From positions 609,768 to 673,767 of the forward strand of contig JBAZWG010000001.1 in assembly GCA_041660505.1 (NCBI GenBank): 64,000 nucleotides of DNA, given 5' to 3'. The translations under genes and the position numbers were made by a program. The notes beneath the pieces were generated by a model. The model was not told the origin of the DNA. It saw only the letters and a list, made by a program, of their open reading frames with translations, and ran no database searches. The stretch is from Minisyncoccota bacterium. Its GTDB lineage: Bacteria; Patescibacteriota; Minisyncoccia; Phycocordibacterales; JACRKE01. Below, one piece after another: positions 1 through 64,000 of the stretch. Positions within the stretch are counted from its first letter, which is position 1, and each line of letters opens with the position of its first letter.

Positions 1-16
1 CTGTAATTAGGGCTGT

Positions 17-45
17 TTGAGTTTTTCGTGATTTTATAGTATTAT
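17..45 (+). promoter_or_regulatory. sigma70-like promoter TTGAGT-N17-TATTAT upstream of tRNA-Ile
   Basis: -35 TTGAGT at 17-22 and -10 TATTAT at 40-45 with a 17-nt spacer; the tRNA starts about 16 nt downstream. Confidence 0.45.
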
Positions 46-61
46 CATAGTTTGAGAGAAT

Positions 62-134
62 GCGCGTGTAGCTCAGTTGGTAGAGCATTCCGCTGATACC
101 GGAAAGGTCCTTGGTTCGACCCCAAGCACGCGCA
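62..134 (+). tRNA. tRNA-Ile (anticodon GAU)
   Basis: Cloverleaf read by eye: acceptor GCGCGTG/CACGCGC, D-arm GCTC..GAGC, anticodon stem TTCCG/CGGAA with loop CTGATAC (anticodon GAT), T-arm CTTGG-TTCGACC-CCAAG, discriminator A; CCA not fully encoded. Confidence 0.85.
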
Positions 135-138
135 CCGA

Positions 139-1482
139 ATGTATTCTTCAGATTATTTCAAAGGCAAAAAGATCACCGTCATGGGTTTGGGCCTTTTGGG
201 GCGGGGGATTGGTATTACCAAGTTCTTGGCGGAACATGGTGCTTTGCTCACGGTGACAGATTTAAAAACGAAAGAAGAACTTGCCCCGGCTTTGGAGAAA
301 CTTGCAGAGCTCAAAAATATCACCTACGTTCTGGGCGAACATCGGCTTGAAGATTTTAGTAAGGCTGATATGGTTATTCGCGCGCCGAACGCACCGCTCG
401 ATTCTATATATCTTGCCGAAGCCAGAAAAAATAATGTGCCAATAAAAATGGACGCTTCGCTCTTCGCCGAACTCGTGCCCGAAGACGTCACGCTCATTGG
501 TGTGACCGGTACGCGTGGCAAGAGCACGGCCGTCCAGCTCGTTTACGAAATGCTCAAGTTAGCGGGAAAGTCAGTCTATCTCGGTGGCAACGTACGTGAC
601 ACTGCAACATTGCCACTGCTTGATATTGTAAAGTCGGGCGACTATGTTGTACTCGAGCTCGATTCATGGCAGCTCCAAGGCTTCGATGAAGATAAGGTTA
701 GCCCGACTATTGCAGTCTTTACATCATTCTTCCCCGATCATTTGAACTATTATGCCGGTGACATGCAGAGGTACTGGCATGATAAGGCGTCGATATTTCG
801 CCATCAAAAGCCGGGCGATAAGCTTATTGTTAGCACGCAGATACAGACAGAAATGTGGAAGCACGGAGAGAGCAGAAAGCTCGACGCTATCGCCGATGTT
901 GCCAATGTGTCGGACTGGAAAATTAGGATGCGTGGCGAGCATAATAAGTTGAACGTGACACTTGCCCGCGAGACAGCGAAGTTGCTCGGCGTTAACGATG
1001 ATGTCATAAAAAAAGTTGCCGAAAGCTTCGGCGGATTACCAGGCCGGCAGGAGATCGTAGGAGAAGCGAATGAAGTCTTGTATGTGAATGACACGAACGG
1101 TACCTCGCCCGAGGCCGTCATGGCGGCGCTGGAATCGTTCTCTGATTACAAAGGCAAAATAATTTTACTCTGCGGGGGATTCGATAAAGGCTTAGACTAT
1201 CGCGAGCTCGTCGCAAAATTTCCCGAGTATTTGAAAGCATTAATTCTGTTTAAGGGGACGGCGAGTGACAAAATCGAATGGGAGATAGGAGTTGGGAGTT
1301 GGGAGATAGGGAAATTCGTAAACATGAGCACAATGCACGAAGCGTTTGCAAAAGCGCAAGAACTGGCTAAGCCGGGAGATGTAGTACTATTATCGCCTGG
1401 CGCGGCATCGTTTGGCATCTTTAAAAATGAATATGACAGGGGCGATCAGTTTATTGCCGAGGTCAAGGCGGTAAAACCATAA
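139..1482 (+). CDS. murD: UDP-N-acetylmuramoylalanine--D-glutamate ligase
   Basis: N-terminal Rossmann motif KKITVMGLGLLGRG; Mur ligase ATP site GVTGTRGKST; length 447 aa typical of MurD. Confidence 0.88.
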   Translation: MYSSDYFKGKKITVMGLGLLGRGIGITKFLAEHGALLTVTDLKTKEELAPALEKLAELKNITYVLGEHRLEDFSKADMVIRAPNAPLDSIYLAEARKNNVPIKMDASLFAELVPEDVTLIGVTGTRGKSTAVQLVYEMLKLAGKSVYLGGNVRDTATLPLLDIVKSGDYVVLELDSWQLQGFDEDKVSPTIAVFTSFFPDHLNYYAGDMQRYWHDKASIFRHQKPGDKLIVSTQIQTEMWKHGESRKLDAIADVANVSDWKIRMRGEHNKLNVTLARETAKLLGVNDDVIKKVAESFGGLPGRQEIVGEANEVLYVNDTNGTSPEAVMAALESFSDYKGKIILLCGGFDKGLDYRELVAKFPEYLKALILFKGTASDKIEWEIGVGSWEIGKFVNMSTMHEAFAKAQELAKPGDVVLLSPGAASFGIFKNEYDRGDQFIAEVKAVKP

Positions 1483-1524
1483 AAGTGCTATAGTTATTAG
1501 CAATTAACAAATAATAATAAATTT

Positions 1525-1803
1525 ATGACAGAAGGTATCCCAACGGAATCAGCACCAGCCGATTCTATCGAAGAAATATTGAAGAATGATGAATCGTACC
1601 AAAATTCTCTCAAGAGGCTGCAAGAAGTGGGCGTTAATATTACAGAGTTAGTTCAGACGCTTTGTTCATTGGATGCAAGGCAGTTAAGGGATTTGTCCGT
1701 ATATCTTCCTAGTATGATTGAGACTATCGCCAGTGCAAAGAACGCACTTAGACAGAAAGAATTAGAAAAAGACCCTAACTACAAAAAACCCGTTTGGAGG
1801 TAA
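1525..1803 (+). CDS. hypothetical small protein between murD and murC
   Basis: 92-aa ORF with no recognised motif; overlaps the murC start. Confidence 0.35.
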   Translation: MTEGIPTESAPADSIEEILKNDESYQNSLKRLQEVGVNITELVQTLCSLDARQLRDLSVYLPSMIETIASAKNALRQKELEKDPNYKKPVWR

Positions 1804-3053
1804 TGTCTGACATATTACAAAAAGCGAAGCACATTCACTTCGTCGGCATCGGCGGGATTGGCATTTCTGCAATTGCTCGGATGATGCTTGCTGAAGGGCG
1901 GATGGTGACGGGGTCAGATACGCATGCTTCGCATGTCACTGATGAGCTTTCTAAATTAGGGGCGGTTATCACTTTTGACCAGAGTACACAGACTATTCCT
2001 GCCACGACTAATCTGGTTATTTATACCGCGGCGATACCTGTTGCTGACGTGTCATTTTTTGAGGCGATGAAGGCACTGCCTGTTCCTTCACTTTCTTACC
2101 CCGAGGCACTGCGCGAAGTAACCAAAGAGAAGTTTACTATCGCAGTGGCCGGCACTCATGGCAAGACGACGACGACTGCCATGATTGCAAAGGTTATGAT
2201 GGATGCCGGGCTTGACCCCACTGTCATCGTCGGCTCTATACTCCTTGACCATAAAAGCAATTTTATCGCTGGTAAAAGCAAATATCTAGTAGTAGAAGCA
2301 GATGAATATCAGCGCGGATTCTTGAATCTCTCACCGCACATCTTGGTCATAACCAATATCGGTGTTGATCATTTGGATTATTATAAGGATTTAGCAGAAA
2401 TTCAAGCAACGTTTGACGAATTGGTTGCGCGGGTCACACCGGGTGGTCACGTGATAAAACCGGCAGACTGGTCGCTTGTTAATCCGCCAAAACAATTATT
2501 GATTCCCGGTTTGCATAATAGGCAGAACGCGCAGGCCGCGCTTGCCGTTGCGGAGGTATTAGGAATATCGCGAGAAAAGGCTGAAGCATCGCTCGCAAAC
2601 TTCCAAGGTACTTGGCGCAGATTTGAATATAAAGGCACGACCAAAGAAGGAGCATTGGTCTATGACGATTACGCACATAATCCAGACAAAGTCAGAGCGG
2701 CTCTGCAGGGTGCAAGAGAAAAGTTCCCGGATCGGAAAATCATTGCAGTATTCCAACCCCACTTGTATAGCCGAACCAAGTCGCTTCTCCCACAGTTCGC
2801 GGAAAGTTTTAACGATGCTGACGAAGTCTTTCTCGTTCCTATTTACGGCGCTCGCGAGTCTCTTGACCCGACGATTACGGCAGAGATGCTCGCAGAAGCA
2901 TTGCGCATACATCACGAGCGCGTGTTCGTCTTCCCTGATTTCGAAGCGGTGGAAACATATCTCCACACCATACTTACTCCCGAGTGCGTCGTGATGATGA
3001 TTGGTGCCGGAAGTATTACAGAGCTGGCGAGTAAACTTATTGCAGAAAAATAA
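1794..3053 (+). CDS. murC: UDP-N-acetylmuramate--L-alanine ligase
   Basis: HFVGIGGIGISAIA N-terminal motif; GTHGKTTTTAMI P-loop; RBS GGAGG upstream; 419 aa. Confidence 0.88.
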   Translation: MEVMSDILQKAKHIHFVGIGGIGISAIARMMLAEGRMVTGSDTHASHVTDELSKLGAVITFDQSTQTIPATTNLVIYTAAIPVADVSFFEAMKALPVPSLSYPEALREVTKEKFTIAVAGTHGKTTTTAMIAKVMMDAGLDPTVIVGSILLDHKSNFIAGKSKYLVVEADEYQRGFLNLSPHILVITNIGVDHLDYYKDLAEIQATFDELVARVTPGGHVIKPADWSLVNPPKQLLIPGLHNRQNAQAALAVAEVLGISREKAEASLANFQGTWRRFEYKGTTKEGALVYDDYAHNPDKVRAALQGAREKFPDRKIIAVFQPHLYSRTKSLLPQFAESFNDADEVFLVPIYGARESLDPTITAEMLAEALRIHHERVFVFPDFEAVETYLHTILTPECVVMMIGAGSITELASKLIAEK

Positions 3054-3054
3054 T

Positions 3055-3744
3055 ATGGCTACATTATATATAGTCGCCACGCCGATAGGCAATCTCGAAG
3101 ATATCACCCTTCGTGCTATCAGAATTCTAAAAGAAGTCGACACCATTGTCTGCGAAGATACGCGCGTGACGAAAAAGCTTTTAGAAAAATATCTGGACAA
3201 CCCAAAAAGAGTTTTGTCGTTCCATGCCCATAGTGATGAAGGTAAGGTGACAGAGCTTATTACATTACTCACTGAAGGCAAGTCGGTAGCACTCGTAACA
3301 GACGCGGGGACGCCTGGCGTGTCAGACCCGGGTTCACGGCTCGTCTCGGCTGTACGCAAAGAGTTTGGTGATGAAGTGCGTACAGAACCAATTCCCGGCC
3401 CATCGGCAATCACCACGGCACTTTCTGTCGCCGGAATCGAGGCTTCGGCATTTACTTTCCTCGGATTCTTGCCACACAAGAAAGGAAGAGAGACGTTATT
3501 TAACGAAATAAAAAATAGTGAACGCACGATGATATTTTATGAGTCATCTCACAGGATATTGAAGACCATAGAACGACTCGCCGAACTCTTGAGCGAGACG
3601 CGAAAAGTGGTAATTGCCCGCGAACTGACGAAAAAATTCGAAGAAATCATCTCCGGTACGCCGGCAGAGGTGCTCGCGAAGATGAAAGAGACTCCGGACA
3701 GAGAAAGGGGCGAGTTTGTCGTATTGGTCGGTCCTCTGGTATAA
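3055..3744 (+). CDS. rsmI: 16S rRNA 2'-O-methyltransferase RsmI (tetrapyrrole-methylase fold)
   Basis: MATLYIVATPIGNLEDITLRA...VCEDTR is the typical RsmI N-terminus; start moved to the ATG at 3055, 2 nt after the murC stop. Confidence 0.8.
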   Translation: MATLYIVATPIGNLEDITLRAIRILKEVDTIVCEDTRVTKKLLEKYLDNPKRVLSFHAHSDEGKVTELITLLTEGKSVALVTDAGTPGVSDPGSRLVSAVRKEFGDEVRTEPIPGPSAITTALSVAGIEASAFTFLGFLPHKKGRETLFNEIKNSERTMIFYESSHRILKTIERLAELLSETRKVVIARELTKKFEEIISGTPAEVLAKMKETPDRERGEFVVLVGPLV

Positions 3745-3764
3745 TGGCAGAATAATCACTTTGT

Positions 3765-3977
3765 ATGCATAAACTGAACCACATTTGGCAAAATAGACTC
3801 GTGACCATCCTCGGCTTCATTGTCCTTGTATTGCCACTTACCGGCTTCCCGCACAGTTGGACAGATAACTTTTATTTTTTACTCGGCTTAGCTATCGTCA
3901 TCATCTCATTCCAGCTCGGCAGATTCTTGGTCTATGGCGAAGAGCATGGCGAAAATAATGTTAAAGGGAAAAAATAA
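3765..3977 (+). CDS. small two-helix membrane protein (hypothetical)
   Basis: 70-aa ORF with two hydrophobic helices; overlaps the next gene start. Confidence 0.3.
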   Translation: MHKLNHIWQNRLVTILGFIVLVLPLTGFPHSWTDNFYFLLGLAIVIISFQLGRFLVYGEEHGENNVKGKK

Positions 3978-5322
3978 GATACTCGCACTCGCCTTAGCTG
4001 GGCTCTTTGCGGGCTTTGTTCTTATTGGGGGAGCTTCTCGCCTGCCTTTTATCAGCAAATATCTGCAAGCGAGCAGTGTTTACGTACGCGATACACCAGA
4101 GCCGATAGCAATAAAAGTTGCTTCTACAACGCAAGATCAAGCCAAGTTTGCCTTTATCGCGCCGGTAGTTGCATTACACGAGCCGCGGCCGGAAAAATTG
4201 AAGGCGATATATATATCAAGCTGGTCGGCCGGCTCGGCGACACAGATGAAGCGTCTCATCGGCCTTATAGATCGCACAGAAATAAATGCCGTCGTAATAG
4301 ATATTAAAGATGCGACAGGCGAGATCGCCTTCCATGTGAACGATCCGGCGCTTAAGGCGATGGGCACGGAATCCAATCGCATCGGCAATATAGATAGTCT
4401 TATCAAAGAGCTTCATGCTAAAAATATTTACGTCATCGGCCGAGTCTCGACCTTCCAAGACCCGCTCTTCGCCAAGATCCATCCAGAACTTGCGGTCATT
4501 CGCAAAAGCGATGGCAAATTTTGGCGCGATAGGAAAGGTTTAAGCTGGCTTGACGCCGGCGCCAAGAAGACTTGGGACTATATTATTGCAATAGCGAAAG
4601 AATCTTACTCAAGAGGCTTTGACGAAATTAATTTCGATTACATCCGCTTCCCCTCGGATGGGAATATGAAAGATATCGCCTACAGATTTTATGACGAGGC
4701 CAAACTTACTAAACCGGCGCAAATGAAATTATTTTATGAATATCTGCACAATGCGATGCAAGATAGCCCCACCCCCAACCCCTCCCCGAAGGAGAGGGGA
4801 GGAATATTTTCAAGCGACCAAGGTCTCTCCTCAAGGAGCGAAGCGGGAAGAGGTGAGTCCTTGGTCTCCACCGCCATCCCGCACTCCGCCGACCTCTTCG
4901 GTATGACCACAACCGCCGACGATGATATGGGTATCGGCCAGATGCTGACTGACGCGCTCCCATACTTCGACTATATTTGCCCGATGATATATCCATCGCA
5001 TTACGGCCCGGGCATCAACGGTTACAAAAAGCCGGCGCAATATCCGTACGAAATGGTGGCGTATGCCCTTGAAGGCGCTCTTGCTAAAGCCTCCTCGACC
5101 GACAAGTGGCAAGGTGAGTCCTTACCTAAAGGGGAAGGTCTCTCCTTGCCACCAAGCTATAAAAAAATCGTCCCATGGCTCCAAGACTTCGACATGGGCG
5201 CCACCTACGACGCAGGTATGGTAAGAGCCCAAATAAAAGCGACAGAAGACGCCGGCCTAACGAGCTGGTTACTGTGGGATCCTGCAAACAGATACACAGA
5301 GGGGGCTTTGCAGAAGGAATAG
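3934..5322 (+). CDS. putative glycoside-hydrolase-like TIM-barrel protein (GHL/DUF187-like), membrane anchored, with in-frame low-complexity insertions
   Basis: N-terminal TM anchor; motif GFDEINFDYIRFPSDG recalled from GHL-type putative glycosidases; contains the in-frame repeat that encodes SPTPNPSPKERGGIF. Confidence 0.5.
   Translation: MAKSMAKIMLKGKNKILALALAGLFAGFVLIGGASRLPFISKYLQASSVYVRDTPEPIAIKVASTTQDQAKFAFIAPVVALHEPRPEKLKAIYISSWSAGSATQMKRLIGLIDRTEINAVVIDIKDATGEIAFHVNDPALKAMGTESNRIGNIDSLIKELHAKNIYVIGRVSTFQDPLFAKIHPELAVIRKSDGKFWRDRKGLSWLDAGAKKTWDYIIAIAKESYSRGFDEINFDYIRFPSDGNMKDIAYRFYDEAKLTKPAQMKLFYEYLHNAMQDSPTPNPSPKERGGIFSSDQGLSSRSEAGRGESLVSTAIPHSADLFGMTTTADDDMGIGQMLTDALPYFDYICPMIYPSHYGPGINGYKKPAQYPYEMVAYALEGALAKASSTDKWQGESLPKGEGLSLPPSYKKIVPWLQDFDMGATYDAGMVRAQIKATEDAGLTSWLLWDPANRYTEGALQKE
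4771..4803. repeat. GC-rich palindromic element copy (CCCCTCCCCGAAGGAGAGGGG family), in-frame inside a CDS
   Basis: Same core as copies at 18383, 21061, 41002 and 41047; here it encodes PNPSPKERGG. Confidence 0.75.
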
Positions 5323-5405
5323 AAACGAAACAGCCAGCTCCCATGAAAAATCAGGAACTGGCTGTCCGGCTTGATAGGCAAAAAACTTGAGTCGACGGGA
5401 ATCTG

Positions 5406-6953
5406 TCAGACCGTCGACGGATACTTCTGCTCCACGTCTCGATCGTGGAGTTGTTTGATGATTTCTTCGATCGCCCCATACTGCTCGGGTGAGACCGTCG
5501 AGACGTTCGGGGTTATGATCAGGGGCTCCTCGCACGTTTCGTGGTAGCCCCAATCTGGGTGTACCCCGAACTTCTGCTTCAACGACCGGAAGGCCGCCAC
5601 CGTGAACTTCCCGATTATCCATCGGGCAATGTCCTCGATGTTCTGGTTCTTCCGAAAGCTGAACTGCGGGTACTGCGTCGTGAGCTCTAGGATGAAGTCG
5701 CCCGGCGTCCGTGTTCTCGTCTGCCCGAGCTGGCGAGCGCACGACCAGATCTTCGCAATCTTCAAGTTCTGGTCCCTTTTGCCGACCATTCGGCGAATGA
5801 GGACCAGATAGTAGATCCCGATCTGAACAACCCGATTGTACGTCGGGGTGCTGAACGACACACCCTTGTCTTCCGCCACCTGCTTCACCTCGCGGTGCAG
5901 GATCTTGTTCGTGTGGTAGACGTGCTTCCAGTAACGGAAGGTGTCCACCCCGAACATTGTCCTGGCCCGGCCTGCTGCGTGGATGATGCCGTTACAGCAG
6001 GAGAGGAATCCCTCCGGAGTGAAGAAGAGTGCGTGCTTCGTGAGAAGCGCGTGGTTCTGGTCGATATCCCTACAGTTCATGTAGTGGACGATGTCCCAGA
6101 TCTTGAGCTTTTCCACGCCGTCCGCGTCGACGCCGAGCTCGGCCGCAACCACCCAGATGTTCGTCACCTGGGGGCCGCAGACTATGTCCTTGTCGGTGAG
6201 GGGCAGTTCGGCCCAGAGGATTCGCTCAACGAGCCTGATGGAAATGGCTTTCAGTTCCTCTTCCGACAGCCACTCTGGTGGCGGAATAACCCTGAGCACG
6301 ATCAAGTAGACATAGATCTTCAAAAACAGCCTTGCGACTCCTCCTTTGTATCCAGTCTGCTTGACCTTGAAGCGGGCCGTTTCGTCCGATTCTCCCTTCT
6401 TGCGAGTGGGGAAGCGGATGTCGACCACCGCCGTTTCGATCGCCTCCCTCATCTCCTTGTTGGGGATCTGGGGGATGCTGTCGACGACCAGCTTGGTCGG
6501 TACCTCGCGGTACGTTCCAAACTTGATCTCCTCTTCTGGAACGACAACGACAGAGAGCCCCTTGACCTGCTCGATGACCTTCTTGGCGAAGGCCTCTTCA
6601 GGTTTGTCGGTGCTTTCCTCTTCTTCCTCCGAAGGCATCGCCGGCGTCTTCAGGCCGGAGTCGTGTGCCATTTCCCGAAGAAGGTTGAACGAGCAACTCA
6701 TGATCCTTCGGATCTCTTCCTGGATCTCGGTGGGGAGATTGCAGGCCCGCATATCCCGGAGGACAATGCGGATGAGACAGAGAAAGCGTGCGAACAACCC
6801 GAAGGTGTTCCGCGCCTTCTTCATCCCGTCAACGATGATCTCCTTGTACTCGTCAAACTTGTGGACGAGCTTCCAGCGCGTTTCGTCTGGATAGATGTAT
6901 CGTCGTTCCGAGTCCATTTCTACCTGATTAACCTCTGTTTCCGTGGTTCCCAT
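5406..6953 (-). CDS. hypothetical protein (515 aa), GC-rich
   Basis: Long ORF with codon-biased GC-rich composition and no recognised motif; GGGAAC hexamer repeats at its start codon. Confidence 0.6.
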   Translation of the reverse strand: MGTTETEVNQVEMDSERRYIYPDETRWKLVHKFDEYKEIIVDGMKKARNTFGLFARFLCLIRIVLRDMRACNLPTEIQEEIRRIMSCSFNLLREMAHDSGLKTPAMPSEEEEESTDKPEEAFAKKVIEQVKGLSVVVVPEEEIKFGTYREVPTKLVVDSIPQIPNKEMREAIETAVVDIRFPTRKKGESDETARFKVKQTGYKGGVARLFLKIYVYLIVLRVIPPPEWLSEEELKAISIRLVERILWAELPLTDKDIVCGPQVTNIWVVAAELGVDADGVEKLKIWDIVHYMNCRDIDQNHALLTKHALFFTPEGFLSCCNGIIHAAGRARTMFGVDTFRYWKHVYHTNKILHREVKQVAEDKGVSFSTPTYNRVVQIGIYYLVLIRRMVGKRDQNLKIAKIWSCARQLGQTRTRTPGDFILELTTQYPQFSFRKNQNIEDIARWIIGKFTVAAFRSLKQKFGVHPDWGYHETCEEPLIITPNVSTVSPEQYGAIEEIIKQLHDRDVEQKYPSTV

Positions 6954-7090
6954 GGTTCCCTCCTAGGTTCCCGGTTCCCGTTCCCGTATTCCTTTTTTGC
7001 CTATTTATTTGCCAAAGACCGATACACTGCCTATTTTTAGGCTAGGTTGACATGCTAGCATAAATTAGAGCTGTTTCCCAGAGAAATTAT

Positions 7091-7119
7091 TTGCATAATC
7101 GTCAAATTAGTGCTATTAT
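7091..7119 (+). promoter_or_regulatory. promoter TTGCAT-N17-TATTAT (extended TGc -10) for rnc
   Basis: -35 at 7091-7096 and -10 at 7114-7119 preceded by TGC; the RBS GGAAGG precedes the ATG at 7172. Confidence 0.5.
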
Positions 7120-7171
7120 ACAAAGTAATATTCGATTCCAGAAACGCTGTTTGAAAAAAGGAAGGTGATTA

Positions 7172-7870
7172 ATGTCCGAAACCAGAGAAGAGTTGCAGGT
7201 GCGGCTCGGCATCAAGTTCAATAATCCAGAGTTGCTGGCCGAGGCCCTTCGGCACAAGTCAGTCTCGCCACTCGGCAAGAAAAACAAACCGCAACCGCCG
7301 TATGAACGACTCGAATTCTTCGGCGACGCTGTGATTGACTACGTCGTGAGCAAGCGCCTTTTCCGGCGAAGCCCGCCACTGTCTCAAGGGCGCATGACCC
7401 AGGCGTTCACGAGCCTCGCTTCGCGTATGGCGCTTGGTGAGCTGGCAGAGGAAATAGACCTCTTCCCTCACATCGAGTTCTGCCCTGGCTTTGGCGACAA
7501 CATGTCTATCGAGTTGAGACATAATGTCGTCGGGGACGTCTATGAGGCTCTCGTCGGTGCCATCCACGAGGACCAGGGCTTCGAGACTGCTGAGAATTTC
7601 GTCGAACGCACGGCCATGGCGAAACTCGATGAACTGCTCGCCGGCAAGAACCTTCTCGACCACAAGAACCAGCTTTCTCGGTTCTTGCAGGGTCGTCATC
7701 ACAAGAGAGTCTACCCAGAGTACCAGCTCATCGGGCGTAAGTCTGATGGCGTCTACGTCTCTCAAGTGAGTCACGACGGCAAGAACCTCGGCCAAGGCGA
7801 AGGCAAGACCCAGACCGCCTCAGAGCTCAATGCCGCCAAGGAGGCGCTCGAGATTCTCAAGAAGCGGTAG
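7172..7870 (+). CDS. rnc: ribonuclease III
   Basis: RNase III signature ERLEFFGDAV; DVYEALVGAI; C-terminal dsRBD-like region. Confidence 0.85.
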   Translation: MSETREELQVRLGIKFNNPELLAEALRHKSVSPLGKKNKPQPPYERLEFFGDAVIDYVVSKRLFRRSPPLSQGRMTQAFTSLASRMALGELAEEIDLFPHIEFCPGFGDNMSIELRHNVVGDVYEALVGAIHEDQGFETAENFVERTAMAKLDELLAGKNLLDHKNQLSRFLQGRHHKRVYPEYQLIGRKSDGVYVSQVSHDGKNLGQGEGKTQTASELNAAKEALEILKKR

Positions 7871-7957
7871 CGGATTCACATCCGCTCGGAAATCTACACG
7901 ATTCGTTCGTGGGAAAACATCCGGGTGGGTGTTTTCTTTTTCCTATAAAAAAATTAT

Positions 7958-7986
7958 TTGCTGTTAAGTTTTGCCTGTGTTATAAT
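7958..7986 (+). promoter_or_regulatory. promoter TTGCTG-N17-TATAAT
   Basis: Consensus spacing; sits upstream of the small basic ORF, which has RBS GGAAGGAG. Confidence 0.5.
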
Positions 7987-8075
7987 CATGAACTTCGCAA
8001 ACGCGAGGTGCTCAAAGTACGGCACCCGCGTCCGCGGAGTGTTATGTTCTTTGAGCTGAATGGAAGGAGAATGCC

Positions 8076-8294
8076 ATGTCTCTCACTCAACGGGAGTTCA
8101 GGAAGAACCTCGTCAAGGCCAAGAAGGCCAAGAGGATTCGGAAAATCAAGGAGAAGAGGCGCGCTTTGCGCGCTAAGAATGGCCAGCCGTCGCCGAATGG
8201 CGTGAAGCCTGCACGGGTGTCGCTCCCGCACATGAGCGACACCCTGCCTGTGCCGGCGGCCATGTTGGCTCAGCCGGCCCAGTCCGACCAGTGA
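8076..8294 (+). CDS. small Lys/Arg-rich basic protein (hypothetical)
   Basis: 72-aa ORF with a good RBS, followed by a hairpin plus T-run terminator at about 8307-8400. Confidence 0.5.
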   Translation: MSLTQREFRKNLVKAKKAKRIRKIKEKRRALRAKNGQPSPNGVKPARVSLPHMSDTLPVPAAMLAQPAQSDQ

Positions 8295-8306
8295 CCTTCC
8301 TAGTTC

Positions 8307-8400
8307 AGCAGTTCGCACCCCCGGGTGATTTTAATCTCGCGACTCACAGCGCGGGAGAGGGACACCGGGGGTGTTTCTTTTTTCTCCGGAATTTTCAAGA
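8307..8400 (+). terminator. intrinsic terminator (GCACCCCCGGGTG...CACCGGGGGTG plus T-run)
   Basis: Long GC stem followed by TTTCTTTTTTCT. Confidence 0.55.
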
Positions 8401-8546
8401 TTAGTCTTTTTCCGAAATTTGTTTTCTTATTTTTAAAACCGTTAGCGCGTTACTTTTTTTGTGTTAGACTCCGCATGATACAGAGACCAACTACTGAAAC
8501 AGACACGCGCCTTTGAACGGTGCATTTGACAAGGAGGAATGACAGC

Positions 8547-9404
8547 ATGAGCAATGGAACGTTGGTTGATCCAGTGAGTCCAGAAGAGTACCACCGGGCG
8601 AGGCAGAAGTTGCAAGAATTCTTTACCAAGAAGGGTCTCACCTGGGCGGTCGCTCAGCAGAGGCTCTCAATTCTCTCGGCCTGCGAGAACCATCTCTCCA
8701 TCGCGCTCCACGCATTTGCCGGCCAGACCTGGCCACTCCATCAGACGAACCAGATGGAGTTGGAAAAGATGCTCTTGGAGAACCAGGGGTCGACGGGCTA
8801 TTTCTGCGACACGACCTCGTATCGCGAGGAACCGACCCCCAAGAAGGGCAGGCACAACCTGATCTTCCCTATGGTGGAGTTCGAGCTCCCAGGGAACTTC
8901 GAGGTGCTCCTGGCCTTCCTGCAGGATCTCGTCCAGCACCTCGGATTCGTCAAGGCGCCGGCCCCCGTCGTTGACTACCGCGACTACGCCAAGAAGTGCG
9001 GAGTCGAGGAGCTCGGCGATGAACACGAAACCCAACTCTTCCGCGAGCTCGGTCCGGTCGTGATGCTCGTCGACTTCCCGATGAGCACCTCGCCGTTCTG
9101 GAACATGCGGCTCGACGGCGGTCCCGGCGAAAAGATCGCACGAAAGTGCGACGTCATCGTCTGCGGACAGGAGACGATCGGTAGCGCCGAGCGCTCTTGC
9201 GATCCCGAGCAGATGCGGAAGTCCTTCCGTGCAGTCTCTGGTGGAGACTACGCGAGGACGCTCTTCGCACGCTTCTGCAGCGGGCGGGTCCTGGAGGAGT
9301 TGGAAGACTTCCTCTCGCTTCCGTTCTTCCCGCGCTGTGGCGGAGGAATCGGGATGACCCGGCTCATCCGGGCTACACGGATGGTCGGCCTCATTGACAA
9401 GTAG
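8547..9404 (+). CDS. class II aminoacyl-tRNA synthetase catalytic-core paralog (EpmA/AsnA-like, no anticodon-binding domain)
   Basis: Class IIb motif 2 YREEPTPKKGRHNLIFPMVEFEL and motif 3 GGGIGMTRL; about 285 aa, so the catalytic core only; RBS AAGGAGG 8 nt before the ATG at 8547. Confidence 0.65.
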   Translation: MSNGTLVDPVSPEEYHRARQKLQEFFTKKGLTWAVAQQRLSILSACENHLSIALHAFAGQTWPLHQTNQMELEKMLLENQGSTGYFCDTTSYREEPTPKKGRHNLIFPMVEFELPGNFEVLLAFLQDLVQHLGFVKAPAPVVDYRDYAKKCGVEELGDEHETQLFRELGPVVMLVDFPMSTSPFWNMRLDGGPGEKIARKCDVIVCGQETIGSAERSCDPEQMRKSFRAVSGGDYARTLFARFCSGRVLEELEDFLSLPFFPRCGGGIGMTRLIRATRMVGLIDK

Positions 9405-9420
9405 TACGGTCAACCTAGAA

Positions 9421-9455
9421 CCGGCTCCCTTCGTTCGCGAAGGGAGCCGGTTTCG
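9421..9455 (+). terminator. hairpin terminator CCGGCTCCCTTC-GTTCGC-GAAGGGAGCCGG followed by TTTCG
   Basis: Perfect 12-bp stem right after the aaRS-like gene. Confidence 0.55.
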
Positions 9456-9468
9456 CGTCTGCCTAGCA

Positions 9469-9512
9469 TTAGAAGGTTCAACCTTTTTGATGCTTAAGGT
9501 TGAACCTTCTTG
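9469..9512. repeat. AAGGTTCAACCTT / AAGGTTGAACCTT double-palindrome hairpin element (family copy a)
   Basis: Arms AGAAGGTTCAACCTT and AAGGTTGAACCTTCT are perfect reverse complements. Confidence 0.7.
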
Positions 9513-9583
9513 TGCGTTATAAAACGAAAAGGGGATCGCGACCTTGCGGTTGCGACCCCCTTTTGAACCAGATGAAAGCAGGA

Positions 9584-10189
9584 TTACTTCTTGCCCTTGC
9601 CGACGTCCATACTCACGGGGATGTCGGCTTCGCAGAACGAGCACTCCTCCGATGCCCATGAGTCGAGAGTGATGTTCACTAGCGACTCAAGCCTCGGCGC
9701 GCCAATATCGAAAGCGGTGACGCCTCCGCGATTGCAGATAGCGCCCACGCCCACGACCTCGCCGCCGATGGCGCGGACGACCTCGACGACCTTCTTCACC
9801 GAGCCGCCGGTCGTCAGGACATCCTCGACGACGAGCACTGTCTTGCCAGCCACGATCTTGTCGTAACCGCGCTTCACTACGAACCCGCCGTCGGCCGACT
9901 TCTCGGCGTAGACACTCATTGCGTCTGAGTGTACGAGCTCCGAGAGTTGATAGGCCACCCATTGGGAGAGGATGAGCCCGCCCATCGCGGGCCCGACGAC
10001 CACCTGCGGTCGTTCTGCCAAGAAGCGGCCGGCCAGGTACAGGCAGAGCTCGCCCGTCAACCTAGGATGCACGTAAATCGCATCCTTGTTGATGTACCTG
10101 TTGCCGTGCCGGCCACTTGTGTAGACGAAGTGGCCCTCGAGTAAGGCACCCACTGCCTTGATCTTCTCCATGACACTGACTTCTTTCAT
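9584..10189 (-). CDS. pyrE: orotate phosphoribosyltransferase
   Basis: PRTase motif VLVVEDVLTTGGS; start set at MKEVSVMEKIKAV, since the ORF track start is further upstream. Confidence 0.78.
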   Translation of the reverse strand: MKEVSVMEKIKAVGALLEGHFVYTSGRHGNRYINKDAIYVHPRLTGELCLYLAGRFLAERPQVVVGPAMGGLILSQWVAYQLSELVHSDAMSVYAEKSADGGFVVKRGYDKIVAGKTVLVVEDVLTTGGSVKKVVEVVRAIGGEVVGVGAICNRGGVTAFDIGAPRLESLVNITLDSWASEECSFCEADIPVSMDVGKGKK

Positions 10190-10205
10190 GAGACCTCCTT
10201 GCGGG

Positions 10206-11021
10206 TCATGATCGGTATCGGTTGATTGCGTCATGCAGTCGCTGCGTCTCGCGTCGCGCCGCCTCTGCGAAGTTCTGTCCGCCACCGGCGAAGATGATGC
10301 TCCGTGAGGCGGCAATGATCATGCCTTGACCCCGCGAGTCTTTGCCAGCAGCGACGGTCGCTTCGAGATCTCCGCCTTGCGCGCCGATACCCGGGACGAG
10401 GATTGGCATGTCGCCGACAATCTTGCGCACGGCGCGCAGTTCGTCGGGATATGTTGCGCCGACGACCACGGCACAGTTGCCGTTCTCGTTCCATGCGCAT
10501 GCAACGTTCAGGGCGACCACTCGGTAGAGCGGCACGCCGCCGACGAGCAGATTCTGGAATTCGCCGGCGCCGACATTTGACGACCTGCAGACGATTATAC
10601 AACCCTTGTCCTTCTGGGCGAGGAATGGCTCGAGAGCCTCCTTGCCGAAGTAAGGGTTCAGGGTGACGGCGTCGGCGTGCAGGTATCCGAACGCTTGCTC
10701 GACGTAGCCGACATTGGTGTTGCCAATGTCGGCGTACTTGGCGTCCAAGATGATCGGCACCTCGGGGGCGATGGCATTCGCCTCCGAGACGGTGTGATAG
10801 AGCGCGAGGATGCCCTCGATGCCTTGTGCCACGTAGAAGGCCAAATTGACTTTGTACGCGCAGACGAGGTCGCTGGTGTGCTCGATGATGGCGCGGTTGA
10901 ACGCGCGAATCCTATCGAGCTTCGACGGGTACTTGACCTCCGCCGGGATCTTGCCGAGCTCGCTGTCGAGTCCGACGCAGACGCTCTTGCCTTGCTCCCA
11001 CCGAGCCTTGAGCATCTCCAT
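10206..11021 (-). CDS. pyrF: orotidine 5'-phosphate decarboxylase (long type 2 form)
   Basis: ILDAKYADIGNT matches the OMPdecase DxKxxDIxNT motif; about 270 aa from MEMLKAR. Confidence 0.75.
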   Translation of the reverse strand: MEMLKARWEQGKSVCVGLDSELGKIPAEVKYPSKLDRIRAFNRAIIEHTSDLVCAYKVNLAFYVAQGIEGILALYHTVSEANAIAPEVPIILDAKYADIGNTNVGYVEQAFGYLHADAVTLNPYFGKEALEPFLAQKDKGCIIVCRSSNVGAGEFQNLLVGGVPLYRVVALNVACAWNENGNCAVVVGATYPDELRAVRKIVGDMPILVPGIGAQGGDLEATVAAGKDSRGQGMIIAASRSIIFAGGGQNFAEAARRETQRLHDAINRYRS

Positions 11022-11164
11022 GAAGTTTCTGGTCTTCAAATTCTGCCTCGCTTTCACTTGGTTCAATGAACAGTATGAGCCGGACTATCCGGCTCAAAAT
11101 CTCCTTGACACTATCAAAAATATAGTTAGAAATCAAGCTCGAAAATTTGCGGGAAATTATTTTT

Positions 11165-11210
11165 AAAACAAAAACAGGATGCCGGCTACAGAGAGCTTGC
11201 ATCCTGTTCG
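11165..11210 (-). terminator. intrinsic terminator after pyrD (CAGGATGC..GCATCCTG plus TTTTTGTTTT on the minus strand)
   Basis: 8-bp stem, T-run on the minus strand. Confidence 0.5.
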
Positions 11211-11230
11211 AGCGAACATTACCGGACGAG

Positions 11231-12124
11231 TCATTCGTCGGTGAGTTCGCTAAGGATCGATGAGAATATGGTCTCGCCCCGCTCCAGATAAGCGGTGGCG
11301 ATTTGCACGGCCGAGGCACCGGCCAAGATGTACTCGCGCACGCCGGTGCTATGGATAATGCCGCCGACGCCTATGAGTTGCTGGGTGCTCGGCAGGAGCG
11401 CACGCAGTTGCCTGACCTGCCCCAGGCCGATAGGCTTTAGTGCCGGGCCGGCCATGCCCGCGAGTCCTCCGGCTGGAGTGATTCGTGGCGCTTCACCATT
11501 GAGGCCGAAGGCGTTGGGAAAGGTGTTGACGGTTGTGACCGCCTTCACCAACTTCGACTTGCCGATCACCTCCGCCACTTGCGCAAGTTGGAAAGGGTCG
11601 GAGTAAGGCGAAACCTTACACGCGATCTTCGCCTCGGCTCCGACCCACGTTTCTACCTGTCGCAAGATGTTCGCAACAAGCACGGGGTCGAAGCAGGCAA
11701 TCCGCTTCTGCATCCCGCCCTGCCAGACGTTGGGACAGCCGAGGTTGAGCTCGACCATGTCGGCCCCGCCGGCGAAGGCGATCTTAGACATTATCGCGTA
11801 CTCCTCGGCCGAGAAGCCGGCGATACTCACGAAGAGTGGCTTGCCATGCGCATGTGCCTCCGCCACCATCGCGGGCAGTTTGAGCCCATAGTACTCTATC
11901 CCTCTATTCGGCAAGCCGAGAGAGTTTAGCGAGTAATCTGACTCTACCCAGTACACGTTGCCACCGTTGCCTTGACGAGGCTCCATGGTGATAGAGCCGA
12001 CCATGATGGCCGCGGTGGCAGAACGGGCGAGCTGGCTTACCTCCTCCAGCAGCCGGCAGGTACCCGCCGCGTTCATGAGCGGGTGCTCAAGCGGGATACC
12101 GGCGAGCGTAGTTTCAAAGTTCAT
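11231..12124 (-). CDS. pyrD: dihydroorotate dehydrogenase, class 1
   Basis: ELNLGCPN motif and TIM-barrel FMN-binding profile; RBS AAGGAGG before the ATG. Confidence 0.82.
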   Translation of the reverse strand: MNFETTLAGIPLEHPLMNAAGTCRLLEEVSQLARSATAAIMVGSITMEPRQGNGGNVYWVESDYSLNSLGLPNRGIEYYGLKLPAMVAEAHAHGKPLFVSIAGFSAEEYAIMSKIAFAGGADMVELNLGCPNVWQGGMQKRIACFDPVLVANILRQVETWVGAEAKIACKVSPYSDPFQLAQVAEVIGKSKLVKAVTTVNTFPNAFGLNGEAPRITPAGGLAGMAGPALKPIGLGQVRQLRALLPSTQQLIGVGGIIHSTGVREYILAGASAVQIATAYLERGETIFSSILSELTDE

Positions 12125-12217
12125 GTGACCTCCTTAAGGTCTTTTTTTGTGCTCGTTATTCTCTTTATGCTGTATGTAAGTTAACAAATATGACCTGTTT
12201 TATCAACACAAAAAAAC

Positions 12218-12246
12218 TTGCATAAAGACGCAATCTGTGCTATTAT
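12218..12246 (+). promoter_or_regulatory. promoter TTGCAT-N17-TATTAT (gTGcTATTAT extended -10), same architecture as the rnc promoter
   Basis: Exact spacing; followed by a 110-nt leader and RBS GAGGAGGG before the ATG at 12355. Confidence 0.5.
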
Positions 12247-12354
12247 CCATACCAGCTTGCTACCGTCCCTGATTACTTCAGGGTATGTTGCGGGAGCAAA
12301 TGAGACAGAACGCCCCAGAAAAATCTAGAGCGTTTTGTGTTTAGAGGAGGGACA

Positions 12355-12555
12355 ATGTCCTCGGTCTTCCACCCTACGGATCTGCTCGTCTTTCCCGCGC
12401 ATACCGAGCATGCGCGGCTGATTCTGCTCGCAGTTTGCGAGCATGAGGACGAGAAGATCCACTTCGAGGCGGCTCGGGCCGCAGACGTTCCCGTGCTTGT
12501 CGCGCTCTGCGACGTGTACGGGATTCCCCACACGGTCCAGCAGGAGGTGAGGTAA
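12355..12555 (+). CDS. small hypothetical protein, first of a coupled pair
   Basis: RBS plus ATG at 12355; stop overlaps the next ATG (TAAGATG). Confidence 0.4.
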   Translation: MSSVFHPTDLLVFPAHTEHARLILLAVCEHEDEKIHFEAARAADVPVLVALCDVYGIPHTVQQEVR

Positions 12556-12556
12556 G

Positions 12557-12760
12557 ATGGGACGACCCCCTTTCCGCACCACCGGCAGATACAGGTCACC
12601 GGCCGTTCAGCCGGAGAAGCCCATTGGCCGCTTCGGCAACGAGGATCCGCGGATTCTGCTGAACGAGCAGGAGCCGGCGGATCCCGAGGCCCAGCGCCGG
12701 GCCAACGTCCTCATGGGGCGCGACCCGGATGAGAAGGACCCTGGGCCGCCCCTCCTCTGA
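12557..12760 (+). CDS. small hypothetical Pro/Arg-rich protein, second of the coupled pair
   Basis: Tightly coupled to the upstream ORF; followed by an imperfect hairpin plus T-run at about 12790-12840. Confidence 0.4.
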   Translation: MGRPPFRTTGRYRSPAVQPEKPIGRFGNEDPRILLNEQEPADPEAQRRANVLMGRDPDEKDPGPPLL

Positions 12761-12935
12761 CACTCCCGCAACACTCGGTAAAGATCGCCCCGGTTCGCGC
12801 GTACACCATACGCTGCGAGCCGGGGCTTTCGACTTTTTATACACTTTGCGCTAGATATCTTTTATAGTATAGTAAATAGAATATTTATCTGCCTCTACGG
12901 CAGACCGCCGATGAGGCGGTTAATAAGAATAATTT

Positions 12936-13403
12936 ATGAATAATCGCAACATTGCAATTGTCATAGCCATCATCGTCATAATTATCCTCGGATACTTTAT
13001 GTTTTCGAAGAAGGCAGTGACCGCACAGAACGGCTCGGTTGTTACAGTTAATTACGTCGGCTCGCTCCAGAACGGCACCAAGTTCGATGCCTCGGCAGAT
13101 CACGGCGGTCCGCTCACACTTACACTCGGCCCTATTGGTCCGAACGGTGAAGGCTACGTCATCCCGGGTTGGGAAGAGGGACTTATCGGTATGACAGTCG
13201 GAGAGAAGAAGCACCTCGTTATTCCGCCGGAGAAAGCTTACGGCGACAAGCAGATGGGCCCTATCCCGCCGAACTCGACTCTTGTCTTCGATGTAGAAAT
13301 GCTTGATATCCAGCCAGCCGGCCCGAAGCCAGTAGAGCCTCATTTCCCACCGGCACCGGCCTTGGCCCAGCCAGAAACACAGGGCACAACTACAACGCAG
13401 TAG
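12936..13403 (+). CDS. FKBP-type peptidyl-prolyl cis-trans isomerase with N-terminal membrane anchor
   Basis: VTVNYVGSLQNGTKFD...GYVIPGWEEGLIGMTVGEKKHLVIPPEKAYG...LVFDVEMLDI is the canonical FKBP domain. Confidence 0.82.
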   Translation: MNNRNIAIVIAIIVIIILGYFMFSKKAVTAQNGSVVTVNYVGSLQNGTKFDASADHGGPLTLTLGPIGPNGEGYVIPGWEEGLIGMTVGEKKHLVIPPEKAYGDKQMGPIPPNSTLVFDVEMLDIQPAGPKPVEPHFPPAPALAQPETQGTTTTQ

Positions 13404-13423
13404 CCCACTGGCAGAGGTTCGAC

Positions 13424-13449
13424 CTTAGGCATTCAAAAGGTCGAACCTC
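13424..13449. repeat. hairpin element variant GAGGTTCGACCTT...AAGGTCGAACCTC (family copy b)
   Basis: Perfect 13-bp inverted repeat about 85 nt upstream of rpsN. Confidence 0.6.
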
Positions 13450-13532
13450 AAGAATGCATGCCAATACTTGCGTTAAGCCGTATAATTTGATAGTATTTCA
13501 TTCAAGCTCTTACGTAGAGCTTGAATGCTTTT

Positions 13533-13718
13533 ATGGCAAAAACATCAGTAATCGCGCGTTCGAAAAAGACGCCTAAATTCTCGACCAGATTGGTCCGCCG
13601 CTGTTTCCGTTGCGGTCGCAAGCGCGGCTACATGCGCGACTTCGACGTTTGCCGAATTTGCTTCCGCGAGCTAGCGAATGAAGGCATGATCCCGGGCATC
13701 CGGAAGTCAAGCTGGTAA
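13533..13718 (+). CDS. rpsN: 30S ribosomal protein S14 (zinc-binding type Z)
   Basis: MAKTSVIARSKK...CFRCGRKRGYMRDFDVCRICFRELA, CxxC...CxxC, 61 aa. Confidence 0.88.
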   Translation: MAKTSVIARSKKTPKFSTRLVRRCFRCGRKRGYMRDFDVCRICFRELANEGMIPGIRKSSW

Positions 13719-13728
13719 AATAATGACA

Positions 13729-13769
13729 AGAAGGTTCAACCTTTAAGATGCCCAAGGTTGAACCTTCTA
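13729..13769. repeat. AAGGTTCAACCTT double-palindrome hairpin element (family copy c)
   Basis: GAAGGTTCAACCTT-TAAGATGCCC-AAGGTTGAACCTTC; ends about 15 nt before the rpsH start. Confidence 0.7.
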
Positions 13770-13783
13770 GACAAAAATATTTC

Positions 13784-14182
13784 ATGACCATCGACCCATT
13801 AGCAAACATGCTCATCCAGATCAAGAACGGTAGCGTCGCCAAAAAGGAGACGATTACCGTGCCTTTGTCTAACATGAAGTTTGCTGTCGCAGAAGTTCTT
13901 AAGCGCGCCGGATTCGTGAAGGACACAGCCAAGCGCGGCAAGAAAGAGAATCGCTCATTCGAGATTGACTTGGCTTACACAACAGAAGGCGAGCCGAAGG
14001 TCACGGGCGTGGAGCGCATCTCCAAACTTTCGCGCCGAGTCTATGCCGGCGCCGGCGAGATTCGCAACTTGCGCCGAGGTAAGCCTGGTATGATGATACT
14101 CTCGACACCGAATGGTATCCTGACAGCATCGGAGGCCAAGAAAGCGAATGTTGGCGGGGAAGTTTTGTTCGCCATTTGGTAA
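13784..14182 (+). CDS. rpsH: 30S ribosomal protein S8
   Basis: MTIDPLANMLIQIKNG is the S8 N-terminus; the ORF-track start at 13748 lies inside the repeat, so the start was moved to 13784. Confidence 0.88.
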   Translation: MTIDPLANMLIQIKNGSVAKKETITVPLSNMKFAVAEVLKRAGFVKDTAKRGKKENRSFEIDLAYTTEGEPKVTGVERISKLSRRVYAGAGEIRNLRRGKPGMMILSTPNGILTASEAKKANVGGEVLFAIW

Positions 14183-14228
14183 TGGCTCACAGATTTAAAC
14201 ATTTCAAGATTTAAATATTTAAAAACTC

Positions 14229-14765
14229 ATGTCACGCGTCGGCAAACAAATTATCGAAATACCCGCAAAAGTTGAGGTTACGCTCAGCACCGGTACGATG
14301 CGCATCAAAGGACCTTTGGGCGAACTCACCAGAGAATTCAAAGACGACATCGAGATTACAATTGCCGACAAGCAAATTACACTTAAGCCGAAAGTCGAAA
14401 CGATTTTTACCCGCTCGCTCTGGGGCACATACGCCGCACACATCATCAACATGATCAAGGGCGTGACGGAAGGTTACATGAAGAAGATGACGATAGAGGG
14501 TGTCGGCTATAAAGTGGAGCTCAAAGGCACACAGCTCGTCTTCGCTCTCGGATTTTCTCACCCAGTACCGATGGATATCCCTAAGGGCATCAAAGCTGTT
14601 GTAGAGAAGAACGTTTTGACTATTTCCGGACCGGATAAAGATCTGGTCGGATTATTCTCCGCGCAGATTGTGGCGCACAAACCGCCGGAGCCGTACAAGG
14701 GTAAGGGTATAATTTACGCCGGTACTGTCGTCCGCAGGAAGCAGGGGAAGAGGTCTGTTGCTTAA
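14229..14765 (+). CDS. rplF: 50S ribosomal protein L6
   Basis: MSRVGKQIIEIPAKVEV..., two-domain L6 profile, 178 aa. Confidence 0.9.
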   Translation: MSRVGKQIIEIPAKVEVTLSTGTMRIKGPLGELTREFKDDIEITIADKQITLKPKVETIFTRSLWGTYAAHIINMIKGVTEGYMKKMTIEGVGYKVELKGTQLVFALGFSHPVPMDIPKGIKAVVEKNVLTISGPDKDLVGLFSAQIVAHKPPEPYKGKGIIYAGTVVRRKQGKRSVA

Positions 14766-14769
14766 CGGC

Positions 14770-14813
14770 TTAGAAGGTTAAACCTTCTAGATGCCCAAGG
14801 TTTAACCTTCTAA
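14770..14813. repeat. AAGGTTAAACCTT double-palindrome hairpin element (family copy d)
   Basis: TTAGAAGGTTAAACCTTCTAG-ATGCCC-AAGGTTTAACCTTCTAA, perfect 17-bp arms; the 44-mer is identical to copy e. Confidence 0.75.
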
Positions 14814-14826
14814 GACAAGACAAAAC

Positions 14827-15177
14827 ATGAAAACAACAAATTCAAAAAAATTAAAACGAGACCGACGCCACACGAAGATCAGGACGCGCGTTTTTGGTAC
14901 GTCTGCCAAGCCTCGCCTCGCAGTCTTCCGTTCCAACGCTTTCGTCTACGCACAGATTATCGATGATGAGGCGGGCAAGACACTTTTGGCCGCGAGCGAC
15001 CTCAAAATGAAAGATGGGACCAAGCTTGCGCGCGCAGAAAAAGTGGGCGAGACGATAGCTGTGGCTGCCAAGGCGAAGAAAATCGGTACTGTTGTATTTG
15101 ATCGCGGCGGATTCATCTACGCCGGACGCGTTAAGGCTGTTGCCGATGCCGCACGTAAAGGAGGATTGCAATTCTAA
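14827..15177 (+). CDS. rplR: 50S ribosomal protein L18
   Basis: [28 protein letters not shown]... is an L18 profile. Confidence 0.9.
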
Positions 15178-15213
15178 AGTTGAAAGTCAAAAGTATAAAG
15201 TTCATAAAGTAAA

Positions 15214-15879
15214 ATGGAAGACACTACAAAAAAAACAGAATCAGCAGTTCCTACGCCGAAGCCAGCCGGTAGCCCGATTTACGTACCCAAGGAGCCTTCA
15301 AGAAGCTATCAAGGACAAGGCGGCCCGCGCAATTCGAGCGGTCCTCGCACGGGAGGTGCTCCGGGGGGAGGTCAAGGAGGCTTCGGCGGACAGCGCGGAG
15401 GTCCGCGCGGTCAAGGTGGCCGAGGCGGAGACAGGCGTGCACCGCGCACACCTTCGGAATACGATCAGAAAATTTTGAACATTCGCCGTGTGGCGCGTGT
15501 TGTGGCCGGTGGCCGTCGCTTCACTTTCTCTGTCGCTATGGTGCTCGGCAACCGCAAGGGTTCTGTCGGCGTCGGTGTCGGCAAGGCGGGAGATACGACC
15601 TTGGCTATCGACAAAGCTTCGCGTGTTGCCAAGAAGCACATGATCAAGCTCAACCTGACGAAGGACAAATCCATCGCTCACGAAATCACCGAGAAATACT
15701 CAAGCGCGACAGTAATGCTCCGCCCGGCCAAGGGTAAGGGGCTTGTTGCCGGCAGTGCTGTGCGCTCTGTGCTCGAGCTCGGCGGTGTAACAGACACGAC
15801 AGCGAAGATTCTTTCACCGTCGAAGAACAAATTGAACATCGCGCAAGCGACGATAAAGGCACTGAACAAACTCAAATAA
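15214..15879 (+). CDS. rpsE: 30S ribosomal protein S5 with Gly/Arg-rich N-terminal extension
   Basis: Conserved S5 core ILNIRRVARVVAGGRRFTFSVAMVLGN...; unusual about 80-aa GGRGG/GQRGG low-complexity N-terminus. Confidence 0.9.
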   Translation: MEDTTKKTESAVPTPKPAGSPIYVPKEPSRSYQGQGGPRNSSGPRTGGAPGGGQGGFGGQRGGPRGQGGRGGDRRAPRTPSEYDQKILNIRRVARVVAGGRRFTFSVAMVLGNRKGSVGVGVGKAGDTTLAIDKASRVAKKHMIKLNLTKDKSIAHEITEKYSSATVMLRPAKGKGLVAGSAVRSVLELGGVTDTTAKILSPSKNKLNIAQATIKALNKLK

Positions 15880-15888
15880 TTTTAACGA

Positions 15889-15933
15889 CTTAGAAGGTTA
15901 AACCTTCTAGATGCCCAAGGTTTAACCTTCTAA
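15889..15933. repeat. AAGGTTAAACCTT double-palindrome hairpin element (family copy e, identical to copy d)
   Basis: Identical 44-mer and nearly identical downstream spacer CTAAGACAA(G/A)ACAAAACATG. Confidence 0.75.
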
Positions 15934-15942
15934 GACAAAAAC

Positions 15943-16374
15943 ATGCAATCCCACGAACTCAAGCGCAAACATCCGAATAAACGAACCAAGCTCGTTGGCC
16001 GTGGCAGTAAGCGCGGTAAGACGTCCGGTCGCGGTACCAAAGGCCAGAACGCCCGCGCCGGTCACAAAAAACGCCCCGAAATTCGCGAGCGTATCAAGAA
16101 GATTCCTAAACTCCGCGGTTATCGCTGGAACGGTGCTATTATGGACAAGGCGATTGTCATTAATGTCGGCGACCTGAACAAGTTCGAGGCCGGCGCCGAG
16201 GTTACCCCGCGCACGCTCGTGAAGAAGCATCTCATCAATATGCCGAAGGATGCGCGCATGATTGTGAAGATTCTTGGCGGAGGCGAAATCAAGCTTGCCT
16301 ACAAAGTTTCTCACTGCTTCGTCTCGAAGAGTGCAAAAGAGAAGATTGAGAAAGCGGGAGGAACAGTGAAATAA
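15943..16374 (+). CDS. rplO: 50S ribosomal protein L15
   Basis: KRTKLVGRGSKRGKTSGRGTKGQNARAG is the L15 N-terminus; it follows S5 directly, so no L30 gene is present. Confidence 0.9.
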   Translation: MQSHELKRKHPNKRTKLVGRGSKRGKTSGRGTKGQNARAGHKKRPEIRERIKKIPKLRGYRWNGAIMDKAIVINVGDLNKFEAGAEVTPRTLVKKHLINMPKDARMIVKILGGGEIKLAYKVSHCFVSKSAKEKIEKAGGTVK

Positions 16375-16434
16375 TGAACTCGGAAGCCTTGCTTCTGAGA
16401 ACAAGACCCGGAAGCGAGGCTTCCAAGTACAAAA

Positions 16435-17706
16435 ATGGACAAATTCATAGAAAAACTCAAAGTTGTTTTCGGAGATAAGAACCTGCGCAACCGGGTCTAT
16501 TTCGTTCTCGGCGCGCTTATTATCTTCCGCTTCCTTTCATCTATTCCCATTGCGGGCGTTGATAAACTCAAGCTCGATCAATTGCTGACAGGCAATCAAT
16601 TCCTCGGCTTCTTGAACATTTTCTCCGGCGGCGGGCTCTCGACCCTTTCTATTGTCATGCTCGGAGTCGGCCCCTATATCACCGGCTCTATTATAATGCA
16701 GCTCCTTACTATCATCTTCCCCAAGCTTAAGGAGATGTATCAAGAGGATGGCGAAGCTGGCAGAAAGAAGTTCGTTCAATATTCACGTCTCCTCACCGTG
16801 CCTCTGGCAATCTTCCAGGGCTTCGGACTTTTATTTTTACTTCGCCAATCAGGCGTCGTTGTGGCCGACACTGTCTTCGATCAGATGGTTAACATCATCG
16901 TCGTCACTGGCGGCTCTGTCCTCGTGATGTGGATAGGCGAGCTTATGACCGAATATGGCATAGGCAACGGTACGTCTATAATAATCTTCGCAGGTATCAT
17001 TGCACAGATGCCGTCGACTATCGGCCAGATGTTCGCCTCGTTTACTGTGGCGCAGATCCCGACCTATCTCGTATTTCTCGTAGTCTCCATCATCATCATC
17101 GCCGGTGTAGTAATAATTACAGAAGCAGAGCGCCCAGTGCCAGTGACTTATGCCAAGCGTGTGCGCGGGGCCAAGATGTACGGCGGTGTTTCGACGTATC
17201 TGCCGATACGCTTGAATCAGGCAGGCGTCATGCCGATAATTTTCGCGCTCTCGCTCTTGCTTTTGCCCCAGATGATAGCGACATTCCTCCTCGGCCTGCA
17301 TCAGTCAACTTTGCAGGCGATAGGAACATTCCTTCGCGACTTGGTGGCGAACCAGCTTTACTATGCGATCTTCTATTTCCTTCTCGTTTTTCTCTTCACT
17401 TACTTCTATACGGCCATCACCTTCGACCCAGACAATATCGCGACAAACTTACAGAAGAACGGCGCCTTCATCCCCGGTGTTCGCCCCGGCAAGCCGACGG
17501 CCGAGCACTTATCCCGTATTCTCGTGCGCGTGACCTTTGTCGGCGCATTATTCCTTGGTATAATCGCAGTGTTACCTCTGGGCATCAGATCTATTACCGG
17601 CATCACCGCGTTATCTATCGGCGGTACCTCGCTCCTCATCGTTGTGTCCGTGGTGCTTGATCTCATTAAGCAGATGAACGCGCAGATCTCGATGAGAGAG
17701 TACTAA
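16435..17706 (+). CDS. secY: preprotein translocase subunit SecY
   Basis: 10-TM profile, 423 aa, canonical position after rplO. Confidence 0.9.
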   Translation: MDKFIEKLKVVFGDKNLRNRVYFVLGALIIFRFLSSIPIAGVDKLKLDQLLTGNQFLGFLNIFSGGGLSTLSIVMLGVGPYITGSIIMQLLTIIFPKLKEMYQEDGEAGRKKFVQYSRLLTVPLAIFQGFGLLFLLRQSGVVVADTVFDQMVNIIVVTGGSVLVMWIGELMTEYGIGNGTSIIIFAGIIAQMPSTIGQMFASFTVAQIPTYLVFLVVSIIIIAGVVIITEAERPVPVTYAKRVRGAKMYGGVSTYLPIRLNQAGVMPIIFALSLLLLPQMIATFLLGLHQSTLQAIGTFLRDLVANQLYYAIFYFLLVFLFTYFYTAITFDPDNIATNLQKNGAFIPGVRPGKPTAEHLSRILVRVTFVGALFLGIIAVLPLGIRSITGITALSIGGTSLLIVVSVVLDLIKQMNAQISMREY

Positions 17707-17719
17707 AGAATCAAGCGAA

Positions 17720-17756
17720 AAGGTTCAACCTTAAGTATCAAAAAGGTTGAACCTTA
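17720..17756. repeat. AAGGTTCAACCTT double-palindrome hairpin element (family copy f)
   Basis: AAGGTTCAACCTT-AAGTATCAAA-AAGGTTGAACCTT between secY and adk. Confidence 0.7.
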
Positions 17757-17781
17757 GAATTCCGCTTGATACAATATTCAC

Positions 17782-18378
17782 ATGCAACTCAAAACCGTCA
17801 TCTTCATGGGTCGCTCCGGTTCCGGTAAGGGGACGCAGGCGAAGTTGCTTGTCGATGAACTCGTCCTAAAAGGCGTGAACGTTAACGACATAATGAACGT
17901 CTCATCCGGGGAACTCTTCCGCGCTTTTGCTAAGGATGGCGGTTATACTCAAGACAAGATTCGCGCCGTAATGGCGGCGGGCAATCGCGTCCCGGACTTC
18001 CTCGCTGTGCGCCTCTGGGGTAATTGGCTGGTGCAGACATATCGCCCGAGTTTGAATATTATTTTGGACGGCACCCCGCGCTCGCACGCCGAGGCGCGCA
18101 TGCTCGAGAACGCCCTCGTTTTTTATGAACGCAACCCGATAGAGATCGTCAATATCAAAGTGTCTAACGAGTGGTCTATAGAACGCTTATCGGCGCGCAA
18201 ACGCTTGGACGATTCATCCCTTGATACCATCAAGCATCGCCTCGCTTTTTATGAAGACGATGTGCTCGAGGCGATAGATTATTATCGCGGATCGCCCAAA
18301 GTCCGCTTCTCTGAGATTAACGGCGAACAGACGATAGAAGAGGTGCATAAAGATGTCTCAAAGGCGGTATTTGGATAA
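17782..18378 (+). CDS. adk: adenylate kinase, short form lacking a zinc LID
   Basis: P-loop GRSGSGKGTQA; NIILDGTPRS; 198 aa; canonical position after secY. Confidence 0.82.
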   Translation: MQLKTVIFMGRSGSGKGTQAKLLVDELVLKGVNVNDIMNVSSGELFRAFAKDGGYTQDKIRAVMAAGNRVPDFLAVRLWGNWLVQTYRPSLNIILDGTPRSHAEARMLENALVFYERNPIEIVNIKVSNEWSIERLSARKRLDDSSLDTIKHRLAFYEDDVLEAIDYYRGSPKVRFSEINGEQTIEEVHKDVSKAVFG

Positions 18379-18382
18379 GGCG

Positions 18383-18418
18383 CAACCCCTCCCTCGCCCT
18401 CCCCGAAGGAGAGGGAAA
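18383..18418. repeat. GC-rich palindromic element copy (CCCTCCCTCGCCCTCCCCGAAGGAGAGGG), intergenic adk/map
   Basis: Same core CCCTCCCCGAAGGAGAGGG as the in-frame copies. Confidence 0.75.
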
Positions 18419-18422
18419 ATTC

Positions 18423-19184
18423 ATGTCGTATATCAAATCTTCACAAGAAATAGAGATTTTGCGAGAAGGCGGGCGGAGGCTCGCTCTTGTGCTTAAAGAG
18501 GTTGCAGCCGCAACGAAGGCCGGAGTGATGCCGAAAGAGCTTGATGCGCTTGCAGAGAAATTAATTCGTGCGGGCGGTGATGAGCCGGCATTTTTAAACT
18601 ATCAGCCCGACATGGCGCGCATACCATTCCCTGCGACATTATGTGTATCGGTAAACGACGCCGTTGTGCACGGTATTCCGGGCGAGACTCCGCTCGTGAA
18701 CGGCGACATCGTCGGTCTCGACCTCGGGCTCAAACACCGAGGGCTTTTTACCGATGCCGCGGTCACTGTCGCTATCGGTAAAATCAGTAAAGAAGCAAAA
18801 GAGCTTATGAAAATCACGCGTGAAGCATTAGAGCTCGGCATCAATGAAGCTAGAGCCGGCAATTACACTGGCGACATTGGCTACGTCATCGAACGTCATG
18901 TTGCACCGCATCACTATGGTATTGTGCGCGAACTATCGGGCCACGGTGTCGGCCATGAGATTCATGAAGAGCCGTACATTCCCAATTATGGCAAAAGGGG
19001 AGAAGGCATGAAATTAAAAGCGGGCATGGTCATTGCGATTGAGCCGATGATAAACCTTGGTAGTGGCGATATCCGACTTGCAAAAGACAAATTCACCTAC
19101 GCGACCAAAGACGGTTCTCTCTCCGCCCACTTCGAGCACACGCTGGTCATCACCGACGGCGCACCCGAAGTTCTCACGCGTTAA
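18423..19184 (+). CDS. map: methionine aminopeptidase type I
   Basis: Pita-bread fold metal ligands at VHGIP, GDIVGLD, HGVGHEIHE and IEPM; 253 aa. Confidence 0.9.
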   Translation: MSYIKSSQEIEILREGGRRLALVLKEVAAATKAGVMPKELDALAEKLIRAGGDEPAFLNYQPDMARIPFPATLCVSVNDAVVHGIPGETPLVNGDIVGLDLGLKHRGLFTDAAVTVAIGKISKEAKELMKITREALELGINEARAGNYTGDIGYVIERHVAPHHYGIVRELSGHGVGHEIHEEPYIPNYGKRGEGMKLKAGMVIAIEPMINLGSGDIRLAKDKFTYATKDGSLSAHFEHTLVITDGAPEVLTR

Positions 19185-19205
19185 AATTCCCGAGGCCTCG
19201 GGGAA

Positions 19206-21512
19206 CTATAATGAACCGCCGCCGGAATCTGACGTTGGGTCGAAGTATTCGTATTCGGCTGTGGCGGTGCTGGTGCCGACTGCATTGGCCATATAGCCAC
19301 GTACCCAATACTCCACATCTACCGGATGTGTGAAGTCTATATACTGCCAGTCATCGGCGGGGTCTCCCCATATTGGCTCGGTTGCAAGCGGGAGAAAGGT
19401 TGGTCCATTAGGCCCCTCTGTGCTGTATCTAAGTTCCGCATAAGTGAGAGGATTACTACCGATTTCTGGCGACGCGAAGAGTCTATCGCCACGATGCATA
19501 ATCCCGGCATCGTCTTCGTAAGAGAAATAATAAATATCTGTAGGGGCGTTAGGGACTACACCGGGTATCATTGCGATCACATTGGACGCGGTACTCGTCC
19601 CGGCGTTGTTTATTGCGAAAACTTTGAACGAATATTGCGTGCCGTTCGCGAGTTCGGTTATGAGATAACCTGTTGTGGTGCCTGTGCCGTCAACAAGAAT
19701 GTCATCATTGCTCGTGAACCCATCTGTGCTCTTGTGAATTTCGTAATCCGTTAATTCTCCGCCGTCATCCGCTGGTGCTGACCAAGCGAGCGAAGCGCTT
19801 GCGTTGCCCCGTGTGGCGGTTAAACTTTGCGGCGCGCTTGGTGCGACTATCGGGCTTACCGGTGTTGCTGTCACAATGTCTGACGCCGAGCTCGTGCCCG
19901 CGCGATTGATAGCAAAAATTTTGAAATAATAAGCCGTACTATTTGTGAGCCCGGCGACGAGCGTACTTGTGGCGATACTGACACCGTCATCAAGTGTTGT
20001 ATCCGTTTCAGAAAAATTATCGGTGCTCTCGTGAATTTCGTAATCGGTAATCGGAGCATCGGTAACTTCAGTCGGAGAGAGCCATGAGAGTAATACAGTC
20101 GCATCACCGGCAACAGCGAGCGGCGAGAGCGGCGCGCTAGACGTTGCATATGTCGGATCCGGTTCGGGTTCGGGCTCTGATGGCGGAGGTTTAACCTCCG
20201 CAATAGGGACGCCGGTACCGCCACCGCCGAAACCGGGCGAGAGAATTTGAAATACGCTCGTTATCGAGGCTGTCGGTTTTGGCAATTCTGCTTTCGGCGC
20301 CTCTGTCTTCACGGCAGGAGGTGCCGGTTCCACCGGCTTTTTCGGCATCGCACGTAACTCTGCGTGCTGTTCGCGCAGACCGATCGCGCGGTCTTGCAGA
20401 CTTTGTATCTGGCGCACGAGAGCGTCGGTTTCTGCTTGAGTCAGTGTGCGCGGCGGTTGCGGGGCGGGTGCTACTTGGACGATAGCTTTCGGCGTCAGAC
20501 CCGTCACGAACATCGTTTCTTTATGCGGTATAGGAATAATGATAGGCGTCGGTTTGCCGAGTATCGCGATAGTGAAGGCGGAAGCAACTGTGTAGAGCGC
20601 CCCGCCAACCCCCTTTGCTATTGCCGATGTTGTGGTTATTACTGCATTCGCGCTGTCACCGACGGTCTTCATGCCTAAGTTGGCCAGAGGGTCCGCGACA
20701 ACGAAAACGAGGCTCTGGACTTTATGCACGAGCGAGAGTTCCGGTGGGTCGATGCACTTTTTGTCTGGTGCTTGCACATCGTTCGGCTTTAATTTATCCA
20801 AGGACTTCTGAATGGCCGAGACGATTTCTGCTCCGCGATATTTGAGATAGACAGTGGCGAAGCCGTGGCCGGTCTCGTCCCTCTCAAACTCGAGATCGAT
20901 GTGCGTGTTGGGCGCCATTATAGTACGTGAAAGGGTAGAATTGACGATGCCTGCGATGACTTTATCGGTGTCGGAGGTGAGCCATTGCCCTCCGCCGGCT
21001 ACGCGGGATGACGGCGTGGCAACACTGTACACGCCAATGGACTGTGGCGGAACATCCGGCCCCTCCCCAGCCCTCCCCGAAGGAGAGGGAGATGATGCCG
21101 TAACTTTGTCATAAAAGCTGTTGGCATAAAAATTGCCCTGTGAATGGGCAACGAGGAGGAGCTTTTGCGTTGTTACTTTCTGACTCGCGGAGTTCAGTAT
21201 CTCCGTCAAGTCATAATCGCTCACGACCTCGTCGTCAAAGTACTTCTGATTTGCGGCATCCAAAATATCCTTAACCCCGGCAAGGTTGGTGTCGTTGAGG
21301 AGATATTGATAATCCAGACGTTCGTTTTTATAAGAAAGACCTAGAGTATCCCTAAGTGCTTTCATGTTTACTCTAGCTCCAGCGTCGTCTGTAAAAACAC
21401 CGTTGACGGTTGCTACAGTGTATCCATCTTTCGTGCATTGGGTAACTACCGAGGCAAGAACAAAATTTGGTAGTAAACAGATACCTAAGATTAAGCCTGT
21501 TTTAACATTCAT
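19206..21512 (-). CDS. secreted alpha/beta-hydrolase (lipase/esterase-like) with two C-terminal fibronectin type III domains
   Basis: Signal peptide MNVKTGLILGICLL; nucleophile elbow LLLVAHSQGNF (GxSxG type); two Fn3-like repeats (LxWSAPADDGGELTDYEIH...YSFKVFAIN); start set at the internal Met with the signal peptide. Confidence 0.6.
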   Translation of the reverse strand: MNVKTGLILGICLLPNFVLASVVTQCTKDGYTVATVNGVFTDDAGARVNMKALRDTLGLSYKNERLDYQYLLNDTNLAGVKDILDAANQKYFDDEVVSDYDLTEILNSASQKVTTQKLLLVAHSQGNFYANSFYDKVTASSPSPSGRAGEGPDVPPQSIGVYSVATPSSRVAGGGQWLTSDTDKVIAGIVNSTLSRTIMAPNTHIDLEFERDETGHGFATVYLKYRGAEIVSAIQKSLDKLKPNDVQAPDKKCIDPPELSLVHKVQSLVFVVADPLANLGMKTVGDSANAVITTTSAIAKGVGGALYTVASAFTIAILGKPTPIIIPIPHKETMFVTGLTPKAIVQVAPAPQPPRTLTQAETDALVRQIQSLQDRAIGLREQHAELRAMPKKPVEPAPPAVKTEAPKAELPKPTASITSVFQILSPGFGGGGTGVPIAEVKPPPSEPEPEPDPTYATSSAPLSPLAVAGDATVLLSWLSPTEVTDAPITDYEIHESTDNFSETDTTLDDGVSIATSTLVAGLTNSTAYYFKIFAINRAGTSSASDIVTATPVSPIVAPSAPQSLTATRGNASASLAWSAPADDGGELTDYEIHKSTDGFTSNDDILVDGTGTTTGYLITELANGTQYSFKVFAINNAGTSTASNVIAMIPGVVPNAPTDIYYFSYEDDAGIMHRGDRLFASPEIGSNPLTYAELRYSTEGPNGPTFLPLATEPIWGDPADDWQYIDFTHPVDVEYWVRGYMANAVGTSTATAEYEYFDPTSDSGGGSL
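21061..21092. repeat. GC-rich palindromic element copy, in-frame in the minus-strand hydrolase gene
   Basis: CCCTCCCCAGCCCTCCCCGAAGGAGAGGGA; its reverse-complement reading frame gives SPSPSGRAGEGP in the protein. Confidence 0.75.
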
Positions 21513-21513
21513 T

Positions 21514-22122
21514 TTAGTTAGGCAGTGTGGTTGGTTGTATGTCACACCCACCGTCAGATGGCCCCCCGCTTTGTAAATTATTGTTGATAAGGTCTTTAAG
21601 ATATTTAGTTCTTGCTGTTGAGTTAAGCTGAAGTTTTTCAACAAAGCTTCTGTATTTATTTACATCAGCAATAAATTTTGTCATATCGGATCGCGAACTA
21701 AGACTCCACAAACATACATCTGCGTGGCCTTCTAAATCCTCAATTGTCGCCGAAACTGTTCCTCCGTTCACAAGCTGTAGCGTCATTTCGGTTTGTAATG
21801 CTAAGGCATACTGAAGAAGTGGAGAACGTATCTTGGCACTATCGGGATAGGTTTGGAATATTGCCAGTTCGACGTCGTCGCGGATGCCGTTTTTGTTGGC
21901 GTCTACGCCAGCAATAGTTGCATCCGGCGAGGCGGGGACAGGCGGCAAATTTTTACCCATTACATCATTCAGTGTAAGCTTGGTCGCATGGATGCGCGCA
22001 ACTTGCACGGCTGTCTGCTTGGCTCGTTCGAGCACGTACATTCTGTAGAAGACCAACACCGCGAACAGCACAAAAATAACCGTCCCCGCTCGGGAAAGGT
22101 AAGTTGTAAGAGATTTTTTCAT
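21514..22122 (-). CDS. membrane-anchored hypothetical protein
   Basis: N-terminal TM helix; ORF abuts the downstream hydrolase gene (operon). Confidence 0.5.
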   Translation of the reverse strand: MKKSLTTYLSRAGTVIFVLFAVLVFYRMYVLERAKQTAVQVARIHATKLTLNDVMGKNLPPVPASPDATIAGVDANKNGIRDDVELAIFQTYPDSAKIRSPLLQYALALQTEMTLQLVNGGTVSATIEDLEGHADVCLWSLSSRSDMTKFIADVNKYRSFVEKLQLNSTARTKYLKDLINNNLQSGGPSDGGCDIQPTTLPN

Positions 22123-22169
22123 TTGCCGACACTATATACCTTTCATTCGATTTGCGCCACATTTTTATG

Positions 22170-22550
22170 CACCATAAAAGAGAACAAGCCCCGGAGTCTT
22201 GGGAGACTGGGGGCTTGTTCAGGTTGACGACGAATCTGATCATTCCAAGTTGGAGTGTCACCCGCCGAAGAGAAGAGAGAAGGCTTGCTAGCGTTCCTCC
22301 TCCTGTTTGCAGGCAGTGTTCTCGCTCTAACCGGTCGTTTCAAGTGCCAAGAACGACCGGGCTCACGTGTCGCCATGACGGGCGATTACACTGTTGACAC
22401 TAGAACTCGGCCAGCAACCATCCTATTCTACTTCCGACCGCAATGGCTCGCTCAACGAGCACGCGCGGCGGTGGGGAGGGTGTTTTTTGCTGGTCTTATG
22501 ACCATGCCCTGTTACGGGCAGATTCGTCTATTTCCTGAAAGAACGTAACC
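22170..22550 (-). ncRNA. candidate structured ncRNA (about 380 nt, unidentified)
   Basis: Minus-strand promoter-like TTTGAC-N16-TATAAT at about 22558-22585; minus-strand intrinsic terminator (11-bp GC stem 22182-22220 plus TCTCTTTT); 10-bp long-range closing helix GACGAAUCUG/CAGAUUCGUC; several internal hairpins; no credible ORF; a 530-bp non-coding gap in an otherwise compact region. Confidence 0.35.
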
Positions 22551-22595
22551 CGAAGATATTATACCCAAATTAACGTTCGGTCAAATCGCTTTTTG

Positions 22596-22606
22596 TGCTA
22601 TTATAT
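22596..22606 (+). promoter_or_regulatory. extended -10 element gTGcTATTAT for the downstream plus-strand operon
   Basis: Same TGcTATTAT motif as the promoters at 7111 and 12238. Confidence 0.35.
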
Positions 22607-22854
22607 CCCCAGAATTTATTTATATATTAAGTACAAGTAATAATAAGAATAATATGTCAGAAGAAAATATGCCGGAGCCGGAGTTGGAGATAGTGCCGGA
22701 GCCCGAAAAAACACAAGTCCCTGCGCCCGTTATCTTCCCGGACATAGTGCCCAAAACAGACGAGCCGGAAAAGCCGACGATACACTAAATATTCTTAGCC
22801 TCGTTGTCCACTGTTTTATTTTGCGCGGCATACTCGGCGTTATATAATACAGGG

Positions 22855-23214
22855 ATGGAAGGCTCACCGAAGCTCTATAAAGAGTCGCGCCCGTGGGGGA
22901 ACTTCGAACGCTTCACCCTGAACGAACCGACGACAGTCAAGATAATCACGGTTAACCCCGATGAGGCCTTTAGTTTGCAAACACATGATCATCGCAACGA
23001 ATTCTGGCGCGTGCTTAATGGCTCCGGCTTGGTGCAGATAGGGGAGGCGGAGCATGAGGCGCAGGAAGGCGATTCTTTCCTCATCAAGGCGCACGAGAAG
23101 CACCGCGCAACGGCCGGTACGAACGGGCTGGTTATGCTGGAAATTGCCTTCGGCGAGTTCGATGAAAAAGATCTTACTCGAATAGAAGATCGTTATGGGC
23201 GCGCTCAACAATAA
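22855..23214 (+). CDS. cupin-fold protein, mannose-6-phosphate isomerase type II (ManC C-terminal) like
   Basis: WGNFERF...VKIITVNPDEAFSLQTHDHRNEFWRVLNGSG...EGDSFLI...HEKHR cupin motifs with His ligands. Confidence 0.62.
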   Translation: MEGSPKLYKESRPWGNFERFTLNEPTTVKIITVNPDEAFSLQTHDHRNEFWRVLNGSGLVQIGEAEHEAQEGDSFLIKAHEKHRATAGTNGLVMLEIAFGEFDEKDLTRIEDRYGRAQQ

Positions 23215-24316
23215 TCCTAATAATTTTTGGCCGGTCGTTTTATTCTTCCTCGCGATATTCGCCTTAGCCTTTTTCTATCATTGGCTCACACGCAAGAAAA
23301 TTTCGGCGCCGGTCATACTCCTTCGCTTGCCCGAGAATCCCATCCTCTCGCCCGTCAAAGAACATTGGTGGGAGTCAGAGGCGGTCTTCAATCCCGCAGC
23401 GTTCGTGGATGACGGCAAAGTACACCTCTTCTATCGCGCCTTGGGCCGTGATGGCATTTCGCGCATTGGCTACGCCTGGAGTACGGACGGCTTGCACTTC
23501 GAGCGTTTGTCATACCCCGTATTCTCTGCCGAGAACGTGCAGGAAGTGAAGAGCCACTTCCCCTACACCTCGCCGGTGCGCTTGTCCTATGACACGGTCA
23601 ACAATCCATCCGGTGGCGGCTGGGGAGGCTTAGAAGACCCGCGGGCTATAAAGATTGACGGCCGTATTTACCTTACCTTCAACGCTTTCAACGGCTGGGA
23701 GTCGATGCGCGTCGGCTTGACCTCGATAAGCGAAGAAGATTTTAAAAATAAGAATTGGAACTGGCGCAAGTTCGTCTACCTTACCGACGAACGCAACAAG
23801 AATTGGATGTTCTTCCCCGATAAAATTAACGACAAGTTCGCGCTCCTCCACAGTATCTACAGCGAGAATGGCGAACGCGTCCAGATTAAATATCTTGATA
23901 GCTTGCATATTCACGGCCCGCTCCAGAATCTCAAGTCCGCCGACCCGCACAGGCTTAAGGACCAGAAGATAGCCTGGCACTATCGCATCCGCAGTGCCGG
24001 CACGCCGCCGTTGCGCACCAAGTACGGCTGGCTGGTCTTGTACCACGCAATGGATCCGAATGAGCCGAGCCGGTACAAAGTCGGCGCCCTGCTCCTCGAC
24101 CTCGCTTCGCCCACCAAGGTCATCGCGCGGAGCGACCATCCTATCCTCGAGCCGGACATGTGGTACGAGAACGATTGGAAGCCGGGGATAGTCTACGCCT
24201 CCGGTGCTGTAGTTCTCGGTGAAGATCTCATGGTCTACTACGGCGGCGGTGACAAATATGTCGCCGGCGCAAAAGTGAATTTGGAGTTGCTTATCAAGAG
24301 CCTAATGCGACAGTAG
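23195..24316 (+). CDS. GH130-family glycoside phosphorylase-like protein (DUF377), N-terminal TM anchor
   Basis: NPA..YRALG.DG.SRIGYA.S.DG motif and C-terminal VYYGGGD; five-bladed propeller family signature. Confidence 0.68.
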   Translation: MGALNNNPNNFWPVVLFFLAIFALAFFYHWLTRKKISAPVILLRLPENPILSPVKEHWWESEAVFNPAAFVDDGKVHLFYRALGRDGISRIGYAWSTDGLHFERLSYPVFSAENVQEVKSHFPYTSPVRLSYDTVNNPSGGGWGGLEDPRAIKIDGRIYLTFNAFNGWESMRVGLTSISEEDFKNKNWNWRKFVYLTDERNKNWMFFPDKINDKFALLHSIYSENGERVQIKYLDSLHIHGPLQNLKSADPHRLKDQKIAWHYRIRSAGTPPLRTKYGWLVLYHAMDPNEPSRYKVGALLLDLASPTKVIARSDHPILEPDMWYENDWKPGIVYASGAVVLGEDLMVYYGGGDKYVAGAKVNLELLIKSLMRQ

Positions 24317-24380
24317 TTCTCGCCTAGGCCGGTCTGTCATACGGCGGCCTTTTTTGCTATACTGTCGTCGTCAGAATTAT

Positions 24381-25154
24381 ATGAAAAAGTGGGAAATAGT
24401 CGTGGAAAAGTTTCTTGATGAATGGCGGGACAAGCCGGAGGTTTTAGGCGCTATTGTCGGAGGCAGTCATGCGGTGGGGAATGAGACGGACCTTTCGGAC
24501 ATTGATCTTCAGGTGGTTTTGAAAAACGATATTCCGTGGAGAGACCGAGGGCTTACATGCATCGATGGAATTATTATTGAATATTTCCTTGTACCTATAG
24601 GAAACTATAAAATCTATTCCGAGCAGGGAATCAACAGAGACCAGATCAAAGTAGATGCCAGAATATTTTCGACCGGAAAGGTTGTATTAGACAAAGACGG
24701 CAGTATGGCAGAACTGGTCAAAGAAGCTTATGAGAAATTGAAGAAAGAATTTCCCGTCTATCCGGACGAGGCAAAAGCCTTGATGCAAAAACACCTTTGG
24801 GACACGCATGATCATTTGGAAGAATACACTAAATATCCCTCACCGATGTTCGGTATCCTATACGGCATTTTACTGAATGATATTCTAGAATTCTACGCGC
24901 GAGTTACTCGCACGGAAAGATTGCCTTTAGAAAGAGCCCATAAATTGATTACAAATGAAGTCTATAGAGAAAGATATGGATTCCCAAGAGTATCAGACAA
25001 AAAATTCGAGACACTTCTACTGTCGGCGATAGAAAAGCAAGATTTCGCAAATATTGATGCGCTCTATACCTATGCCCAAGAACTCGGTGGGGGCTTCGAC
25101 CAGTGTAATTGGTATTTAAGACGGAAATCACTGGTGCAAGTGGTGAATAAATAA
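24381..25154 (+). CDS. Pol-beta-type nucleotidyltransferase domain protein (ANT/KNTase-like fold)
   Basis: LGAIVGGSHAVGNETDLSDIDLQVV is the GS...D.D nucleotidyltransferase motif. Confidence 0.58.
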   Translation: MKKWEIVVEKFLDEWRDKPEVLGAIVGGSHAVGNETDLSDIDLQVVLKNDIPWRDRGLTCIDGIIIEYFLVPIGNYKIYSEQGINRDQIKVDARIFSTGKVVLDKDGSMAELVKEAYEKLKKEFPVYPDEAKALMQKHLWDTHDHLEEYTKYPSPMFGILYGILLNDILEFYARVTRTERLPLERAHKLITNEVYRERYGFPRVSDKKFETLLLSAIEKQDFANIDALYTYAQELGGGFDQCNWYLRRKSLVQVVNK

Positions 25155-25176
25155 TAATGATTGATATTGCGCCGGA

Positions 25177-26112
25177 TTGCTAGTATTATGTCTGATATTC
25201 ATGTCTTGGTTACTCATTGCCCTTATTGGGCCTATACTCTACGCTGTCGCTAATCATATCGATAAGCATGTTATCGAGCGATACTTGAAGGGAGGGGTCG
25301 CAGGCGCACTTATAATATTTTCATCCCTCTTCAGTATCGTGGCGTTGCCGGTGCTTACTTACTTCGAGCCGTCGGTACTTGATGTTACTCTTTTGCAGGG
25401 GGTTTACCTTGCTCTGAACGGCATGCTCGTCGTGTTTGCCTTCCTCGCTTATTTCTACGCGCTCACTTATGATGAAGCATCATATGTTGTCCCATGGTAT
25501 CAGACCATACCGATCTTCGGATTCATTCTCGGCTATTTTATATTAGGCGAGAAAATTTCCCAGACTCAAGCTCTGGCGTCCGCATTCATTCTCGCCGGTG
25601 CAATAATTCTATCGCTCGACTTCGGCGGCAAAAAGATGCACTTTAAACGCGAGGTTGCTTTCCTTATGCTCGGCGCCTCGCTACTTTATGCAATCAATGG
25701 AGTTGTATTTAAAGTTATTGCAACCGACGCCGGTTTCTGGGTCAGCGTATTCTGGGGGCTCGTGGGCAAAGTTATCCTTGGCTTCGCCTTCCTCGCCTTC
25801 ATTCCCTCATATCGCAATCAATATTTATACTTGTTACGACATAGCGGTTTGACAGTACTGGGCTTTAATTCTTTAAGCGAATTTCTCTCGATGATTGCAG
25901 AAGCGGCCATGCAATATGTGACCCTGCTTGTACCCGTCGGGATAGCGCTTCTTGCCAACTCGTTCCAGCCATTCTTCGTTCTTATTATCGGTAGTCTCAT
26001 CGCATTCTTCTGGCCGAGCAAAGAGGCCGAATCGCTCCGAGCCGGCAAAATGACCCAAAAAGTTGTAGGCATAGCCATTATGGTCCTGGGGAGCTATCTG
26101 ATCGGGGTATAA
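25177..26112 (+). CDS. DMT/EamA-like multi-TM transporter
   Basis: About 10 predicted TM helices in a two-fold repeat architecture. Confidence 0.5.
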   Translation: MLVLCLIFMSWLLIALIGPILYAVANHIDKHVIERYLKGGVAGALIIFSSLFSIVALPVLTYFEPSVLDVTLLQGVYLALNGMLVVFAFLAYFYALTYDEASYVVPWYQTIPIFGFILGYFILGEKISQTQALASAFILAGAIILSLDFGGKKMHFKREVAFLMLGASLLYAINGVVFKVIATDAGFWVSVFWGLVGKVILGFAFLAFIPSYRNQYLYLLRHSGLTVLGFNSLSEFLSMIAEAAMQYVTLLVPVGIALLANSFQPFFVLIIGSLIAFFWPSKEAESLRAGKMTQKVVGIAIMVLGSYLIGV

Positions 26113-26160
26113 AAGATTTTATTTGCGATGATTTTTAAATCCTAGTATACTGTCCTCACT

Positions 26161-26550
26161 ATGCATTTTGGCGAACATCTGATGATTGACGGTTATGGTG
26201 GCGACACGGAACTTTTGAATTCCGAGGCACTCGTCCGTAAAATTCTGACAGAATTACCAGTGCAGTTAGGGATGCAAACTTTGGCGGCACCCGTAATAAT
26301 TTCTGCTCCCGACAACGATAAAAAAGACCCCGGTGGCTGGAGCGGCTTCGTCGTTATTGCCGAGAGTCATGTGAGTATTCATACTTTTCCCAAGCGCGGT
26401 TTCGTCAGTATCGATGTGTACACCTGTAGGAATGGACTCGATATTGAAACTATCAAAGCCTATTTCACCGGCTCATTCGCGCTCGCCGAACTCGAGACCA
26501 ACTTCGTCTTACGCGGTAAGAAGTATCCGCAACAAAACATTCATGCATGA
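26161..26550 (+). CDS. speH: S-adenosylmethionine decarboxylase proenzyme (small pyruvoyl type)
   Basis: Self-cleavage motif AESHVSIHTFPK...SIDVYTCRNG matches ESHxxIHTWPE...FTCG; 129 aa. Confidence 0.78.
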   Translation: MHFGEHLMIDGYGGDTELLNSEALVRKILTELPVQLGMQTLAAPVIISAPDNDKKDPGGWSGFVVIAESHVSIHTFPKRGFVSIDVYTCRNGLDIETIKAYFTGSFALAELETNFVLRGKKYPQQNIHA

Positions 26551-27479
26551 CAGAGCTTCCAGCCTTTCCCGAATTTAAGCAGATAGAGCTGGCAGACCGA
26601 TCGTCGGTAGAAAAACTGACAGAAAAATTTCCGCCATATTCAGACTTTCATTTCTCCAGTTTGTATTCTTGGGACATCAACAAAAAAATGGGATTATCCG
26701 TGCTGAACGGCAATCTGGTGGTTTTGTTCAATGATTATATTTCCGGAAGTTTTTTCCTGACATTTATTGGAGATTCAAAGATTTCTGAAACAGCCTCCAT
26801 ACTGCTAGATTTTTCAAAACAGAATGGTTATGAAAGCTCCCTAAAACTTATTCCCGAAGAAATGGCAAAAGTATTGTCGGAAACAGGATTCTCTGTAGAG
26901 CCCGATGCCGGAGCTCATGATTACATCTATTCGATTGAACGTCTCGCAAACATGGAAGAATGGAGTAAGAGCACACAAAAGAAGCAGATCAGAAAATTTA
27001 TGGATACGAACCCTCAGTACTCCGCTCGGATATTACCCACTAAGGAATTAGACAAACGAGAATACCTCGAACTTTTTAAACAATGGGCAACCAACAAAAA
27101 TCTCCTTGATCACACGGAGTTGAACGAGTATAAAGCCTTTAGCCGGCTTCTGGCCGAAAACAATGGCGATGTTGAAATGTTGTCTATATATAGCGACGAG
27201 TCGTGTAAAAAAATGATCGGATTTACATCGTTTGAAACGATATCCGATGACTACGCCATAGCGCATTTTTCTAAAGCCGATATTAAGCATCACGCCGCAA
27301 TTTACTGCGTTTTGATATGGGAAGAGGCGAAATATCTTCAGAAAAAGGGTATAAAGCACTACAATTGGGAACAGGACCTGGATATACCTGGACTACGCAC
27401 TTTCAAAATGTCCTACAAGCCGGAATTTTTCTTAAAGCAGTACACGGTGAGTTTACCTGTGTTGTCGTCACAATCGTAG
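26547..27479 (+). CDS. hypothetical 310-aa protein translationally coupled to speH; AT-rich; not spermidine synthase
   Basis: ATGA overlap with the speH stop; no SpeE GGGDGG motif. Confidence 0.55.
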   Translation: MTELPAFPEFKQIELADRSSVEKLTEKFPPYSDFHFSSLYSWDINKKMGLSVLNGNLVVLFNDYISGSFFLTFIGDSKISETASILLDFSKQNGYESSLKLIPEEMAKVLSETGFSVEPDAGAHDYIYSIERLANMEEWSKSTQKKQIRKFMDTNPQYSARILPTKELDKREYLELFKQWATNKNLLDHTELNEYKAFSRLLAENNGDVEMLSIYSDESCKKMIGFTSFETISDDYAIAHFSKADIKHHAAIYCVLIWEEAKYLQKKGIKHYNWEQDLDIPGLRTFKMSYKPEFFLKQYTVSLPVLSSQS

Positions 27480-27504
27480 CCAACCTCGTATTAAATAGCC
27501 CCAA

Positions 27505-28617
27505 ATGATAATCATTGACCTGAAATTTCTTGTTAGAAAACGAGCGAATTTATTTTTTCTTATCGACAATCTCTCTTTTCCTATTGATTCAATGCACCGA
27601 GATTACAACCGTGAGTGGCTGGAGCTTTTCGGACAACTGTCGGATAGCGAGAATAATGCGCTCGAAAAATACAGGTTGTTTAAAAAGTCTATCTGGGACA
27701 GAGGGGGAGGCAAACTACTTACTCGTTTTGAATCTGCCTTTTATCAATTTTCAGAATTAGACCTGAGAGAAGAAAAATTATTACTAAATATTCTTACCGA
27801 AGAAGAGTCTGGCGAATTAGATAAAATCTTTAGCTATTTTCAAGGCAGGTTTGAACTAATGTGGGAAAATTATTGTCGGATTCTCTCGAATAATCTTATC
27901 TTTCTTGAAAACGATTTTGCTTCCGTTCAACAAGTGTTTAGTGAGACACTCTCTGTAATTGGCGGGTTGTATGGGGTTAATAATTTTAACGATCGAATCG
28001 AAGTCTTTCTTATGATGCGACCGGCCACCGGGTTTTCCGGAGGGAGAATGATTAGCCGAAAGCCCCCTATAGTAATGATCGAGAGCGGGATTTCTAAACC
28101 ACAAGATCTTGACCAAATAAATCATCTGCGGCTATTACTTTTTCATGAGCTCACTCACGCCTGTTTTGAAAACGAACGTTTTTTAAAATTTCTCGGTGAA
28201 TATATCGAAAAGAAAACTCCACTCACTCACTTTCTTGAGAAATACCCCTCAACAAAGACTCCAGCTTTGGCCACCCGCCGAGCAATGCGAGAAATGATTA
28301 TTAACTCCATTGAATATAGTACGTACGTTCGAGGTCGGCTTGAACAAGGTTGTGAGATAAATTCCAATAATGGGGAAACTATTCTGAACGAAATTCGAAA
28401 CAAAAAATCTTTTAAACTCGCGAAAGGCACCCAAGAGAAACGCTCTATTATTTTGACCAGCGGAGAGGATACTTACCGGTATGTCGCGTGGAAGCTAGAA
28501 GGAATTGTGCGACCATATCTTGATAATAAAAAGCGCATAGATGATGAATTCTTAGACGGTGTTTATGATGTCTTAAAAGCATTTCCGGATAACCTTCTTG
28601 ATGATTTGAAATTGTGA
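27505..28617 (+). CDS. hypothetical protein with HExxH motif (LLFHELTHACF), possible metallopeptidase
   Basis: Single HELTH motif; AT-rich; converges on the rSAM gene end. Confidence 0.5.
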   Translation: MIIIDLKFLVRKRANLFFLIDNLSFPIDSMHRDYNREWLELFGQLSDSENNALEKYRLFKKSIWDRGGGKLLTRFESAFYQFSELDLREEKLLLNILTEEESGELDKIFSYFQGRFELMWENYCRILSNNLIFLENDFASVQQVFSETLSVIGGLYGVNNFNDRIEVFLMMRPATGFSGGRMISRKPPIVMIESGISKPQDLDQINHLRLLLFHELTHACFENERFLKFLGEYIEKKTPLTHFLEKYPSTKTPALATRRAMREMIINSIEYSTYVRGRLEQGCEINSNNGETILNEIRNKKSFKLAKGTQEKRSIILTSGEDTYRYVAWKLEGIVRPYLDNKKRIDDEFLDGVYDVLKAFPDNLLDDLKL

Positions 28618-28674
28618 ACAAAAAGGCTGGCTCCCTAGAAACCCAGGAACCAGCCAAACTCCTCATCCTTTCTG

Positions 28675-29931
28675 TTAGTGATCAAGGATGTGTCTAAGGA
28701 GGTTCTTCGAAAATTCCCTGATTGCTTCGCATCGATAGCTCCTCTCTTTCCAGAAAGCTTCTGGTGAGACTTCGGCTTTATTGGCAGGGCAGTCTCCCTT
28801 ACAACCAAATTGAGCGAAGCAGTTCTGGCAGTCGGGAATACTCCTGACATTGAATTGCCGGAGGTGTCTGTATCGGTCTGCATCGAACACGAAAGCCTGT
28901 TGTTTTGGATCGTACTGTCCGAAACAAAATAGCAAAGCAGCGTCGTTTGCGCCCACACCGGCCATTCTATGGCAGGAAACAACTCGGCCGTCATAGGTGA
29001 TTGTGAAGTTCTTGCCAGCGGCTCCACAAAAAGCGCTACCCGTTGTCCGCCACGCCTGTGCAAGCGATGTTCTTATGCTAACGTTCAACGTTTTGGCAAC
29101 TTCAGACGCCTCAGTGAATTTCCCTAAGAATAGGGAGTCCACTGGTGGTTGAGCAAGCGGATTGACTTTCGCTCTCCCCATCGCGAAAAGTGGTTCGTAG
29201 GTTTGGACGCAACCAGGGAATCGTTCCCCGAAAAATCTCACCATTTCAGTCAGACGGTGAACGCTTGCTGCGGAAATGGTGGAACGGAACCTTAGTTTGT
29301 GCGGTGCAATCTGATAGATTTCCGTTGCCGCATCGAACACGCGGTCGAAACTCTTGCCCCGTTGCGCATCGTGGATATCCTTGGGCCCATCCACGGATAG
29401 TAGTATGTTGTCCATGTTCTCGGCGAGCCACCTGGCCTTTTGAGACGACATACAACCGTTGGTAGTGATTCCTGCCGAGCTCTCGAGACCCTGTTCTGAC
29501 GCTTGCGCGTGGAGGTACTGTACCGCTCCGACCAAGGTAGTCCAAGGTAGTGTCGGTTCACCGCCGAACATCCATGCACCGACCTTGCGCTTTCCTGAGT
29601 CTCTCGCAGATTTTATGAGATGGTCGACAGTAGCTCGGACAACCTCAGTCGGCATCGTTATGGTTTCTGTCGGCCGCGGGACGTAACCTCCAAAGCAGTA
29701 GATGCACCCAAGCTTGCACTGGTTAGTGAGCATCAAGGTTGCACCCGTAAAGAGGTAGTTCGGTTCTTCCGCTACCTCTTTTTGTATCGTCGAAGTCGGG
29801 GCGGTTACAAAATCTGGGATTGTTTCTGCAACATTCGCTTCGACCCGATACACCTTTCGCATTGTGGGAACGTAAATAATGACGCTATCTCCGTCTTGAA
29901 TCTTGAAGAGTCGGTGTTGAACAAGTTCCAT
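28675..29931 (-). CDS. radical SAM enzyme with C-terminal SPASM domain (RiPP peptide maturase-like)
   Basis: CxxxCxxC at LTNQCKLGCIYCFG; SPASM CX2CX5CX3C at CQNCFAQFGCKGDC plus flanking Cys; about 65-aa N-terminal extension; RBS ACGGAGG 6 nt before the ATG. Confidence 0.85.
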   Translation of the reverse strand: MELVQHRLFKIQDGDSVIIYVPTMRKVYRVEANVAETIPDFVTAPTSTIQKEVAEEPNYLFTGATLMLTNQCKLGCIYCFGGYVPRPTETITMPTEVVRATVDHLIKSARDSGKRKVGAWMFGGEPTLPWTTLVGAVQYLHAQASEQGLESSAGITTNGCMSSQKARWLAENMDNILLSVDGPKDIHDAQRGKSFDRVFDAATEIYQIAPHKLRFRSTISAASVHRLTEMVRFFGERFPGCVQTYEPLFAMGRAKVNPLAQPPVDSLFLGKFTEASEVAKTLNVSIRTSLAQAWRTTGSAFCGAAGKNFTITYDGRVVSCHRMAGVGANDAALLFCFGQYDPKQQAFVFDADRYRHLRQFNVRSIPDCQNCFAQFGCKGDCPANKAEVSPEAFWKERSYRCEAIREFSKNLLRHILDH

Positions 29932-29951
29932 GGATAACCTCCGTTATTATG

Positions 29952-29988
29952 GATCGAGGGTGGAAGCTATACGCTTCCACCCTCGATC
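29952..29988 (-). promoter_or_regulatory. perfect 16-bp stem-loop (GATCGAGGGTGGAAGC-TATA-CGCTTCCACCCTCGATC) between precursor ORF and maturase
   Basis: No U-run on the transcribed strand, so more likely an attenuator or processing/stability hairpin than a full terminator. Confidence 0.6.
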
Positions 29989-30014
29989 TTCTTCGAGTCA
30001 ACGACAGTTAGTTG

Positions 30015-30161
30015 TTACTCGCCGCAGCTGTCTCCATCTCCCCAGCAACCGTCTTGGTCCGAGTCGCATGCACTGCAACTTCGTGACGTGTCGGATGGAA
30101 GCGATGCGCTTGCGCAGGCAAGCCCTTCCAGCTGCTCCAGGGTCAAAGTCGGCTCTCTCAT
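30015..30161 (-). CDS. unannotated 48-aa Cys/Asp-rich RiPP precursor peptide candidate (ranthipeptide/SCIFF-like)
   Basis: Minus strand reads CGAAAGGAGGTGCCTATG...TAA. It translates to MREPTLTLEQLEGLACASASLPSDTSRSCSACDSDQDGCWGDGDSCGE. RBS AAGGAGG lies 5 nt upstream. Five Cys with nearby Asp/Ser/Thr at the C-terminus, helical acidic leader. Below the 60-aa ORF-track cut-off. Confidence 0.6.
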   Translation of the reverse strand: MREPTLTLEQLEGLACASASLPSDTSRSCSACDSDQDGCWGDGDSCGE

Positions 30162-30200
30162 AGGCACCTCCTTTCGTTGTCGAAGATCATTGTCAAGCTG

Positions 30201-30231
30201 ATTCTACCCCCCCCCTATTGCAATTTGTCAA
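30201..30231 (-). promoter_or_regulatory. promoter for the precursor peptide: TTGACA-N19-TAGAAT with a G9 (C9 on plus) tract in the spacer
   Basis: Reverse complement of plus 30201-30231; C9 run at 30207-30215; the 19-nt spacer is suboptimal; direct repeats TTGTCAAG at 30190-30197 and 30225-30232. Confidence 0.45.
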
Positions 30232-30419
30232 GTCCTTCGACTGAGCGAATTCCAAAGTGATTCCAAAACCTTAACTGTTAGACGGGCATGTACACCCGGA
30301 TACTTACTAACCTACGCCATTGGGGATATATAGTCGATTTACCAACTTCTCTCTGTTAGGTTCTTGTGATACGATTAGTGTATGGATAGAATCTCAAAAG
30401 TGTTACTGGGTGCGATAGT

Positions 30420-31373
30420 ATGCCTAGTTGTATCTTCGGTATTATATTCATTTTATTCGACAGTCGTTCGACAAGATTTTCAGGTGAGCGACACGACTCC
30501 CGCAACCGAATAATTACATATATTCCCATGCAATCAGATCAAAATCAATATTGGTCAATGACAGAAGGTGTCTTTAACTGTCTCATTGACACCGAGCGAA
30601 CCGAAGCCTTTCAAAAAGCTATACGAAATACGGTAAAAAGGGGTGATATTGTTGTCGATCTCGGGTCTGGCTCCGGGGTCATGGCTATGTTCGCCGCCGA
30701 CGCAGGTGCGGCAAAGGTATACGCCGTTGAAATAGATTTGCGCAATATAAAAACGCTCCGAGATACGTTTGCAAAAAATGGATATGCAGACGTGATTACA
30801 GTTATCGAGGGGGATGCCACAAGTGTTGTGTTGCCAGAAAAAGTTGATGTGATTATCGCAGAGATGGTTGCGACTGGCCTGATTGAAGAACTACAAATTC
30901 CAGCGATGAATAATGCGCTCATGTATAAAAAGGAGAGAACACGCGTTGTTCTAAGCCGAATTGATAACTATATTGATCTCGTTTTTAATAATCCTGTATT
31001 TTATAATCACACGTTCAATATCTTCCGTTACGAATATCCGGACATCGAGCAGCTACGATCAAATAGTTTTTCTGACAGGATTATATATTCTTCTATAGAC
31101 TTCAACCATGTATGCAGTGAGAGGAATGTGGATGCAACATACGAAGTCTCGATTACTAACGACGGGGTGATTAATGCGCTCAGAATAAGCACCGACACTT
31201 TTTTTGCTGACAATTCAACACTTGGTCCTACCTATGCCTACGCATATCCGTTAATTCTCCCCATCCCCGAATCCAAGGTTAAAAAAGGAGATATTTTTTC
31301 GGTAAAAGTGTCCTACGAGCTCTGCGGAGGTTTCGATGGGTTCTCATACTCGGTAACTAAAAAAAATGTTTAG
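30420..31373 (+). CDS. PRMT-like class I SAM-dependent methyltransferase
   Basis: DTERTEAFQKAI...DIVVDLGSGSGVMAMFAADAGAAKVYAVE (motif I and post-I) and VDVIIAEMV match the protein arginine methyltransferase family pattern; alternative start at 30528; stop overlaps the HK start. Confidence 0.6.
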   Translation: MPSCIFGIIFILFDSRSTRFSGERHDSRNRIITYIPMQSDQNQYWSMTEGVFNCLIDTERTEAFQKAIRNTVKRGDIVVDLGSGSGVMAMFAADAGAAKVYAVEIDLRNIKTLRDTFAKNGYADVITVIEGDATSVVLPEKVDVIIAEMVATGLIEELQIPAMNNALMYKKERTRVVLSRIDNYIDLVFNNPVFYNHTFNIFRYEYPDIEQLRSNSFSDRIIYSSIDFNHVCSERNVDATYEVSITNDGVINALRISTDTFFADNSTLGPTYAYAYPLILPIPESKVKKGDIFSVKVSYELCGGFDGFSYSVTKKNV

Positions 31374-33075
31374 CAACTACTATTGCCCGGGAAATCTCTC
31401 CGTGCTCGGGGCCTTTGATTTCAGTTATGCCCCCACGCTCATTTTTTATGCTTACATACCAATAATTCTTGTCTCGATATTTTTCGGATTATTGCTTATT
31501 TTCAGAGATAAGTTTTCTATTCAGGGAAAGCTTATCTTTCTGCTTTCACTCTTCTTTTCGTTTTGGAATCTTAATGTTATTGCCGAGTGGATAACCGTCC
31601 CCGTCAACCTAAATCATTTTTTTTGGCAACTAACCATGCTGTTTGAGATGCCGATTCCGCTACTCGCGATATACCTCACTCTTGTTTTTATCTACAAAAA
31701 GGATATTTCGAGCAAGTTAAAAATATTACTGACTATATTTTTCCTGCCGGTCCCACTGCTTCTGGCGACCGTCTATAATATCGGCGTATTTGATGTGCAA
31801 AATTGTCAGCCAGCAGTCGGTTGGTTAACGTATTACGTCTATGCGATCGAGATTTTTTCCATTCTATGGATTGTTATAGCCGCGTATAGAAAATACCAGA
31901 TCGAATCAAGCCCCTCCGAAAAAAAACAAATTCTTCTGATGGTTTCTGGTATATCACTATTTCTCCTTACCTTTTCTTTGTCGAATATTCTCGGCGAGTG
32001 GACTCAATTTTATCAAATCAACCTTATCGGTCCTATTGGTATGGTGGTGTTTCTGGCGCTCATGACTTACCTTATCGTCAAGTTCAAGACCTTCAATATC
32101 AAGCTTATTGGTACACAGGCTTTGGTGTGGGCGCTTATTATACTTATCGGGTCGGAGTTTTTCTTCATCCAAACAAACGTCAATAGAATTCTCACTGCCG
32201 TTACCCTTGTAATATCGGCTTGGATGGGTCTCATAATTGTGAGAAGCGTAAAGAAGGAAATTGAGGCTCGTGAGATTATCGAAGGTATGGCGAAGAAACT
32301 TGAGGGGGTTAACACCGAGCTCGAGGGTGCCAATGCCAAGCTCAAGGTACTTGACCAACAGAAGTCGGAGTTTGTCTCTATTGCTTCGCATCAGTTGCGG
32401 TCGCCGCTCACAGTCATTAAGGGCTATTTATCCATGATGATCGAGGGCGAGCCGGAGTTGGCCGACCTTAAGGCGGGGACTATCACGCCGAAGGGGGTGG
32501 AGGTCATGAACACGATGTTCCAATCGACCAACCGCTTGGCGCATATTATTGAAGACTTCTTGAACGTCTCGCGCATCGAGCAGGGCAAGATGAAATACGA
32601 GATGAGCGACTTCGACATCCGCCAGATGGCGCGGGAAGTGGTGGGTGAATTCCAAGCCGAGGTGGGCGAGAGGAAACTGACGCTTATCTGCACCGACAAG
32701 TCGCCAAACGCGAGCTATATGGTCTACGCCGACGCGGGCAAGCTCCGCCAAGTCATCGGCAATATTATTGACAACTCTATCAAGTACACGCCGCAGGGCG
32801 GGATCACTGTCTATCTTGAACGTCTGGCGGATAGTACTAGACTTTCGGTGAAGGACACCGGCATCGGCATCTCGGCCGAGAACCTTAAGAATTTGTTCCA
32901 GAAGTTCTCTCGCGCATCGAACGGCGGTAAGGTCAACGTGACAGGATCCGGCCTCGGCCTCTTCGTCGCTGTCGAAATTATGAAGGCGCATAAAGGCAAG
33001 CTGTGGGCAGAGTCGGATGGAGAAGGCAAGGGCTCAACTTTCGTGATAGAACTTCCAATTAAAAAACGGAATTAA
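31366..33075 (+). CDS. sensor histidine kinase with about 8-TM N-terminal membrane sensor domain; no response regulator adjacent
   Basis: H-box SIASHQLRSPLTVIKGY; HATPase_c N/G boxes (IIDNSIKYT, GSGLGLFVAVEIM); start overlaps the MTase stop. Confidence 0.85.
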   Translation: MFSNYYCPGNLSVLGAFDFSYAPTLIFYAYIPIILVSIFFGLLLIFRDKFSIQGKLIFLLSLFFSFWNLNVIAEWITVPVNLNHFFWQLTMLFEMPIPLLAIYLTLVFIYKKDISSKLKILLTIFFLPVPLLLATVYNIGVFDVQNCQPAVGWLTYYVYAIEIFSILWIVIAAYRKYQIESSPSEKKQILLMVSGISLFLLTFSLSNILGEWTQFYQINLIGPIGMVVFLALMTYLIVKFKTFNIKLIGTQALVWALIILIGSEFFFIQTNVNRILTAVTLVISAWMGLIIVRSVKKEIEAREIIEGMAKKLEGVNTELEGANAKLKVLDQQKSEFVSIASHQLRSPLTVIKGYLSMMIEGEPELADLKAGTITPKGVEVMNTMFQSTNRLAHIIEDFLNVSRIEQGKMKYEMSDFDIRQMAREVVGEFQAEVGERKLTLICTDKSPNASYMVYADAGKLRQVIGNIIDNSIKYTPQGGITVYLERLADSTRLSVKDTGIGISAENLKNLFQKFSRASNGGKVNVTGSGLGLFVAVEIMKAHKGKLWAESDGEGKGSTFVIELPIKKRN

Positions 33076-33135
33076 AGAATTTGAGAATTAAAGAATCATT
33101 CCAAAATTCATAAATTCTAAGATTCCGTCCAAATT

Positions 33136-35052
33136 ATGTATATCATCAAGCGCAGCACGCACAATCCGCTCATTGCACCATTGAATGACAAGCAGTGGGA
33201 GTCGCGCGCGACATTCAACCCTTGCCCCGTCCGGCAAGGCAAGACGACGCACATGCTCTATCGCGCCTTGAGCCGGCCGGATGCCTTGCGCGAGCCCGAA
33301 GGCTTATCAACGATCGGCAAGGCAATCACAATGGACGGTGAACACTTCCAGGCGCGCAGGGCGTTCATCGTGCCGGAGCAGCCGTGGGAGAAGTATGGCT
33401 GTGAAGACCCGCGCGTTACATTCTTCGAGGGGAATTATGTGACGTTCTATACTGCTCTGGGTGGGATGCCCTTTGGCCCCGGCAATATCAAGGTGGCAGT
33501 GGCGCTGTCTAAAGATATGGAGCGCATCGACGAGAAGCATCTGGTCACACCCTTTAATGCCAAGGCGATGGTGCTCTTCCCCGAGCGAGTCGGCGGCAAG
33601 GTTACGGCAATATTCAGCGCGCACACCGATGAGCCACCGGTCAAGACTGTAATCGTCCAGGCCGACAAGCTCGAAGACTTTTGGGATTTGAAATTTTGGG
33701 AAAAGTGGCACGCGGAAATTGACGAGCACATCGTTAATCCTTTGCGCTTCAGCCACGACCATATCGAGGTTGGGGCGCCGCCATTGCGTACCAAAGACGG
33801 CTGGCTCTTGTTCTATTCTTATATCCAGAATTATTTCGGCGGAGGGGAGCGCGTCTTCGGCATCGAGGCATTACTCCTCGACTTCGATGACCCGCGCCAG
33901 ATAGTCGGCCGGACGAAGGGGCCGATCATGGTGCCGGAAGAAACTTACGAGAAGTACGGCATGGTGCCGAACATCGTCTTCCCCACGGGCGCGCTCCTGA
34001 ACACGAACGGCCGCGTGGATATTTATTACGGTGCGGCGGATACTGTCTGTGCGCGAGCCTCGTTAAGTTTACAAGATTTACTCAGCGCTATGGTGCCGGA
34101 ACGGCGCGCCCAACTCGCCGTGCGCGCGAAGGAGAATCCGATTCTTAAACCTGCTGAGGGCCACTCGTGGGAAAGCAAAGCGGTCTTCAACCCCGGGGCT
34201 ATCGAGATAGACGACACTATCTATTTGCTTTACCGCGCGATGGGTAACGATAATAATTCTGTTCTCGGCTATGCATCGACCAAAAATGGCGTGAAGATAA
34301 CAGAGCGTCTGGATCAGCCAGCCTATGTCCCGCGTGAAGACTTCGAGAAGAAAAGGGGTGGCAATACCTCGGGCTGTGAGGACCCGCGCCTGACCAGAAT
34401 AGACAATACAATTTACTTGGCTTACACGGCGTTCAACGGCGTCGACCCATGGCACGCGGCACTCTCCTCGATATCCGTAAAAGATTTCTTGGCCAAGCGC
34501 TGGGATATGTGGGAGAAGCCTCAACGTGTTACTCCGCCCCAGATACAGGATAAAGACGCCTGCCTTCTGCCAGAGAAAGTTGCTGATCAATACATGATCT
34601 TCCATCGCATCGATCCGATGATTTGCGCCGACTTTGTTGACTCTCTCGACTTCGCTAAGACTCCGCTCACGCGTTGTATCGAGATAATGGGGCCGCGGCC
34701 GGGTATGTGGGATAGCGCTAAGATCGGTATCGCCGGCCCGCCTATAAAGACAGATGCCGGCTGGCTTTTGCTCTATCACGGCGTGTCCAAGACCTCTACA
34801 TACAGACTCGGTGCTGTACTATTGGACTTGAAGAATCCCTCGATAGTGCTCTCGCGCTCTGTGGACACTATCTTCGAACCGCTTGAGGAGTACGAGCGCG
34901 TCGGCCAAGTACGCAATGCTGTGTTCTCGTGCGGGGCGGTGTTGCGCGGCAAGACCATCTATGTGTATTATGGCGGGGCGGATACGGTCGTGGGCGTAGC
35001 GAAGATAGCACTCGACAAGTTGCTCAAAATCCTGGCGCCGAAGAATTTATAA
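33136..35052 (+). CDS. tandem-duplicated GH130-family (DUF377) glycoside phosphorylase-like protein
   Basis: Two copies of the NP...YRA.G.D..S..G.A.S.DG ... YYGGAD pattern in a 638-aa protein. Confidence 0.7.
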   Translation: MYIIKRSTHNPLIAPLNDKQWESRATFNPCPVRQGKTTHMLYRALSRPDALREPEGLSTIGKAITMDGEHFQARRAFIVPEQPWEKYGCEDPRVTFFEGNYVTFYTALGGMPFGPGNIKVAVALSKDMERIDEKHLVTPFNAKAMVLFPERVGGKVTAIFSAHTDEPPVKTVIVQADKLEDFWDLKFWEKWHAEIDEHIVNPLRFSHDHIEVGAPPLRTKDGWLLFYSYIQNYFGGGERVFGIEALLLDFDDPRQIVGRTKGPIMVPEETYEKYGMVPNIVFPTGALLNTNGRVDIYYGAADTVCARASLSLQDLLSAMVPERRAQLAVRAKENPILKPAEGHSWESKAVFNPGAIEIDDTIYLLYRAMGNDNNSVLGYASTKNGVKITERLDQPAYVPREDFEKKRGGNTSGCEDPRLTRIDNTIYLAYTAFNGVDPWHAALSSISVKDFLAKRWDMWEKPQRVTPPQIQDKDACLLPEKVADQYMIFHRIDPMICADFVDSLDFAKTPLTRCIEIMGPRPGMWDSAKIGIAGPPIKTDAGWLLLYHGVSKTSTYRLGAVLLDLKNPSIVLSRSVDTIFEPLEEYERVGQVRNAVFSCGAVLRGKTIYVYYGGADTVVGVAKIALDKLLKILAPKNL

Positions 35053-35059
35053 AACACAC

Positions 35060-35806
35060 ATGAATATACCGAAGCTCGTCGCTTTCGACCTCGACGGCAC
35101 CATTGCACCAAGTAAACATCAGACGGAGGCCGACATGGGCTTGCTTCTCGCGAGCTTGCTGGCGAAGTTGCCTGTCGCTATAATGTCCGGCGCTTCGTTC
35201 CATCAGTTCGAACGGCAATTTTTGCCAGCCTTACCGGTTGACGCAAATTTTTCCAATTTATATTTATTCCCAACGAACGCGGCGGCCTGCTATGTGTACA
35301 AAGACGGCAAATGGCAGGAGCAATATAACGAGAAGTTTACCGATATTGAGCGTGAGAAAATTATGAATGCACTGAATGAGGCGATGACAGAAACTAATTT
35401 CCAATCTTTCGTGCCGCAAACTTGGGGTGAGCAGATAGAAGATCGCGGGGCGCAGATTACTCTCTCTGCCCTGGGCCAGCAAGCACCGCTTGAGGAGAAG
35501 CAGAAGTGGGACCCGACACGAGAGAAGCGCCAGCCGCTCTATGATTTGCTTTGTGAAAAATTACCTGATTTCTCCATCGGTTTGAACGCCACGACCTCAA
35601 TAGATATTACGAAGAAGGGGGTGAACAAAGGCTACGGTGTGCTCAAGCTCGCAGAACTGACGAAAATTCCCGTAGGCGAGATGCTCTATGTTGGCGACGC
35701 ACTCGGCCCGGGCGGTAACGATGCGATAGTTATCCCAACATGTATCCAGACGTATGCAGTAGCTGACCCGGAAGATACAAAAAAGTTTATTAAAAGCATA
35801 ATTTAA
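35060..35806 (+). CDS. HAD-superfamily IIB hydrolase (PMM/Cof-like)
   Basis: Motif I FDLDGTI; C-terminal GDALGPGGNDA. Confidence 0.68.
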   Translation: MNIPKLVAFDLDGTIAPSKHQTEADMGLLLASLLAKLPVAIMSGASFHQFERQFLPALPVDANFSNLYLFPTNAAACYVYKDGKWQEQYNEKFTDIEREKIMNALNEAMTETNFQSFVPQTWGEQIEDRGAQITLSALGQQAPLEEKQKWDPTREKRQPLYDLLCEKLPDFSIGLNATTSIDITKKGVNKGYGVLKLAELTKIPVGEMLYVGDALGPGGNDAIVIPTCIQTYAVADPEDTKKFIKSII

Positions 35807-35817
35807 TTTTTATTATC

Positions 35818-35997
35818 ATGACCGCGAATATTTTAAACGACGGGGAAGAGGATGTGCTCTCTGACGAGGCGGAGGAGGAGCTGACAGAGCTTATGGACGA
35901 ATATAGCATTGACCGCGATAGAGCTTTGCGCGTAAAGAAGCTGATGGATCGCGAAGGTCTTGACTCCGACAAAGCCATTGAAGCTCTGGAGGACTAA
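35818..35997 (+). CDS. small acidic helical protein (59 aa, unlisted ORF)
   Basis: ATG at 35818; its stop TAA overlaps the next ATG (TAATG). Confidence 0.3.
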   Translation: MTANILNDGEEDVLSDEAEEELTELMDEYSIDRDRALRVKKLMDREGLDSDKAIEALED

Positions 35998-36386
35998 TGT
36001 TCTGGCGGATTATCCGAAGAAGATTGCGCCGGCGGCCGAAACGGCGGAAAGGTTCGACCAAGCACTATATAGCCCACAAGGAAAATGCTCGAGCGCTCGT
36101 GCATGAACGCTTAGCGCATTTTAATACGCGCTATAGTTTTGCGATCGGCCGAGTGGCGATACGCAACCAGAAGAGCCGATGGGGAAGCTGTTCGAAGAAA
36201 GGAAACTTAAATTTTAATTACAGAATTGTCTTGTTGCCGGCGCATCTCGCCGATTATGTGATTGTCCATGAGCTTTGCCACATCGGTGAGTTCAATCATT
36301 CACGCAAATTCTGGGTGCTCGTCGCGCAAGCCGCGCCCGATTGGCGGCGACACAGAGCGGAGCTTAAACGAGTGCGTTTGAAATAA
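35997..36386 (+). CDS. YgjP/DUF45-like HExxH metal-dependent hydrolase, short form with Arg-rich N-terminus
   Basis: VIVHELCHIGEFNHSRKFW matches the DUF45 HELxH..NHS..FW signature; only about 129 aa. Confidence 0.55.
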   Translation: MFWRIIRRRLRRRPKRRKGSTKHYIAHKENARALVHERLAHFNTRYSFAIGRVAIRNQKSRWGSCSKKGNLNFNYRIVLLPAHLADYVIVHELCHIGEFNHSRKFWVLVAQAAPDWRRHRAELKRVRLK

Positions 36387-36417
36387 TTATGCAAATAATG
36401 CTATTATTGCAAAACAT

Positions 36418-37116
36418 ATGAGCATCCAATCAAAAGCCTATCTTTTAATTCTCGCTTGTATCGTCGGCGCGGGAATTTATTTTCTCCAAGAACCGCCAAA
36501 GGAGACTATTGCCGGCGACCAAGTTGCCCAAGTGTCGGCCATATCTCCTACACCAGATGCAAACGCATCAGCAACGACCACTAATCAAGAACAAATAACA
36601 CAAAATAATCAAGAAAGTAATAAAGAAAAAGTCATGACCAAAGCAACATTAGAGACGAATTACGGGGAGATAGTTATAGAATTCCTGCCAGCGCAGGCGC
36701 CGAACACGGTCGCGAACTTCATTAAGCTGGCAGGGGCCGGCTTCTACGACGGCACACGCTTCCACCGCGTCATGAAAGATTTCATGATCCAGGGTGGCGA
36801 CCCATTAAGCAAAGACGAGGCTCAGGCATCACGTTGGGGGACGGGCGGCCCGAACTATACCTTCGCCGACGAGATAAGCGCAAGCAACCACGATGTCGCC
36901 GGTACGATAGCGATGGCGAACGCCGGACCGAACACGAACGGCAGTCAGTTCTTCATTAACACCGCAGATAATAATTATCTGGACGGCAAGCATACTGTCT
37001 TCGGCAAAGTGACGGCCGGCATGGACGTTGTCGACGCAATCCAGAATGTGGAAGTCGACGACATCTCAAGTAGGCCGGTGAAAAGTGTGACTATAGAAAA
37101 AGTCGTGTTACAATAG
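36418..37116 (+). CDS. cyclophilin-type peptidyl-prolyl isomerase with N-terminal membrane anchor
   Basis: FHRVMKDFMIQGGDP...HDVAGTIAMANAGPNTNGSQFFINT. Confidence 0.85.
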   Translation: MSIQSKAYLLILACIVGAGIYFLQEPPKETIAGDQVAQVSAISPTPDANASATTTNQEQITQNNQESNKEKVMTKATLETNYGEIVIEFLPAQAPNTVANFIKLAGAGFYDGTRFHRVMKDFMIQGGDPLSKDEAQASRWGTGGPNYTFADEISASNHDVAGTIAMANAGPNTNGSQFFINTADNNYLDGKHTVFGKVTAGMDVVDAIQNVEVDDISSRPVKSVTIEKVVLQ

Positions 37117-37284
37117 TAGTGTTATTAAAGCCGACGTTTCAGTCGGCTCCCCGACCAGAGCGTCGGGGCTAAAAACTAATACAATGGCAAAAGGTAACAA
37201 CCGCCAGCAGAAGAACAAGAAGAAGCCGAAGGCTGACAAGAAAAAATAGTCCAGAAGAAATAAATTTTGTGCTAGACTAGCCTG

Positions 37285-38919
37285 ATGACACAGTCACAGG
37301 CGTTGGATATTTTAAAGACCGGAGCGAACGTGTTCCTCACAGGCGAGCCGGGCGCGGGCAAGACTCATACTATCAACGAGTACATCTGGTATCTGCGCAG
37401 TCGCGGGATAGAGACGGCCGTAACGGCTTCGACCGGCATTGCCGCGACGCATCTATCCGGCATGACGATACACTCATGGAGCGGTATAGGCATCAAGCCG
37501 AAACTTTCGCAGTATGATTTGGACAAACTCACAACCAATGAGTATTTGGTAAAGAGAATTGCGCGGGCGAAGGTCTTGATTATCGATGAAGTGTCGATGC
37601 TCGGGCCGGACACAGTGACGATGGTGGATCAAGTCTGTCGCGAGATACGGATGTCGGGTGAGCCCTTCGGCGGGTTGCAAGTGATATTTGTGGGTGATTT
37701 CTTCCAATTACCGCCAGTCGTTAAAGAAATGCCCAAAGCAAAAGCAGACGAATTTTCACAAGAAATACTTTTTGACGAGATGTCCGAGGTCTCGCCTCGG
37801 ACAGATAGATTTGCTTACTCTTCTCCCGCATGGCAATCAGCTAACGTGATTACTTGCTATTTAACAGAGCAACATCGGCAGGATGATAACGATTTTCTAG
37901 AGCTACTTTCGGCGATACGGCATAACGAATTTACCGAAGATCATTTATTACATCTCGTAAAGCGCAAAGTTGATAGAGAGAAGATTCCGGCCGGGATCCC
38001 CAAATTATATTCGCACAATGTGAATGTCGACGCCGTGAACGACGGCACGCTTAAGAAAATAGAGGGCGATGAGAAGGTGTACGTGATGCAGACAGAGGGT
38101 AAAGAATGGCTTGTGGAGGCGCTTAAACGCGGTTGCCTATCGCCGGAGAAACTCGTGCTCAAGATCGGTGCTGAAGTGATGTTCACAAAAAATAAACCTA
38201 AAGATGGTTTCGTGAACGGCACACAGGGCGTGGTCGAGAAATTTTCCGAATTTACGAACAATCCGATTGTAAAAACGAAATCAGGCCAGCGTATCGAAGT
38301 TGAGCCGATGATGGGCTGGTCTATCGAGGAGAACGGCAAGGTCAAGGCGAGCTTGACCCAGTTACCTTTACGTCTGGCTTGGGCTATCACGGTGCACAAG
38401 AGCCAAGGTATGAGTATGGACGCGGCGGTCATGGACTTGGGCCAAGTCTTCGAATACGGCCAAGGGTACGTGGCGCTCTCTAGGGTGCGCCGGCTCGCCG
38501 GCGTGCACCTCCTCGGCTGGAACGAGCGCGCCTTCCAAGTTCACCCCGAAGTGCTGGCGCAAGACGAAGTTTTCCGCGCGTCGTCGGACGAAGCGGAAGA
38601 AGCCTTCACTAAACTAACGGCCGAAGAGCTCAAGAAGATGCACGATAACTTTATCATCTCATGCGGCGGAAAGGTGAATCGAAAGTTGAAAGTAGAAAGT
38701 AGAAAGTTGAAAGGGAATACCAAAACGAATACAGGCAAACTGGCAGAAATTAGAGAGAAGCATACCAATGCTTATAGACCGTGGGACAAGGCGCAAGAGA
38801 AGATGCTCAAAGAACTTTTCGAAAGTGAAGTGAAGATAAGCGCGATAGCAAAGCAACTTGGCCGCAAGCCGGGCGCCATCAGAATGCGGCTGGAGAGGTT
38901 GGGGCTGATTTCGAAATAA
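37285..38919 (+). CDS. Pif1/RecD-family SF1 helicase with C-terminal HTH-like tail
   Basis: Walker A GEPGAGKTH; LIIDEVSML; motif VI WAITVHKSQGMSMD; C-terminal basic helix-turn-helix-like segment. Confidence 0.75.
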   Translation: MTQSQALDILKTGANVFLTGEPGAGKTHTINEYIWYLRSRGIETAVTASTGIAATHLSGMTIHSWSGIGIKPKLSQYDLDKLTTNEYLVKRIARAKVLIIDEVSMLGPDTVTMVDQVCREIRMSGEPFGGLQVIFVGDFFQLPPVVKEMPKAKADEFSQEILFDEMSEVSPRTDRFAYSSPAWQSANVITCYLTEQHRQDDNDFLELLSAIRHNEFTEDHLLHLVKRKVDREKIPAGIPKLYSHNVNVDAVNDGTLKKIEGDEKVYVMQTEGKEWLVEALKRGCLSPEKLVLKIGAEVMFTKNKPKDGFVNGTQGVVEKFSEFTNNPIVKTKSGQRIEVEPMMGWSIEENGKVKASLTQLPLRLAWAITVHKSQGMSMDAAVMDLGQVFEYGQGYVALSRVRRLAGVHLLGWNERAFQVHPEVLAQDEVFRASSDEAEEAFTKLTAEELKKMHDNFIISCGGKVNRKLKVESRKLKGNTKTNTGKLAEIREKHTNAYRPWDKAQEKMLKELFESEVKISAIAKQLGRKPGAIRMRLERLGLISK

Positions 38920-38929
38920 TGATATACTG

Positions 38930-39847
38930 GTGACTATGATAAATGCTTTTGTCGGCCATATACGGCGTAATATTATTGTTCTCGCGCTTATCCTCGTTGT
39001 CGGCGGGTTTGTCGCGTATCAATATACGCAGATCAATAGCTTGACCGGCAAGCTTGCCTCGCTCCAGACGCAGGTCGCCTCGACGACAGCCGAGCAAACA
39101 CAGAAGGCCGACGAACTCGCGCAGGGTATCTCGGGTCTGACATCACAAACGGCCGGGCTGTCGAACACCCTTAATAACGCCCAGCAAAATATCGACGCGG
39201 TCAAGTCGCAAGTCGGTGGCGTGGCGCAGACTGTCGGCGGTTTACAGAAGCTTGCAACGATTGACCCGCAGCTGCTGAAAAAATATTCCAAAGTTTATTT
39301 CTTGAACGACAACTACACACCGGCGCATCTCTATGGTGTCCCCAATGACTATCTCTACAGCAATAAAAAGCCCGAGCAGTACATCGTCGAGGCGTGGCCA
39401 TTCCTCAAAGTGATGCTCGACACGGCGAAGGCGAACGGCATCACCATCTATATCAACTCCGCGTATCGTTCATTTGCCGAGCAGAAGTTGCTCAAGTCAA
39501 CTTACAAGGTGGTCTACGGTGCCGGCACGGCCAACTCGTTCTCGGCCGACCAAGGATATTCCGAACATCAGCTCGGCACGGCGGTAGACCTCATTATGCC
39601 GGGCTCGGCCGGCGTGCTCGAGGGATTCGACAAGACGCCCGGTTATCAGTGGATGGTGGCGAACGCGTACCGCTTCGGTTTCGAATTGTCGTATCCTAAG
39701 GGTAATCAATATTATGTCTCCGAGCCATGGCACTGGCGCTTCGTCGGCGTCAAACTCGCGACCTATTTGCACGACAATAACAAGAATTTCTATGATATAG
39801 ACCAGCGCGACATCGACCCGTACCTGATTAATATTTTTGATAATTAA
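38930..39847 (+). CDS. VanY-type D,D-carboxypeptidase (peptidase M15B) with TM anchor and coiled-coil linker
   Basis: SAYRSFAEQ...SEHQLGTAVDL...EPWHWRFVG are LAS-metallopeptidase zinc ligand motifs. Confidence 0.75.
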   Translation: MTMINAFVGHIRRNIIVLALILVVGGFVAYQYTQINSLTGKLASLQTQVASTTAEQTQKADELAQGISGLTSQTAGLSNTLNNAQQNIDAVKSQVGGVAQTVGGLQKLATIDPQLLKKYSKVYFLNDNYTPAHLYGVPNDYLYSNKKPEQYIVEAWPFLKVMLDTAKANGITIYINSAYRSFAEQKLLKSTYKVVYGAGTANSFSADQGYSEHQLGTAVDLIMPGSAGVLEGFDKTPGYQWMVANAYRFGFELSYPKGNQYYVSEPWHWRFVGVKLATYLHDNNKNFYDIDQRDIDPYLINIFDN

Positions 39848-39865
39848 TTTAATAACAATATTATT

Positions 39866-40783
39866 ATGAAAAATTGGATAATTGGCATTCTTGTTCTTGT
39901 TGTTGTCGGGGGTATCGGATATTTCTTAATGACCAACGGGTCAAAGAGTTCTGAACCTGTAAATCAGGAGCAGGCAACGAGCACAACCGGTGCGCAGACA
40001 GCGACAACTACAACAACAACGGCGGCACAAGAAAATTCAGGGCAGACTGTCATCGGTAAGTCGGTCGAAGGGCGCGATATCATTGCGTATCACTTCGGCA
40101 CGGGCCCTGAAGAAATTCTTTTGATCGGTGGCATCCACGGCGGGTATGAATGGAATACTACCTACCTTGCAAATACACTCGTTGATTACTTTCCGAAAAA
40201 CTCGAAGTTGATTCCTGGTAATCTAAATATCACAATTATCCCGACAATGAACATAGATGGCTTCGCTAAGATTGCTGATGGTCAATACCTTGGCGACGCC
40301 CCGATTTTCACTGCGGCCTCCTCCGCGCAGCTTACTGAGGCTCGCTTTAACGCCAATACCGTCGACTTGAACCGCAACTTCGATTGTAACTGGCAAGCAT
40401 CCGGCGTTTGGCAGAATAAGAAAGTTAGCGGTGGCAGTGCGCCGTTCTCCGAACCGGAAAGTCAGGCTATTAAGAATTATATCGAAGCAAATCACCCGAA
40501 AGCAGTTGTCGTCTATTACAGCGCGGCAGGTGGGGTGTACTCGTCGAGTTGTGGTAACGGTATTTTACCCGAAACCAAGGCTCTCACCTCACTTTACGCT
40601 AAAGCATCCGGCTATAAAGCCTACGACAAGTTCGATGCCTACCAAACATCTGGCGACATGGTCGACTGGCTGGCGAAAATAAATATTCCGGCAATCAGTG
40701 TTTTGCTCACTAATCACACTGATATTGAACTTGATAAAAATCTCGCGGGAGTGAAAGCTGTTTTCGCAAAATACGCGAAATAA
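39866..40783 (+). CDS. M14-family zinc carboxypeptidase-like protein (paralog A)
   Basis: GGIHGGYEW (HxxE-like) and VDLNRNF motifs; TM anchor plus Thr-rich linker. Confidence 0.62.
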   Translation: MKNWIIGILVLVVVGGIGYFLMTNGSKSSEPVNQEQATSTTGAQTATTTTTTAAQENSGQTVIGKSVEGRDIIAYHFGTGPEEILLIGGIHGGYEWNTTYLANTLVDYFPKNSKLIPGNLNITIIPTMNIDGFAKIADGQYLGDAPIFTAASSAQLTEARFNANTVDLNRNFDCNWQASGVWQNKKVSGGSAPFSEPESQAIKNYIEANHPKAVVVYYSAAGGVYSSSCGNGILPETKALTSLYAKASGYKAYDKFDAYQTSGDMVDWLAKINIPAISVLLTNHTDIELDKNLAGVKAVFAKYAK

Positions 40784-40786
40784 GTA

Positions 40787-41746
40787 ATGACGAAGATTTT
40801 CCCACGGTGGGTCGTTATCACGATTATTGCAGTAGTGGCGCTTGGCCTAGGCTTCTCTGTTGTCGCATTATTACAAAAACAACCAACGCCGGCGCCGAAC
40901 CCTGTCGCGCAAAAAGTTGAAAAGGCAAATCCCGAACGCAAAGTCATTGGCAAGTCTGTCGAAGGTCGTGATATCGAGGCGTTTACTTACCGTTCAAACC
41001 TCACCCCTGACCCCTCTCCGAAGGAGAGGGGAGGAATCAGTATTTCCCCCTCCCTTTCGGGGAGGGGGCCGGGGGGTGAGGTGCTTCTCTTCGTCGGCGG
41101 TATCCACGGCGGGTACGAATGGAATAGCGTCGTGCTCGCTTATGACTTGATGGACTACCTCGTCGCAAATCCAGACGCAATTCCCGCGAACGTGCATGTT
41201 ACTGTGATTCCGAACGCCAACCCCGATGGCGTCTTCAAGGTCATCGGCAAAGAAGGGCGCTTCACAATTGCCGATGTGCCGGCTACTGGTGATCAAAGTA
41301 TCGGCCGTTTGAACGCTGACGGCGTAGACTTGAACAGGAACTTCAATTGTAAGTGGAGCCCGAAGGGAGTGTGGAAGGGTAAGTCTGTCGGCACCGGCAC
41401 CGGTCCTTTCTCGGAGCCGGAGGCGATGGCGCTCCGCAATTATATTTTAGAGAACAAGCCCAACGTCGCAGTTTTCTATCACAGTCAGGCCAACGCTGTT
41501 TACGCATCGCAGTGTGAGAAAGGCATCTTGCCAGAGACAACGAACATCATGAACACCTACGCCAAAGCGTCGGGTTACAAGGCCGTCCCGACCTTCGACA
41601 GCTACGCGGTCACGGGCGCGTCGGAGGATTGGCTCGCGTCGCAAAACATTCCCGCGATTACCGTAGAATTATCCTCGCATAAAAAAGTCGAATGGGAGAA
41701 AAATCTGCTTGGCATCACGGCAATCATCGATTATTATAGAAGGTAA
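40787..41746 (+). CDS. M14-family zinc carboxypeptidase-like protein (paralog B) carrying in-frame palindromic insertions
   Basis: Same motifs as paralog A. Where paralog A has GTGPEE, paralog B has RSNLTPDPSPKERGGISISPSLSGRGPGGEV, encoded by two palindromic elements. Confidence 0.62.
   Translation: MTKIFPRWVVITIIAVVALGLGFSVVALLQKQPTPAPNPVAQKVEKANPERKVIGKSVEGRDIEAFTYRSNLTPDPSPKERGGISISPSLSGRGPGGEVLLFVGGIHGGYEWNSVVLAYDLMDYLVANPDAIPANVHVTVIPNANPDGVFKVIGKEGRFTIADVPATGDQSIGRLNADGVDLNRNFNCKWSPKGVWKGKSVGTGTGPFSEPEAMALRNYILENKPNVAVFYHSQANAVYASQCEKGILPETTNIMNTYAKASGYKAVPTFDSYAVTGASEDWLASQNIPAITVELSSHKKVEWEKNLLGITAIIDYYRR
41002..41068. repeat. two tandem, oppositely oriented GC-rich palindromic elements (CCCCTCTCCGAAGGAGAGGGG and CCCTCCCTTTCGGGGAGGG), in-frame
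   Basis: Each is a perfect hairpin; the insertion is absent from the adjacent paralog. Confidence 0.8.
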
Positions 41747-41755
41747 GTTGCGACC

Positions 41756-43597
41756 ATGAACCCCGCGAAAATCTTCGACCAGCCAATGCGCGAATACGTC
41801 ATCATTGTGGCGGTTTTTATTGCGCTCACTTTTAACTTTTTCGTGCCCGGCACACAAATGTTTCTCATAATCGCGGCGGCTATCGGTGGCATACCTACCG
41901 CAGTGGCGGGCTTGCGCGGATTTTTAAAACTTTCCATCACCATCGAAGCTTTCAACTTGGTCGCGCTTGTTATTTCGTTTATGACCGGGGAGTATCAATC
42001 GGCGGCGTTCATTGTACTTATGCTCTCCTTCGCCAGTTTGCTCGAGTGGCGCACGCAGTCGCGGACGCGTAACGCGGTGGCCGAACTTCTCGCTCTCAAG
42101 CCACGCACGGCGACCGTCGAACATGATGGTGCGACAAGTGAAGTCGAGGCAGACACGCTCAAAGAGGGCGACATATTCATCCTCATGGCTGGCGCGCGCG
42201 TACCGGCAGACGGCGTTATTGTGCAAGGCAGTGTCTTCGTTAATGAAGCATCGGTAACCGGCGAATCGGTGCCGATAGTTAAGGATATTGGCGAATCGGT
42301 GCTCTCCGGCACATTGGGCGACTCCGGTGCCGCCAAAGTGCGCGTTACCCACATCGGCAAGGAGTCTACGCTCGAGCGTATGGCGGTACTTATCGAAGAG
42401 GCGCTTAAACATAAATCCAAGACCGAGCGATTGGCTGACAGGTTTGCCACAATATTTTTACCCGTCGTTTTGTTGCTTGGCGCGGGGACTTACTACTTCA
42501 CCCACAACTTGATGATGGTGGCCTCAATCTTTCTCGTCGCTTGCGCTGATGATATGGCGGTGGCGATACCCTTGGCGGTTAGCGCGGCCATCGGTTCGGC
42601 AGCCAAGCGCGGAGTGGTCGTCAAAGGCGGGGAATGGCTCGACGCCTTGAGCCGAGTGAAGACAGTGGTGCTCGACAAAACAGGAACTCTCACCTACGGC
42701 AGCTTCAACGTCAGCACGGTTGCCATCGAGCCCGGCGTTAATGAAAAAGAATTTTGGACGCTCGTCGCCTCGGCGGAGAGATATTCCGAACATCCGGTCG
42801 CCCGCGCAATATTCAAAGAGGCGAAGGAGTGGGTGGAGAAGGTGCCGGACTACAGCGAACTCAAAACAATCAAAGGTTGCGGAGTCACGGCGAAGGTGCA
42901 CGGACATGATGTGGCCGTGGGCGACGAAGGAATCTTAGAACTTTCGAAAGTCGTGAATGAAGACCGGGCGCGCACCGCGCTCGATGTCCTGGCGAAGAAA
43001 GCGGAGACTGCTGCCATCGTCGTCATTGATGGCAAATTCGCCGGGAGCTTCGGTATCTCGGATATGCCTAAGCCCGAAGCGCGTTTAAGCATCGACGCTC
43101 TGCGCCAAGCGGGTGTGGCGCACGTGGTGATGTTTACCGGTGACAACACGGCGGTGGCGAATGCGATGGCAGACGCTATGGGTATTACGGAAGTATCGTC
43201 GGCGATGTCACCCGCGGATAAATTAAATAAACTGGAATCTTTGCCAGGGCCTGTGGCGATGGTAGGCGACGGTATCAATGATGCACCCGCTTTGGCTCGC
43301 TCGGATGTCGGCATTGCCATGGGTATCGGCGGGACGGCAGTCTCCGTCGAGGCGGCGGACATCGTGGTGATGACAGATAACCTCTCGCGCATAAGTGAGA
43401 TGATCGCCTTGGGTCGACGGACGCGATCGGTCGTGCACTGGGACGTTATAATCTGGGCGGTGACGAATGTCATCGGCTTCGTTTTAGTATTTACCGGTGT
43501 GCTCGGCCCAGCTCTCGCGGCATTCTATAATTTTATCACCGACTTCCTCCCGCTTATCAACTCCGCGCGATTATTTAGAGAAAAATCTAATGTATAA
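41756..43597 (+). CDS. P-type ATPase (cation transporting; specificity unclear, no canonical CPC motif)
   Basis: DKTGTLT phosphorylation motif; MVGDGINDAPAL hinge; 613 aa; TM6 reads ACADD rather than CPC. Confidence 0.78.
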   Translation: MNPAKIFDQPMREYVIIVAVFIALTFNFFVPGTQMFLIIAAAIGGIPTAVAGLRGFLKLSITIEAFNLVALVISFMTGEYQSAAFIVLMLSFASLLEWRTQSRTRNAVAELLALKPRTATVEHDGATSEVEADTLKEGDIFILMAGARVPADGVIVQGSVFVNEASVTGESVPIVKDIGESVLSGTLGDSGAAKVRVTHIGKESTLERMAVLIEEALKHKSKTERLADRFATIFLPVVLLLGAGTYYFTHNLMMVASIFLVACADDMAVAIPLAVSAAIGSAAKRGVVVKGGEWLDALSRVKTVVLDKTGTLTYGSFNVSTVAIEPGVNEKEFWTLVASAERYSEHPVARAIFKEAKEWVEKVPDYSELKTIKGCGVTAKVHGHDVAVGDEGILELSKVVNEDRARTALDVLAKKAETAAIVVIDGKFAGSFGISDMPKPEARLSIDALRQAGVAHVVMFTGDNTAVANAMADAMGITEVSSAMSPADKLNKLESLPGPVAMVGDGINDAPALARSDVGIAMGIGGTAVSVEAADIVVMTDNLSRISEMIALGRRTRSVVHWDVIIWAVTNVIGFVLVFTGVLGPALAAFYNFITDFLPLINSARLFREKSNV

Positions 43598-43606
43598 TTT
43601 ATTTTT

Positions 43607-44323
43607 ATGCGCACAGTAATTTTCGATATCGAGACAATCGGCGAGGAGTACGGCAAAATGGATGAGTCAACACAGGAGCTTATCACGGCTTCGCTCAAAA
43701 AGTCGGCGGCGAGCGACGAAGAGTACGAGGCCGAGTTGGAACAGCTTAAAGACGGCTTGGGCTTCTCACCCCTTACCGGCGAAATTGTTGCCATCGGCGT
43801 GCATGATTTGGAACTGGAAAAAGGCGTCGTCTATTTTAATCCTGGAACTGGCCCGGCGAAAAATGATACAGAAGGCGCCTATCAGCTCAAACCGATGAAC
43901 GAAAAAGAAATGCTCGAGGCGTTCTGGGACGGTCTCAAGCAATATGACGTCATCGTTGGCTTCAATAGTCGTGCCTTCGATGGGCCATTCATGATGATTC
44001 GTTCACTCGTGCACGGCGTCAGGCCAAGCAAAGATATTTTAGCAGGCAGATATTTGTACCAGCAATTTAAGTCCGGCATCACGCACATCGACCTGATGGA
44101 CCAGCTCTCGTTCTACGGTGCCTCGCGCTTCAAGGGTAGCAGCTTGCATATGTTCTGCAGAGCGTTAGGCGTCGAGAGCCCAAAGGTAGGCGGTGTCACC
44201 GGCGACGACGTGACTGGCCTCTTCAAAGCCGGCAAATCTTTAGATATCGCCCGTTATAACACCAGAGACATCAAAGCCACGGCAGAATTATATAAAAAGT
44301 GGCGAGATACAATCGCGTTTTGA
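43607..44323 (+). CDS. DEDDy-type 3'-5' exonuclease (RNase H-like fold, PolB-exo-like)
   Basis: Exo I FDIETIG, Exo II GFNSRAFD, Exo III YNTRDIKATAELY. Confidence 0.62.
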   Translation: MRTVIFDIETIGEEYGKMDESTQELITASLKKSAASDEEYEAELEQLKDGLGFSPLTGEIVAIGVHDLELEKGVVYFNPGTGPAKNDTEGAYQLKPMNEKEMLEAFWDGLKQYDVIVGFNSRAFDGPFMMIRSLVHGVRPSKDILAGRYLYQQFKSGITHIDLMDQLSFYGASRFKGSSLHMFCRALGVESPKVGGVTGDDVTGLFKAGKSLDIARYNTRDIKATAELYKKWRDTIAF

Positions 44324-44369
44324 TTTTTCGACATTTTCTGCTAGAGTGAGCGTTCTCTATTAAATAATT

Positions 44370-45452
44370 TTGAACATTATGGCGACTCTAGGATTCCCTG
44401 TTTTTAAGACTAAAAAGAGTGGCGGTGAGAAGAAATACGACCTTGGCGATCCGAAGGGGCGTCAGAAATACTTCGAGTTCAAGGCAGGGAAGGAGATTAA
44501 GGACTTGCGCAAATTTTTGAAGAAGAACACCTTCGTCGCCTTCATGATGGGCAAGAAGAACTCGGGCAAGGGGACTTACACCAAGCTCTTCGGCGAGCAA
44601 GTCGGCCATGAACACATCTTGCATTTATCTGTCGGCGATGTCGTCCGCGATGCGCACAAAGAACTCGCTTCACCGGCGAAGAAGAAAGCGCTCGTGAAGT
44701 GGCTGAAAGAAAATTATCGCGGTATGATGCCACTTACAACCGCCGTTGATGCGCTCGAAGGCCGCAGTACGACGACGCTCGTGCCGACCGAACTTATCTT
44801 GGCTCTCGTCGAACGCGCGATAGACTTGCAAGGCAAAAAGAAAGCGGTCTTTATTGACGGCTTCCCCCGCGGGCTCGACCAAATTTCCTACGCGCTCTAC
44901 TTCCGTCACATTATGGGCTACCGCGACGACCCGGACTTCTTCGTCTTCATCGATGTGCCGACATCCGTCATCGCCGCACGCATGGACGGCCGAGTCATCT
45001 GCCCAATCTGTCACGTACCTCGCCATCCGCGACTCATGCGCACCAAGGAGATTGGATATGATACCGCAAAAAAAGAATTTTATCTGAAGTGTGACAACTC
45101 GTCCTGCAAAGGCGCGCGCATGGGTGCGAAGGAGGGTGACACACTCGGCATGGAAGCTATTAAAGGCCGGCTCGCGACCGATGAAAAAATTATGCGCGAC
45201 CTACTTGTCTTGGAAGGTGTACCGAAGTTGTCTGTCAGGAACACCGTACCGGTCACCGATGCGAAGAAGATGGTGGACGATTACGAAATAACACCAGGCT
45301 ACGAATATTCGCTTGACGCAAGTGGCAAAGTTGTGGTCGGAGAAGTACCTTGGACTGTCAAAGATGATGAGGGAATCGACTCATTTAGCCTCCTGCCGGC
45401 CGCGCCGGTGCTCGCTCTTATCAAGCAGATACACGCTATTTTGGGATTATAA
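44370..45452 (+). CDS. adenylate-kinase-family protein, long form with Cys4 zinc LID and N/C extensions
   Basis: P-loop GKKNSGKGTYT; IDGFPRGLDQ; LID with CPICHVPRHP...CDNSSC; 360 aa. Confidence 0.68.
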   Translation: MNIMATLGFPVFKTKKSGGEKKYDLGDPKGRQKYFEFKAGKEIKDLRKFLKKNTFVAFMMGKKNSGKGTYTKLFGEQVGHEHILHLSVGDVVRDAHKELASPAKKKALVKWLKENYRGMMPLTTAVDALEGRSTTTLVPTELILALVERAIDLQGKKKAVFIDGFPRGLDQISYALYFRHIMGYRDDPDFFVFIDVPTSVIAARMDGRVICPICHVPRHPRLMRTKEIGYDTAKKEFYLKCDNSSCKGARMGAKEGDTLGMEAIKGRLATDEKIMRDLLVLEGVPKLSVRNTVPVTDAKKMVDDYEITPGYEYSLDASGKVVVGEVPWTVKDDEGIDSFSLLPAAPVLALIKQIHAILGL

Positions 45453-45560
45453 ATTCCGCTGGGGAAAACTTGTGAATAAGTGCTGGATAACTTCTGTATA
45501 ACTTGGGGATGGATTAGCGCTACCGTGGCTAACATTTCTGTGGTCTGATTTGACACACAT

Positions 45561-45588
45561 TTGACACGCGCCGTGCCGGGTCTACAAT
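45561..45588 (+). promoter_or_regulatory. strong sigma70-like promoter TTGACA-N16-TACAAT in the adk2/RNase-J-like intergenic region
   Basis: Consensus -35 at 45561-45566 (a second TTGACA at 45550) and -10 at 45583-45588. Confidence 0.5.
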
Positions 45589-45595
45589 GGAGGCA

Positions 45596-45762
45596 GATCG
45601 TAAAGCTGCGTTGACTAGCATAAACATATTCAGGGAGCTCGCCAGTTGCACTGCGCCTTGGCGCATCGCACAGAGCACCCACTTAGAATTTCTAGTACAA
45701 TGTAACTTGACGGTTCAACCCTAGACACAAACCTTCGCTCCGGCGGGGTTTGTGTTTTTTCA
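45596..45762 (+). ncRNA. candidate about 165-nt sRNA or cis-acting leader/attenuator upstream of the beta-CASP ribonuclease gene
   Basis: Bounded by the promoter above and an intrinsic terminator (ACACAAACC...GGTTTGTGT plus TTTTTT at 45726-45762); internal hairpins (GCGCC-TT-GGCGC extended); no ORF. Confidence 0.35.
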
Positions 45763-45797
45763 GTTTGTTTCGTTCGTTTCTGTGGTATAATTATTTT

Positions 45798-47168
45798 ATG
45801 CAAAAGAAAAAAGCGACAATTTATTTTCACTCCGGAGCGGGGACAGTGACGGGCGCGAACTTTCGATTGGTAGGTGACGAAGGGACACAAATACTTTTAG
45901 ACTGCGGGATGTTACAAGGCTCGAAAGTGGCAGACGACAAGAACTGGGACCCGTTCCCATATGAGCCGAAGGATATAACCGCGCTCTTTGTCAGCCATCC
46001 GCACATCGACCACGTTGGCCGTATCGCGCGCCTCGTGCGCATGGGCTTTACCGGCACTATTTATTCGACCGCACCATGCAAGGATATCGGCCTCCTTTTA
46101 CTCGAAGATAGCTTGGGCGTCATTGAGAAAGAATGCGTTCATGATTGCAGATTAGAGCCTCTCTACGCCATAGAAGACGTGAAGAAAGCCGAGACGATGT
46201 GGAAGACTCTTGACTATCATCAGACTGTAAAAGTTGGGGATTATAATGTTCTATTTCGCGATGCCGGCCATGTGCTCGGCTCCGCCATGACGGAGGTGGA
46301 ATGTAACGGTACGAAGCTTCTCTACACTGGTGATCTCGGCAATTCGCCGTCGCCCATCATGCACGACACCGAGATAGTGAAAGATGCTACGTACCTCATC
46401 ATGGAGAGCACTTACGGCAATCGCAATCACGAGCACAAAGAAGAACGAGCAGAAAAATTAAAAGAGATAATACAGAGTACCATCAACTTGGGGGGCACTC
46501 TCATGATACCGGCCTTCTCTGTCGAGCGCACACAAGAGTTGCTTTATGAAGTGAACGAGATGTTCCGAGATAAAAAGCTCGCACCAGTCACGACCTATCT
46601 GGATTCTCCCCTCGCGATAAAGGTGACGGCGGTATATGAGAAGTATAAGAATATGTTTAACGACCAAGCGCGGGCAGATATTCTTAAGGGCGATATCTTT
46701 AAATTCCCCGGTCTCAAGATGACGATGACAACCGACGAGTCGCGCGCCATTTTGCATGACACTCGTCCCAAGATAATCATTGCCGGTTCCGGCATGAGCA
46801 ACGGCGGGCGCATCATCCATCATGAACGCATTTATCTGCCCGACCCGAAGAACACACTTCTTCTTGTGAGTTATCAGTCTGCCGGGACACTTGGCCGTGT
46901 GATCCAAGACGGCGCCAAGGGCGTGCGTATATTGGGCGAGATGGTACCCGTGCGAGCTCAAGTCGTCTCTCTCCCGGGCTATTCTGCACACAAAGATTCC
47001 GACGGGCTCTTCAACTTCGTTGAGCAGTGCGACGGCAATTTGCAAAAAGTGTTCGTCGCACTTGGCGAGCCGGCCTCGGCGCTATTCATGGTCCAACGTA
47101 TTCGCGATTATCTCGGCTATCAAGCCTACGCACCGTCAGCAGGAGAAAAAGCCGAATTAGAATTTTAA
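45798..47168 (+). CDS. metallo-beta-lactamase/beta-CASP ribonuclease (RNase J-like)
   Basis: SHPHIDHVG (HxHxDH) plus beta-CASP profile; extended -10 TGGTATAAT immediately upstream suggests a near-leaderless start. Confidence 0.72.
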   Translation: MQKKKATIYFHSGAGTVTGANFRLVGDEGTQILLDCGMLQGSKVADDKNWDPFPYEPKDITALFVSHPHIDHVGRIARLVRMGFTGTIYSTAPCKDIGLLLLEDSLGVIEKECVHDCRLEPLYAIEDVKKAETMWKTLDYHQTVKVGDYNVLFRDAGHVLGSAMTEVECNGTKLLYTGDLGNSPSPIMHDTEIVKDATYLIMESTYGNRNHEHKEERAEKLKEIIQSTINLGGTLMIPAFSVERTQELLYEVNEMFRDKKLAPVTTYLDSPLAIKVTAVYEKYKNMFNDQARADILKGDIFKFPGLKMTMTTDESRAILHDTRPKIIIAGSGMSNGGRIIHHERIYLPDPKNTLLLVSYQSAGTLGRVIQDGAKGVRILGEMVPVRAQVVSLPGYSAHKDSDGLFNFVEQCDGNLQKVFVALGEPASALFMVQRIRDYLGYQAYAPSAGEKAELEF

Positions 47169-47235
47169 AAACTACCTGCCCGCCAAAGCCTGAGCTTCAG
47201 GCGATGGCAGGCGGGAAAACTACCAACTAAAAACT

Positions 47236-47874
47236 ATGGAAAAAACTCCTCCCGCCTCCAAGCATATTCACGAGAAGATCAAGATAGCCATCTCCGGCGC
47301 GGCCAAAACCGACTTCCTCCCGCAAGGTGTGCTTGATAGTGTTGAAATAGTGGGTGGCGAGATAGCACGCCAAGGCGCCATCATGATTTCTGGCGCTACG
47401 ACGGGTATCCCGCTCTGGGCGGCCAAGGGGTGCAAAGACGCTGGCGGTTTCTCGATAGGCATCTCGCCGGCCTTCAACGAGGCGGAGCATGTTGATTATT
47501 ACGGTTTGCCTTTAGACTATCTAGACTTAACAATTTACACTGGCCTCGGCTATCCCGGCCGCGACATCCTGATGATACGTACAGCGGACGCCATAGTCAT
47601 CGGCCCCGGCCGCGTGGGAACCCTGCACGAGTTTACCGTCGCCTTCGAAGATAATAAACCGATAGGCATTTTGACAAGCTCGGAATGGGAGACGGACGAC
47701 ATCATCAAGCTCATCATTGAGAAAAGCCATCGCGCCGAAGATAATAAAAAAGTGATCTATGATGCCGACCCCAAGAAGCTGGTCAAGCGTCTCATCGATC
47801 TCATAAAGATAGACAAAGCCGCCGTTCATGAGCCTGTCCCCGGCGCCTCCACCCAACCCGCGAAAGGGATGTAA
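47236..47874 (+). CDS. LOG/TIGR00725-family Rossmann-fold protein
   Basis: SGATTGIPLWAAKG and GPGRVGTLHEF resemble LOG family motifs. Confidence 0.55.
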   Translation: MEKTPPASKHIHEKIKIAISGAAKTDFLPQGVLDSVEIVGGEIARQGAIMISGATTGIPLWAAKGCKDAGGFSIGISPAFNEAEHVDYYGLPLDYLDLTIYTGLGYPGRDILMIRTADAIVIGPGRVGTLHEFTVAFEDNKPIGILTSSEWETDDIIKLIIEKSHRAEDNKKVIYDADPKKLVKRLIDLIKIDKAAVHEPVPGASTQPAKGM

Positions 47875-47949
47875 ATTTCTAACGGGACTTATCCCCAATA
47901 TTCTTGAAAAAACGTTTCTAGCGAAGCGTTTTTTTAGTACAATATAACC

Positions 47950-50900
47950 ATGGATTTATTAAAGCAACTCGCGGTGCTTGGGGCTTCGCTCTTGGCCTCT
48001 CTACCTGTTGTACCGACTGTGAATAATCCGCTTCCGACACGTACTGTGCAGGCGCCCGTCCTGACCGCCAGTGTCGTCCCGCCGGTCTACACACCGCCAG
48101 CGCCGGTGATTAACCCCGCACCCGCTCCTGCTCTTTCTCCTACTCTTGCGCCGGTTGCTCCGCTCGCGGCTGTTACCGTATTCAATCCGCTAAATTCTCT
48201 GTCGAAAAATCTCTCGGCCTTACAAAAGGCGATGAACCTTCTCACTTCCACTCTGGCGAAGCAGAAGACAATCACAAAGACTACTATTATTGCGAAAAGT
48301 CCGAGCACTATTTCCCAATACGATTTCCAAACCCAACTCAACCAGCTCGAGAATAAACTGACGGCGCAGATATTCGCCAACTCCAGATCAAGCAGTCTGC
48401 AGACGACTGCTATTTATCAGACCATCGGCCAGGCCACCAGAATAGACGCTTTGAACAGCGTTGATATTTCGGGCAGTACTATCACGAGCTCAAGCATTAC
48501 AGGCTATCTGCCTACCGGCGGAGGCAGTCTCTCCGGGTTATTGTCTGCACCGTACGCAAGTACTACAATGATTACCGCCGAGACAGCCTCGACCACCAAT
48601 CTCACAGTTTCGGGTTCAGCAACTTCAACATTCGCAAACGGCATCAGTATCGCAAGCGGTTGTTACAAATTGCCTGATGGTTCGTGCGCCGGCAGTGGGG
48701 GCTCATCCGCATCATCTACAATATTCTCTGTGGCGAACAGATTGTGGGTAGGCGGTACTGCCACCACGACCATCGATTCAACCGGGCTTCTGACCACACC
48801 AAATCTGCTCGCAACCGGTTCCACCACCCTCCAGAATTTCACCGCTGTTAATTCGACGACTACCAACGCGACTACGACGAATATGTATTCGTCTTCGCTC
48901 GTTGCGGGCAACGCAACAAGTACCAGCTTCTTCGCTACCAATTTCTGGGCCACGACCGCTTCCACCACCAATCTTACAGTTTCCGCCACCACCACCACTT
49001 CCGCCCTCGCCATCACCGGTAACTCTACCTCGACCGGCGCGAATGGTATTAATCTCTCGGCCGGATGCTTTGCGGTCAACGGCACTTGCGTTGGCGGGGG
49101 AGGTAGTGCAACGCCTGCCGGCTCCACGGGTCAGATACAATTTAACACCGCAGACGCTCTTGATGCTACATCGTCTCTGGTCTGGGACAACACGAACGGC
49201 CGTTTCGGCATCGGCACATCATCTCCGCTTCACGGCCTAGACGTAAACTACCGCACCACAGCCTTGAACTCCACAAACGATGGCGCGCTCGACGCTTGGA
49301 GGACGAATGGAACGGTCCTACCGAGCATAATCGAAGGGCATAGTGTGGTTGTGGCGAATGGTTATATATATTCGATTGGTGGCACTAATAATACCGACGT
49401 CATTTACGCCAAACTCAATAGTGATGGCAGTGTTGGGGTTTGGAGTACTACAACATTTTTACCGGAAGCGTTTTTAAACGGTGGTTCGGTCGTCGCAAAC
49501 GGATACATCTATATAATAGATGGCACTGGCTCTGGTAACACCTATTATTCTAAGATTAACGGAGATGGCACACTTGGCGCGTGGAATGCGACGACCGTTC
49601 AGTCGGCAGGTAAATATGGTGTTTCTGCGGTATCGGTCAATGGTTATATTTTCGCCTTCGGTGGGTCTGATGCGATCTACTCGGCTAAAATAAATGGCGA
49701 CGGCACTGTTGGAGCATGGGCGACCGGAGTAAATCTTCTGCCAGAGCCAATATCTTATCAAACATTCGTTACTGCAAACGGTTATATTTATGCTATTGGT
49801 GGTTGTGGAGATGTAAACTGTTCCTCGAATAAAGTTTATTACGCCAAGGCGAACAGTGATGGCACGACCGGCGCGTGGGCTACGGCAAGCGACTTGCCCG
49901 ACACCGCAGATGGGTCTACAGCCGTTGTTGTTAACGGCTATCTATATGTCATGGGCGGGTATAGTGATATTGTCGGTACACCAGTGAGTACTGTGTACCG
50001 AGCAAAATTGAATGCCGGTGGCAGTGTCGGTGCGTGGAGTGTCGACACATCTATGCCAGGCACTTCCTACTACGGCGCTTCGGTTACTGCCAATGGATAC
50101 ATATATACTCTCGGAGGAGAAGACGTGGCATTCAATGCCGTCGACACCATATTCTACACCTCCACCGCTCGTACGCAGATTGCTGGGGCACTTGATTTGA
50201 TAGGTCTCTCTGCCGCTTCAAGTACTCTGGCAGACGCAGGACTTGCGGCAAGCTCTATTTATGCCGGAGACATCTTCAGCACACACGACCTCTCTGTCGC
50301 CGGTAACACCTCGCTTTGGAACGGACTCTCGGTAAACGGCGTCAGCGCTATGGCTTCGACCTCTGTTACGGCGCTTACTGTTTCCGGCGCGGGCAACGGC
50401 GCTACCACTCAATGTTTGCAGGTTGATTCTGCGGGTGTCGTCTCCGGTTCAGGCAATATCTGCGGTGCCGGTACATTTATATTCAATCCGGTGCAGAACT
50501 TCGGTGTTAATGTCAACTCGACGTCAACTCCAATGTGGCTGACAGCCGGGATAATGGCATCGTCTACATCCTATTTTGGAGATGTTTCTGCCGCATACGC
50601 AACCTCATCCCATCTGGCTCTCACCAATGTCACCGATGGGCTCTCTTGGTTCCCGGACTCCAACAATCGTGCGCACCTTTCTCGCGACGGCCTCGGCACC
50701 ATGAATTTCGATTTCTTTGAGTCTTTGGTCAGAATTGGCACTATCGGGGGTGCATATCCATTGGTTCTCAAGACTAACGATACGGAAGCATTGCGCATCG
50801 ATAGCTCCCAGAATATCGGCATCGGCGGTGCGCCGTCGGCAGATAAATTAAGAGTTGTTGGCAACGAGACGGTAACCGGCATTTTGACAGTCTCCGGCGG

Positions 50901-53184
50901 AGCCGCTATAGGAACTGTTACCTCCGGTACATGGAACGGAACTGCTGTAAGTTACGCGAATGGTGGTACAGGTCAGACAAGCTGGACCAAGGGCCAGCTC
51001 CTCTATGCAAGCGCCGATAATGTACTCGACAAACTTGATATAGGGAGCTCGGGCAAGGTGCTTACCGCCTCCGTTGCCGGCGTGCCGGTGTGGGCGGACG
51101 GCATTGCTGGCGGGGATGCTATCGGCGGCGGTTGGTCTACGACAACAGATAATCTAATCGCTTATCCGACAGATCCGGGTGAAGTTATAGTTGTCGGCAA
51201 CTCCGGTACGTCTACGCTCGGCACCGACCTTAGTGCCAGATTTGAATTGTTTGGCGGGTTAGCGCTATTCCATAAAAATATAATAATGACCGACAGTGCG
51301 ATGATTGGTATTGGTACTTCCTCGCCCTACGCTCCTCTTTCTGTCTTGGGTCAGATAGTTTCATCATACTTCACCGCGACCACATCTACGGCTTCATTGT
51401 TCCCGTACGCGAGTACGACCATGTTCACCTTTGTAACAGCTTCGACCACCAACCTTGTTGTGTCAGGCACGGCGACCACAACCGGTCTCGCTGTTATCGG
51501 CAACGCCACCTCCACGTTCGCAAACGGCATCGATTTGGCTGCCGGATGTCTTCTTATGAACGGCGAATGTTTCGTCGGTGGAGCCACCCCAGCGGGCGTA
51601 TCCGGCAACATCCAATTTAATTCCAGTAATGCCCTGGCGGCAAATTCTAATCTGACATGGAATAATACTGCCGGCATGCTCGGTATCGGTACCTCTACTC
51701 CATATGCTGCGCTCTCTGTTTGGGGCAACTCTACGACGACGGGCCGAGCCTTCGAGATATCGGACAGCGCATCCACCACTATTTTCTCCGTTGATAATTC
51801 CGGCACGACCACCATCAGCTTTTTGAATGTCGGTGCCGCTAGCTTCGAGGAAGATGCCGGCGCGGTTTCGTGGATAAATATGCCGACCTCGACGACCACG
51901 GCAAATATCCAGCTCTCATATTCTGCACAGATAGCGGATACAGACCTGCTCACGGTGTTTGCGAGCACGACCGTGACGGCTGGCTCGCCAACCAACTATA
52001 AGATTGTCGTTGGCACAACTTCGCCTGACATTCTGGGTATAAACAACAACGAAACCACACCTCTCATTGTGAGCAATGGCGGGCTGTGTATTGGATTCGG
52101 CAGTACCGATTGTGCGCGAGCGCTTACGGCGGGGGATATCTATTACAACAGCGCACATGCGAGTTATGGTGACGTCGCGGAGCGATATCCTTCGATGGGG
52201 AGCCCTGTGGCCGGAGAGATTGTCTCTCTTGACCCACTGCATCCCGCCTTTGTCGAGCGCGCGTCTAAGACCGCCAGTACCACACTACTTGGTATCGTGA
52301 CAACAGCGCCCGGCATGGTTCTAGGTGGAAGGGATCTCGATACGAGCGGTGCTTCGACAACCGTCGGCGTAGCACTTTCCGGTCGCGTACCGACGAAGGT
52401 TAATCTTGAAGGCGGAGAGATTAAGATTGGCGACTACATAACTTTATCATCAGTAGCGGGCGTGGGTATGAAGGCGACAACTTCCGGTCAGACTGTCGGT
52501 ATCGCGCTAGAAAATTATAACGGTAACGGTGGCAGTGATATTGGTAAAATCTTGGTATTCGTCAATCTCGGCTATCAGAAGCTTTCGCCTAATCTTGCCG
52601 ATGGCAACTTGGACCTCGCCGGCCAAGCTATCACGAATGTTTCTAAGCTCACTTCAGTATCAGGCAATTGGAGTTTGGACGAGAACGGTAAACTTGTAAT
52701 AAAAGATTTGACTGTTGGCTCATCAGCACGGCCGGCCGGCGTGACGCTCTTCGATAAAGCTACCGGCGCCGCTTACTGCTTCTATATAATGAACGGTGCG
52801 CCGGCGACTGCCTCTGGAGATTGCGCCACAGCGAATATTTCCAATTCTAATTCGACTCCGGCAGTTGAGCCTACTGCTTCGGGTACGTCATCTGCCGACA
52901 CATCCGCCTCATCGGCGGACAATGAGGCTCCGGTTGTTACGATAACAGGTCTTAATCCTTCAACGATAGACGTAGGTTCAAGCTACAGCGATATGGGGGC
53001 GACAGTCACAGACAATGTAGATCACAATCTCGGCATAATTACAACGGGCGATCAGATAGACACCAGTATATTGGGCGCACATGAAGTTATGTATAATGCC
53101 ACGGACTCGGCGGGGAATAAAGCAATAGAGCAGATACGAACGGTAAACGTAATAGATCCAAATGCAACTACAACCACACCATGA
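47950..53184 (+). CDS. giant secreted/surface protein (1744 aa) with Kelch-like beta-propeller, internal Thr/Ser-rich repeat modules and C-terminal Ig-like (DUF5011-like) domain
   Basis: Signal/TM N-terminus; six NGYIY.(I/M)GG blades; three copies of the TNLTVSG.ATSTFANGI.LA.GC module; C-terminal LNPSTIDVGSSYSDMGATVTDNVD. Confidence 0.75.
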   Translation: MDLLKQLAVLGASLLASLPVVPTVNNPLPTRTVQAPVLTASVVPPVYTPPAPVINPAPAPALSPTLAPVAPLAAVTVFNPLNSLSKNLSALQKAMNLLTSTLAKQKTITKTTIIAKSPSTISQYDFQTQLNQLENKLTAQIFANSRSSSLQTTAIYQTIGQATRIDALNSVDISGSTITSSSITGYLPTGGGSLSGLLSAPYASTTMITAETASTTNLTVSGSATSTFANGISIASGCYKLPDGSCAGSGGSSASSTIFSVANRLWVGGTATTTIDSTGLLTTPNLLATGSTTLQNFTAVNSTTTNATTTNMYSSSLVAGNATSTSFFATNFWATTASTTNLTVSATTTTSALAITGNSTSTGANGINLSAGCFAVNGTCVGGGGSATPAGSTGQIQFNTADALDATSSLVWDNTNGRFGIGTSSPLHGLDVNYRTTALNSTNDGALDAWRTNGTVLPSIIEGHSVVVANGYIYSIGGTNNTDVIYAKLNSDGSVGVWSTTTFLPEAFLNGGSVVANGYIYIIDGTGSGNTYYSKINGDGTLGAWNATTVQSAGKYGVSAVSVNGYIFAFGGSDAIYSAKINGDGTVGAWATGVNLLPEPISYQTFVTANGYIYAIGGCGDVNCSSNKVYYAKANSDGTTGAWATASDLPDTADGSTAVVVNGYLYVMGGYSDIVGTPVSTVYRAKLNAGGSVGAWSVDTSMPGTSYYGASVTANGYIYTLGGEDVAFNAVDTIFYTSTARTQIAGALDLIGLSAASSTLADAGLAASSIYAGDIFSTHDLSVAGNTSLWNGLSVNGVSAMASTSVTALTVSGAGNGATTQCLQVDSAGVVSGSGNICGAGTFIFNPVQNFGVNVNSTSTPMWLTAGIMASSTSYFGDVSAAYATSSHLALTNVTDGLSWFPDSNNRAHLSRDGLGTMNFDFFESLVRIGTIGGAYPLVLKTNDTEALRIDSSQNIGIGGAPSADKLRVVGNETVTGILTVSGGAAIGTVTSGTWNGTAVSYANGGTGQTSWTKGQLLYASADNVLDKLDIGSSGKVLTASVAGVPVWADGIAGGDAIGGGWSTTTDNLIAYPTDPGEVIVVGNSGTSTLGTDLSARFELFGGLALFHKNIIMTDSAMIGIGTSSPYAPLSVLGQIVSSYFTATTSTASLFPYASTTMFTFVTASTTNLVVSGTATTTGLAVIGNATSTFANGIDLAAGCLLMNGECFVGGATPAGVSGNIQFNSSNALAANSNLTWNNTAGMLGIGTSTPYAALSVWGNSTTTGRAFEISDSASTTIFSVDNSGTTTISFLNVGAASFEEDAGAVSWINMPTSTTTANIQLSYSAQIADTDLLTVFASTTVTAGSPTNYKIVVGTTSPDILGINNNETTPLIVSNGGLCIGFGSTDCARALTAGDIYYNSAHASYGDVAERYPSMGSPVAGEIVSLDPLHPAFVERASKTASTTLLGIVTTAPGMVLGGRDLDTSGASTTVGVALSGRVPTKVNLEGGEIKIGDYITLSSVAGVGMKATTSGQTVGIALENYNGNGGSDIGKILVFVNLGYQKLSPNLADGNLDLAGQAITNVSKLTSVSGNWSLDENGKLVIKDLTVGSSARPAGVTLFDKATGAAYCFYIMNGAPATASGDCATANISNSNSTPAVEPTASGTSSADTSASSADNEAPVVTITGLNPSTIDVGSSYSDMGATVTDNVDHNLGIITTGDQIDTSILGAHEVMYNATDSAGNKAIEQIRTVNVIDPNATTTTP

Positions 53185-54665
53185 GACTCAAACTGGCAAT
53201 TTTTCTCCCCCTTGTTTTCATGGCCTTGCCCGCTCACGCCGCATTTGTTATTTCACCTACGCTGGGCAACATCACCAGTGGGCTTGTTGGCTGGTGGACA
53301 TTCGACTCAAGGGACATAACGAGTGGTACTGTCACGAACCGAGGAAGTCTTGGTGGAACCGGCACTCGTGTTGGCGGCACGGCTGGGGTGGGAAAGATTG
53401 CACAGGCTTTGAGTTTCGATGGTTCGACCGGTTACGTGGACGTCGGTAATAGTGGTAGTTACGATGCGGGTGCAAACTGGACGGTATCATCGTGGTTCAC
53501 AAATACGCAAAGTTCTTCAGAGGAGCGATATATTGCAACTAAATACAATGGCCAACAGGCATGGTTTATTGGTACAAAAATAGATGGTTTTGCGGGAATT
53601 GGTTGTGAGGTTAGGTCCGGTTCTCCGGAGACTTTTACATACGCAATCGATAGTAGTAGCGAATATAGGGACTCAAAATGGCATTTCGTCGCCTGTACCA
53701 AATCGGGAACTACAGTCAAGATTTACATAGATGGCATATTGAAAAACTCATCGACCAACGCAAGTCTCGGTAGTTCCAACACCGGAACGCGAGAGGCTGT
53801 CATCGGTGGCGTTGATACGGGTAGTCCCAGCGCAAGCTGGCTCGGCAAAATAGATGATACGCGAATTTATAATCGCGCACTCTCCGAGAGTGAGGTTTAT
53901 ACATTATATCGATATGGAAGCGCAAAAATAGTTATTAACTCTGTGGCCGCCATGGGTCAAACAGCAAGTGCGAAAATCACAACTAATTCTTCACAGATTT
54001 CACAGCCGAATAATCTAAAAACCGGATTGATAGGTTACTGGACGTTCGACGGCAAAGATATGACGGCAACGGCGGCGCTGGACAAAAGCGGCAATAACAA
54101 TACAGCAATAGCGACAGGATCCCTTCTGCCTATCGCAGGAAAGATCGGTCAGGCAATGAAGCTCGATGGGTCAACAAATTGTTTTACGGTAACTCAGACA
54201 GCCTCATTAAACAGCTTCAGCAGTCAAACAATATCAGCTTGGATTAAACCTACGAGTGTGATTGCCAGTAAAAATTTCGTATATAAGGTTCATACAGACG
54301 GCAATGTTATGTATGTATTATGGCGAAATGGTTCTAGTTGGAAGTATTCGGTTGCCCCTGTTGATACTCAATATGACGCTGTTGCTACAGGTAAAGCCAT
54401 CTTAAATAAATGGTCTCATGTCGTAGGCGTTTATGACGGCTCTAATATTTATATTTACATTGATGGTATAGCTATAGGATCGCCCGTAGCGGTAACAGGG
54501 ACAGTCGATACGGGAACTGCCAAAAATCTCGCAATCGGTGGCAACTCTGCAGTCGCCGCGTGCCCAGCTAGTTCATCAGCTAATGGAATAATAGATGACG
54601 TCCGCATCTACAACCGCGCACTGTCGGCAAACGAAATATATCAGCTCTATCGGTTGGGTAAATAG
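53181..54665 (+). CDS. secreted protein with two LamG-like (Laminin_G_3) jelly-roll domains
   Basis: Signal peptide; twice the hallmark GKIDD(T/V)RIYNRALS..E(V/I)Y; ATGA overlap with the giant gene stop. Confidence 0.75.
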   Translation: MRLKLAIFLPLVFMALPAHAAFVISPTLGNITSGLVGWWTFDSRDITSGTVTNRGSLGGTGTRVGGTAGVGKIAQALSFDGSTGYVDVGNSGSYDAGANWTVSSWFTNTQSSSEERYIATKYNGQQAWFIGTKIDGFAGIGCEVRSGSPETFTYAIDSSSEYRDSKWHFVACTKSGTTVKIYIDGILKNSSTNASLGSSNTGTREAVIGGVDTGSPSASWLGKIDDTRIYNRALSESEVYTLYRYGSAKIVINSVAAMGQTASAKITTNSSQISQPNNLKTGLIGYWTFDGKDMTATAALDKSGNNNTAIATGSLLPIAGKIGQAMKLDGSTNCFTVTQTASLNSFSSQTISAWIKPTSVIASKNFVYKVHTDGNVMYVLWRNGSSWKYSVAPVDTQYDAVATGKAILNKWSHVVGVYDGSNIYIYIDGIAIGSPVAVTGTVDTGTAKNLAIGGNSAVAACPASSSANGIIDDVRIYNRALSANEIYQLYRLGK

Positions 54666-54673
54666 CAGAATTA

Positions 54674-55543
54674 TTAAAACCAGCTTCTGATTTCCTGCAT
54701 CTGCTGTTTGTACTGATACGATGGCGACTCGGCCGGTGTTTCTAATAAAAGAGGAATAAATCCGCCGGTTTTTTTATTCAAGAGCTCGATGAAGTTTTTC
54801 AATCCTTTTTTACCAATTTCGCCTCGATCTATATCTGCATGTCTGTCGAGCCTGGAGCCGCACGGGTTTTTAGAATCGTTAAAGTGCGCGCAGGCCAGAT
54901 GTTCCAGCCCGACTGTTTTATCGAATAAATCCAGTGCTTCGCTGGCAGATTTTTCATTCGTCCAATCATAGCCGGCGGCGAATGAATGTTCGGTGTCCAG
55001 GCAGGCTTTGAGATGTTTAGACCTATGATGCTTCAGAATATTCTTGAATATCGTGCCGTAATCTTCAAACGCAAAGCCGATTTCTGTGCCTTGGCCGGCG
55101 GTGTTTTCTAATATCAAATCTACTTTAAGTTTTTCGGCTGTAGGCAAGATACTCGCAATTTGTTTCTCGAAATTTTCTCGCGCCACAGCCGGATCCTGAC
55201 CAACCGTCTTACCCATGTGAAGGACGACACCGTTTAATCCACAGGCCGAGGCGATGGCCAAATCTTCCTCCAAGAGTTGGAACTGATAAGAATCGCGAGG
55301 CTGTTTCTTGGCGAAATTTAAAAGATACGAGGCATGCAATACGCCGTACGTAAGTGGGCTAGTCTTGAAGTAGGCGAGAGCCTCGGCCGCTTCTGATTTA
55401 AATTCGCCCTTAAGTTTTCCCGAGCGAGGACTCTTGCCGAACATGTGTAGGGCAGTGGCACCATCGGCCACGGCACTCTCAAAAGCGCCCTTGTACCCCC
55501 CGCCGGCGATAGAATAAAAAGCACCAAGTGGGTTCTGAAGCAT
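54674..55543 (-). CDS. nfo: endonuclease IV (AP endonuclease, TIM-barrel)
   Basis: ILENTAGQGTE, CLDTEH and HFNDSKNP motifs. Confidence 0.85.
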   Translation of the reverse strand: MLQNPLGAFYSIAGGGYKGAFESAVADGATALHMFGKSPRSGKLKGEFKSEAAEALAYFKTSPLTYGVLHASYLLNFAKKQPRDSYQFQLLEEDLAIASACGLNGVVLHMGKTVGQDPAVARENFEKQIASILPTAEKLKVDLILENTAGQGTEIGFAFEDYGTIFKNILKHHRSKHLKACLDTEHSFAAGYDWTNEKSASEALDLFDKTVGLEHLACAHFNDSKNPCGSRLDRHADIDRGEIGKKGLKNFIELLNKKTGGFIPLLLETPAESPSYQYKQQMQEIRSWF

Positions 55544-55718
55544 GCAATTACTATAACATATTGATTAAAAGAGGCGAGCGAAATTTAAAGTTGCTATCAA
55601 AAACCGGCTGTGATAGAATACCAATGTGCTTGTGGGGCGTCAGCCCTGTTCGGCTAATACATAAGCTGAAGGCAGGCACAACAAAGATACTCCGTAACAA
55701 CGGGGTGTTTTTGTTTTT

Positions 55719-56204
55719 TTAATCCTCGTCCGGATGCCCCTTCATTGTCGTAAAAAACTTTGTGTCGCGATACCTATTTGTGACCCATGCTGGAACGATA
55801 CTCCAGAAATGAGGAAGTCCATTGTCGCCAACCCTTCTAATTATAACCTTGATTTTTCTACCGTCGATTATCGCAATAATTCCCCAATAATGTACCGATT
55901 TTGTTTTTTGGATTCGTGCTTTATGACTTTTGACCGAGAATTCCTGTACAGTTTCCTCGAACTCTTGATAGGTAGTAGAAAGGCCAATTAACTTTATTGC
56001 CAATGGTAGCAGCTTAAACCGAAGTATTTGAGACGGACGCTCTCTTTCGGTTCGATGATTTTTGAACAAAATATGATTGAACCCTTCTGACGGAAGGTGA
56101 ATTTCCTTATTGAGAGCAGGAGAAAATACAATATGAACGTTTCTGTAATAGTTAAATGCGTTTTCCTTCAGTTTGGCATAGTTCAACAGGTCGTCCATGC
56201 TCAT
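55719..56204 (-). CDS. hypothetical protein
   Basis: 161-aa ORF with no recognised motif. Confidence 0.4.
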   Translation of the reverse strand: MSMDDLLNYAKLKENAFNYYRNVHIVFSPALNKEIHLPSEGFNHILFKNHRTERERPSQILRFKLLPLAIKLIGLSTTYQEFEETVQEFSVKSHKARIQKTKSVHYWGIIAIIDGRKIKVIIRRVGDNGLPHFWSIVPAWVTNRYRDTKFFTTMKGHPDED

Positions 56205-56248
56205 ATTTTAACACGAACACAACAAAAAAGCCCTTGATTTAGTGCCCT

Positions 56249-56270
56249 TTGCATTTGTCCCTTCTCCTTC
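56249..56270. repeat. variant palindromic hairpin CCTTCTCC-TTCG-GAGAAGG downstream of rplT (terminator-like)
   Basis: Perfect 8-bp stem; on the minus strand it is followed by GGGCTTTTTTG. Confidence 0.5.
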
Positions 56271-56296
56271 GGAGAAGGCCAGGATGAGGTGGTATC

Positions 56297-56650
56297 TTAA
56301 ATCCCTGAAATTGCCAATTGCGCCACGGCTTCGAATACCTTCGGATAGTCTGCGGCTAAGGTGGCGAGGACTTTGCGGTCGAGTTCTACGTTCTTCTTTT
56401 TGAGGTTGCCCATCAGCTTGCTGAAGGAGATGCCGTGTTTCTTCGATTCTGCGCCGATCTTGGTCTGGAAGAGCGCGCGCATATCACGCTTCTTGTCGCG
56501 GCGATGGCCGAAGGCGTATTGGTAGGCGTGAGCGAGGGCCTCCTTGGCAGCGGCCTCCTTCTTGGAGCGGCCGAAGCGATAACCCTTTACCTGCTTGAGT
56601 ACGTTTCTGCGGCGCTTCTGCGCGTTTAGTCCTTTCTTGATTCTGGCCAT
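56297..56650 (-). CDS. rplT: 50S ribosomal protein L20
   Basis: MARIKKGLNAQKRRRNVLKQVKGYRF is the L20 profile. Confidence 0.9.
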   Translation of the reverse strand: MARIKKGLNAQKRRRNVLKQVKGYRFGRSKKEAAAKEALAHAYQYAFGHRRDKKRDMRALFQTKIGAESKKHGISFSKLMGNLKKKNVELDRKVLATLAADYPKVFEAVAQLAISGI

Positions 56651-56713
56651 ATCTTTAGTTTAAAAATTAAATATCAAAAATCAAAATTTGAACTTTGATT
56701 TTTTATTTTTGAT

Positions 56714-56899
56714 TTATGGAAGTACGAGGTAGCTCGATAATTCCTTGCGGCGCACTTCGAGCTCGACTCCGCGCTTGTTGCGAAGCTGTTTCGAACGGCT
56801 CTCTTTGGCATTAAAGTGATTTTGCCCGGGCTTGCGACCGATGACCTTGCCGTTCTTGGTCACGCGGAAGCGCTTGGACATTGATTTCTTTGTTTTCAT
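56714..56899 (-). CDS. rpmI: 50S ribosomal protein L35
   Basis: MKTKKSMSKRFRVTKNGKVIGRKPGQNH is the L35 profile. Confidence 0.85.
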   Translation of the reverse strand: MKTKKSMSKRFRVTKNGKVIGRKPGQNHFNAKESRSKQLRNKRGVELEVRRKELSSYLVLP

Positions 56900-56901
56900 G
56901 A

Positions 56902-57423
56902 TTATTGTTTTTCTATAGTTACTGCTAAACCCTTCATACTTTTCTTTATCGGGTCAGTGACCTTGAACGGCTCGGTGATAAGAACCAGAATTCGTTCCAA
57001 ACGCTCCTTCAAGAAGTTGAACTCCATATATTTGGAACGGCCCTTGAGGAAGAGCTCGATGTGAACTTTGTGCCCTTCCTTCAGGAACTTGGAGGCGTTC
57101 TTGGCCTTGAGCTCTAGGTCGTGGTCGCCGGTGCCCACCTTCACTTGGAGCATCTTGAGCTCCGAGACATGGGCGTTCGCCTTGGCCACCTTCTGCTTCT
57201 TGTTTTCGAGGTACTGATACTTGCCGAAGTCCATGATCTTCGCCACCGGGGGTACGGCGGTCGGGGAGATCTCGATCAGGTCTAAGCCCTGCTCCTTCGC
57301 GACTCTTAGCGCCTCGCTTATGGAGATAACGCCCAAATTTTGACCATCACCCATAACAACCCGTAATTCGGGCGCGGTAATCTGGTTATTTATGCGTATT
57401 TTCTTATAGAACAAGGTAGGCAA
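56902..57423 (-). CDS. infC: translation initiation factor IF-3
   Basis: INNQITAPELRVV...GVISISEALRVAKEQGLDLIEISP is the IF3 N- and C-domain profile; start codon uncertain, since infC often uses non-ATG starts. Confidence 0.82.
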   Translation of the reverse strand: MPTLFYKKIRINNQITAPELRVVMGDGQNLGVISISEALRVAKEQGLDLIEISPTAVPPVAKIMDFGKYQYLENKKQKVAKANAHVSELKMLQVKVGTGDHDLELKAKNASKFLKEGHKVHIELFLKGRSKYMEFNFLKERLERILVLITEPFKVTDPIKKSMKGLAVTIEKQ

Positions 57424-57474
57424 ATAATAGTACAGAATGGGGGAAAAAGCAAGCGGGCGAGGCTTATTTGGGCT

Positions 57475-58203
57475 CTATGCTCTTAGCTTGGGGCGTATCA
57501 TAAATAGTCTGCGTGTTGCGTTCTCATAATACGCATCGTCGCGCCCATGACTTGCCTTTGGCTCAACCATGATACTCGGTTTAAAGCCGAGACCCTCTTT
57601 TACAACATTCGTGATAAGTGCCGTAGATTCATCATGTACCTTTTGGTATGAGTTGCCGGTATGAGGCGATATGCCCGGTAAATATGAACCGGAAAATATT
57701 ACGGCGTCTATTGTCCCCGGCTCGCAACGCTCTTTTATTTCTGTCAGGCTGTTTGATAGGTCTGCGATAAATTTATTTTTATTCTCGTCGCTCTTCAAAA
57801 AGAATGTCGGGTTTTGATGGGTTAGGAATGAAATATCGACGCCGAGCTCTTTGTCTTGGCCGGTTACAACGAGCCCGGTGCAGTCGGCGTATTCTTTCGA
57901 CAGCTTATCCCGTCCGTCGACAGGGGAGATGACATAACTTTTCTCGCCGGCATTCTTGATACGCTTTTCTGTCAGTTTCTTCGGGTCGGCATAGAAGCTT
58001 AGTTCTATAAGTTTATTTTCTCTTTCCGCAAGTTCTGTCCGTATAACATTTTCAACCATATTAGATAGGTGCAATGTCGGTCCAGGCTGTTCTTTATAAT
58101 CCCACCAATCGCCAAGGCAAGCCATGATAGGTTTAATATCAGGATTCAGATGTTCCAGCCCGGGACGCTTCTCTGTTTCTGTAGAAATGTTTTCACTAGT
58201 CAT
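57475..58203 (-). CDS. hypothetical protein
   Basis: ORF with start set at MTSENIST; no motif recognised. Confidence 0.45.
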   Translation of the reverse strand: MTSENISTETEKRPGLEHLNPDIKPIMACLGDWWDYKEQPGPTLHLSNMVENVIRTELAERENKLIELSFYADPKKLTEKRIKNAGEKSYVISPVDGRDKLSKEYADCTGLVVTGQDKELGVDISFLTHQNPTFFLKSDENKNKFIADLSNSLTEIKERCEPGTIDAVIFSGSYLPGISPHTGNSYQKVHDESTALITNVVKEGLGFKPSIMVEPKASHGRDDAYYENATRRLFMIRPKLRA

Positions 58204-58256
58204 ATTCAGTATTATAACAGAGCAAGGAAGCACCAAAAAGCAATTTCGAAATCAGT

Positions 58257-58285
58257 TTGACTTAGAGTCAACAGCATGGTATAGT
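58257..58285 (+). promoter_or_regulatory. promoter TTGACT-N17-TATAGT
   Basis: Upstream of the GC-rich ORF; RBS AAGGAGG at 58317-58323. Confidence 0.5.
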
Positions 58286-58322
58286 ATAACCGACTAAGAA
58301 CTTTGACAGACAGGGAAAGGAG

Positions 58323-59363
58323 GTGAGAAATTTGTCTGTTTCGGTCGAAATCCTGCAGGGTGCACACCAGCACATCCTGCCAGCCGGTATGCTCAAGCTG
58401 ATCCGCGTACTGTTGCGGATAGCTGGCTACCGCGGGCGGTGGTTTGTAATGCACGGCCCGGCCATCACCGGTACCCACCACACGCAAGGTGTACGGGTGA
58501 AGGAGGAGTTGGCACCGGACACAGTGGGCACCGTGGAGCTGGATTGCCAGCCTGGCGACAATAAGTCCAGGCGGACTATGTGGCTCCACATCCAGAACGG
58601 CTATCGAAAGGAGGAGGTGATAGCCAAACTCAAGGCGGCAACCGCGAAGCTGCGCTGGCCACCTACCAAAAACAAGAAGCGAAAGAAGCTAATACCCAAG
58701 GTTTCTTTCGCGGAATTTCTGGCGCGTGCAGTGCCGGAACAAGGAGGACATACCATGGAAGATCCCAACAAAACCGGCGTCCCAACGCCGGAGGCACCGA
58801 ACACAACCGAGGGCGAGACCGGCAACAAGCCGGCCAGGCCCAAGTACCAGGGTAGCCCTGCCGACGACCCGGTGTGGGTCAAGCGAGCAGTCGAGGCTTT
58901 CTTGAAGGCAACTGCCGGGGAGAAGGTGATCAAGGCGAATCTCCTCGGGAAGTTTCTCGGGAGAGAAGTGGATCGGTGGTCGTCCCGGACCGTCAAGGCC
59001 CTCGTGAACAGAGGGTACTTGGTTCGGGTCCACGCGCACGGTGACCCAAAGAAGGCTGTGGTCGCCTACGAGGTCACAGATAAGGCGCTCGCGCTCGTGC
59101 GCGGCGTCGAGCCGGAGAAGGATGACGCAACCAAGCGCCGGCTCGAGCGCCTCGCCAAACTTGAGGAGAAGGCGAGACCCATTCTCGAGCTCGAGAAGGA
59201 GCTCGTTGTCGCCGAGGATGAGATTTCGCGCCTAGAGTGTGAGTTGCCCGCGGCCATGTATGTGGCCGAAAAAATCAAGAAGCGCCTCTCGGAGCAGGAA
59301 GACGAGGCGAAGCAGGCGCGCGAGCTCCTGCGGGTCCTCGATGGCAAGGACGACAAGAGCTAG
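58323..59363 (+). CDS. hypothetical GC-rich protein with C-terminal coiled coil
   Basis: Start is GTG at 58323 or TTG at 58332 after RBS AAGGAGG; followed by hairpin CCCACCCCGAC-GAAGT-GTCGGGGTGGG. Confidence 0.5.
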   Translation: MRNLSVSVEILQGAHQHILPAGMLKLIRVLLRIAGYRGRWFVMHGPAITGTHHTQGVRVKEELAPDTVGTVELDCQPGDNKSRRTMWLHIQNGYRKEEVIAKLKAATAKLRWPPTKNKKRKKLIPKVSFAEFLARAVPEQGGHTMEDPNKTGVPTPEAPNTTEGETGNKPARPKYQGSPADDPVWVKRAVEAFLKATAGEKVIKANLLGKFLGREVDRWSSRTVKALVNRGYLVRVHAHGDPKKAVVAYEVTDKALALVRGVEPEKDDATKRRLERLAKLEEKARPILELEKELVVAEDEISRLECELPAAMYVAEKIKKRLSEQEDEAKQARELLRVLDGKDDKS

Positions 59364-59375
59364 CCTTTCCCCGTG

Positions 59376-59404
59376 TGCCCACCCCGACGAAGTGTCGGGG
59401 TGGG
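59376..59404 (+). terminator. hairpin CCCACCCCGACGAAGTGTCGGGGTGGGCGAGG
   Basis: 11-bp perfect stem; near-identical to the element at 60843. Confidence 0.5.
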
Positions 59405-59699
59405 CGAGGCAAGCGAGTGAGAGCCTGATAGATTAAGAACCTATCTTAATCTCGCTCAAATAACAAAACAGATCACGCAAAATACGTGGTCTTTTTTGTT
59501 TCTAATATACATCATTTCTGTGCTATAGCAGAGCGGTGATGTATGTGTCGGAGGCGAGACCTCGGACAATAAAGAGATTCTGAAACTGGTTTAATCAGGT
59601 CGACATTTGGCCATAAATATGGTAGATGTAAAGGCCGTACTCGCTGTTTTGACATAATAATACTGACTGAAACTATTTAACATAAAACACTACAGAGCT

Positions 59700-60824
59700 T
59701 TGCTCGAAAGGGGACTCATCATGGACTTTACGCTTCAGGAAAAAGATGGTCTGCCGGTTTTGCTCGCAGTCATGAAGATTGTCCGGATGGTTCTCTCGAT
59801 GCTCCCCGGAATTTTCGGGGAGTTCTTCATCGAGCCGGCAGGAGACAAGCGGGTAGAGAAGGACACGCCTGATATGTCCGTCGCCCAGTACGTCCCGGGT
59901 GTCGTCTATATCAAGGTTGTGGTCAGCCGACCCACGACTGGCAAGAGGCTTTACACCAGCCGGCTCTATTTGCCAGCCGGCATGGAAACCTATAATTTCC
60001 TTGCCGTATGCAAGGCGATTATCGACTTCATGTTGAAAGCCAAACCGCCACCACCAGACCTGTGCATTAAGAAGATCGAGGTGGAACCACTGCCTCTGAT
60101 GGCGGAGGTTAAACCTCCGACGGACGCGGAAGATCCAGAAGAGAAAGACCTTCTGGCTGGTCTAGAACATCCGGCCGACAAGGTCGAGATTCCGACTCCT
60201 GTCCCCGCGCCCGCAACCGAGCCAGCTCCGGTCATGATGGCGGAGGTTAAACCTCCGCCAATCGACCTCGGTATCCCGCTCGAGGAGATCGAGGCGCAGT
60301 TCGCGCCGGATATTCCCGAGATTGTCGTGGAGCCGGAGGTTGAGTTGCTGCCGATGTTAGAAGTGGCGGAGGAGCCGGCAGAGCCGAGGGCGCTCACACC
60401 GACGGAACGCCTTGCCCTAGTAGCACGAGGCGAAACGGAGAAGGCACAGGCGGCAACGCCTCCACCGCCAAAGCCGACGAAGGTTGACTTAGGCCTCCGG
60501 CTCAAGAGATGGTTCGGAAGCGAGGATAACTTCGCCTCCGTTTCTCTCATGATGGCGGCGCTCGTGAGGGAGGCGGGGTATTCCGACCACGTGCTGAAGT
60601 ATGGTGTGGAGGATTTCCCCAAGGCTTCCACCCTCGAGCGGCAGGAGATTGAAATCCTTGGCCGCAACGAGTGGAGTGCCGAAGTCGATCTCCACCTTCG
60701 GATTGGTGGGAAATTGGTCAACTTCAAGACGAAGCTCAACTTCGGCAAGCCCCAGCGCGGGGAGCGGATGTTTCGCAATCTGCAAACTGCGGCGCGCCGA
60801 CTCAACAAGTACTTTCGCCGATAG
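59700..60824 (+). CDS. hypothetical GC-rich Pro/Glu-rich protein
   Basis: 374-aa ORF with a central PEPEV low-complexity region; followed by the same hairpin family. Confidence 0.5.
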   Translation: MLERGLIMDFTLQEKDGLPVLLAVMKIVRMVLSMLPGIFGEFFIEPAGDKRVEKDTPDMSVAQYVPGVVYIKVVVSRPTTGKRLYTSRLYLPAGMETYNFLAVCKAIIDFMLKAKPPPPDLCIKKIEVEPLPLMAEVKPPTDAEDPEEKDLLAGLEHPADKVEIPTPVPAPATEPAPVMMAEVKPPPIDLGIPLEEIEAQFAPDIPEIVVEPEVELLPMLEVAEEPAEPRALTPTERLALVARGETEKAQAATPPPPKPTKVDLGLRLKRWFGSEDNFASVSLMMAALVREAGYSDHVLKYGVEDFPKASTLERQEIEILGRNEWSAEVDLHLRIGGKLVNFKTKLNFGKPQRGERMFRNLQTAARRLNKYFRR

Positions 60825-60842
60825 AGGTGGGTCAGTCAGAGC

Positions 60843-60871
60843 GCCCGCCCCGACGCAGTGTCGGGGCGGGC
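60843..60871 (+). terminator. hairpin CCCGCCCCGACGCAGTGTCGGGGCGGGCGAGG (paralogous to 59376)
   Basis: Same stem-loop with two compensatory changes. Confidence 0.5.
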
Positions 60872-61048
60872 GAGGTCAAGAGAACAGTCTGAATGTAGCC
60901 AAGGAGAGACCTCCGCTCGAAACCGGAGGACTCACCTTCGCTTCAAAATAATTCGGGCTGTTTTTTTAGTTTATACTCCAAAGAAACAACATCTCGTTTT
61001 CCAGAAATTCTAAATAAATAAGCGGTCGCTGATTAATTTAGACAAACA

Positions 61049-61840
61049 CTAGCCGCCGAAGGTCATGAAGTTGGCGCTTTCATATTTGCGTACGCCGTAC
61101 TTGAAAATATTTATTGATAGGAAGAACCAGAATATTGATAGTGTAAAAAGTAAAATTATTTTATCCGGCGTGAAGTTCCTAATCGCCTCAATAGGTAAGG
61201 CGCCGACCAGTAGTGACGGAATAATAAATGTGTAAACGAATCGCATCCCGCCTTGGAACGCTCCGCCATGGAATAATGTCGGTGTCATAAAGAGCTCGAA
61301 GAGTCCGGTCGTAACAGTATTCGCATCGACGAAGAAGAAGCTGAAGGAGTATACAGTAACCACAGCAGAGAAGAACACAAGTGTTGAAATAATTATAAGC
61401 GGTATCGCCAACAGGATTTGGAAAACAGAGGCATGAATTAAAAAGGCATAGGCAATAAGTCCGACAATGCCGAAGGTCAGATCGCCGAGCGCAGAAGCGC
61501 CGAAGGCCGACGTGGCTATTCGCAATAGTAAATTTTTTGGCGAGAGCATAAATCGATCGAATGAGCCGGACGACACATAGTCAGCAAGTTTGCGCAGACC
61601 GCCACAGGCAGAAAATACGATACCGTAACTGATTGCCAAGAACCCTTGCATGCCGATTATGTCTGACGCTGTCCATCCGCCGATGATACCGACAGATTTA
61701 ACGAAGAATACCCAGAGAATAATGAAGGCGATATTATTAAGCGCCATGCCGATGACGTTCATAAGGAAGCTGGTGCGAAGTTCCGCACTGCTCTGGATAT
61801 TCTTCTTTATTGCATATAAGGCGAATTTAAGTTCATTCAT
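61049..61840 (-). CDS. ABC-2-type transporter permease
   Basis: Six TM helices, 263 aa, operonic with the ATPase. Confidence 0.62.
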   Translation of the reverse strand: MNELKFALYAIKKNIQSSAELRTSFLMNVIGMALNNIAFIILWVFFVKSVGIIGGWTASDIIGMQGFLAISYGIVFSACGGLRKLADYVSSGSFDRFMLSPKNLLLRIATSAFGASALGDLTFGIVGLIAYAFLIHASVFQILLAIPLIIISTLVFFSAVVTVYSFSFFFVDANTVTTGLFELFMTPTLFHGGAFQGGMRFVYTFIIPSLLVGALPIEAIRNFTPDKIILLFTLSIFWFFLSINIFKYGVRKYESANFMTFGG

Positions 61841-61849
61841 ATTTTTATT

Positions 61850-62650
61850 CTAACCGCCGTTTACAGAAACATTAACTTTTGCTTTATTGAACATAAAATA
61901 TACAGCGATAGACAGCACGATTATCCAGACAGCCTGAATGCTTAACAGTCTCGGCCAATCGGTTTGCCACGTTGCGTAGACGGTGTGAGTGATAAAGAAT
62001 GAAGCGCCGAATGGGCTGTATGTGGCGAGCTTCTGCATAAATTCCGGGAAGAGGGCGACAGGGAGGTATGACCCGCCCAGTATCATCACGGCTTTGTTTA
62101 CTATCCAAAAGACCGGTACAACATCCTCTATCCAGAAGGCCAAAAGCCCGACGACAGAGTAAATGAGGATATTAAGGACAGTGCAGAATAGAAGCGTGAT
62201 GACAAGCGTTGGCAAGAAGATATTTACAGTCATTGTGTCAGGGATGCCGATGAGGAGAGCCAGAATTATTGTAGAAAGTATTGTGATGAAGGCGAATGAA
62301 TACAAGCCGGCGCCGATTTGCCACCATATTCTGTATGAGAGATACGAAATGGGTTTAGAAAGCAAAACCTCAACGTTGCCGGATTGGACGTCTTGCATAA
62401 TTAGCCGAGCGATATCGCGCAGACGGAAGACAGAGAAGGTGAAGTAGAAAAAGATGCTCCACGCGGCGTAGGAGAATGGTATGCCTTTTATTATTCCGCC
62501 ATTAAGTTTGTAGACGTACCAATACAAGCCAAGTAAGACTCCGCAACGCGCCACCATCGTCATAGTATCTATTGCCAACCGGCCCGGGTATTGGATGTGG
62601 TCTCTGACTTGCGTCGTAATTATTTTATTGGCCAGCCTTATCGCTTTCAT
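61850..62650 (-). CDS. ABC-2-type transporter permease (second)
   Basis: Six TM helices, 266 aa; overlaps the ATPase gene end. Confidence 0.62.
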   Translation of the reverse strand: MKAIRLANKIITTQVRDHIQYPGRLAIDTMTMVARCGVLLGLYWYVYKLNGGIIKGIPFSYAAWSIFFYFTFSVFRLRDIARLIMQDVQSGNVEVLLSKPISYLSYRIWWQIGAGLYSFAFITILSTIILALLIGIPDTMTVNIFLPTLVITLLFCTVLNILIYSVVGLLAFWIEDVVPVFWIVNKAVMILGGSYLPVALFPEFMQKLATYSPFGASFFITHTVYATWQTDWPRLLSIQAVWIIVLSIAVYFMFNKAKVNVSVNGG

Positions 62651-63623
62651 AGATGTGTCTGATTACCGCCTCAAGGTCGGCGTTGTTCACGTCGATGTCC
62701 TCAACTTCGAACAGGTCGAGCAATTTACGGAGAGCGTTTTTTACCGAAATTTTATTTATATCTACGATGACGGAAATTTTATTCACGTCTTTAGAGGCGT
62801 AGCGTATGCCATCCGGCAGTTCGGGGAAGTTCCGGAAATGTTCATCGGCGATAAGGTCGATGTATTTCTCGTAAACGAAGGCCTTGGCCAGTTCATTAGT
62901 CGGCAAGTTCTTGATTATCACGCCATGATTGATGATGATGGTCCTGTCGCAGAGAGTTTCGACATCACCGACATCGTGCGAGGTTAGGAATATTGTCGTT
63001 TTCTCTTCTTTATTTATCTTAAGAAGCAAATCGCGCAGAGATTTCTTGGCCACCACGTCGAGGCCGATGGTTGGCTCGTCGAGCAGAATTATCTTAGGCT
63101 TATGGATGAGGGCGGCTGCGACTTCTGCCCGCATACGCTGGCCGAGCGATAATTTCCTAACCGGTTGAGTGGCAAACGAGCCTAGGTCGAATATTCCGAC
63201 CAATTCTTCAATCCGCTTTTTTATTTCCGTATCGGTCATGTCGTACATCACGCCAAAGAATTCGAACGAGTCTGTGATGGGCAAGTTGGGCAGGAGTTGT
63301 GAACGCTGGCCGAAGACAGTACCTATCTGATAAGCGAGTTTCTTTCTGTCCTTTGCTGGGTCAAGGCCTAAGACGCTTATTTCTCCCGCAGTTGGGTATA
63401 ATATGCCCGTAAGCATTTTAATCGTAGTGGACTTGCCTGCGCCGTTCGGGCCGATAAAGGCCACTCGCTCGCCGCTTTTGACCGAGAGGGAGATGTTGTC
63501 CACGGCTATTATCTCTTTGGTCACGGGCGCAAAGAGGTTTCTGACCCATCCACGAGAAGAGTCTCTGGCCGAAAAGGCGAACTTTTTCGTCAGATTAGTA
63601 ACAGTTATCGAATTGGATTTCAT
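62625..63623 (-). CDS. ABC transporter ATP-binding protein
   Basis: Walker A GPNGAGKSTT; ABC signature LSLGQRMRAE; Walker B ILLDEPTIGLD. Confidence 0.85.
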   Translation of the reverse strand: MKSNSITVTNLTKKFAFSARDSSRGWVRNLFAPVTKEIIAVDNISLSVKSGERVAFIGPNGAGKSTTIKMLTGILYPTAGEISVLGLDPAKDRKKLAYQIGTVFGQRSQLLPNLPITDSFEFFGVMYDMTDTEIKKRIEELVGIFDLGSFATQPVRKLSLGQRMRAEVAAALIHKPKIILLDEPTIGLDVVAKKSLRDLLLKINKEEKTTIFLTSHDVGDVETLCDRTIIINHGVIIKNLPTNELAKAFVYEKYIDLIADEHFRNFPELPDGIRYASKDVNKISVIVDINKISVKNALRKLLDLFEVEDIDVNNADLEAVIRHIYESDKAGQ

Positions 63624-63649
63624 GCCAAATTAGTATACACTAATTCAGT

Positions 63650-64000
63650 ATGTTTACCGAAATCCGCAACAAGAAGGCCCACTTTAACTACGATATCCTC
63701 GAGAAATTTGAGGCGGGGATAGAGCTTTTTGGATTTGAAGTAAAATCAGTGAAAGGCGGGCACGGGAGCTTGGAGGGAACACGCGTTATTATTCGTGATA
63801 ATGAGGCATATCTAATAGGCGTAAATATTCCGCCGTATCAGACGGGCAACACGCCGGCTGGGTATGACCCAACGCGCACGCGCAAGCTTTTACTGACTAA
63901 GAAGGAAATTAAAGAGCTGATTGGTAAGGGCGAACAGGCAGGCTTGACTATCGTGCCACTGGCGTTGTATAATAAGAGCGGACGGATCAAAGTAAGCATT
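63650..64000 (+). CDS. smpB: SsrA-binding protein SmpB (partial, runs off the window)
   Basis: Unlisted ORF MFTEIRNKKAHFNYDILEKFEAGIELFGFEVKSVKGG...RKLLLTKKEI matches the SmpB profile. Confidence 0.78.
   Translation, partial: MFTEIRNKKAHFNYDILEKFEAGIELFGFEVKSVKGGHGSLEGTRVIIRDNEAYLIGVNIPPYQTGNTPAGYDPTRTRKLLLTKKEIKELIGKGEQAGLTIVPLALYNKSGRIKVSI

Follow-up and report, generated by a model that had tools for sequence, protein, structure and literature searches.

A candidate structured RNA gene of about 375 nt in the largest non-coding gap of a 64-kb Paceibacterota sequence

Gene neighbourhood and coding capacity of the gap

The genome under study, a metagenome-assembled groundwater member of Candidatus Paceibacterota (CPR/Patescibacteria), was analysed over a window of 64 kb (the whole stretch of DNA presented above), which lies on a contig of 719 kb, is approximately 93% coding, and contains a tRNA-Ile (62-134) as its sole match to Rfam 15 at the gathering threshold. 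In the region of interest, genes for SecY, adenylate kinase and methionine aminopeptidase are followed by a minus-strand pair encoding an FN3-containing protein and a membrane-anchored protein of 202 aa, and then by a 44-aa ORF, a cupin gene and a GH130 phosphorylase gene (Table 1). The ATG codons of the 202-aa gene and of the 44-aa ORF delimit a gap of 531 bp (22123-22653), which is the biggest non-coding stretch of the window, the runners-up measuring 336, 297 and 256 bp. Between the 202-aa gene and the cupin gene, the 44-aa ORF is the only annotated feature. Logan run SRR18595301 contains this sequence as well.

Table 1. Coordinates of the genes, transcription signals and predicted RNA elements in and around the gap (positions in the window)
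Feature	Position	Strand	Remarks
SecY	16435-17706	plus
Adenylate kinase (Adk)	17782-18378	plus
Methionine aminopeptidase, map (Peptidase_M24)	18423-19184	plus
Downstream gene pair of the inserted block (202 aa + ~810 aa)	19206-22122	minus
FN3-containing protein, ~810 aa	19206-21644	minus
202-aa membrane-anchored protein, WC764_03390 (NCBI locus)	21514-22122	minus	ATG 22122-22120
-10 region of the 202-aa gene, GGTATATAGTGT	22129-22140	minus	TATAGT at 22136-22131
Intrinsic terminator	22174-22220	minus	stem 22220-22210 with 22192-22182, inner 5-bp hairpin, then UCUUUUAU
Predicted primary transcript, ~377 nt	22174-22551	minus	predicted from promoter and terminator
Closing helix, 3' arm, CAGAUUCGUCGUCAACCUGAA	22218-22238	minus	perfect core 22238-22229
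Domain B, branched, ~166 nt	22245-22410	minus	contains GGAGGAGGAA / CU-rich helix
Hairpin in domain B, CUUGGCACUUGA	22331-22360	minus	perfect 9 bp, 12-nt loop
Domain A, 83-nt irregular hairpin	22411-22493	minus	MFE and centroid structures agree
Closing helix, 5' arm, UUCAGGAAAUAGACGAAUCUG	22519-22539	minus	perfect 10-nt core 22528-22519
-10 hexamer TATAAT	22558-22563	minus	15 nt downstream of TTGACC
-35-like hexamer TTGACC	22579-22584	minus	5/6 positions of TTGACA
Second TATAAT	22605-22600	minus
44-aa ORF, WC764_03395	22654-22788	plus	ATG 22654
Cupin	22804-23214
GH130 phosphorylase	23195-24316		followed by nucleotidyltransferase and EamA transporter

Gene order around the gap differs among related genomes. 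Among the loci with the closest GH130 homologues (64-68% identity), the SecY, Adk, map, cupin and GH130 genes are contiguous in L085 and L086, while L082 and L083 carry other, unrelated small genes between map and cupin; none of these loci has the RNA candidate. In the genome studied here, map and cupin are separated by a 3.5-kb minus-strand block with the RNA candidate at its head, the order being promoter, structured RNA candidate, terminator, 202-aa gene and 810-aa gene. Judged from these gene orders, the map-cupin interval is a variable spot among related genomes, in which the 3.5-kb block has been placed here. No attachment sites or direct repeats were found at the borders of the block (19185-22800, compared with L082-L086).

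The gap contains open frames of 97 aa (22255-22548, plus strand), 81, 77 and 98 aa, as well as shorter ones, none of which matched a Pfam family. A phmmer search with the 97-aa ORF against 1.84 billion representative proteins returned unrelated repeat-protein noise and no real homologue, and the six frames of 22160-22600, joined as one query, gave zero matches at E<=10 against 5.8 billion protein clusters. The gap ORFs were called by neither NCBI, JGI nor Logan, are absent from a collection of 15 billion proteins, and either traverse the terminator described below or sit antisense to the promoter/terminator pair. The period-3 power of the gap is 0.86, compared to 0.76 ± 0.46 for shuffled sequence and a window median of 3.47, which places the gap in the lowest 5% of windows. 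The region is non-coding and does not have the look of a recently decayed gene. A coding-free gap of about 530 bp with spurious overlapping ORFs had already been proposed in a sequence-only reading of this DNA, and both points are confirmed. No DnaA boxes were found in the gap, and the idea of a replication origin was dropped; tandem repeats are absent from 22000-22900, so that CRISPR or TIGR-type guide arrays are not supported, and defence systems were looked for and none was found. Elsewhere in the window (5406-7040), a 515-aa minus-strand ORF overlaps a 381-aa plus-strand ORF, neither having a Pfam family.

Transcription signals and predicted fold

On the minus strand of the gap, a promoter-like pair of hexamers (TTGACC-15-TATAAT) matches 11 of 12 positions, with a spacer of 15 nt that is short and suboptimal; seven sites of comparable promoter quality occur in the 128 kb formed by both strands of the window. 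The terminator further down the same strand has a perfect stem (11/11 bp) and a U-tract, UCUUUUAU, at 22181-22174. It scores -24.3 kcal/mol and lies within the top three terminator-like hairpins of the window in a scan for hairpins followed by a U-tract. The other strong hairpins of this kind are located mostly at the 3' ends of genes, which indicates that the organism uses intrinsic terminators. A further minus-strand hairpin resembling a terminator (-28.3 kcal/mol, approximately 47175-47215) is located between the plus-strand genes 45750-47168 and 47236-47874, and serves no obvious minus-strand gene.

Based on the -10 box, a transcript would start at approximately 22551, and the U-tract would place its end at approximately 22175. 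The gap thus shows a promoter-like site and an intrinsic terminator with no ORF between them, the combination by which stand-alone bacterial sRNA genes are recognized. The sequence-only reading had pointed to a promoter-like site at about 22558-22585, to a minus-strand terminator with an 11-bp stem at 22182-22220 and to the lack of a minus-strand gene upstream of this terminator; all three observations stand, no protein gene being located between promoter and terminator.

The 5' region of the predicted RNA and the segment preceding its terminator can form a closing helix. The long-range pairing of 10 bp described in the earlier reading was recovered in full (GACGAAUCUG, 22528-22519, with CAGAUUCGUC, 22238-22229; 10/10 bp) and is part of a 21-nt inverted repeat that is 76% complementary (22539-22519 with 22238-22218). 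The 3' arm of this helix shares its last 3 nt with the base of the terminator stem. The frequency of perfect long-range inverted repeats of at least 10 bp was 2.8% among dinucleotide shuffles and 5.4% among real windows of equal length; the 10-bp closing helix is unusual, not extreme. Inside the helix, the structure is divided into domain A, with a C-rich 5' side and a purine-rich internal loop (GGAAGUAGAAUAGGAUGG), and the branched domain B.

Thermodynamic stability was calibrated against the remainder of the sequence. A 386-nt minus-strand RNA folds with -157.3 kcal/mol (shuffle z = -5.75), or with z = -4.46 when its terminator is left out, and the plus strand of the gap folds nearly equally well (z = -5.21). 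Of 59 windows of 386 nt drawn at random from this DNA, nine (15%) had z < -4 and four had z < -5.4, these low-scoring ones all being located in coding regions, so the z-score alone does not single out the gap. Coding sequence folds unusually well in this genome, and a z-score by itself cannot identify an RNA gene here: many coding windows in 5600-17500 and 59000-61000 (e.g. in pyrimidine-biosynthesis genes) have dinucleotide-shuffle z-scores of -4 to -6.

The 322-nt core enclosed by the helix (22539-22218) was also scored for how well defined its structural ensemble is. With an ensemble diversity of 0.072 per nt (background 0.235 ± 0.067) and a positional entropy of 0.31 (background 1.02 ± 0.28), it had the lowest value of 120 windows for both measures. 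When both strands were scanned densely, the core came 11th of 3184 windows for ensemble definition, with an MFE of about -2.6 SD given its G+C content, and two intergenic hairpin clusters, at 9404-9584 and 59364-59699, clearly outscored it. The former is a convergent intergenic region with three tandem hairpins, two of which have perfect stems of 15-16 bp; these are probably stacked bidirectional terminators, and the surrounding region (9330-9760, plus strand; -200.6 kcal/mol, z = -10.3) is the strongest fold of the window and corresponds to no Rfam family. The latter is the second-largest gap of the window (336 bp, plus strand), flanked by two genes without a Pfam family; approximately five hairpins are arranged in tandem in it, one of them a terminator near 59470-59498, and it has the best-defined ensemble of the window (diversity 0.05 per nt), and its Rfam matches were noise below threshold.

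Comparison with known RNA families and with related genomes

The size and architecture of the candidate had led the sequence-only reading to consider RNase P RNA, tmRNA or another housekeeping RNA, and to propose a covariance-model scan. With Rfam 15, nothing was found in the gap when the whole window was searched at the gathering threshold, and on 22050-22750, both strands, the only result at E<=10 was algC noise (E=3, plus strand). For RNase P RNA, neither RNaseP_bact_a nor RNaseP_bact_b matched at either threshold, no P4 pseudoknot sequences (CR-I/CR-V) were seen by eye in the RNA, and its universality is not reflected among relatives, since neither the sequence nor its two domains occur in the 447-500 kb of related loci searched. 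For tmRNA, ARAGORN reported none in the window and none on 21900-22900 at an 80% threshold, no Rfam tmRNA model matched, and inspection by eye showed no T-arm. The 6S RNA model of Rfam did not match; unlike the ~180-nt rod with a central bubble that characterizes 6S RNA, the candidate is branched, in its MFE as in its centroid structure, and has a core of ~320 nt. Rfam SRP models gave no match at E<=10, and no cis-regulatory family (riboswitch, T-box or leader) was found beyond the algC noise on the opposite strand.

Patescibacteria are known to harbour group I introns, tRNA introns among them, that escape standard annotation (PMC13011429); a custom covariance model (gpI_bact_tRNA.cm) was used in that study. 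In the gap, the group I intron model RF00028 was unmatched at E<=10, and neither flanking exons nor tRNA halves were seen by eye; ARAGORN with introns allowed predicted no tRNA at default settings, and implausible intron-containing calls appeared only at thresholds of 70-80%.

The lack of any Rfam or ARAGORN match, together with the position of the gap in a non-conserved inserted block, means that a housekeeping RNA is not supported. Conservation of the closing helix in relatives, which the earlier reading had named as a further check, could not be seen either, as no homologue was found in the collections searched. These two results remove the housekeeping part of that reading and leave a lineage-specific RNA standing. 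Its proposal of a structured minus-strand RNA of ~380 nt is upheld as far as a well-defined fold closed by the described helix is concerned, and lacks a homologue and covariation.

The search for relatives of the candidate was guided by the adjacent 202-aa protein, which belongs to a large family in Paceibacteria (1010 matches). Its top non-self identity of 64% indicates that the lineage is sparsely sampled. Neither nhmmer nor blastn revealed similarity to the candidate in 80 genome loci with homologues of the 202-aa protein, and no homologue was present in 90 related loci (447 kb). The four closest relatives of the 202-aa gene (L087-L090) have no long upstream gap, and blastn and nhmmer found no RNA there. 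Single-sequence covariance models of domain A (R1) and domain B (R2), run against 500 kb, recovered the element itself only. Phage and plasmid collections gave no blastn match to the gap. A pattern built from both arms of the closing helix had 0 matches in a metagenome scan; in a second one, the 12 matches to an 18-mer taken from the hairpin loop were all due to chance and showed no extended similarity. Two viral scans had 0 matches. Because none of the searches yielded a homologue, the fold is backed by neither covariation nor other evolutionary evidence, and its function cannot be deduced.

The genes upstream of the 202-aa homologues were compared as well. In many relatives (L011, L012, L016, L017, L021, L026, L033, L036, L037, L052, L068, L077), this position is occupied by a protein of ~225 aa with the motif EYYH(I/L)YNRG.DK, which we take to have an IS200/RAYT-like Y1 transposase fold and which is absent from the window. 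A pseudogene of these RAYT-like or of other upstream genes was rejected, as tblastn was negative with the exception of one weak, isolated match of 20 aa judged to be due to chance; a pseudogene of the N-terminal extension carried by some homologues was likewise rejected.

Directly upstream of the 202-aa gene, a -10 box, TATAGT, ends 8 nt before the ATG, and the 12-mer that contains it, GGTATATAGTGT, is identical upstream of the gene of the closest relative (L087). Among ~70 relatives, the -10 box of the 202-aa family mostly ends approximately 8-14 nt before the ATG and is often TGn-extended, which suggests, from sequence comparison, that the mRNAs of this family have very short leaders or none and may have a regulator in common. 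In about half of the ~70 loci (L009-L089), a DnaA-box-like motif, (A)GTTATCCACAG, occurs in perfect or near-perfect form approximately 45-60 nt upstream of the 202-aa homologues; the window has only a degenerate copy (22150-22158).

The upstream gaps of the 202-aa homologues are mostly ~100 nt, and measure 18-194 nt in the four closest relatives, which retain the gene pair (202 aa and ~860 aa). Of 66 loci scanned, that of the window included, 17 have a terminator-like hairpin in the 400 nt preceding the 202-aa gene; in approximately eight relatives it is located 43-84 nt before the start codon, the same position as here, and apparently belongs to the upstream protein gene. This placement and the proximal -10 box of the gene itself indicate that the unit ending at the terminator (22220-22182) is a separate one, located upstream of the gene pair.

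Interpretation and likeness to known systems

We tentatively favour the view that the gap contains a lineage-specific, independently transcribed structured RNA of ~375 nt, which is predicted from a single example. This view is supported by the presence of the largest gap in a window that is ~93% coding, by the lack of any ORF family, homologue or period-3 signal, by the combination of promoter-like site, terminator, closing helix and fold, and by the proximal -10 box that the downstream gene has kept. The points that weigh against it are the orphan status of the sequence, the 15-nt promoter spacer, the comparable fold of the plus strand, the 15% of windows with z < -4, the better-scoring hairpin clusters, and the 3-5% chance of obtaining the helix. 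Slightly less probable is that a functional RNA of this kind occurs in a single, sparsely sampled lineage of Paceibacteria and founds a family that Rfam 15 does not contain; such an RNA might bind or scaffold proteins and might have been acquired together with the surface-protein pair.

Under the favoured view, a sigma-70-type promoter (TTGACC-15-TATAAT) would start a minus-strand RNA near 22551. The 21-nt helix would join its 5' end to the segment preceding the terminator and thereby close the 322-nt core, which would comprise a first hairpin, domain A as a rod of 83 nt, and domain B as a branched part of ~166 nt. A Rho-independent terminator would stop the RNA near 22175 and would also insulate the downstream 202-aa and 810-aa surface-protein pair, which would be transcribed from its own -10 box with a very short mRNA leader or none. 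Transcription and stability of the RNA are predicted on the basis of motifs, fold quality and context; if it acts at the RNA level, it most likely does so in trans or by binding a protein.

The main rival, which we consider rather unlikely, is that the gap is a non-functional leftover spacer: ~330 nt would have been carried along with a moved or inserted 3.5-kb block, the terminator would stem from a lost upstream gene, and the promoter and closing helix would have arisen by chance. The map-cupin spot does vary among the relatives, none of which has the gap sequence, and this sequence was an orphan in every search; furthermore, the terminator-like hairpins found at the same place in approximately eight relatives, the other hairpin-rich intergenic stretches in the window, and the fact that each single statistic lies only in the 1-5% range all agree with a spacer. 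However, a spacer is difficult to reconcile with a streamlined genome in which this gap is the biggest in 64 kb, and with promoter, closing helix and terminator occurring in a gene-like order and spacing. Nor is there a trace of a former gene, given the empty six-frame search at E<=10, the lack of period-3 signal, and the lack of any match to genes or N-terminal extensions of relatives.

A cis-acting leader or attenuator, improbable in our view, would make the 202-aa and 810-aa operon accessible from the 22584 promoter only upon read-through of the terminator, a step that a ligand or protein bound to the ~330-nt structure would control. The candidate lies on the same strand directly upstream of the operon, with its terminator ~50 nt (22173-22123) before the start codon. 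The outer helix arm and the base of the terminator overlap by 3 nt, which is too small for a switch against a hairpin of -24 kcal/mol; truncated folds allow the 5' strand of the terminator to pair with the 5' end of the RNA, and such alternative pairings are weak. The operon has a conserved -10 box of its own, 8 nt from the ATG, an arrangement shared by most of the 70 relatives; this implies that the RNA candidate is not an obligatory leader and makes an attenuator role unlikely. A long leader occurs in none of the relatives, and no riboswitch, T-box or leader family was matched.

It is much less probable that the 21-nt imperfect inverted repeats are the termini of a MITE-like non-autonomous mobile element. 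The repeats (76%, with the perfect 10-bp core) surround 280 bp and are located in a variable spot, but the element is present as a single copy within the 64-kb window, no target-site duplication is seen at its arms, the inverted-repeat pattern was unmatched in the metagenome collection, and no transposase gene is located nearby. An overlooked protein gene, be it the 97-aa plus-strand ORF or a small minus-strand ORF, is very improbable: the open frames of 97, 81 and 77 aa in the gap have no support from Pfam, phmmer, the six-frame search, gene callers or period-3 signal, and conflict with the promoter/terminator pair. The least credible explanation is a strongly diverged housekeeping RNA (RNase P RNA, tmRNA, 6S RNA or SRP RNA) or a group I intron, in spite of the RNase P-like size and closing helix and of the hidden group I introns of Patescibacteria, given the negative Rfam 15, ARAGORN and visual searches and the non-conserved inserted block.

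Returning to the favoured view of a lineage-specific structured RNA, the non-coding RNAs of CPR/Patescibacteria are almost uncharted, and a well-folded RNA of 375 nt in a 0.7-Mb genome that wastes little DNA would be worth testing. Its immediate value is limited by its being a single example, without covariation, partner or phylogenetic spread. The firm results are negative, in that the gap is not RNase P RNA, tmRNA, SRP RNA or 6S RNA, nor a protein gene; that folding z-scores alone do not discriminate RNA genes in this genome is a lesson of the same analysis.

Among known systems, bacterial RNase P RNA is of similar length and has the layout predicted here, with a helix that pairs its 5' and 3' ends, a hairpin after it and a body of several domains. 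In contrast to the candidate, it is recognized by covariance models, which gave no match at E<=10, it has P4 strands and CR-I/CR-V, which are not visible here, and it is universal, whereas the gap candidate is absent from the relatives examined. Attenuation leaders (riboswitches, T-box and protein-dependent leaders) share with the candidate a structured RNA and an intrinsic terminator shortly before a same-strand gene; the candidate differs in that its downstream gene has its own proximal -10 box, in that it shows no convincing antiterminator and no family match, and in that the homologous genes of 70 relatives lack such a leader.

OLE, GOLLD, HEARO, ROOL and raiA are large structured RNAs that were found as G+C-rich intergenic regions. 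The candidate came to notice in a similar way, as an intergenic region of unusual length that folds well. Those RNAs, however, rest on many covarying homologues, whereas the candidate is a single case and corresponds to none of them in Rfam 15. Compared to stand-alone bacterial sRNA genes, the candidate, with ~375 nt and a closed multi-domain fold, is larger and more structured than typical base-pairing sRNAs of 50-250 nt. It resembles such genes in its promoter-like site, its Rho-independent terminator and its lack of coding capacity, in its intergenic position divergent from the neighbouring operon, and in its restriction to one lineage, as is found for species-restricted sRNAs.

Follow-up and report, generated by a model that had tools for sequence, protein, structure and literature searches.

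The locus studied here raises the question of whether two neighbouring AT-rich genes, lying between a speH-like gene and the gene of a radical SAM (rSAM) maturase, belong together as one block, and what their products may do. The window (the whole 64-kb stretch of DNA that was analysed) is part of a Candidatus Paceibacterota (CPR) chromosome and contains housekeeping genes, including those for Mur ligases, SecY and Map and pyrimidine genes. The layout described in an earlier note on this DNA was borne out: the ATGA at 26547-26550 combines the stop codon of the speH-like gene and the start codon of the 310-aa ORF, the 370-aa product of the second AT-rich gene has an HExxH motif (HELTH, residues 214-218), and this second gene and the rSAM gene converge tail to tail with 57 bp between them. 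A hairpin was read by eye in this spacer (Table 1), and a terminator scan found a 6-pair core on the minus strand (28629-28643) with TTTTT after it, which is terminator-like for the rSAM gene, in promoter and terminator scans whose overall output was at chance level. The reading that we favour, with moderate confidence, is that two independent systems meet in the 2-kb "block". Module A (25177-27479) consists of an EamA transporter, a SpeH-like pyruvoyl decarboxylase and a free-standing DUF2156 protein, and module B (27505-30167) is a three-gene RiPP cassette made of the HExxH protein, the convergent rSAM/SPASM maturase and a 50-aa precursor.

Table 1. Coordinates of the features of modules A and B and of the genes beyond them.
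Feature	Coordinates	Strand	Details
Membrane protein of the EamA family (drug/metabolite transporter); opens module A	25177..26112	+	PF00892 3.7e-12
SpeH-like ORF	26161..26550	+	129 aa
DUF2156 ORF	26547..27479	+	310 aa
Putative HExxH...E zincin-like metalloenzyme, partner of the rSAM maturase (module B)	27505..28617	+	370 aa; no Pfam/NCBIfam model
Hairpin	28625..28655	.	9-of-10-bp, read by eye; within the HExxH/rSAM spacer
Radical SAM/SPASM peptide maturase	28675..29931	-	PF04055, PF13186, TIGR04085
Precursor peptide	30015..30167	-	50 aa; leader TLTLEQLEGLA; Cys/Asp-rich core ...CSACDSDQDGCWGDGDSCGE
PrmA/PRMT-like SAM methyltransferase	30420..31373	+	PF06325, PF05185; beyond the cassette, context only
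7TM histidine kinase	31366..33075	+	HisKA_7TM, HisKA, HATPase_c; synteny anchor beyond the apparent insertion

The single two-gene block of the earlier note did not hold up when homologous loci were compared, since an HExxH gene or its cognate rSAM gene lies beside a DUF2156 homologue in none of 80 loci, and the closest relative, L097, lacks the cassette. There, the speH-like gene (73% identity), the DUF2156 gene (59%) and the EamA gene are consecutive, and the 7TM histidine kinase gene comes directly after the DUF2156-EamA-118aa run. Because speH, DUF2156, EamA and HisK are contiguous in L097, the cassette looks inserted here between the DUF2156 gene and the methyltransferase and 7TM-kinase genes, and its presence could in principle also be ancestral, with loss in other lineages. 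In 51 of 76 loci the DUF2156 gene is followed, at a median gap of 1177 bp, by a homologue of the kinase gene, and homologues of the methyltransferase (52-54% identity) are found near the DUF2156 gene in four loci (L019, L024, L030 and L034), from all of which the cassette is absent. Much of this neighbourhood (the kinase and small ORFs) is plain synteny among related genomes, and a Pfam scan of the other recurrent neighbours of the DUF2156 gene (a 275-aa membrane protein, a 95-aa and a 136-aa protein) gave zero matches. The sole rSAM-like match near a DUF2156 gene, in L014, is weak (28% identity) and lies about 2.8 kb off.

Base composition had been the main reason to see the two genes as one AT-rich block, recently transferred horizontally and unrelated to the surrounding genes, and they do lie on the same strand with only 25 bp between them, 10-12 GC points under the window mean. 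The DUF2156 gene has 40.7% GC (GC3 46%) and the HExxH gene 38.7% (GC3 36.9%, the lowest of the window), against 50.3% for both the window and its median gene; the figure of 35-40% against a window above 50% that had been given earlier was thus right about the window and about both genes being low, and slightly too low for the DUF2156 gene. Low values occur elsewhere too (41.7% in an NTase gene at 24354-25154 and 41.5% in the methyltransferase gene). What argues against acquisition being read from AT-richness is that the same bias recurs wherever the families were compared: the DUF2156 gene is below the GC content of its own locus in 71 of 75 loci, and in each of the 6 other loci compared, the HExxH gene falls short of the GC content of its rSAM partner by about 3-15 points. 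Low GC is an intrinsic family trait of both genes and is silent on recent acquisition. Moreover, the DUF2156 gene sits inside a block that is syntenic with many Paceibacteria genomes, and the two genes are never together elsewhere among the 80 DUF2156 loci, and we consider a common transfer very improbable. The HExxH and DUF2156 proteins gave zero PHROG or PADLOC matches in a search for a phage or defence origin; the pVip matches to the rSAM protein are generic.

The 310-aa protein matched a single Pfam family, PF09924, with 75.3 bits (cut-off 27.5) over residues 32-301, and a comparison with the PDB found 2hqy at 3.4e-13. Its AF2 model (pLDDT 94.5) gave Foldseek TM scores of 0.80-0.84 to 2hqy, of 0.54-0.66 to MprF C-domains, FemX and Sbb17, and of 0.60-0.66 to A-PGS, L-PGS and MprF. 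In DUF2156/LPG_synthase_C enzymes, the acceptor arm of the tRNA is bound by a helix of positive charge, α(+), which lies between GNAT I and GNAT II (PMC7334510, PMC8913301), and a basic helix is found at residues 141-154 of this protein (KSTQKKQIRKFMDT), where the stretch K141-S-T-Q-K-K-Q-I-R-K-F carries five basic residues and the model places a helix at 143-154. The PF09924 score, the double GNAT fold and an α(+)-like helix, all features of DUF2156/LPG_synthase_C enzymes, are present, and from sequence and model together the protein is a free-standing DUF2156 tandem-GNAT protein and a putative aminoacyl-tRNA-dependent transferase. It shares PF09924, the tandem GNAT and the basic helix between the halves with the MprF C-domain and DUF2156 transferases (A-PGS, L-PGS, ErdS, ErgS; FemX, Sbb17/Sba18), and it is free-standing like fungal ErgS and PDB 2hqy (PMC8913301). 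Unlike MprF-type transferases, it has neither a membrane or flippase domain nor a fused aaRS: no transmembrane segment is present, and the Pfam domain and the model span the whole protein, so the N-terminal polytopic flippase domain of MprF is absent.

The position of this gene after the speH-like gene, with translational coupling, is the one feature that would fit a divergent spermidine synthase or aminopropyltransferase using the decarboxylated SAM made by SpeH. This identity was excluded by Pfam, fold and motif: PF09924 covers the protein at full length and SpeE families are unmatched, the model is a tandem GNAT close to 2hqy and not a Rossmann methyltransferase-like fold, and the GGG[DE]G motif is absent from this ORF and from every real ORF of the window, leaving a divergent SpeE practically no chance. 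The absence of SpeE motifs that had been remarked on earlier therefore stands, and the profile-HMM and structure searches that had been proposed against GNAT and aminopropyl-transferase folds led to a GNAT-type fold and not to a divergent SpeE.

No SpeE is found within the window. The product of the speH-like gene upstream matched PF02675 (9.6e-24) and scored 75.3 bits against the NCBIfam equivalog TIGR03330, marginally under the cut-off of 75.65. The AdoMet_dc domain, the ES self-processing site and the catalytic His and Cys are all present, and alignment to the T. maritima AdoMetDC 1tlu puts E68-S69, H74 and C89 at the S63/H68/C83 spacing (S+5, S+20; PMC10407285). By these sequence features it is a predicted SpeH/SpeD-like pyruvoyl-dependent decarboxylase with the class 1b AdoMetDC fold, for which AdoMet, Arg or Orn are candidate substrates (PMC10407285). 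Fold, self-cleavage site and His/Cys spacing are shared with class 1b AdoMetDC and its SpeDA/SpeDC offshoots, and the protein also resembles the "anomalous" SpeD without a SpeE partner in CPR bacteria (PMC10407285); CPR SpeD homologues without SpeE have been shown to decarboxylate Orn or Arg (PMC10407285), whereas an equivalog-level score combined with a SpeE partner would point to AdoMet as the substrate. What sets the SpeH-like protein apart from this group, besides its score just under the equivalog threshold, is that its gene clusters with the DUF2156 and EamA genes and not with speE, hss, speY or casdh.

This linkage is conserved. By tblastn and clustering over the 76-80 loci that hold a DUF2156 homologue, an EamA homologue adjoins the DUF2156 gene in 53 of 76 (median gap 35 bp; same strand in 51), and speH-like homologues (49-73% identity) share the operon in 19 of the 76 loci and in L097, with three different gene orders and with ORFs that overlap or nearly touch. 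In the papers retrieved by a literature search, we found no report of a DUF2156 protein combined with an EamA transporter and a pyruvoyl decarboxylase. We hypothesise that the decarboxylase would make a small amine, which is the favoured acceptor (a membrane lipid being the alternative), that the DUF2156 enzyme would move an amino acid from aminoacyl-tRNA onto this acceptor, and that the EamA protein would export or flip the aminoacylated product. Free-standing DUF2156 enzymes are active as aminoacyl-tRNA transferases, as ErgS is (PMC8913301), and Sbb17/Sba18, solved relatives that aminoacylate a small-molecule amine, are among the Foldseek matches of the 310-aa model. About three quarters of the DUF2156 loci lack speH, so the decarboxylase may not be what supplies the acceptor.

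The lipid alternative can be formulated as a split MprF-like system, in which a soluble synthase (DUF2156) would make an aminoacyl-lipid and EamA would flip it, the speH-like gene being an ordinary polyamine gene nearby. Characterised PF09924 enzymes mostly aminoacylate lipids, with the free-standing ErgS included (PMC7334510, PMC8913301). The fold matches to MprF C-domains reach TM 0.63-0.66, and EamA is the steady partner, against 19 loci with speH. The closest structure, 2hqy (TM 0.8), is nevertheless uncharacterised, so lipid specificity is not transferable from it to the 310-aa protein, and where speH is present it lies inside the operon, in three orders and with tight ORFs, which argues for selection on the linkage and not for a chance neighbour. 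EamA-family proteins, furthermore, are mostly exporters of small metabolites. We regard the split lipid system as possible though doubtful. In either case, the conserved operon of DUF2156, EamA and pyruvoyl decarboxylase genes points to a product of tRNA-dependent aminoacylation in episymbiotic bacteria, which depend on the remodelling of scavenged lipids and metabolites.

Module B has the make-up of an rSAM/SPASM RiPP cluster: an rSAM enzyme with CxxxCxxC and SPASM is encoded next to a small precursor whose leader is conserved and whose core contains Cys. In NCBIfam the rSAM protein comes closest to the thioether maturases PapB, nif11 and SCIFF, always under the cut-off (PapB 108.9 against 340; SCIFF 97.9 against 425), and it has no equivalog-level match to PapB or ScfB. 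It shares 47-70% identity with the rSAM proteins that accompany close homologues of the HExxH protein, and homologous small precursor ORFs are present in L005, L092 and L002, with C..DGCxGDxxSCxE invariant. Likeness to PapB-type ranthipeptide and SCIFF clusters lies in these best matches and in the spacing of the precursor Cys, 1-3 residues from Asp or Glu; the scores far under the cut-offs, the precursor family and the HExxH partner set module B apart from them. We propose that the rSAM enzyme would cross-link Cys to Asp or Glu in the precursor core.

The suggestion that the HExxH protein belongs to this RiPP system was supported. Of 11 independent contexts, the set that a word-indexed profile search with few distant members in its output made available, 8 show the tail-to-tail arrangement with an rSAM/SPASM gene (the window, L002, L005, L092, L088, L094, L095 and L098). 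All 8 have a small precursor-like ORF, either next to the rSAM gene or on the upstream side of the HExxH gene, and the identities of the rSAM and HExxH proteins covary across two clades. The three contexts in which the rSAM gene was unseen (L007, L089, L099) are on contigs of just 2-5.6 kb. The HExxH homologues are thus linked to RiPP clusters, and the family has long been associated with rSAM/SPASM enzymes and has diverged together with them. Its size is 276 clusters at 50% identity, and the close family is rare: of 5.8 billion proteins 9 belong to it, and a metagenome scan with it gave 1 locus, on the contig already known.

The 370-aa protein has zero Pfam and zero NCBIfam matches, no curated peptidase family among them, and a Foldseek search of its model against the PDB found no significant whole-chain match. 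All of 41 diverse family members have H218 and E263, 98% have H214 and E215, and nearly all have Y338; the motif lies on helix 202-221 and the distal Glu on helix 253-270. The family profile weakly matches Wss1 (E 0.029) and SprT, 2 of 10 distant members scanned with Pfam give sub-threshold SprT/M50 matches only, and in the NCBIfam scan of the 41 members two SprT models were hit, by one member each. The protein appears to have a zincin-like core, in which the two His and the distal Glu are conserved candidate metal ligands; HExxH on a helix and a downstream Glu as putative third ligand agree with a gluzincin (clan MA). In common with gluzincins (M1, Wss1/SprT) are HExxH on a helix that follows a three-stranded sheet in the model, the invariant E263 and the near-invariant Y338, whereas the Glu of M1 and thermolysin lies 18-19 residues past the motif, against 44 here, and the GxMEN motif of M1 is absent. 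Class III lanthipeptides have Zn-dependent M1-type leader peptidases, and the RiPP cassette contains no other protease. A role as the metallopeptidase that would remove the precursor leader is plausible but unproven.

The main alternative is that the protein is a tailoring oxygenase like those of the αKG-HExxH group (cf. ChlH, BpmH, PflC, PesO), which would hold Fe(II) through HExxH and a carboxylate and hydroxylate core Asp (or His) rather than cut the leader. Proteins with HExxH that are encoded beside rSAM genes or fused to rSAM enzymes, and were formerly annotated as peptidases, proved in earlier work to be αKG/Fe enzymes that β-hydroxylate Asp, His, Phe, Gln and Pro (PMC12636437, PMC13060819). 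The precursor cores are Asp-rich here and Asp/His-rich in the distant clade, and R115, at a conserved basic position (90% K/R), could bind αKG. Membership of the αKG-HExxH family (TIGR04267/IPR026337) was rejected by both the NCBIfam HMM and hhalign: at E<=1, 0 of 41 family members match TIGR04267, with the positive control PflC (its sequence taken from a paper's supplement) reaching 98.5 bits against a cut-off of 40, and an alignment of the family profile A3 with PflC covered 16 columns round the motif at a probability of 0.44%. Paceibacteria are mostly fermenters without a TCA cycle, to which a chemistry based on O2 and αKG would be less well suited. The resemblance to the β-hydroxylases (ChlB/ChlH, FxsB-type, BpmH, PflC, PesO) comprises HExxH, a probable zincin-reminiscent core, an rSAM/SPASM neighbour and a small precursor with an Asp- (and His-) rich core, and such enzymes are easily mistaken for peptidases; the 370-aa family differs in having no sequence or profile kinship with them and in its helical N-terminal domain of about 160 residues, which has its own conserved residues. 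We consider the oxygenase rather unlikely.

A more far-reaching reading joins the amine reading of module A to a new kind of enzyme in module B. In it, the SpeH-like/DUF2156/EamA pathway would make an amine, aminoacylate it from aminoacyl-tRNA and export the conjugate, and the HExxH family would form a RiPP enzyme class of its own that serves rSAM/SPASM maturases specifically, a combination that is unlikely to hold in full and that we advance tentatively. If true, this would mean biochemistry new to CPR bacteria in both modules. Module A would yield a tRNA-dependent small metabolite of a new class, or else modify a surface lipid, in organisms of minimal metabolism, and the chemistry or substrate handling of the HExxH family would differ from that of classical leader peptidases and of αKG-HExxH hydroxylases. 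This bears on a moment at which HExxH "peptidases" beside rSAM enzymes are being reassigned to oxygenase chemistry. For genome analysis at large, low GC in a single gene may be a family trait, and homologues need checking before horizontal transfer is inferred. The natural products of CPR bacteria are almost unexplored, and here a compact three-gene cassette recurs with an enzyme family that lies outside curated libraries.

The sequence features described for this locus in the earlier note are all present: a 310-aa open reading frame (ORF) whose start shares an ATGA with the stop of the speH-like gene, a 370-aa ORF with the HExxH motif HELTH at residues 214-218, the convergence of the latter on the rSAM gene, and low GC in both (40.7% in the 310-aa gene and 38.7% in the 370-aa gene, against 50.3% for the window), the 370-aa gene having the lowest GC3 of the window. 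The reading given to these features is supported in part: the HExxH protein is linked to the RiPP system, but neither a single acquired block nor the SpeE-type expectations are borne out.

Positions of the features discussed, in the window and in loci of other genomes (L-numbers) holding DUF2156 or HExxH homologues
Feature	Locus	Position	Strand	Remark
speH-like gene	window	26161-26550	+	
310-aa ORF	window	26547-27479	+	
370-aa ORF	window	27505-28617	+	
rSAM gene	window	28675-29931	-	converges on 370-aa ORF
MTase gene	window	30420-31373		
7TM histidine kinase gene	window	31366-33075		
High-GC stretch	window	5406-12124		
Mannoside-metabolism genes	window	22804-24316 and 33136-35806		flank the locus
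Predicted surface proteins	window	47950-54665 and 19206-21644		very large
Cell-wall-peptidase-like genes	window	38930-41746		three, consecutive
Duplicated start in rSAM ORF	L002	12379-12535	-	
Precursor	L002	8941-9177	+	
Small ORF	L088	2146-2334	+	distant cassette
Small ORF	L098	191-382	+	distant cassette
Small ORF	L095	2585-2767	-	distant cassette
Small ORF	L094	3601-3756	-	distant cassette
Second HExxH protein	L099	1034-1876		HEISH
208-aa protein	L007	3909-4535	-	
SET-domain protein	L039	1113-1664		one of 9 loci
Class II aminoacyl-tRNA synthetase	L097	734-2188		
CysRS	L040	8751-10127		one of 14 loci

The HExxH gene was examined in 11 independent contexts, and in eight of them (the window, L002, L005, L092, L088, L094, L095 and L098) an rSAM/SPASM gene converges on it. 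The stops of such pairs touch or overlap, the window pair being separated by a 57-bp spacer in which a hairpin resembles a minus-strand terminator. No rSAM neighbour was seen in the other three contexts (L007, L089 and L099), on contigs of only 2-5.6 kb, that of L099 being 2 kb long. Convergent contexts also hold a precursor-like ORF of 49-78 aa, upstream of the rSAM gene or of the HExxH gene. The precursors of the close clade have a common leader, TLT[LI]EELEALA, and a core with an invariant C..DGCxGDxxSCxE; in the distant clade, an Asp/His-rich core of the type HxDGPxYN..H was found in three of four loci (L088, L095 and L098), and the precursor-like ORF of L094 has an Asp/His-rich core of another kind. 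The rSAM and the HExxH proteins divide by identity into two matching clades, and the identities of the one rise and fall with those of the other, which indicates that their partnership is old. The L002 precursor is encoded upstream of the HExxH gene and on the opposite strand from the rSAM ORF, the first ~25 residues of which (KSKQDRNRETKMPSAIELKKLESLAMGE) nearly duplicate the precursor start; KSKQDRNRETKMPSAIELKKLESLAMGE looks like a leader remnant from a rearrangement that moved the precursor. The small ORFs of the distant cassettes, with their Asp/His-rich cores (..CHHDGPSYNNHSSNGHSK, ..CHSDGPDYNNKAGSDGHSK and ..THTDGPGYNDHSGDPDHNK), form a second family; the rSAM proteins of these cassettes (363-372 aa) are similar to anaerobic sulfatase maturases, and the N-terminal extension of ~60 residues seen in the window rSAM is missing from them.

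The 370-aa protein has no match in Pfam, NCBIfam, PHROG or PADLOC. Only 9 close homologues were found among 5.8 billion clustered proteins, and a profile search recovered 276 more distant representatives, ten of which gave no significant match when scanned against Pfam. Across 41 diverse family members H218 and E263 are invariant, H214, E215, G179, G180, W120, Y338 and D346 are near-invariant, and the position of R115 is basic in 90%; the AF2 model (pLDDT 89, pTM 0.82) has, in order, a helical N-terminal domain, a three-stranded sheet, the HExxH helix and a second helix with E263. HExxH proteins adjoining rSAM enzymes were recently shown to be Fe/αKG enzymes that β-hydroxylate residues of Asp, His, Gln, Phe and Pro, and one of them, PflC, is also hydrolytic (PMC12636437, PMC13060819). 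The 370-aa family is likewise an HExxH family beside rSAM, and oxygenase-like chemistry is a serious rival, even if we consider it rather improbable; the family differs from these hydroxylases in having no detectable profile homology to PflC. The PflC sequence, taken as positive control from the supplement of the source paper, scored 98.5 bits on TIGR04267, a profile that matched 0 of the 41 members at E<=1, and hhalign of the family against PflC aligned only 16 columns around the motif, at a probability of 0.4%, which places the 370-aa family outside the αKG-HExxH family. We favour, tentatively and at close to an even chance, the earlier suggestion of a putative leader peptidase, since the nearest structural relatives of the model appear to be true peptidases (with no significant whole-chain match by Foldseek against the PDB) and the cassette has no other protease gene. 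Two neighbours of HExxH homologues can be mentioned here: in L099 a shorter HExxH protein (280 aa) directly follows the HExxH gene as a tandem paralogue, and in L007 a protein with a faint Peptidase_MA_2 match converges with a close homologue (55% identity).

The 310-aa protein, where a SpeE-type enzyme had been expected, belongs to PF09924 (LPG_synthase_C, DUF2156; 75.3 bits against a Pfam cut-off of 27.5) and matches the uncharacterised Bacteroides protein 2hqy (3.4e-13). Its AF2 model, built from 26 homologues (pLDDT 94.5), superposes on 2hqy with a TM of 0.80-0.84 and on MprF C-terminal domains, FemX, Sbb17 and Sba18 with 0.54-0.66, the last two being aminoacyl-tRNA-dependent peptide synthases. 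A basic helix at residues 141-154 (KSTQKKQIRKF...) occupies the position of the tRNA-binding α(+) helix described for the DUF2156 family (PMC7334510, PMC8913301). Family, superpositions and helix together identify a predicted free-standing tandem-GNAT enzyme of the aminoacyl-tRNA transferase type, and an aminopropyltransferase is ruled out.

When the window proteins were mapped onto 80 genome loci with DUF2156 homologues and the neighbours clustered over 76 of these, an EamA transporter was found in 53 (median gap 35 bp, same strand in 51), the 7TM histidine kinase downstream in 51 (median gap 1177 bp), and a speH-like gene inside the operon in 19, in three orders: speH-DUF2156, speH-EamA-DUF2156 and DUF2156-speH. 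The SpeH-like protein falls marginally under the NCBIfam equivalog cut-off and has retained, at canonical spacing, the Ser of self-processing together with the catalytic His and Cys; no spermidine-synthase-like gene lies within the 64-kb window, and CPR SpeD homologues without SpeE have proved to be ornithine or arginine decarboxylases (PMC10407285). In our preferred reading, the SpeH-like decarboxylase would make an amine, the DUF2156 enzyme would aminoacylate it and EamA would export the product. The chief competing reading is lipid aminoacylation by a split system resembling MprF. Genes of protein-methyltransferase type are repeatedly found next to the DUF2156 gene, with a possible bearing on its product: a SET-domain protein in 9 loci, and a PrmA/PRMT-like MTase with 52-54% identity to that of the window in four (L019, L024, L030 and L034). 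Genes for aminoacyl-tRNA synthetases also occur near the operon: L097 has a class II enzyme of the Asp/Lys/Asn type two genes upstream, and 14 loci have a CysRS on the opposite strand. They may reflect nothing more than synteny, or may point to the amino-acid donor.

The HExxH and rSAM pair is absent from all 80 DUF2156 loci, and the closest relative, L097 (59% identity for DUF2156, 73% for speH), has the order speH-DUF2156-EamA-118aa-kinase and lacks HExxH, rSAM and MTase genes at this locus; on this comparison the cassette looks inserted between the DUF2156 gene and the MTase/kinase genes, which argues against a single acquired block. Nor is low GC confined to the 310-aa/370-aa pair, since the nearby NTase (41.7%) and MTase (41.5%) genes are almost as AT-rich. 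The HExxH gene lies ~3-15 GC points under its rSAM partner in 6 of 6 other loci, and the DUF2156 gene lies below the GC of its locus in 71 of 75 (median deficit 4.7 points), so AT-richness is intrinsic to both families and does not count as evidence of recent transfer. Composition is strongly heterogeneous along the window, from a stretch at 56-61% GC (GC3 up to 78%) in which the genes for OMP decarboxylase and dihydroorotate dehydrogenase lie to other genes near 40%, so that a GC deviation of one gene in this genome has to be checked against its family.

Mur ligase, pyrimidine, SecY, Map and GH130 genes mark the window as ordinary chromosome. The 370-aa protein is identical to one encoded on a 719-kb contig of a Candidatus Paceibacterota MAG, a phylum now named Minisyncoccota, in the CPR/Patescibacteria lineage. 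The flanking mannoside genes are cupin-type mannose-6-phosphate isomerase-like, GH130, double-GH130 (638 aa) and PMM/HAD phosphatase-like. The large predicted surface proteins are of a kind common in CPR episymbionts: a 1744-aa protein that combines Kelch repeats with a bacterial Ig-like domain, the LamG/ConA-like protein (494 aa) that comes after it, and an FN3 protein of 812 aa; the peptidase-like genes encode a VanY-type D-Ala-D-Ala carboxypeptidase and two M14 zinc carboxypeptidases. Two leads come out of this locus: a family of enzymes partnering rSAM maturases, which no curated library covers, and the conserved association of decarboxylase, DUF2156 and EamA genes in an operon of CPR bacteria.

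Follow-up and report, generated by a model that had tools for sequence, protein, structure and literature searches.

A putative three-gene RiPP cassette of ranthipeptide-like type, with a convergent HExxH protein gene, in a Minisyncoccota genome

A compact cassette of three genes, specifying a Cys-rich precursor peptide, a radical SAM (rSAM)/SPASM enzyme and a convergently encoded HExxH protein, lies in a 64,000-nt stretch of a Minisyncoccota bacterium genome (GCA_041660505.1, contig JBAZWG010000001.1, positions 609,768 to 673,767, forward strand), referred to here as the window. With somewhat more confidence than doubt, we read it as a RiPP cassette whose product is a ranthipeptide-like peptide with Cys-Asp/Glu thioethers; here we infer, rather than observe, the chemistry of the cross-links and what the HExxH protein does. 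A preliminary description of this DNA had recognized a 48-aa ORF with five Cys and a near-consensus ribosome-binding site, a 418-aa rSAM enzyme with CxxxCxxC and CX2CX5CX3C motifs, and a perfect 16-bp hairpin between the two genes, all of which are present at the places it gave. Its account of a two-gene operon was incomplete, since a conserved HExxH gene (27505-28617, plus strand) converges on the rSAM gene.

The precursor gene (30015-30161, minus strand) runs from ATG at 30161 to a stop codon included at 30015 and encodes 48 aa, read from the window sequence as MREPTLTLEQLEGLACASASLPSDTSRSCSACDSDQDGCWGDGDSCGE. Its Shine-Dalgarno, AAAGGAGGTG (30165-30174, minus strand), sets GGAGG 5 nt from the ATG; another possible start, GTG at 30167, falls within this element. 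The leader, approximately residues 1-28 (30078-30161), carries a conserved T-L-x-L-E-x-L-E-x-L helix and the core, approximately residues 29-48 (30018-30077), reads CSACDSDQDGCWGDGDSCGE, the boundary between them being a putative one placed from conservation. Cys residues occur at positions 16, 29, 32, 39 and 46. The homologue alignment identifies C32, C39 and C46 as the conserved ones; C16 occupies by homology a leader position and is not conserved. The gene was rightly called unannotated, because neither a 48-aa nor a 50-aa form of the peptide is present in a collection of 15 billion proteins. No NCBIfam family, SCIFF precursor models included, matched the precursor at E <= 1, and the sole match in the NCBIfam and Pfam searches, to TMEM95 at E 0.19, was dismissed as meaningless.

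Homologous peptides adjoin homologous rSAM genes, at a few hundred bases at most, in about 13 independent lineages (the window, L001, L002/3, L004/5, L006, L007, L087/88, L089, L167/8, L169/70, L171/2, L173 and L174/5). The small ORF is thus kept beside the rSAM gene, as the earlier reading demanded, in every close relative whose locus could be inspected. A profile search of 5.8 billion proteins returned only 12 such peptides. They share the leader helix L-x-x-L-E-x-L and the core end C-x-G-D-x-D-S-C-G-E. Between the L089 and L171 cores, 10 codon changes are synonymous and 1 is non-synonymous; core substitutions being almost all synonymous, the ORF is therefore a real gene, and the whole core of about 20 residues is, judging from its codons, under purifying selection. 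The ORF is short and was left uncalled in public annotation, as might be expected if it had arisen by chance and the rSAM enzyme acted on some other substrate. This explanation is effectively refuted by conservation: the motif persists beside the rSAM gene in lineages ranging over 30-61% GC, the Shine-Dalgarno is strong and ideally spaced, and the codon changes are those of a translated peptide.

Conservation within the core is highest for Cys followed by an acidic residue 0-3 positions downstream. Asp or Glu stands at this distance after nearly every Cys in the 14 precursors, C-x-x-D (usually C-x-G-D) is kept in 14/14, and S-C-G-E or a close variant (S-C-S-E, S-C-G-D) occurs in 10/14. The pairing of Cys with acceptors at short spacing that marks ranthipeptide cores is thus found across these 14 precursors, in line with the initial proposal that the core fits a ranthipeptide pattern. 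Aromatic residues, which cyclophanes need, are not conserved among the same 14 sequences. A group of rSAM enzymes at about 30% identity (L008-L011, L045, L090) was considered as further carriers of the cassette and set aside, no homologous precursor having been found there; L045 has different Cys-rich peptides downstream of its rSAM gene. The precursor family is therefore specific to the clade of at least 37% identity.

The rSAM/SPASM peptide maturase gene (28675-29931, minus strand, 418 aa) has a GGAGG ribosome-binding site (29938-29942) 6 nt upstream of its ATG at 29931. An N-terminal domain (residues 1-55), short and beta-rich, precedes the radical SAM core of the protein, and a SPASM domain forms its C-terminal part. 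The radical SAM [4Fe-4S] ligands, C72-x3-C76-x2-C79 (29695-29718, minus strand), are invariant in an alignment of 14 homologues. The SPASM domain (28729-29028, minus strand) is of the full seven-Cys form (C302-x12-G-x4-C320, C368-x2-C371-x5-C377-x3-C381 and C401), with Cys that are invariant or nearly so in the alignment and should suffice for two auxiliary clusters. Scores exceed the curated cut-offs of PF04055 (39.6 vs 29.5 bits), TIGR04085 (37.2 vs 27) and the Pfam SPASM model PF13186 (22.4 vs 21.5). In the AF2 model (pLDDT 84), residues 1-55 form the conserved, short, beta-rich domain, in which the distant homologues P0015 and P0016 are about 23 residues longer; no PqqD/RRE match to the enzyme was found in Pfam at E <= 1.

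The enzyme does match SPASM peptide-maturase families, as the preliminary description had anticipated. Its best NCBIfam matches are PapB (first, E 3e-31), a nif11-like maturase (second), the SCIFF maturase (third, E 6e-28) and QhpD (fifth, E 1.9e-22), and the nearest solved structure is CteB, both by sequence profile (E 2.5e-39) and by fold, where it heads the Foldseek matches of the AF2 model. The score is nonetheless far under the curated cut-off of every named family, sactipeptide maturases among them (RumMC NF035951, 47.8 vs 720; StsB NF045574, 43.1 vs 625). The chemistry therefore cannot be transferred with confidence, and the enzyme is best described as like PapB, CteB and QhpD, not as belonging to their families. 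SPASM enzymes also catalyze C-alpha thioethers, C-C links, C-O links and epimerization. To call the architecture diagnostic of thioether RiPPs was consequently too strong, because SPASM enzymes near Cys-rich peptides carry out these other chemistries as well. The PADLOC defence-system models returned nothing beyond generic viperin-like rSAM similarity, so that a defence role is unsupported.

Comparison with the closest known systems places the cassette near enzymes that form non-alpha thioethers. QhpD, an rSAM/SPASM enzyme that matures the gamma subunit of quinohemoprotein amine dehydrogenase, joins Cys to Asp/Glu side chains by thioethers; the window enzyme scores 79.6 bits against the 453-bit cut-off of the QhpD model (TIGR03906). 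The QhpD substrate QhpC, unlike the window peptide, is an enzyme subunit with a tryptophylquinone cofactor, and no dehydrogenase genes occur at the window locus. In the SCIFF pair CteB/CteA (TIGR03974; PDB 5WGG/5WHY), as in the window, the SPASM domain has seven Cys and the gene just upstream encodes a short, Cys-rich precursor; the enzyme folds agree over the whole length (TM 0.71-0.73). SCIFF links Cys to Thr, whereas the conserved partners in the window precursors are Asp/Glu. The enzyme reaches 97.9 bits against a SCIFF maturase cut-off of 425, the precursor matches no SCIFF model, and the N-terminal domain falls short of the CteB RRE region by about 35 residues (residue 56 aligns in the profile with residue 91 of CteB). 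The best curated family is that of PapB/PapA (freyrasin, NF047865), aligned over profile positions 4-319 of 330 at 108.9 bits, below the cut-off of 340. PapB forms thioethers from Cys-S to Asp/Glu side chains in C-X3-D/E and tolerates n = 0-6 (PMC9413430; PMC10739248). PapA likewise combines an acidic leader with a core in which Cys-x(n)-Asp/Glu motifs recur. It is unrelated in sequence, however, and has six regular C-X3-D repeats where the window core has C-x2-D, C-x-E and C-x0-D. Unlike the PapB system, the cassette of the window and its relatives comes with a conserved partner, HExxH or M16, and is confined to CPR-like genomes.

Putative expression signals accompany the two minus-strand genes. 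A putative promoter, read directly from the sequence, lies 5' of the precursor gene (30201-30231, minus strand): TTGACA (30226-30231) and TAGAAT (30201-30206) are separated by a 19-nt spacer that holds a G9 run (30207-30215). The promoter scan did not report it because the scan admits spacers of 16-18 nt. Elements at the same place in relatives (TTGACA-17-TATAAT in L001, TTGACA-16-TACAAT in L002, TTGACT-19-TATAAT in L168) look like consensus promoters. Between precursor and rSAM genes stands the hairpin (29952-29988, minus strand), with 16 bp of 100% complementarity (arms 29952-29967 and 29973-29988) and a 5-nt loop. Folding of the 96-nt intergenic stretch yields -43.2 kcal/mol (z = -7.0), a stability that 0/200 shuffles reach. 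Stems of unrelated sequence occupy this position in L002, L004, L006, L087 and L089, although not in L007. No U-run follows the hairpin on its 3' side; it may be a partial terminator or a transcript-stabilizing stem. It is not a repeated genomic element, its sole 15/16 match (60624-60639) lying in a coding region without a second arm. Downstream of the rSAM stop, the 57-nt gap between the convergent genes contains a terminator-like stem, GGCTGG...CCAGCC followed by TTTTT (28620-28655, minus strand; inner stem 28629-28643).

The third gene encodes a 370-aa protein of an unnamed family, with a HELTH motif (H214, E215, H218; 28144-28158, plus strand) and an invariant E263 (28291-28293, plus strand). 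Neither Pfam nor NCBIfam gave a match to the window protein, and only 9 close homologues were found among 5.8 billion proteins. The gene adjoins the rSAM gene in 8 lineages, and the pairing persists even at about 23-28% identity of the HExxH protein, where the rSAM enzyme still retains 44%. Its GC content is consistently below that of the rSAM gene, and its strand is opposite. The AF2 model (pLDDT 89) predicts a zincin-like fold: a three-strand sheet (residues 164-196), HExxH in a helix (202-221) and E263 in a further helix (253-270). All 48 diverse relatives examined share H218 and E263, while H214 and E215 are each kept in at least 90% of them. Alignment and model thus both place HExxH on a helix and a Glu on the following one, the arrangement by which zincins and gluzincins are recognized, and the spacing of about 45 residues fits the gluzincin pattern. 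A Foldseek search with the protein gave no match below E 0.9. The sole weak profile matches among the 48 relatives are to zinc hydrolase families, namely SprT-like (in 5/48) and DUF5700, FtsH and Wss1 (E 0.002-0.04).

Genomic context points to a function in leader removal. In 4 sister lineages without the HExxH gene, an M16 peptidase with intact HxxEH directly follows the rSAM gene (the type-B cassettes L087, L089, L169 and L171). As a peptidase takes the slot there, the HExxH protein is probably the leader peptidase, putatively zinc-dependent. Type-A rSAMs form one clade, and HExxH and M16 seem to have been exchanged only once, which is therefore weaker evidence than repeated swaps. The preliminary description had seen neither a leader peptidase nor an exporter. 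No exporter is indeed encoded in the cassette, whereas the absence of a peptidase is probably wrong because of the conserved convergent HExxH gene. L006 has neither an HExxH nor an M16 partner within reach. The broad HExxH family is not generally linked to RiPPs: two distant members occur in housekeeping contexts, with chaperone genes among the neighbours of such members, and L119 is one more distant case. The association with the cassette is therefore limited to the subclade near the window protein. A 395-aa DUF4932-like protein of L087 was discarded as a distant HExxH homologue (hhalign probability 0.1). The genes flanking the cassette differ at every locus, and the EamA transporter, SAM decarboxylase, LPG-synthase-C-like protein and PrmA-like methyltransferase of the window were excluded as members, none recurring in related loci.

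These features can be joined in a working model. The 48-aa precursor would be transcribed from its own promoter, and the hairpin would either allow just a fraction of the transcripts to run on into the maturase gene or stabilize a short precursor mRNA, in both cases giving peptide in excess of enzyme. The rSAM/SPASM enzyme would bind the amphipathic leader T-L-x-L-E-x-L-E-x-L, probably via its beta-rich N-terminal domain. By analogy with CteB and PapB, a core Cys thiolate would ligate an auxiliary [4Fe-4S] cluster at its open site, and a 5'-deoxyadenosyl radical would take hydrogen from C-beta of a nearby Asp or C-gamma of a nearby Glu, with carbon-sulfur bonding then yielding non-alpha thioether rings of ranthipeptide type. 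Given the conserved pairs C-x-G-D, C-G-E and C-(x0-3)-D/E, 3-4 small rings are predicted in a very acidic 20-residue core. The leader would be cut off by the HExxH protein acting as a zincin-like metallohydrolase, or by the M16 peptidase in the sister clade. Possible roles of the product are signalling, antagonism and metal binding. Points against this model are the rSAM scores far under every equivalog cut-off, the hairpin without a U-tract, the lineage without a partner gene, the opposite strand and lower GC of the HExxH gene, and the housekeeping contexts of distant HExxH family members.

A different reading concerns the role of the HExxH protein. It may be a tailoring enzyme, for example an alpha-ketoglutarate/Fe(II) oxygenase that beta-hydroxylates core Asp as ChlH does after ChlB, in which case a housekeeping protease would have to remove the leader, if it is removed at all. 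Known alpha-KG hydroxylases of Asp and His include HExxH proteins that lie next to rSAM/SPASM maturases or are fused to them; they show a zincin-reminiscent fold and were formerly mis-annotated as peptidases (PMC12636437). The ChlB-ChlH pair (IPR026337) resembles the window in combining such a protein with an rSAM/SPASM enzyme (PMC12636437), ChlB (9gm3) and ChlH (8s5f) are both among the matches of the window proteins, and the core is unusually rich in conserved Asp. We nevertheless consider an oxygenase unlikely. The window protein has no NCBIfam match at E <= 0.1, and its 48 relatives none at E <= 0.01, which leaves it outside the alpha-KG-HExxH family. The HExxH-oxygenase model TIGR04267 is one that we take to be included in NCBIfam via TIGRFAM. 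Zinc peptidases rank higher than ChlH among the structural matches, the weak profile matches are solely to zinc hydrolases, the invariant Glu is gluzincin-like, and a true M16 peptidase fills the slot in the sister clade. CPR bacteria are largely fermentative, and an O2-dependent enzyme would be an odd fit. The window partner also differs from ChlH in being a separate convergent gene, and its precursor from ChlB substrates in lacking conserved cyclophane aromatics.

The chemistry of the rSAM enzyme invites a similar discussion. If it made sactipeptide C-alpha thioethers, C-C or C-O cross-links, or epimerized its substrate, the product would not be a ranthipeptide. The chemistry of SPASM enzymes is not assignable from sequence alone, the enzyme scores under the cut-off of each ranthipeptide model, and RumMC, StsB, SkfB, ChlB, YhhB and anSME are also among the matches. 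Yet the sactipeptide and cyclophane enzymes rank below PapB, the SCIFF maturase/CteB and QhpD, all makers of non-alpha thioethers. The aromatics of cyclophanes are not conserved in the precursors, and the Cys-acidic spacing of 0-3 matches that of PapB and QhpD substrates (PMC9413430). We judge another modification rather improbable. More remote, and in our view very unlikely, is a peptide that serves as scaffold for a small excised cofactor or metallophore, after the logic of PQQ or mycofactocin. Such a scaffold would accord with the cassette having no exporter, with the short invariant C-x-G-D-x-D-S-C-G-E in otherwise variable peptides and with a Cys/carboxylate-rich core well suited to metal binding, and the rSAM/SPASM plus M16 combination of the type-B cassettes recalls PqqE with PqqF/G. 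The window, however, has HExxH instead of M16 and no equivalents of PqqB, PqqC or PqqD, further tailoring enzymes such as counterparts of PqqB/C or MftD are not conserved near the cassette, and selection acts on the whole core rather than on a single residue pair. A Cys-Asp/Glu thioether peptide released by a dedicated peptidase continues to be the reading that we prefer.

The cassette most likely makes a cross-linked peptide natural product. Systems of this kind are ordinary; the host and the helper protein are what is unusual here. The cassette overturns no current understanding and is best regarded as a well-supported, unsurprising lead. The rSAM/SPASM enzyme is compact, with a shortened putative leader-binding domain, and its substrate is very small and defined by motifs (C-x-G-D, C-G-E), which suits the study of Cys-Asp/Glu thioether formation. 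The new HExxH family touches on a choice between peptidase and oxygenase that has been a live question since the discovery of the alpha-KG-HExxH enzymes.

The lineages that carry the cassette are almost exclusively CPR/Patescibacteria-like genomes. These bacteria have tiny genomes, for which few or no biosynthetic gene clusters are usually reported. The Patescibacteria MAGs of one survey yielded none (PMC11613949), and a second survey counted 9 (PMC8692599). A bolder view, which we hold as a doubtful but real possibility, is that of a CPR-type peptide family in which an HExxH protein was recruited as a dedicated RiPP enzyme, either a new leader peptidase or a new metal-dependent tailoring enzyme, acting on a hyper-acidic, Cys-Asp/Glu-stapled peptide for host interaction or metal capture. 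That a dozen CPR lineages keep so small a cassette under purifying selection suggests a peptide of importance to the way these bacteria live.

The locus is very probably a RiPP cassette in which a radical SAM (rSAM)/SPASM enzyme acts on a 48-aa peptide, and we hold the composite explanation, a three-gene cassette that also includes a HExxH protein, to be somewhat better than an even bet. The preliminary description had reported an unannotated small ORF with a good ribosome-binding site. This ORF runs on the minus strand from an ATG at 30161 to a stop ending at 30015, encodes MREPTLTLEQLEGLACASASLPSDTSRSCSACDSDQDGCWGDGDSCGE, and is preceded by the Shine-Dalgarno sequence AAAGGAGGTG at ideal spacing to the ATG. 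It was indeed unannotated, as an exact-sequence look-up in a collection of ~15 billion proteins gave no match to the peptide, in either its 48-aa or its 50-aa version. Relatives were gathered from the contigs of rSAM homologs, scans of genome and metagenome collections, and a profile search built from precursor peptides. Wherever a close relative has sufficient flanking DNA, a same-family ORF of 48 to 76 aa is kept near the rSAM gene (related loci on other contigs: L001, L002/3, L004/5, L006, L007, L087/88, L089, L167/8, L169/70, L171/2, L173, and L174/5). Alignment of the family reveals a common N-terminal motif, L-x-x-L-E-x-L, and a core rich in Cys and Asp that closes with (D)G-C-x-G-D-x-(D/S)-S-C-G-E. 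Since the GC content of the host contigs ranges from 30% to 61%, this conservation does not simply reflect recent shared DNA ancestry. The rSAMs of L089 and L171 share 87% identity; their precursors differ in the 24-residue core by 10 synonymous codons and 1 nonsynonymous codon, and the leader varies freely in its N-terminal and linker parts. The precursor ORF is a protein-coding gene under purifying selection, with the core as the selected part.

The rSAM gene (418 aa; 29931-28675, minus strand) has its own GGAGG and starts 83 bases downstream of the precursor. Both motifs previously attributed to the enzyme were found by alignment (C72-x3-C76-x2-C79 and the SPASM motif, here within a complete seven-Cys pattern), and the curated thresholds of SPASM domain models are passed. 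In public protein data it bears the generic name "radical SAM protein" and belongs to a Candidatus Paceibacterota MAG (719-kb contig), in agreement with the attribution to a CPR-type genome. Only ~14 close homologs, with 43-69% identity over most of the query, occur among 5.8 billion clustered proteins. The HMM search suggested in the preliminary description returned SPASM peptide maturases. The top NCBIfam match is a nearly full-length one to a PapB-family ranthipeptide maturase (E 3e-31); nif11-like peptide maturase, SCIFF maturase, "ScfB-related orphan," and QhpD models are the other leading matches, and sactipeptide, cyclophane, and sulfatase maturases are placed lower. All these matches score far under the curated cutoffs, none of which is reached. 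The closest solved structure by family profile is CteB (5WGG/5WHY; E 2.5e-39), followed by anSME, 8vpo (TigE), ChlB, and SkfB, and the AlphaFold2 model (pLDDT 84) superposes on CteB at a TM of 0.71-0.73. Like CteB, the enzyme has seven rather than eight conserved SPASM Cys, so that one iron of an auxiliary cluster would lack a protein ligand. In CteB and PapB, this open iron site is where the substrate Cys binds (PMC10177961). As seen in the alignment and the AlphaFold2 model, the first 55 residues are highly conserved, beta-rich, and shorter than a canonical RRE; a search with domain models detected no PqqD-like domain in the protein.

The cores of 14 precursors contain 4-7 Cys, 5-10 Asp plus Glu, and almost no basic residues. 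An acidic residue stands 0-3 positions after nearly every core Cys; all 14 keep C-x-x-D, usually as C-x-G-D, and 10 of them keep S-C-G-E or a close variant (S-C-S-E or S-C-G-D). QhpD forms the same type of bond as PapB, from Cys to Asp/Glu. PapB joins these residues within C-X3-D/E motifs, and spacings of 0-6 are also tolerated (PMC9413430; PMC10739248). The ranking of rSAM matches, the Cys-acidic core pattern, and this known chemistry make thioether rings the most economical prediction: the core would carry three to four small rings, each linking Cys-S to Asp C-beta or Glu C-gamma. Such non-alpha Cys-Asp/Glu thioethers are the slightly favored product of the enzyme. It scores under every equivalog threshold, and C-alpha thioethers or other SPASM chemistries are a possible outcome instead.

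The perfect 16-bp hairpin described between the two genes is present at 29952-29988, with a 5-nt loop, and the RNA between the precursor and rSAM genes has a folding energy of -43.2 kcal/mol (z = -7.0). Stems of unrelated sequence fill the same gap in five other lineages, followed by U-runs in two of them, and this positional recurrence supports a putative role of the hairpin as a conserved attenuator or stabilizer. Stems of this kind are found in many RiPP operons. Elsewhere, at 60624-60639 on the minus strand, inside an ORF on the plus strand (59700-60824), there is a 15/16 match to one hairpin arm that lacks a complementary arm in its vicinity. Chance would rarely produce such a match (expectation about 1e-3), but it has no obvious meaning. 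Upstream of the precursor, a promoter-like element on the minus strand (30201-30231) combines a perfect -35 TTGACA with a -10 TAGAAT, 19 nt apart. The relatives have near-consensus promoters at this position, with spacers mostly of 16-17 nt (one of 19) and free of homopolymers. The spacer in the window includes a G9 tract (30207-30215) that may act as a phase-variable switch or else be an assembly error in a homopolymer; loss of 1-2 G would optimize the promoter.

The earlier reading of a two-gene unit overlooked a third gene, and its statement that a leader peptidase is lacking is probably wrong. This gene (370 aa, HELTH motif; 27505-28617, plus strand) lies directly downstream of, and convergent with, the rSAM gene, across a 57-nt gap that contains a terminator-like stem and T-run. 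Its product has no Pfam or NCBIfam match and only nine close relatives in the 5.8-billion-protein set. As located by tblastn and contig look-ups, it abuts the rSAM gene in eight lineages (the window, L001, L002/3, L004/5, L007, L167/8, L173, and L174/5), in some of which identity of the HExxH protein drops to ~23-28% and that of the rSAM is still 44%. At L001 the precursor has relocated from the rSAM gene to a position upstream of the HExxH gene, an arrangement that ties all three genes together. The same locus (4923-5080 and 8281-8517) bears a near-duplicate of the precursor 5' end (SKQDRNRETKMPSAIELKKLESLAMGE) fused in frame before the rSAM, a footprint of rearrangement within the cassette, the complete precursor being the one upstream of the HExxH gene. 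In four lineages without the HExxH gene (L087/88, L089, L169/70, and L171/2), an M16 (pitrilysin-type) peptidase gene with an intact HxxEH motif directly follows the rSAM gene. All HExxH-partnered rSAMs form one clade in a neighbor-joining tree, with the M16-type ones outside, and thus the partner appears to have been exchanged once.

What the HExxH protein does can be approached through its wider family. A profile search of 1.84 billion representatives yielded 276 matches at E <= 1e-3, mostly of 300-340 aa. H218 and E263 do not vary among 48 diverse members, and H214 and E215 hardly do; an HExxH motif followed by a Glu on a later helix is characteristic of gluzincins. The AlphaFold2 model (pLDDT 89, pTM 0.82) places an N-terminal helical bundle, a three-strand sheet, the HExxH helix, and more helices in that order. 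The weak profile matches of the family are to zinc hydrolases only (SprT-like, DUF5700, FtsH, Wss1, and a zinc metallohydrolase lipoprotein). Two distant members occupy housekeeping neighborhoods (L177, 4001-5023; L179, 4001-5011), one after GrpE-DnaK-x-DnaJ and the other between LigA (DNA ligase) and GatC. These data suggest that the unnamed family, one of putative metalloproteases, is more widely distributed than the cassette, to which a general protease-like family seems to have contributed one subclade. The HExxH-plus-Glu pattern, the restriction of weak matches to zinc hydrolases, and this protease-like origin incline us modestly toward a leader peptidase. A tailoring oxygenase appears improbable, and a comparably small share of the likelihood falls to some other or unknown role.

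The surroundings of the cassette vary. The EamA, SAM decarboxylase, LPG-synthase-C-like, and methyltransferase neighbors in the window do not recur in related loci, and no conserved exporter was found among these. The SAM decarboxylase gene overlaps by 4 nt a gene for a 310-aa protein with an MprF C-terminal domain (LPG_synthase_C, aminoacyl-tRNA transferase-like), the pair lying at 26161-27479, just upstream of the HExxH gene; neither is kept in related cassettes. A stretch of ~6 kb (26000-32000) averages 41-48% GC, versus ~51% for the remainder of the window; the rSAM and precursor genes inside it are at genome-typical GC; the HExxH gene is 4-13 GC points under the adjacent rSAM gene in 8/8 HExxH-type loci. 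At L007 an IS30-like transposase (HTH_38 plus rve; 2352-3332) adjoins the precursor, a frameshift splits the rSAM (3471-4869, as 3471-4640 and 4483-4869), and a transglutaminase-core protein follows the HExxH gene; this cassette may be decaying or mobile, or may contain a sequencing error. The homologous protein P0014 (NCBI, 15-kb contig) fuses an rSAM N-terminal half (62% identity) to an unrelated C-terminal part that carries a separate HELTH motif; chimerism, degradation of the locus, or misassembly could each explain it. One cassette has, after its M16 peptidase, an ATP-grasp gene (MvdD-like, microviridin-type; L171, 3313-4305), whose product might introduce ester or amide cross-links in the Asp/Glu-rich core. 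Translationally coupled to the HExxH partner at L174 is another, distinct HExxH protein (HELIH; 831-1682), with homologs in other CPR rSAM loci (L096, L029, and L098). The distant locus L119 (2983-7530) combines an rSAM/SPASM of 24% identity with a Cys/Asp-rich peptide (5317-5484, minus strand; ...CDDDCSCNSTCSCDGECSCDGDCGCD...) and a 313-aa HExxH homolog (6589-7530), with a second small HExxH protein at 7540-8061, so the association of the three gene types reaches beyond the close family.

Hosts, where identifiable, are Patescibacteria/Parcubacteria, in which surveys report few or no BGCs (PMC11613949; PMC8692599). Our literature search found no description of the precursor peptide family or the HExxH family. 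With a leader and core peptide, an rSAM/SPASM maturase, and a peptidase, the system follows a classical logic; its novelty lies in the precursor family, in a divergent maturase clade whose N-terminal domain is shortened, in an HExxH partner from an unnamed family, and in the restriction to CPR bacteria.

Follow-up and report, generated by a model that had tools for sequence, protein, structure and literature searches.

Genes at the locus

The window (the whole stretch of DNA that we analysed, 64,000 nucleotides) contains a 48-codon open reading frame (ORF) on its minus strand at positions 30015–30161, with an ATG at 30161–30159 and a TAA at 30017–30015. Its product, MREPTLTLEQLEGLACASASLPSDTSRSCSACDSDQDGCWGDGDSCGE, is laid out as a leader of approximately residues 1–22 (TLTLEQLEGLA...LP), a variable linker (residues 23–31) and a core (residues 32–48, CDSDQDGCWGDGDSCGE). 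The reverse complement of the sequence 5′ of the ORF reads GAAAGGAGGTGCCT-ATG and includes the Shine–Dalgarno (SD) sequence AAGGAGG (extended form GAAAGGAGGTG) at 30167–30173 on the minus strand, 5 nt (TGCCT) before the ATG. The longest reading of the ORF begins at an in-frame GTG at 30167, which sits within this SD sequence, and we therefore take ATG 30161 as the true start. The ORF was not called in the public records of the contig, whose gene calls leave the interval empty, and in the window it is overlapped by an antisense ORF of 77 amino acids (29930–30163, plus strand).

The gene that follows on the same strand, 83 nt downstream, encodes a radical SAM (rSAM)/SPASM peptide maturase of 418 amino acids (28675–29931, minus strand). 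Convergent with it is a gene for a protein of 370 amino acids (27505–28617, plus strand) that contains an invariant HExxH stretch, H214-E-L-T-H218-A-C-F. A terminator-like hairpin (GGCTGG...CCAGCC followed by TTTTT; 28620–28655, minus strand) lies between these two convergent genes. Beyond the peptide gene, a SAM-dependent methyltransferase gene is divergent from the region upstream of the cassette (30420–31373, plus strand); a gene of this kind is found in the same arrangement at the homologous locus L001 (3687–4235, minus strand), and the two differ in length.

The genes flanking the peptide/rSAM pair (24354–28617 and 30420–33075) have a GC content of 0.39–0.47, against 0.50 for the window, and include those for the HExxH partner, an LPG_synthase_C-like protein, a PrmA-like methyltransferase and a 7TM histidine kinase. 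A foreign origin of the cassette on grounds of GC content was considered and rejected: the rSAM gene is at the window mean, and the flanking genes are the low ones.

Conservation of the peptide in homologous loci

The original prediction read the ORF as the precursor of a modified peptide, with GCWGDGDSCGE near its C terminus as the likely modified region, and proposed an alignment with small ORFs near rSAM–SPASM genes as the check. We retrieved the DNA around relatives of the enzyme and scanned it for small ORFs. Homologous small ORFs adjoin rSAM genes whose products are 40–69% identical to the window enzyme in ten further distinct loci (L001, L002, L004, L006, L009, L010, L011, L089, L091 and L169). 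In eight of the ten (L002, L004, L006, L009, L010, L011, L089 and L091) the small ORF is immediately 5′ of the rSAM gene; that of L001 is on the far side of the HExxH gene, and L169 has the order rSAM, M16 peptidase, precursor. The homologues include the peptides of L004 (MKRSTLTIEELEALATAAVALPSVQSAECPACETDGCFGDPSSCSEKYCRPND), L002 (METLTLEELEALAITSAVLPTNSQPRGCDVDGCFGDKDSCGETSCRPND) and L089/L090 (MTLNQLEALLGTGIPLQLQNVSFDRCECSDNPDGCCGDPDSCGDCTCALDG), and those with the conserved ends ...NPDGCCGDTDSCGEYPPNTY (L001), ...CECEDDGCFGDKDSCGESGCSSV (L009), ...CEDDCDCNGDPDSCGEGPCPIG (L091) and ...TDCDSDGCWGDRDSCGEPSCDSVG (L169). The peptides of L006, L010 (a Saccharibacteria MAG) and L011 (a Parcubacteria MAG) are more divergent members.

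The homologues share the leader TLTLEELEALA, with the pattern L-x-L-E-x-L-E-x-L-A, and the core motif C-x(2-6)-DGC-x-GD-x-x-SC-G-E. Residues L11, C32, C39 and D42 are invariant in the alignment, and D37, G41, S45 and C46 are 90% conserved; C-x-G-D occurs in nine of the ten peptides and C-x-[ED] in eight. Each conserved cysteine is followed by an acidic residue (C32 by D35/D37, C39 by D42 in C39-x-G-D42, and C46 by the acid of C46-x-E/D48), and the gap between C32 and the conserved Asp that follows it ranges from x2 to x6. The region singled out as the modified core is thus the best-conserved part of the peptide, and the alignment agrees with the original prediction on both points that it had named: the cysteines are conserved, together with Asp, and the homologues lie beside rSAM genes.

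It is extremely improbable that the ORF is a chance frame and that the conservation reflects a non-coding element or the antisense ORF of 77 amino acids: although the ORF is short and unannotated and the antisense frame is open in the window, all ten homologues keep the sense frame open and most have stops in the other five frames, every antisense frame among them, which marks the antisense ORF as spurious; the leader and core pattern is conserved as protein, at 31–60% identity, while the DNA diverges, a GC3 spread of 0.23–0.63 placing the conservation at the protein level; and the SD sequence and start codon are correctly spaced. Estimates of dN/dS from near-identical locus pairs had too few differences to inform. 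Together, these data support the 48-codon ORF as a genuine precursor gene, its product being the predicted substrate of the adjoining rSAM enzyme, in a Candidatus Paceibacterota (CPR) genome. As an overall explanation of the locus, we consider it likely that the ORF encodes the precursor peptide of a three-gene cassette that also comprises the downstream radical SAM/SPASM enzyme and the convergent HExxH protein.

Database searches place the peptide outside described families. A word-based protein search with the peptide returned no candidate in the protein collection, and phmmer against 1.84 billion representatives recovered only three true small homologues (P0037, P0049 and P0053). The 20 other phmmer hits, which include long multi-stretch proteins, were dismissed as compositional or motif matches; two that we inspected (P0050 and P0054) are repeat proteins with a common C-W-G motif, which we take to be RCC1-like. 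Ten peptides of the family, scanned against NCBIfam and Pfam at E ≤ 10, matched no relevant model. Full-text literature searches turned up no account of a system of this kind from Patescibacteria, and one survey reported that its Patescibacteria genomes contained no biosynthetic gene clusters (PMC11613949). Judged by sequence comparison, the peptide represents a new putative family of precursors that goes with a clade of uncharacterised rSAM/SPASM maturases; the members found here come mainly from CPR bacteria.

Two of the loci show rearranged or broken genes. In L001 (4923–5063 and 8440–8510), a second copy of approximately the first 17 precursor codons, along with some of the sequence 5′ of them, is joined in frame to the N terminus of the rSAM gene (MPSAIELKKLESLAMGE... 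versus MPPTIKLEKLESLAMGE...), and the intact precursor is past the HExxH gene, which points to a local rearrangement. In L169 (1305–2589; also in L170 and L171), the rSAM orthologue is frameshifted into two called genes of 136 and 293 amino acids. The split is seen in three separate assemblies and reflects either a pseudogene or an assembly error that recurs. A second rSAM/SPASM gene of L169 (6055–7155) was examined and set aside, as it has no kinship with the window enzyme beyond the superfamily.

Signals for transcription and translation

The full seven-nucleotide match to AAGGAGG at 5-nt spacing that had first drawn attention to the ORF is present at 30173–30167. AAGGAGG occurs 18 times in the window, compared with 7.1 ± 3.0 times in shuffled sequences, and only five of the 18 are 4–9 nt ahead of a long-ORF start (8531+, 10200−, 12135−, 30173− and 58317+). 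Using a generic anti-SD tail, we computed a duplex energy of −18.3 kcal/mol upstream of the peptide gene, which is equalled in the window only by the gene at 58332 (−18.7 kcal/mol). The claim that this is the strongest ribosome binding site in the region therefore holds within about ±18 kb, the nearest comparable SD sequences being those at 12135 and 58317. A duplex of −6 kcal/mol or better was found at 15% of the starts of 60 crude genes, which are uncurated longest-ORF starts, and at 14% of random positions, so the window is without general SD usage; within the limits of these starts, the statement that most genes here lack an SD sequence stands. Very high translation of the peptide gene is a reasonable reading of its strong SD sequence.

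The signal extends beyond the peptide gene. The peptide genes of L002, L089, L090, L091 and L169 likewise have GAAAGGAGGT ahead of them. The rSAM gene of the window has an SD sequence of its own, GGAGGT (29937–29942, minus strand; 5 nt before ATG 29931; −10.7 kcal/mol), and the rSAM genes of relatives bear GAAAGGAGG. In L002, the energies are −15.1 kcal/mol for the peptide gene and −14.4 kcal/mol for the rSAM gene, and the genes for L11, NusG and SecE are without an SD sequence. No SD sequence was found at the peptide gene of L001. As the SD is common to the peptide and rSAM genes and recurs in relatives, it is a property of the cassette and not of the peptide gene alone; a strong SD sequence is a conserved trait of the cassette in SD-poor genomes.

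The window also shows a division by composition. Its strong-SD genes (starts 6953−, 7172+, 10190−, 12124− and 58332+, in regions 5406–12135 and 58317–60824) are the GC-richest, at 0.56–0.61, and the upstream regions of most other genes are AT-rich and SD-less. Two modes of initiation seem to coexist in the genome.

This bears on what the strong SD sequence means. Rather than reflecting selection for high output of the peptide, it might be carried by the cassette as a whole, either inherited from an SD-using donor lineage or made necessary by GC-rich 5′ regions that bar the host's SD-independent initiation. The SD sequences of the window rSAM gene and its relatives, the missing SD at the L001 peptide gene and the compositional division just described all fit such an account, which would be compatible with a precursor role for the peptide. 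However, the rSAM gene, with a GC content of 0.51 matching the window mean of 0.50, has no compositional mark of foreign origin, and retention of the SD across loci whose rSAM proteins are just 40–69% identical suggests selection. We therefore think carriage with the cassette somewhat unlikely as the explanation, and keep to the reading in which the strong SD serves high synthesis of the peptide.

Upstream of the peptide gene, we read a sigma-70-like promoter at 30201–30231 on the minus strand (TTGACA at 30231–30226, a 19-nt spacer and TAGAAT at 30206–30201), the −10 element of which ends 39 nt before the ATG. An automated promoter scan that allowed spacers of 16–18 nt missed it because the spacer is 19 nt. 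TTGACA-16/17-TAnAAT is found at the equivalent place in two relatives, L002 (37 nt from the start) and L001, and the TTGACA/TAGAAT pair probably functions as a promoter. A run of nine G residues (30207–30215, minus strand; C9 on the plus strand) lies within the spacer. This G9 run stretches the spacer to 19 nt, against an optimum of 17, and the loss of one or two G residues would improve the promoter, in the manner of slipped-strand phase variation. A comparison with the independent assembly L172, which also has G9, showed no length variation that would point to such switching.

Between the peptide stop codon and the rSAM start is a stem-loop (29953–29987, minus strand) with a perfect 15-bp stem and a 5-nt loop. 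For the 96-nt intergenic RNA, the computed folding energy is −43.2 kcal/mol (z = −7.0), and none of 200 shuffled sequences was as stable. The stem is not followed by a U-run and is therefore not a canonical terminator. An Rfam scan of the window found only a tRNA at 62–134 and no match at the hairpin. Stem-loops of unrelated sequence occupy the same place in L010 (z = −6.1), L009 (−3.6), L169 (−2.7), L091 (−2.6), L004 (−1.8) and L002 (−1.6); the one in L169 carries a U-run and is a true terminator, and L006 has no stem-loop after the peptide stop codon. We infer a role for the hairpin in transcript attenuation or stability. RiPP operons commonly place a hairpin that sets an excess of precursor over enzyme, and the pattern here fits. 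In the mechanism that we propose, the near-consensus promoter and the very strong SD sequence would drive synthesis of the peptide, and the stem-loop past its stop codon would either reduce read-through into the enzyme gene or stabilize the short transcript, so that peptide would be made in excess of enzyme.

The maturase, its partner and the predicted product

The maturase carries C72-x3-C76-x2-C79 and the SPASM cysteines C302, C320, C368, C371, C377, C381 and C401, and all ten of these cluster cysteines are invariant in 11 homologues. The Radical_SAM (39.6 bits) and SPASM (22.4 bits) Pfam domains both score over their cut-offs, and the NCBIfam SPASM domain scores 37.2 against a cut-off of 27. 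An AlphaFold2 (AF2) model of the enzyme (pLDDT 84) has the thioether-forming enzyme CteB as its top PDB match over the whole length (5WHY; Foldseek TM 0.73), followed by anSME and ChlB, and CteB is also the closest solved structure by sequence (phmmer 2.8e-20). At the N terminus of the model, residues 1–60 fold into a short helix and five strands and fall short of a complete winged-helix peptide-recognition element, and the PqqD Pfam domain has no match in the maturase. The family is small: a search of 5.8 billion clusters found 22 proteins at E ≤ 0.001. A public record lists the identical protein under the title 'radical SAM protein [Candidatus Paceibacterota bacterium]', from a 719-kb contig. 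The contig of the window also assembles from run SRR18595301. No transporter is conserved in the cassette.

The best NCBIfam equivalog for the maturase is PapB (NF047865), with 108.9 bits against a cut-off of 340 (3e-31, residues 63–384), and PapB is the only full-length match of known chemistry among the curated peptide-maturase families. The scores for the SCIFF maturase (97.9 against 425), QhpD (79.6 against 453) and TIGR04115 (39.7 against 350) are lower, and every curated family cut-off is above the score of the window enzyme, which places the system outside the PapB, SCIFF and QhpD families. Families of anSME match the maturase along its full length at 1e-16.

The cassette has the general features of an rSAM/SPASM RiPP system: a conserved adjoining short ORF, a precursor with leader, linker and core, and both Cys motifs in the enzyme. 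Like PapA/PapB, which yields freyrasin, the cassette combines an rSAM/SPASM enzyme with a short neighbouring precursor that has a leader at its N terminus and a core rich in Cys and Asp. Unlike PapA, which has six C-X3-D repeats, the peptide has three Cys-plus-acid units (C-x2-6-D, C-x-G-D and C-x-E), and its only C-X3-D/E is C29-x3-D33, in which C29 is unconserved; the low PapB score, the precursor without a family match, the CPR host and the HExxH partner gene are further differences. SCIFF/CteB systems (TIGR03973/TIGR03974) likewise have one rSAM/SPASM gene paired with a small peptide rich in Cys, often without a transporter, and have in CteB the closest solved structure to the window maturase. 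However, the SCIFF maturase match covers only the N-terminal half of the enzyme, the leader and core motifs differ, and the SCIFF model found no match to the peptide at E ≤ 10. In the QhpC/QhpD system, which matures the gamma subunit of quinohemoprotein amine dehydrogenase, the rSAM/SPASM enzyme QhpD acts on a small polypeptide rich in Cys and Asp and introduces Cys-to-Asp/Glu thioethers, and the window maturase matches QhpD at 1.9e-22; besides the low score, the window system differs in that its peptide is a stand-alone 48-mer with a leader, and no dehydrogenase subunit genes were found near the cassette.

We propose that the N-terminal leader (TLTLEELEALA...LP) would dock the peptide on the maturase, which, with its SAM cluster and two auxiliary clusters, would link the thiols of C32, C39 and C46 to carbons of nearby C-terminal acids. 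The candidate ring pairs are C32 with D35/D37, C39 with D42 and C46 with E48, and the product would contain small thioether rings like those of ranthipeptides (PapB and QhpD). The inferred chemistry and ring pattern derive from the conserved Asp or Glu after each conserved Cys and from the likeness to PapB. Scores far under the cut-offs, the variable spacing from C32 to Asp and the missing C-X3-D repeat count against them. PapB joins Cys to an Asp or Glu C-terminal of it, accepts C-Xn-D with n = 0–6 and can use even C-terminal residues (PMC9413430, PMC12373016). Provided that the ORF is a precursor, we lean slightly towards ranthipeptide-type Cys-to-Asp/Glu thioether rings.

A true rSAM precursor could also undergo other chemistry, namely alpha-carbon thioethers of the sactipeptide type (the structural class of CteB), anSME-like conversion of Cys or Ser to formylglycine, or C–C cross-links. 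The nearest solved structures, CteB and then anSME, the full-length anSME matches and the conserved S45–C46 pair would suit these, and every score against families of known chemistry is far under its cut-off. Yet the conserved acids stand directly C-terminal to each conserved Cys, Cys, Asp and Glu are enriched in cores across the wider clade, and PapB is both the best and the sole full-length match among peptide maturases of known chemistry. These observations make the other chemistries unlikely and argue for Cys-to-acid thioethers.

The HExxH partner has no Pfam or NCBIfam family match. It bears a weak likeness to the zincin fold, and a PDB sequence search with its profile gave no match. Proteins with the invariant HELTHACF are encoded beside the rSAM gene in the window and in L001, L002, L004, L010 and L011, and the loci without one (L089, L091, L009 and L169) have a Peptidase_M16 gene directly after the rSAM gene. 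This either/or distribution suggests functional replacement and favours a role in leader removal, the last step of the proposed pathway; the HExxH protein is thus suggested as a candidate leader peptidase. It could instead be an alpha-ketoglutarate/Fe tailoring oxygenase that hydroxylates the core Asp, as HExxH hydroxylases are known from rSAM RiPP pathways, or it could be unrelated to the peptide. The partner found no match to the alpha-KG-dependent hydroxylase model (IPR026337/TIGR04267), and we hold either of these roles to be doubtful beside that of a leader peptidase. Kinship of the HExxH protein with the convergent 395-aa gene product of L089 or with the Peptidase_MA_2 protein of L009 was tested by hhalign and rejected.

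In its boldest form, this reading would make the cassette a previously undescribed RiPP family, found here mainly in CPR/Patescibacteria, in which three very small Cys-to-acid thioether rings would form a distinct pattern in a DGC-x-GD-x-x-SC-G-E core, a new zincin-like HExxH family would act as leader peptidase or tailoring enzyme, the product might serve as a signal or metal-binding factor in episymbiotic life, and the G9 run might make expression phase-variable. We offer this full combination as speculation that is improbable as a whole.

CPR/Patescibacteria genomes are small, yet this one holds a complete, conserved peptide-modification cassette whose key gene was missed by all public annotations of the contig. 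The finding leaves the working principle of such peptide systems unchanged, and their logic here is standard; what gives it some value is the host group, together with the gene that annotation missed, the SD sequence specific to the cassette and the uncharacterised HExxH partner. With a 48-aa peptide and one enzyme, the cassette is a cheap target for heterologous expression. The conserved core motif can be used to mine for more members, the HExxH protein is an uncharacterised family with a testable role, and, where a genome is poor in SD sequences, a perfect one can help to find small genes that annotation has missed.

Small ORFs also lie beside more distant relatives of the enzyme. Around enzymes of 25–30% identity there are one to three small ORFs that are rich in Cys, Asp and Glu and have other leaders (SEIIEL... 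and SEIVF...), at 27–155, 1464–1619 and 1649–1915 in L013, 4588–4838 in L017 and 4575–4865 in L098. The C-x-x-D-C repeat peptides of these three loci recall the CXXX-repeat targets of TIGR04115, from which the window system differs in its enzyme score and in a core without a regular repeat. From these sequences, the wider enzyme clade appears to hold several unannotated precursor families. In L007, where the rSAM protein is 30% identical, two rSAM genes accompany two small ORFs (895–1068 and 5383–5565) with a common N-terminal PNYSIE and the core C-x-KGDC-x-x-DC-x-x-NY, and this locus looks like a separate two-enzyme system.
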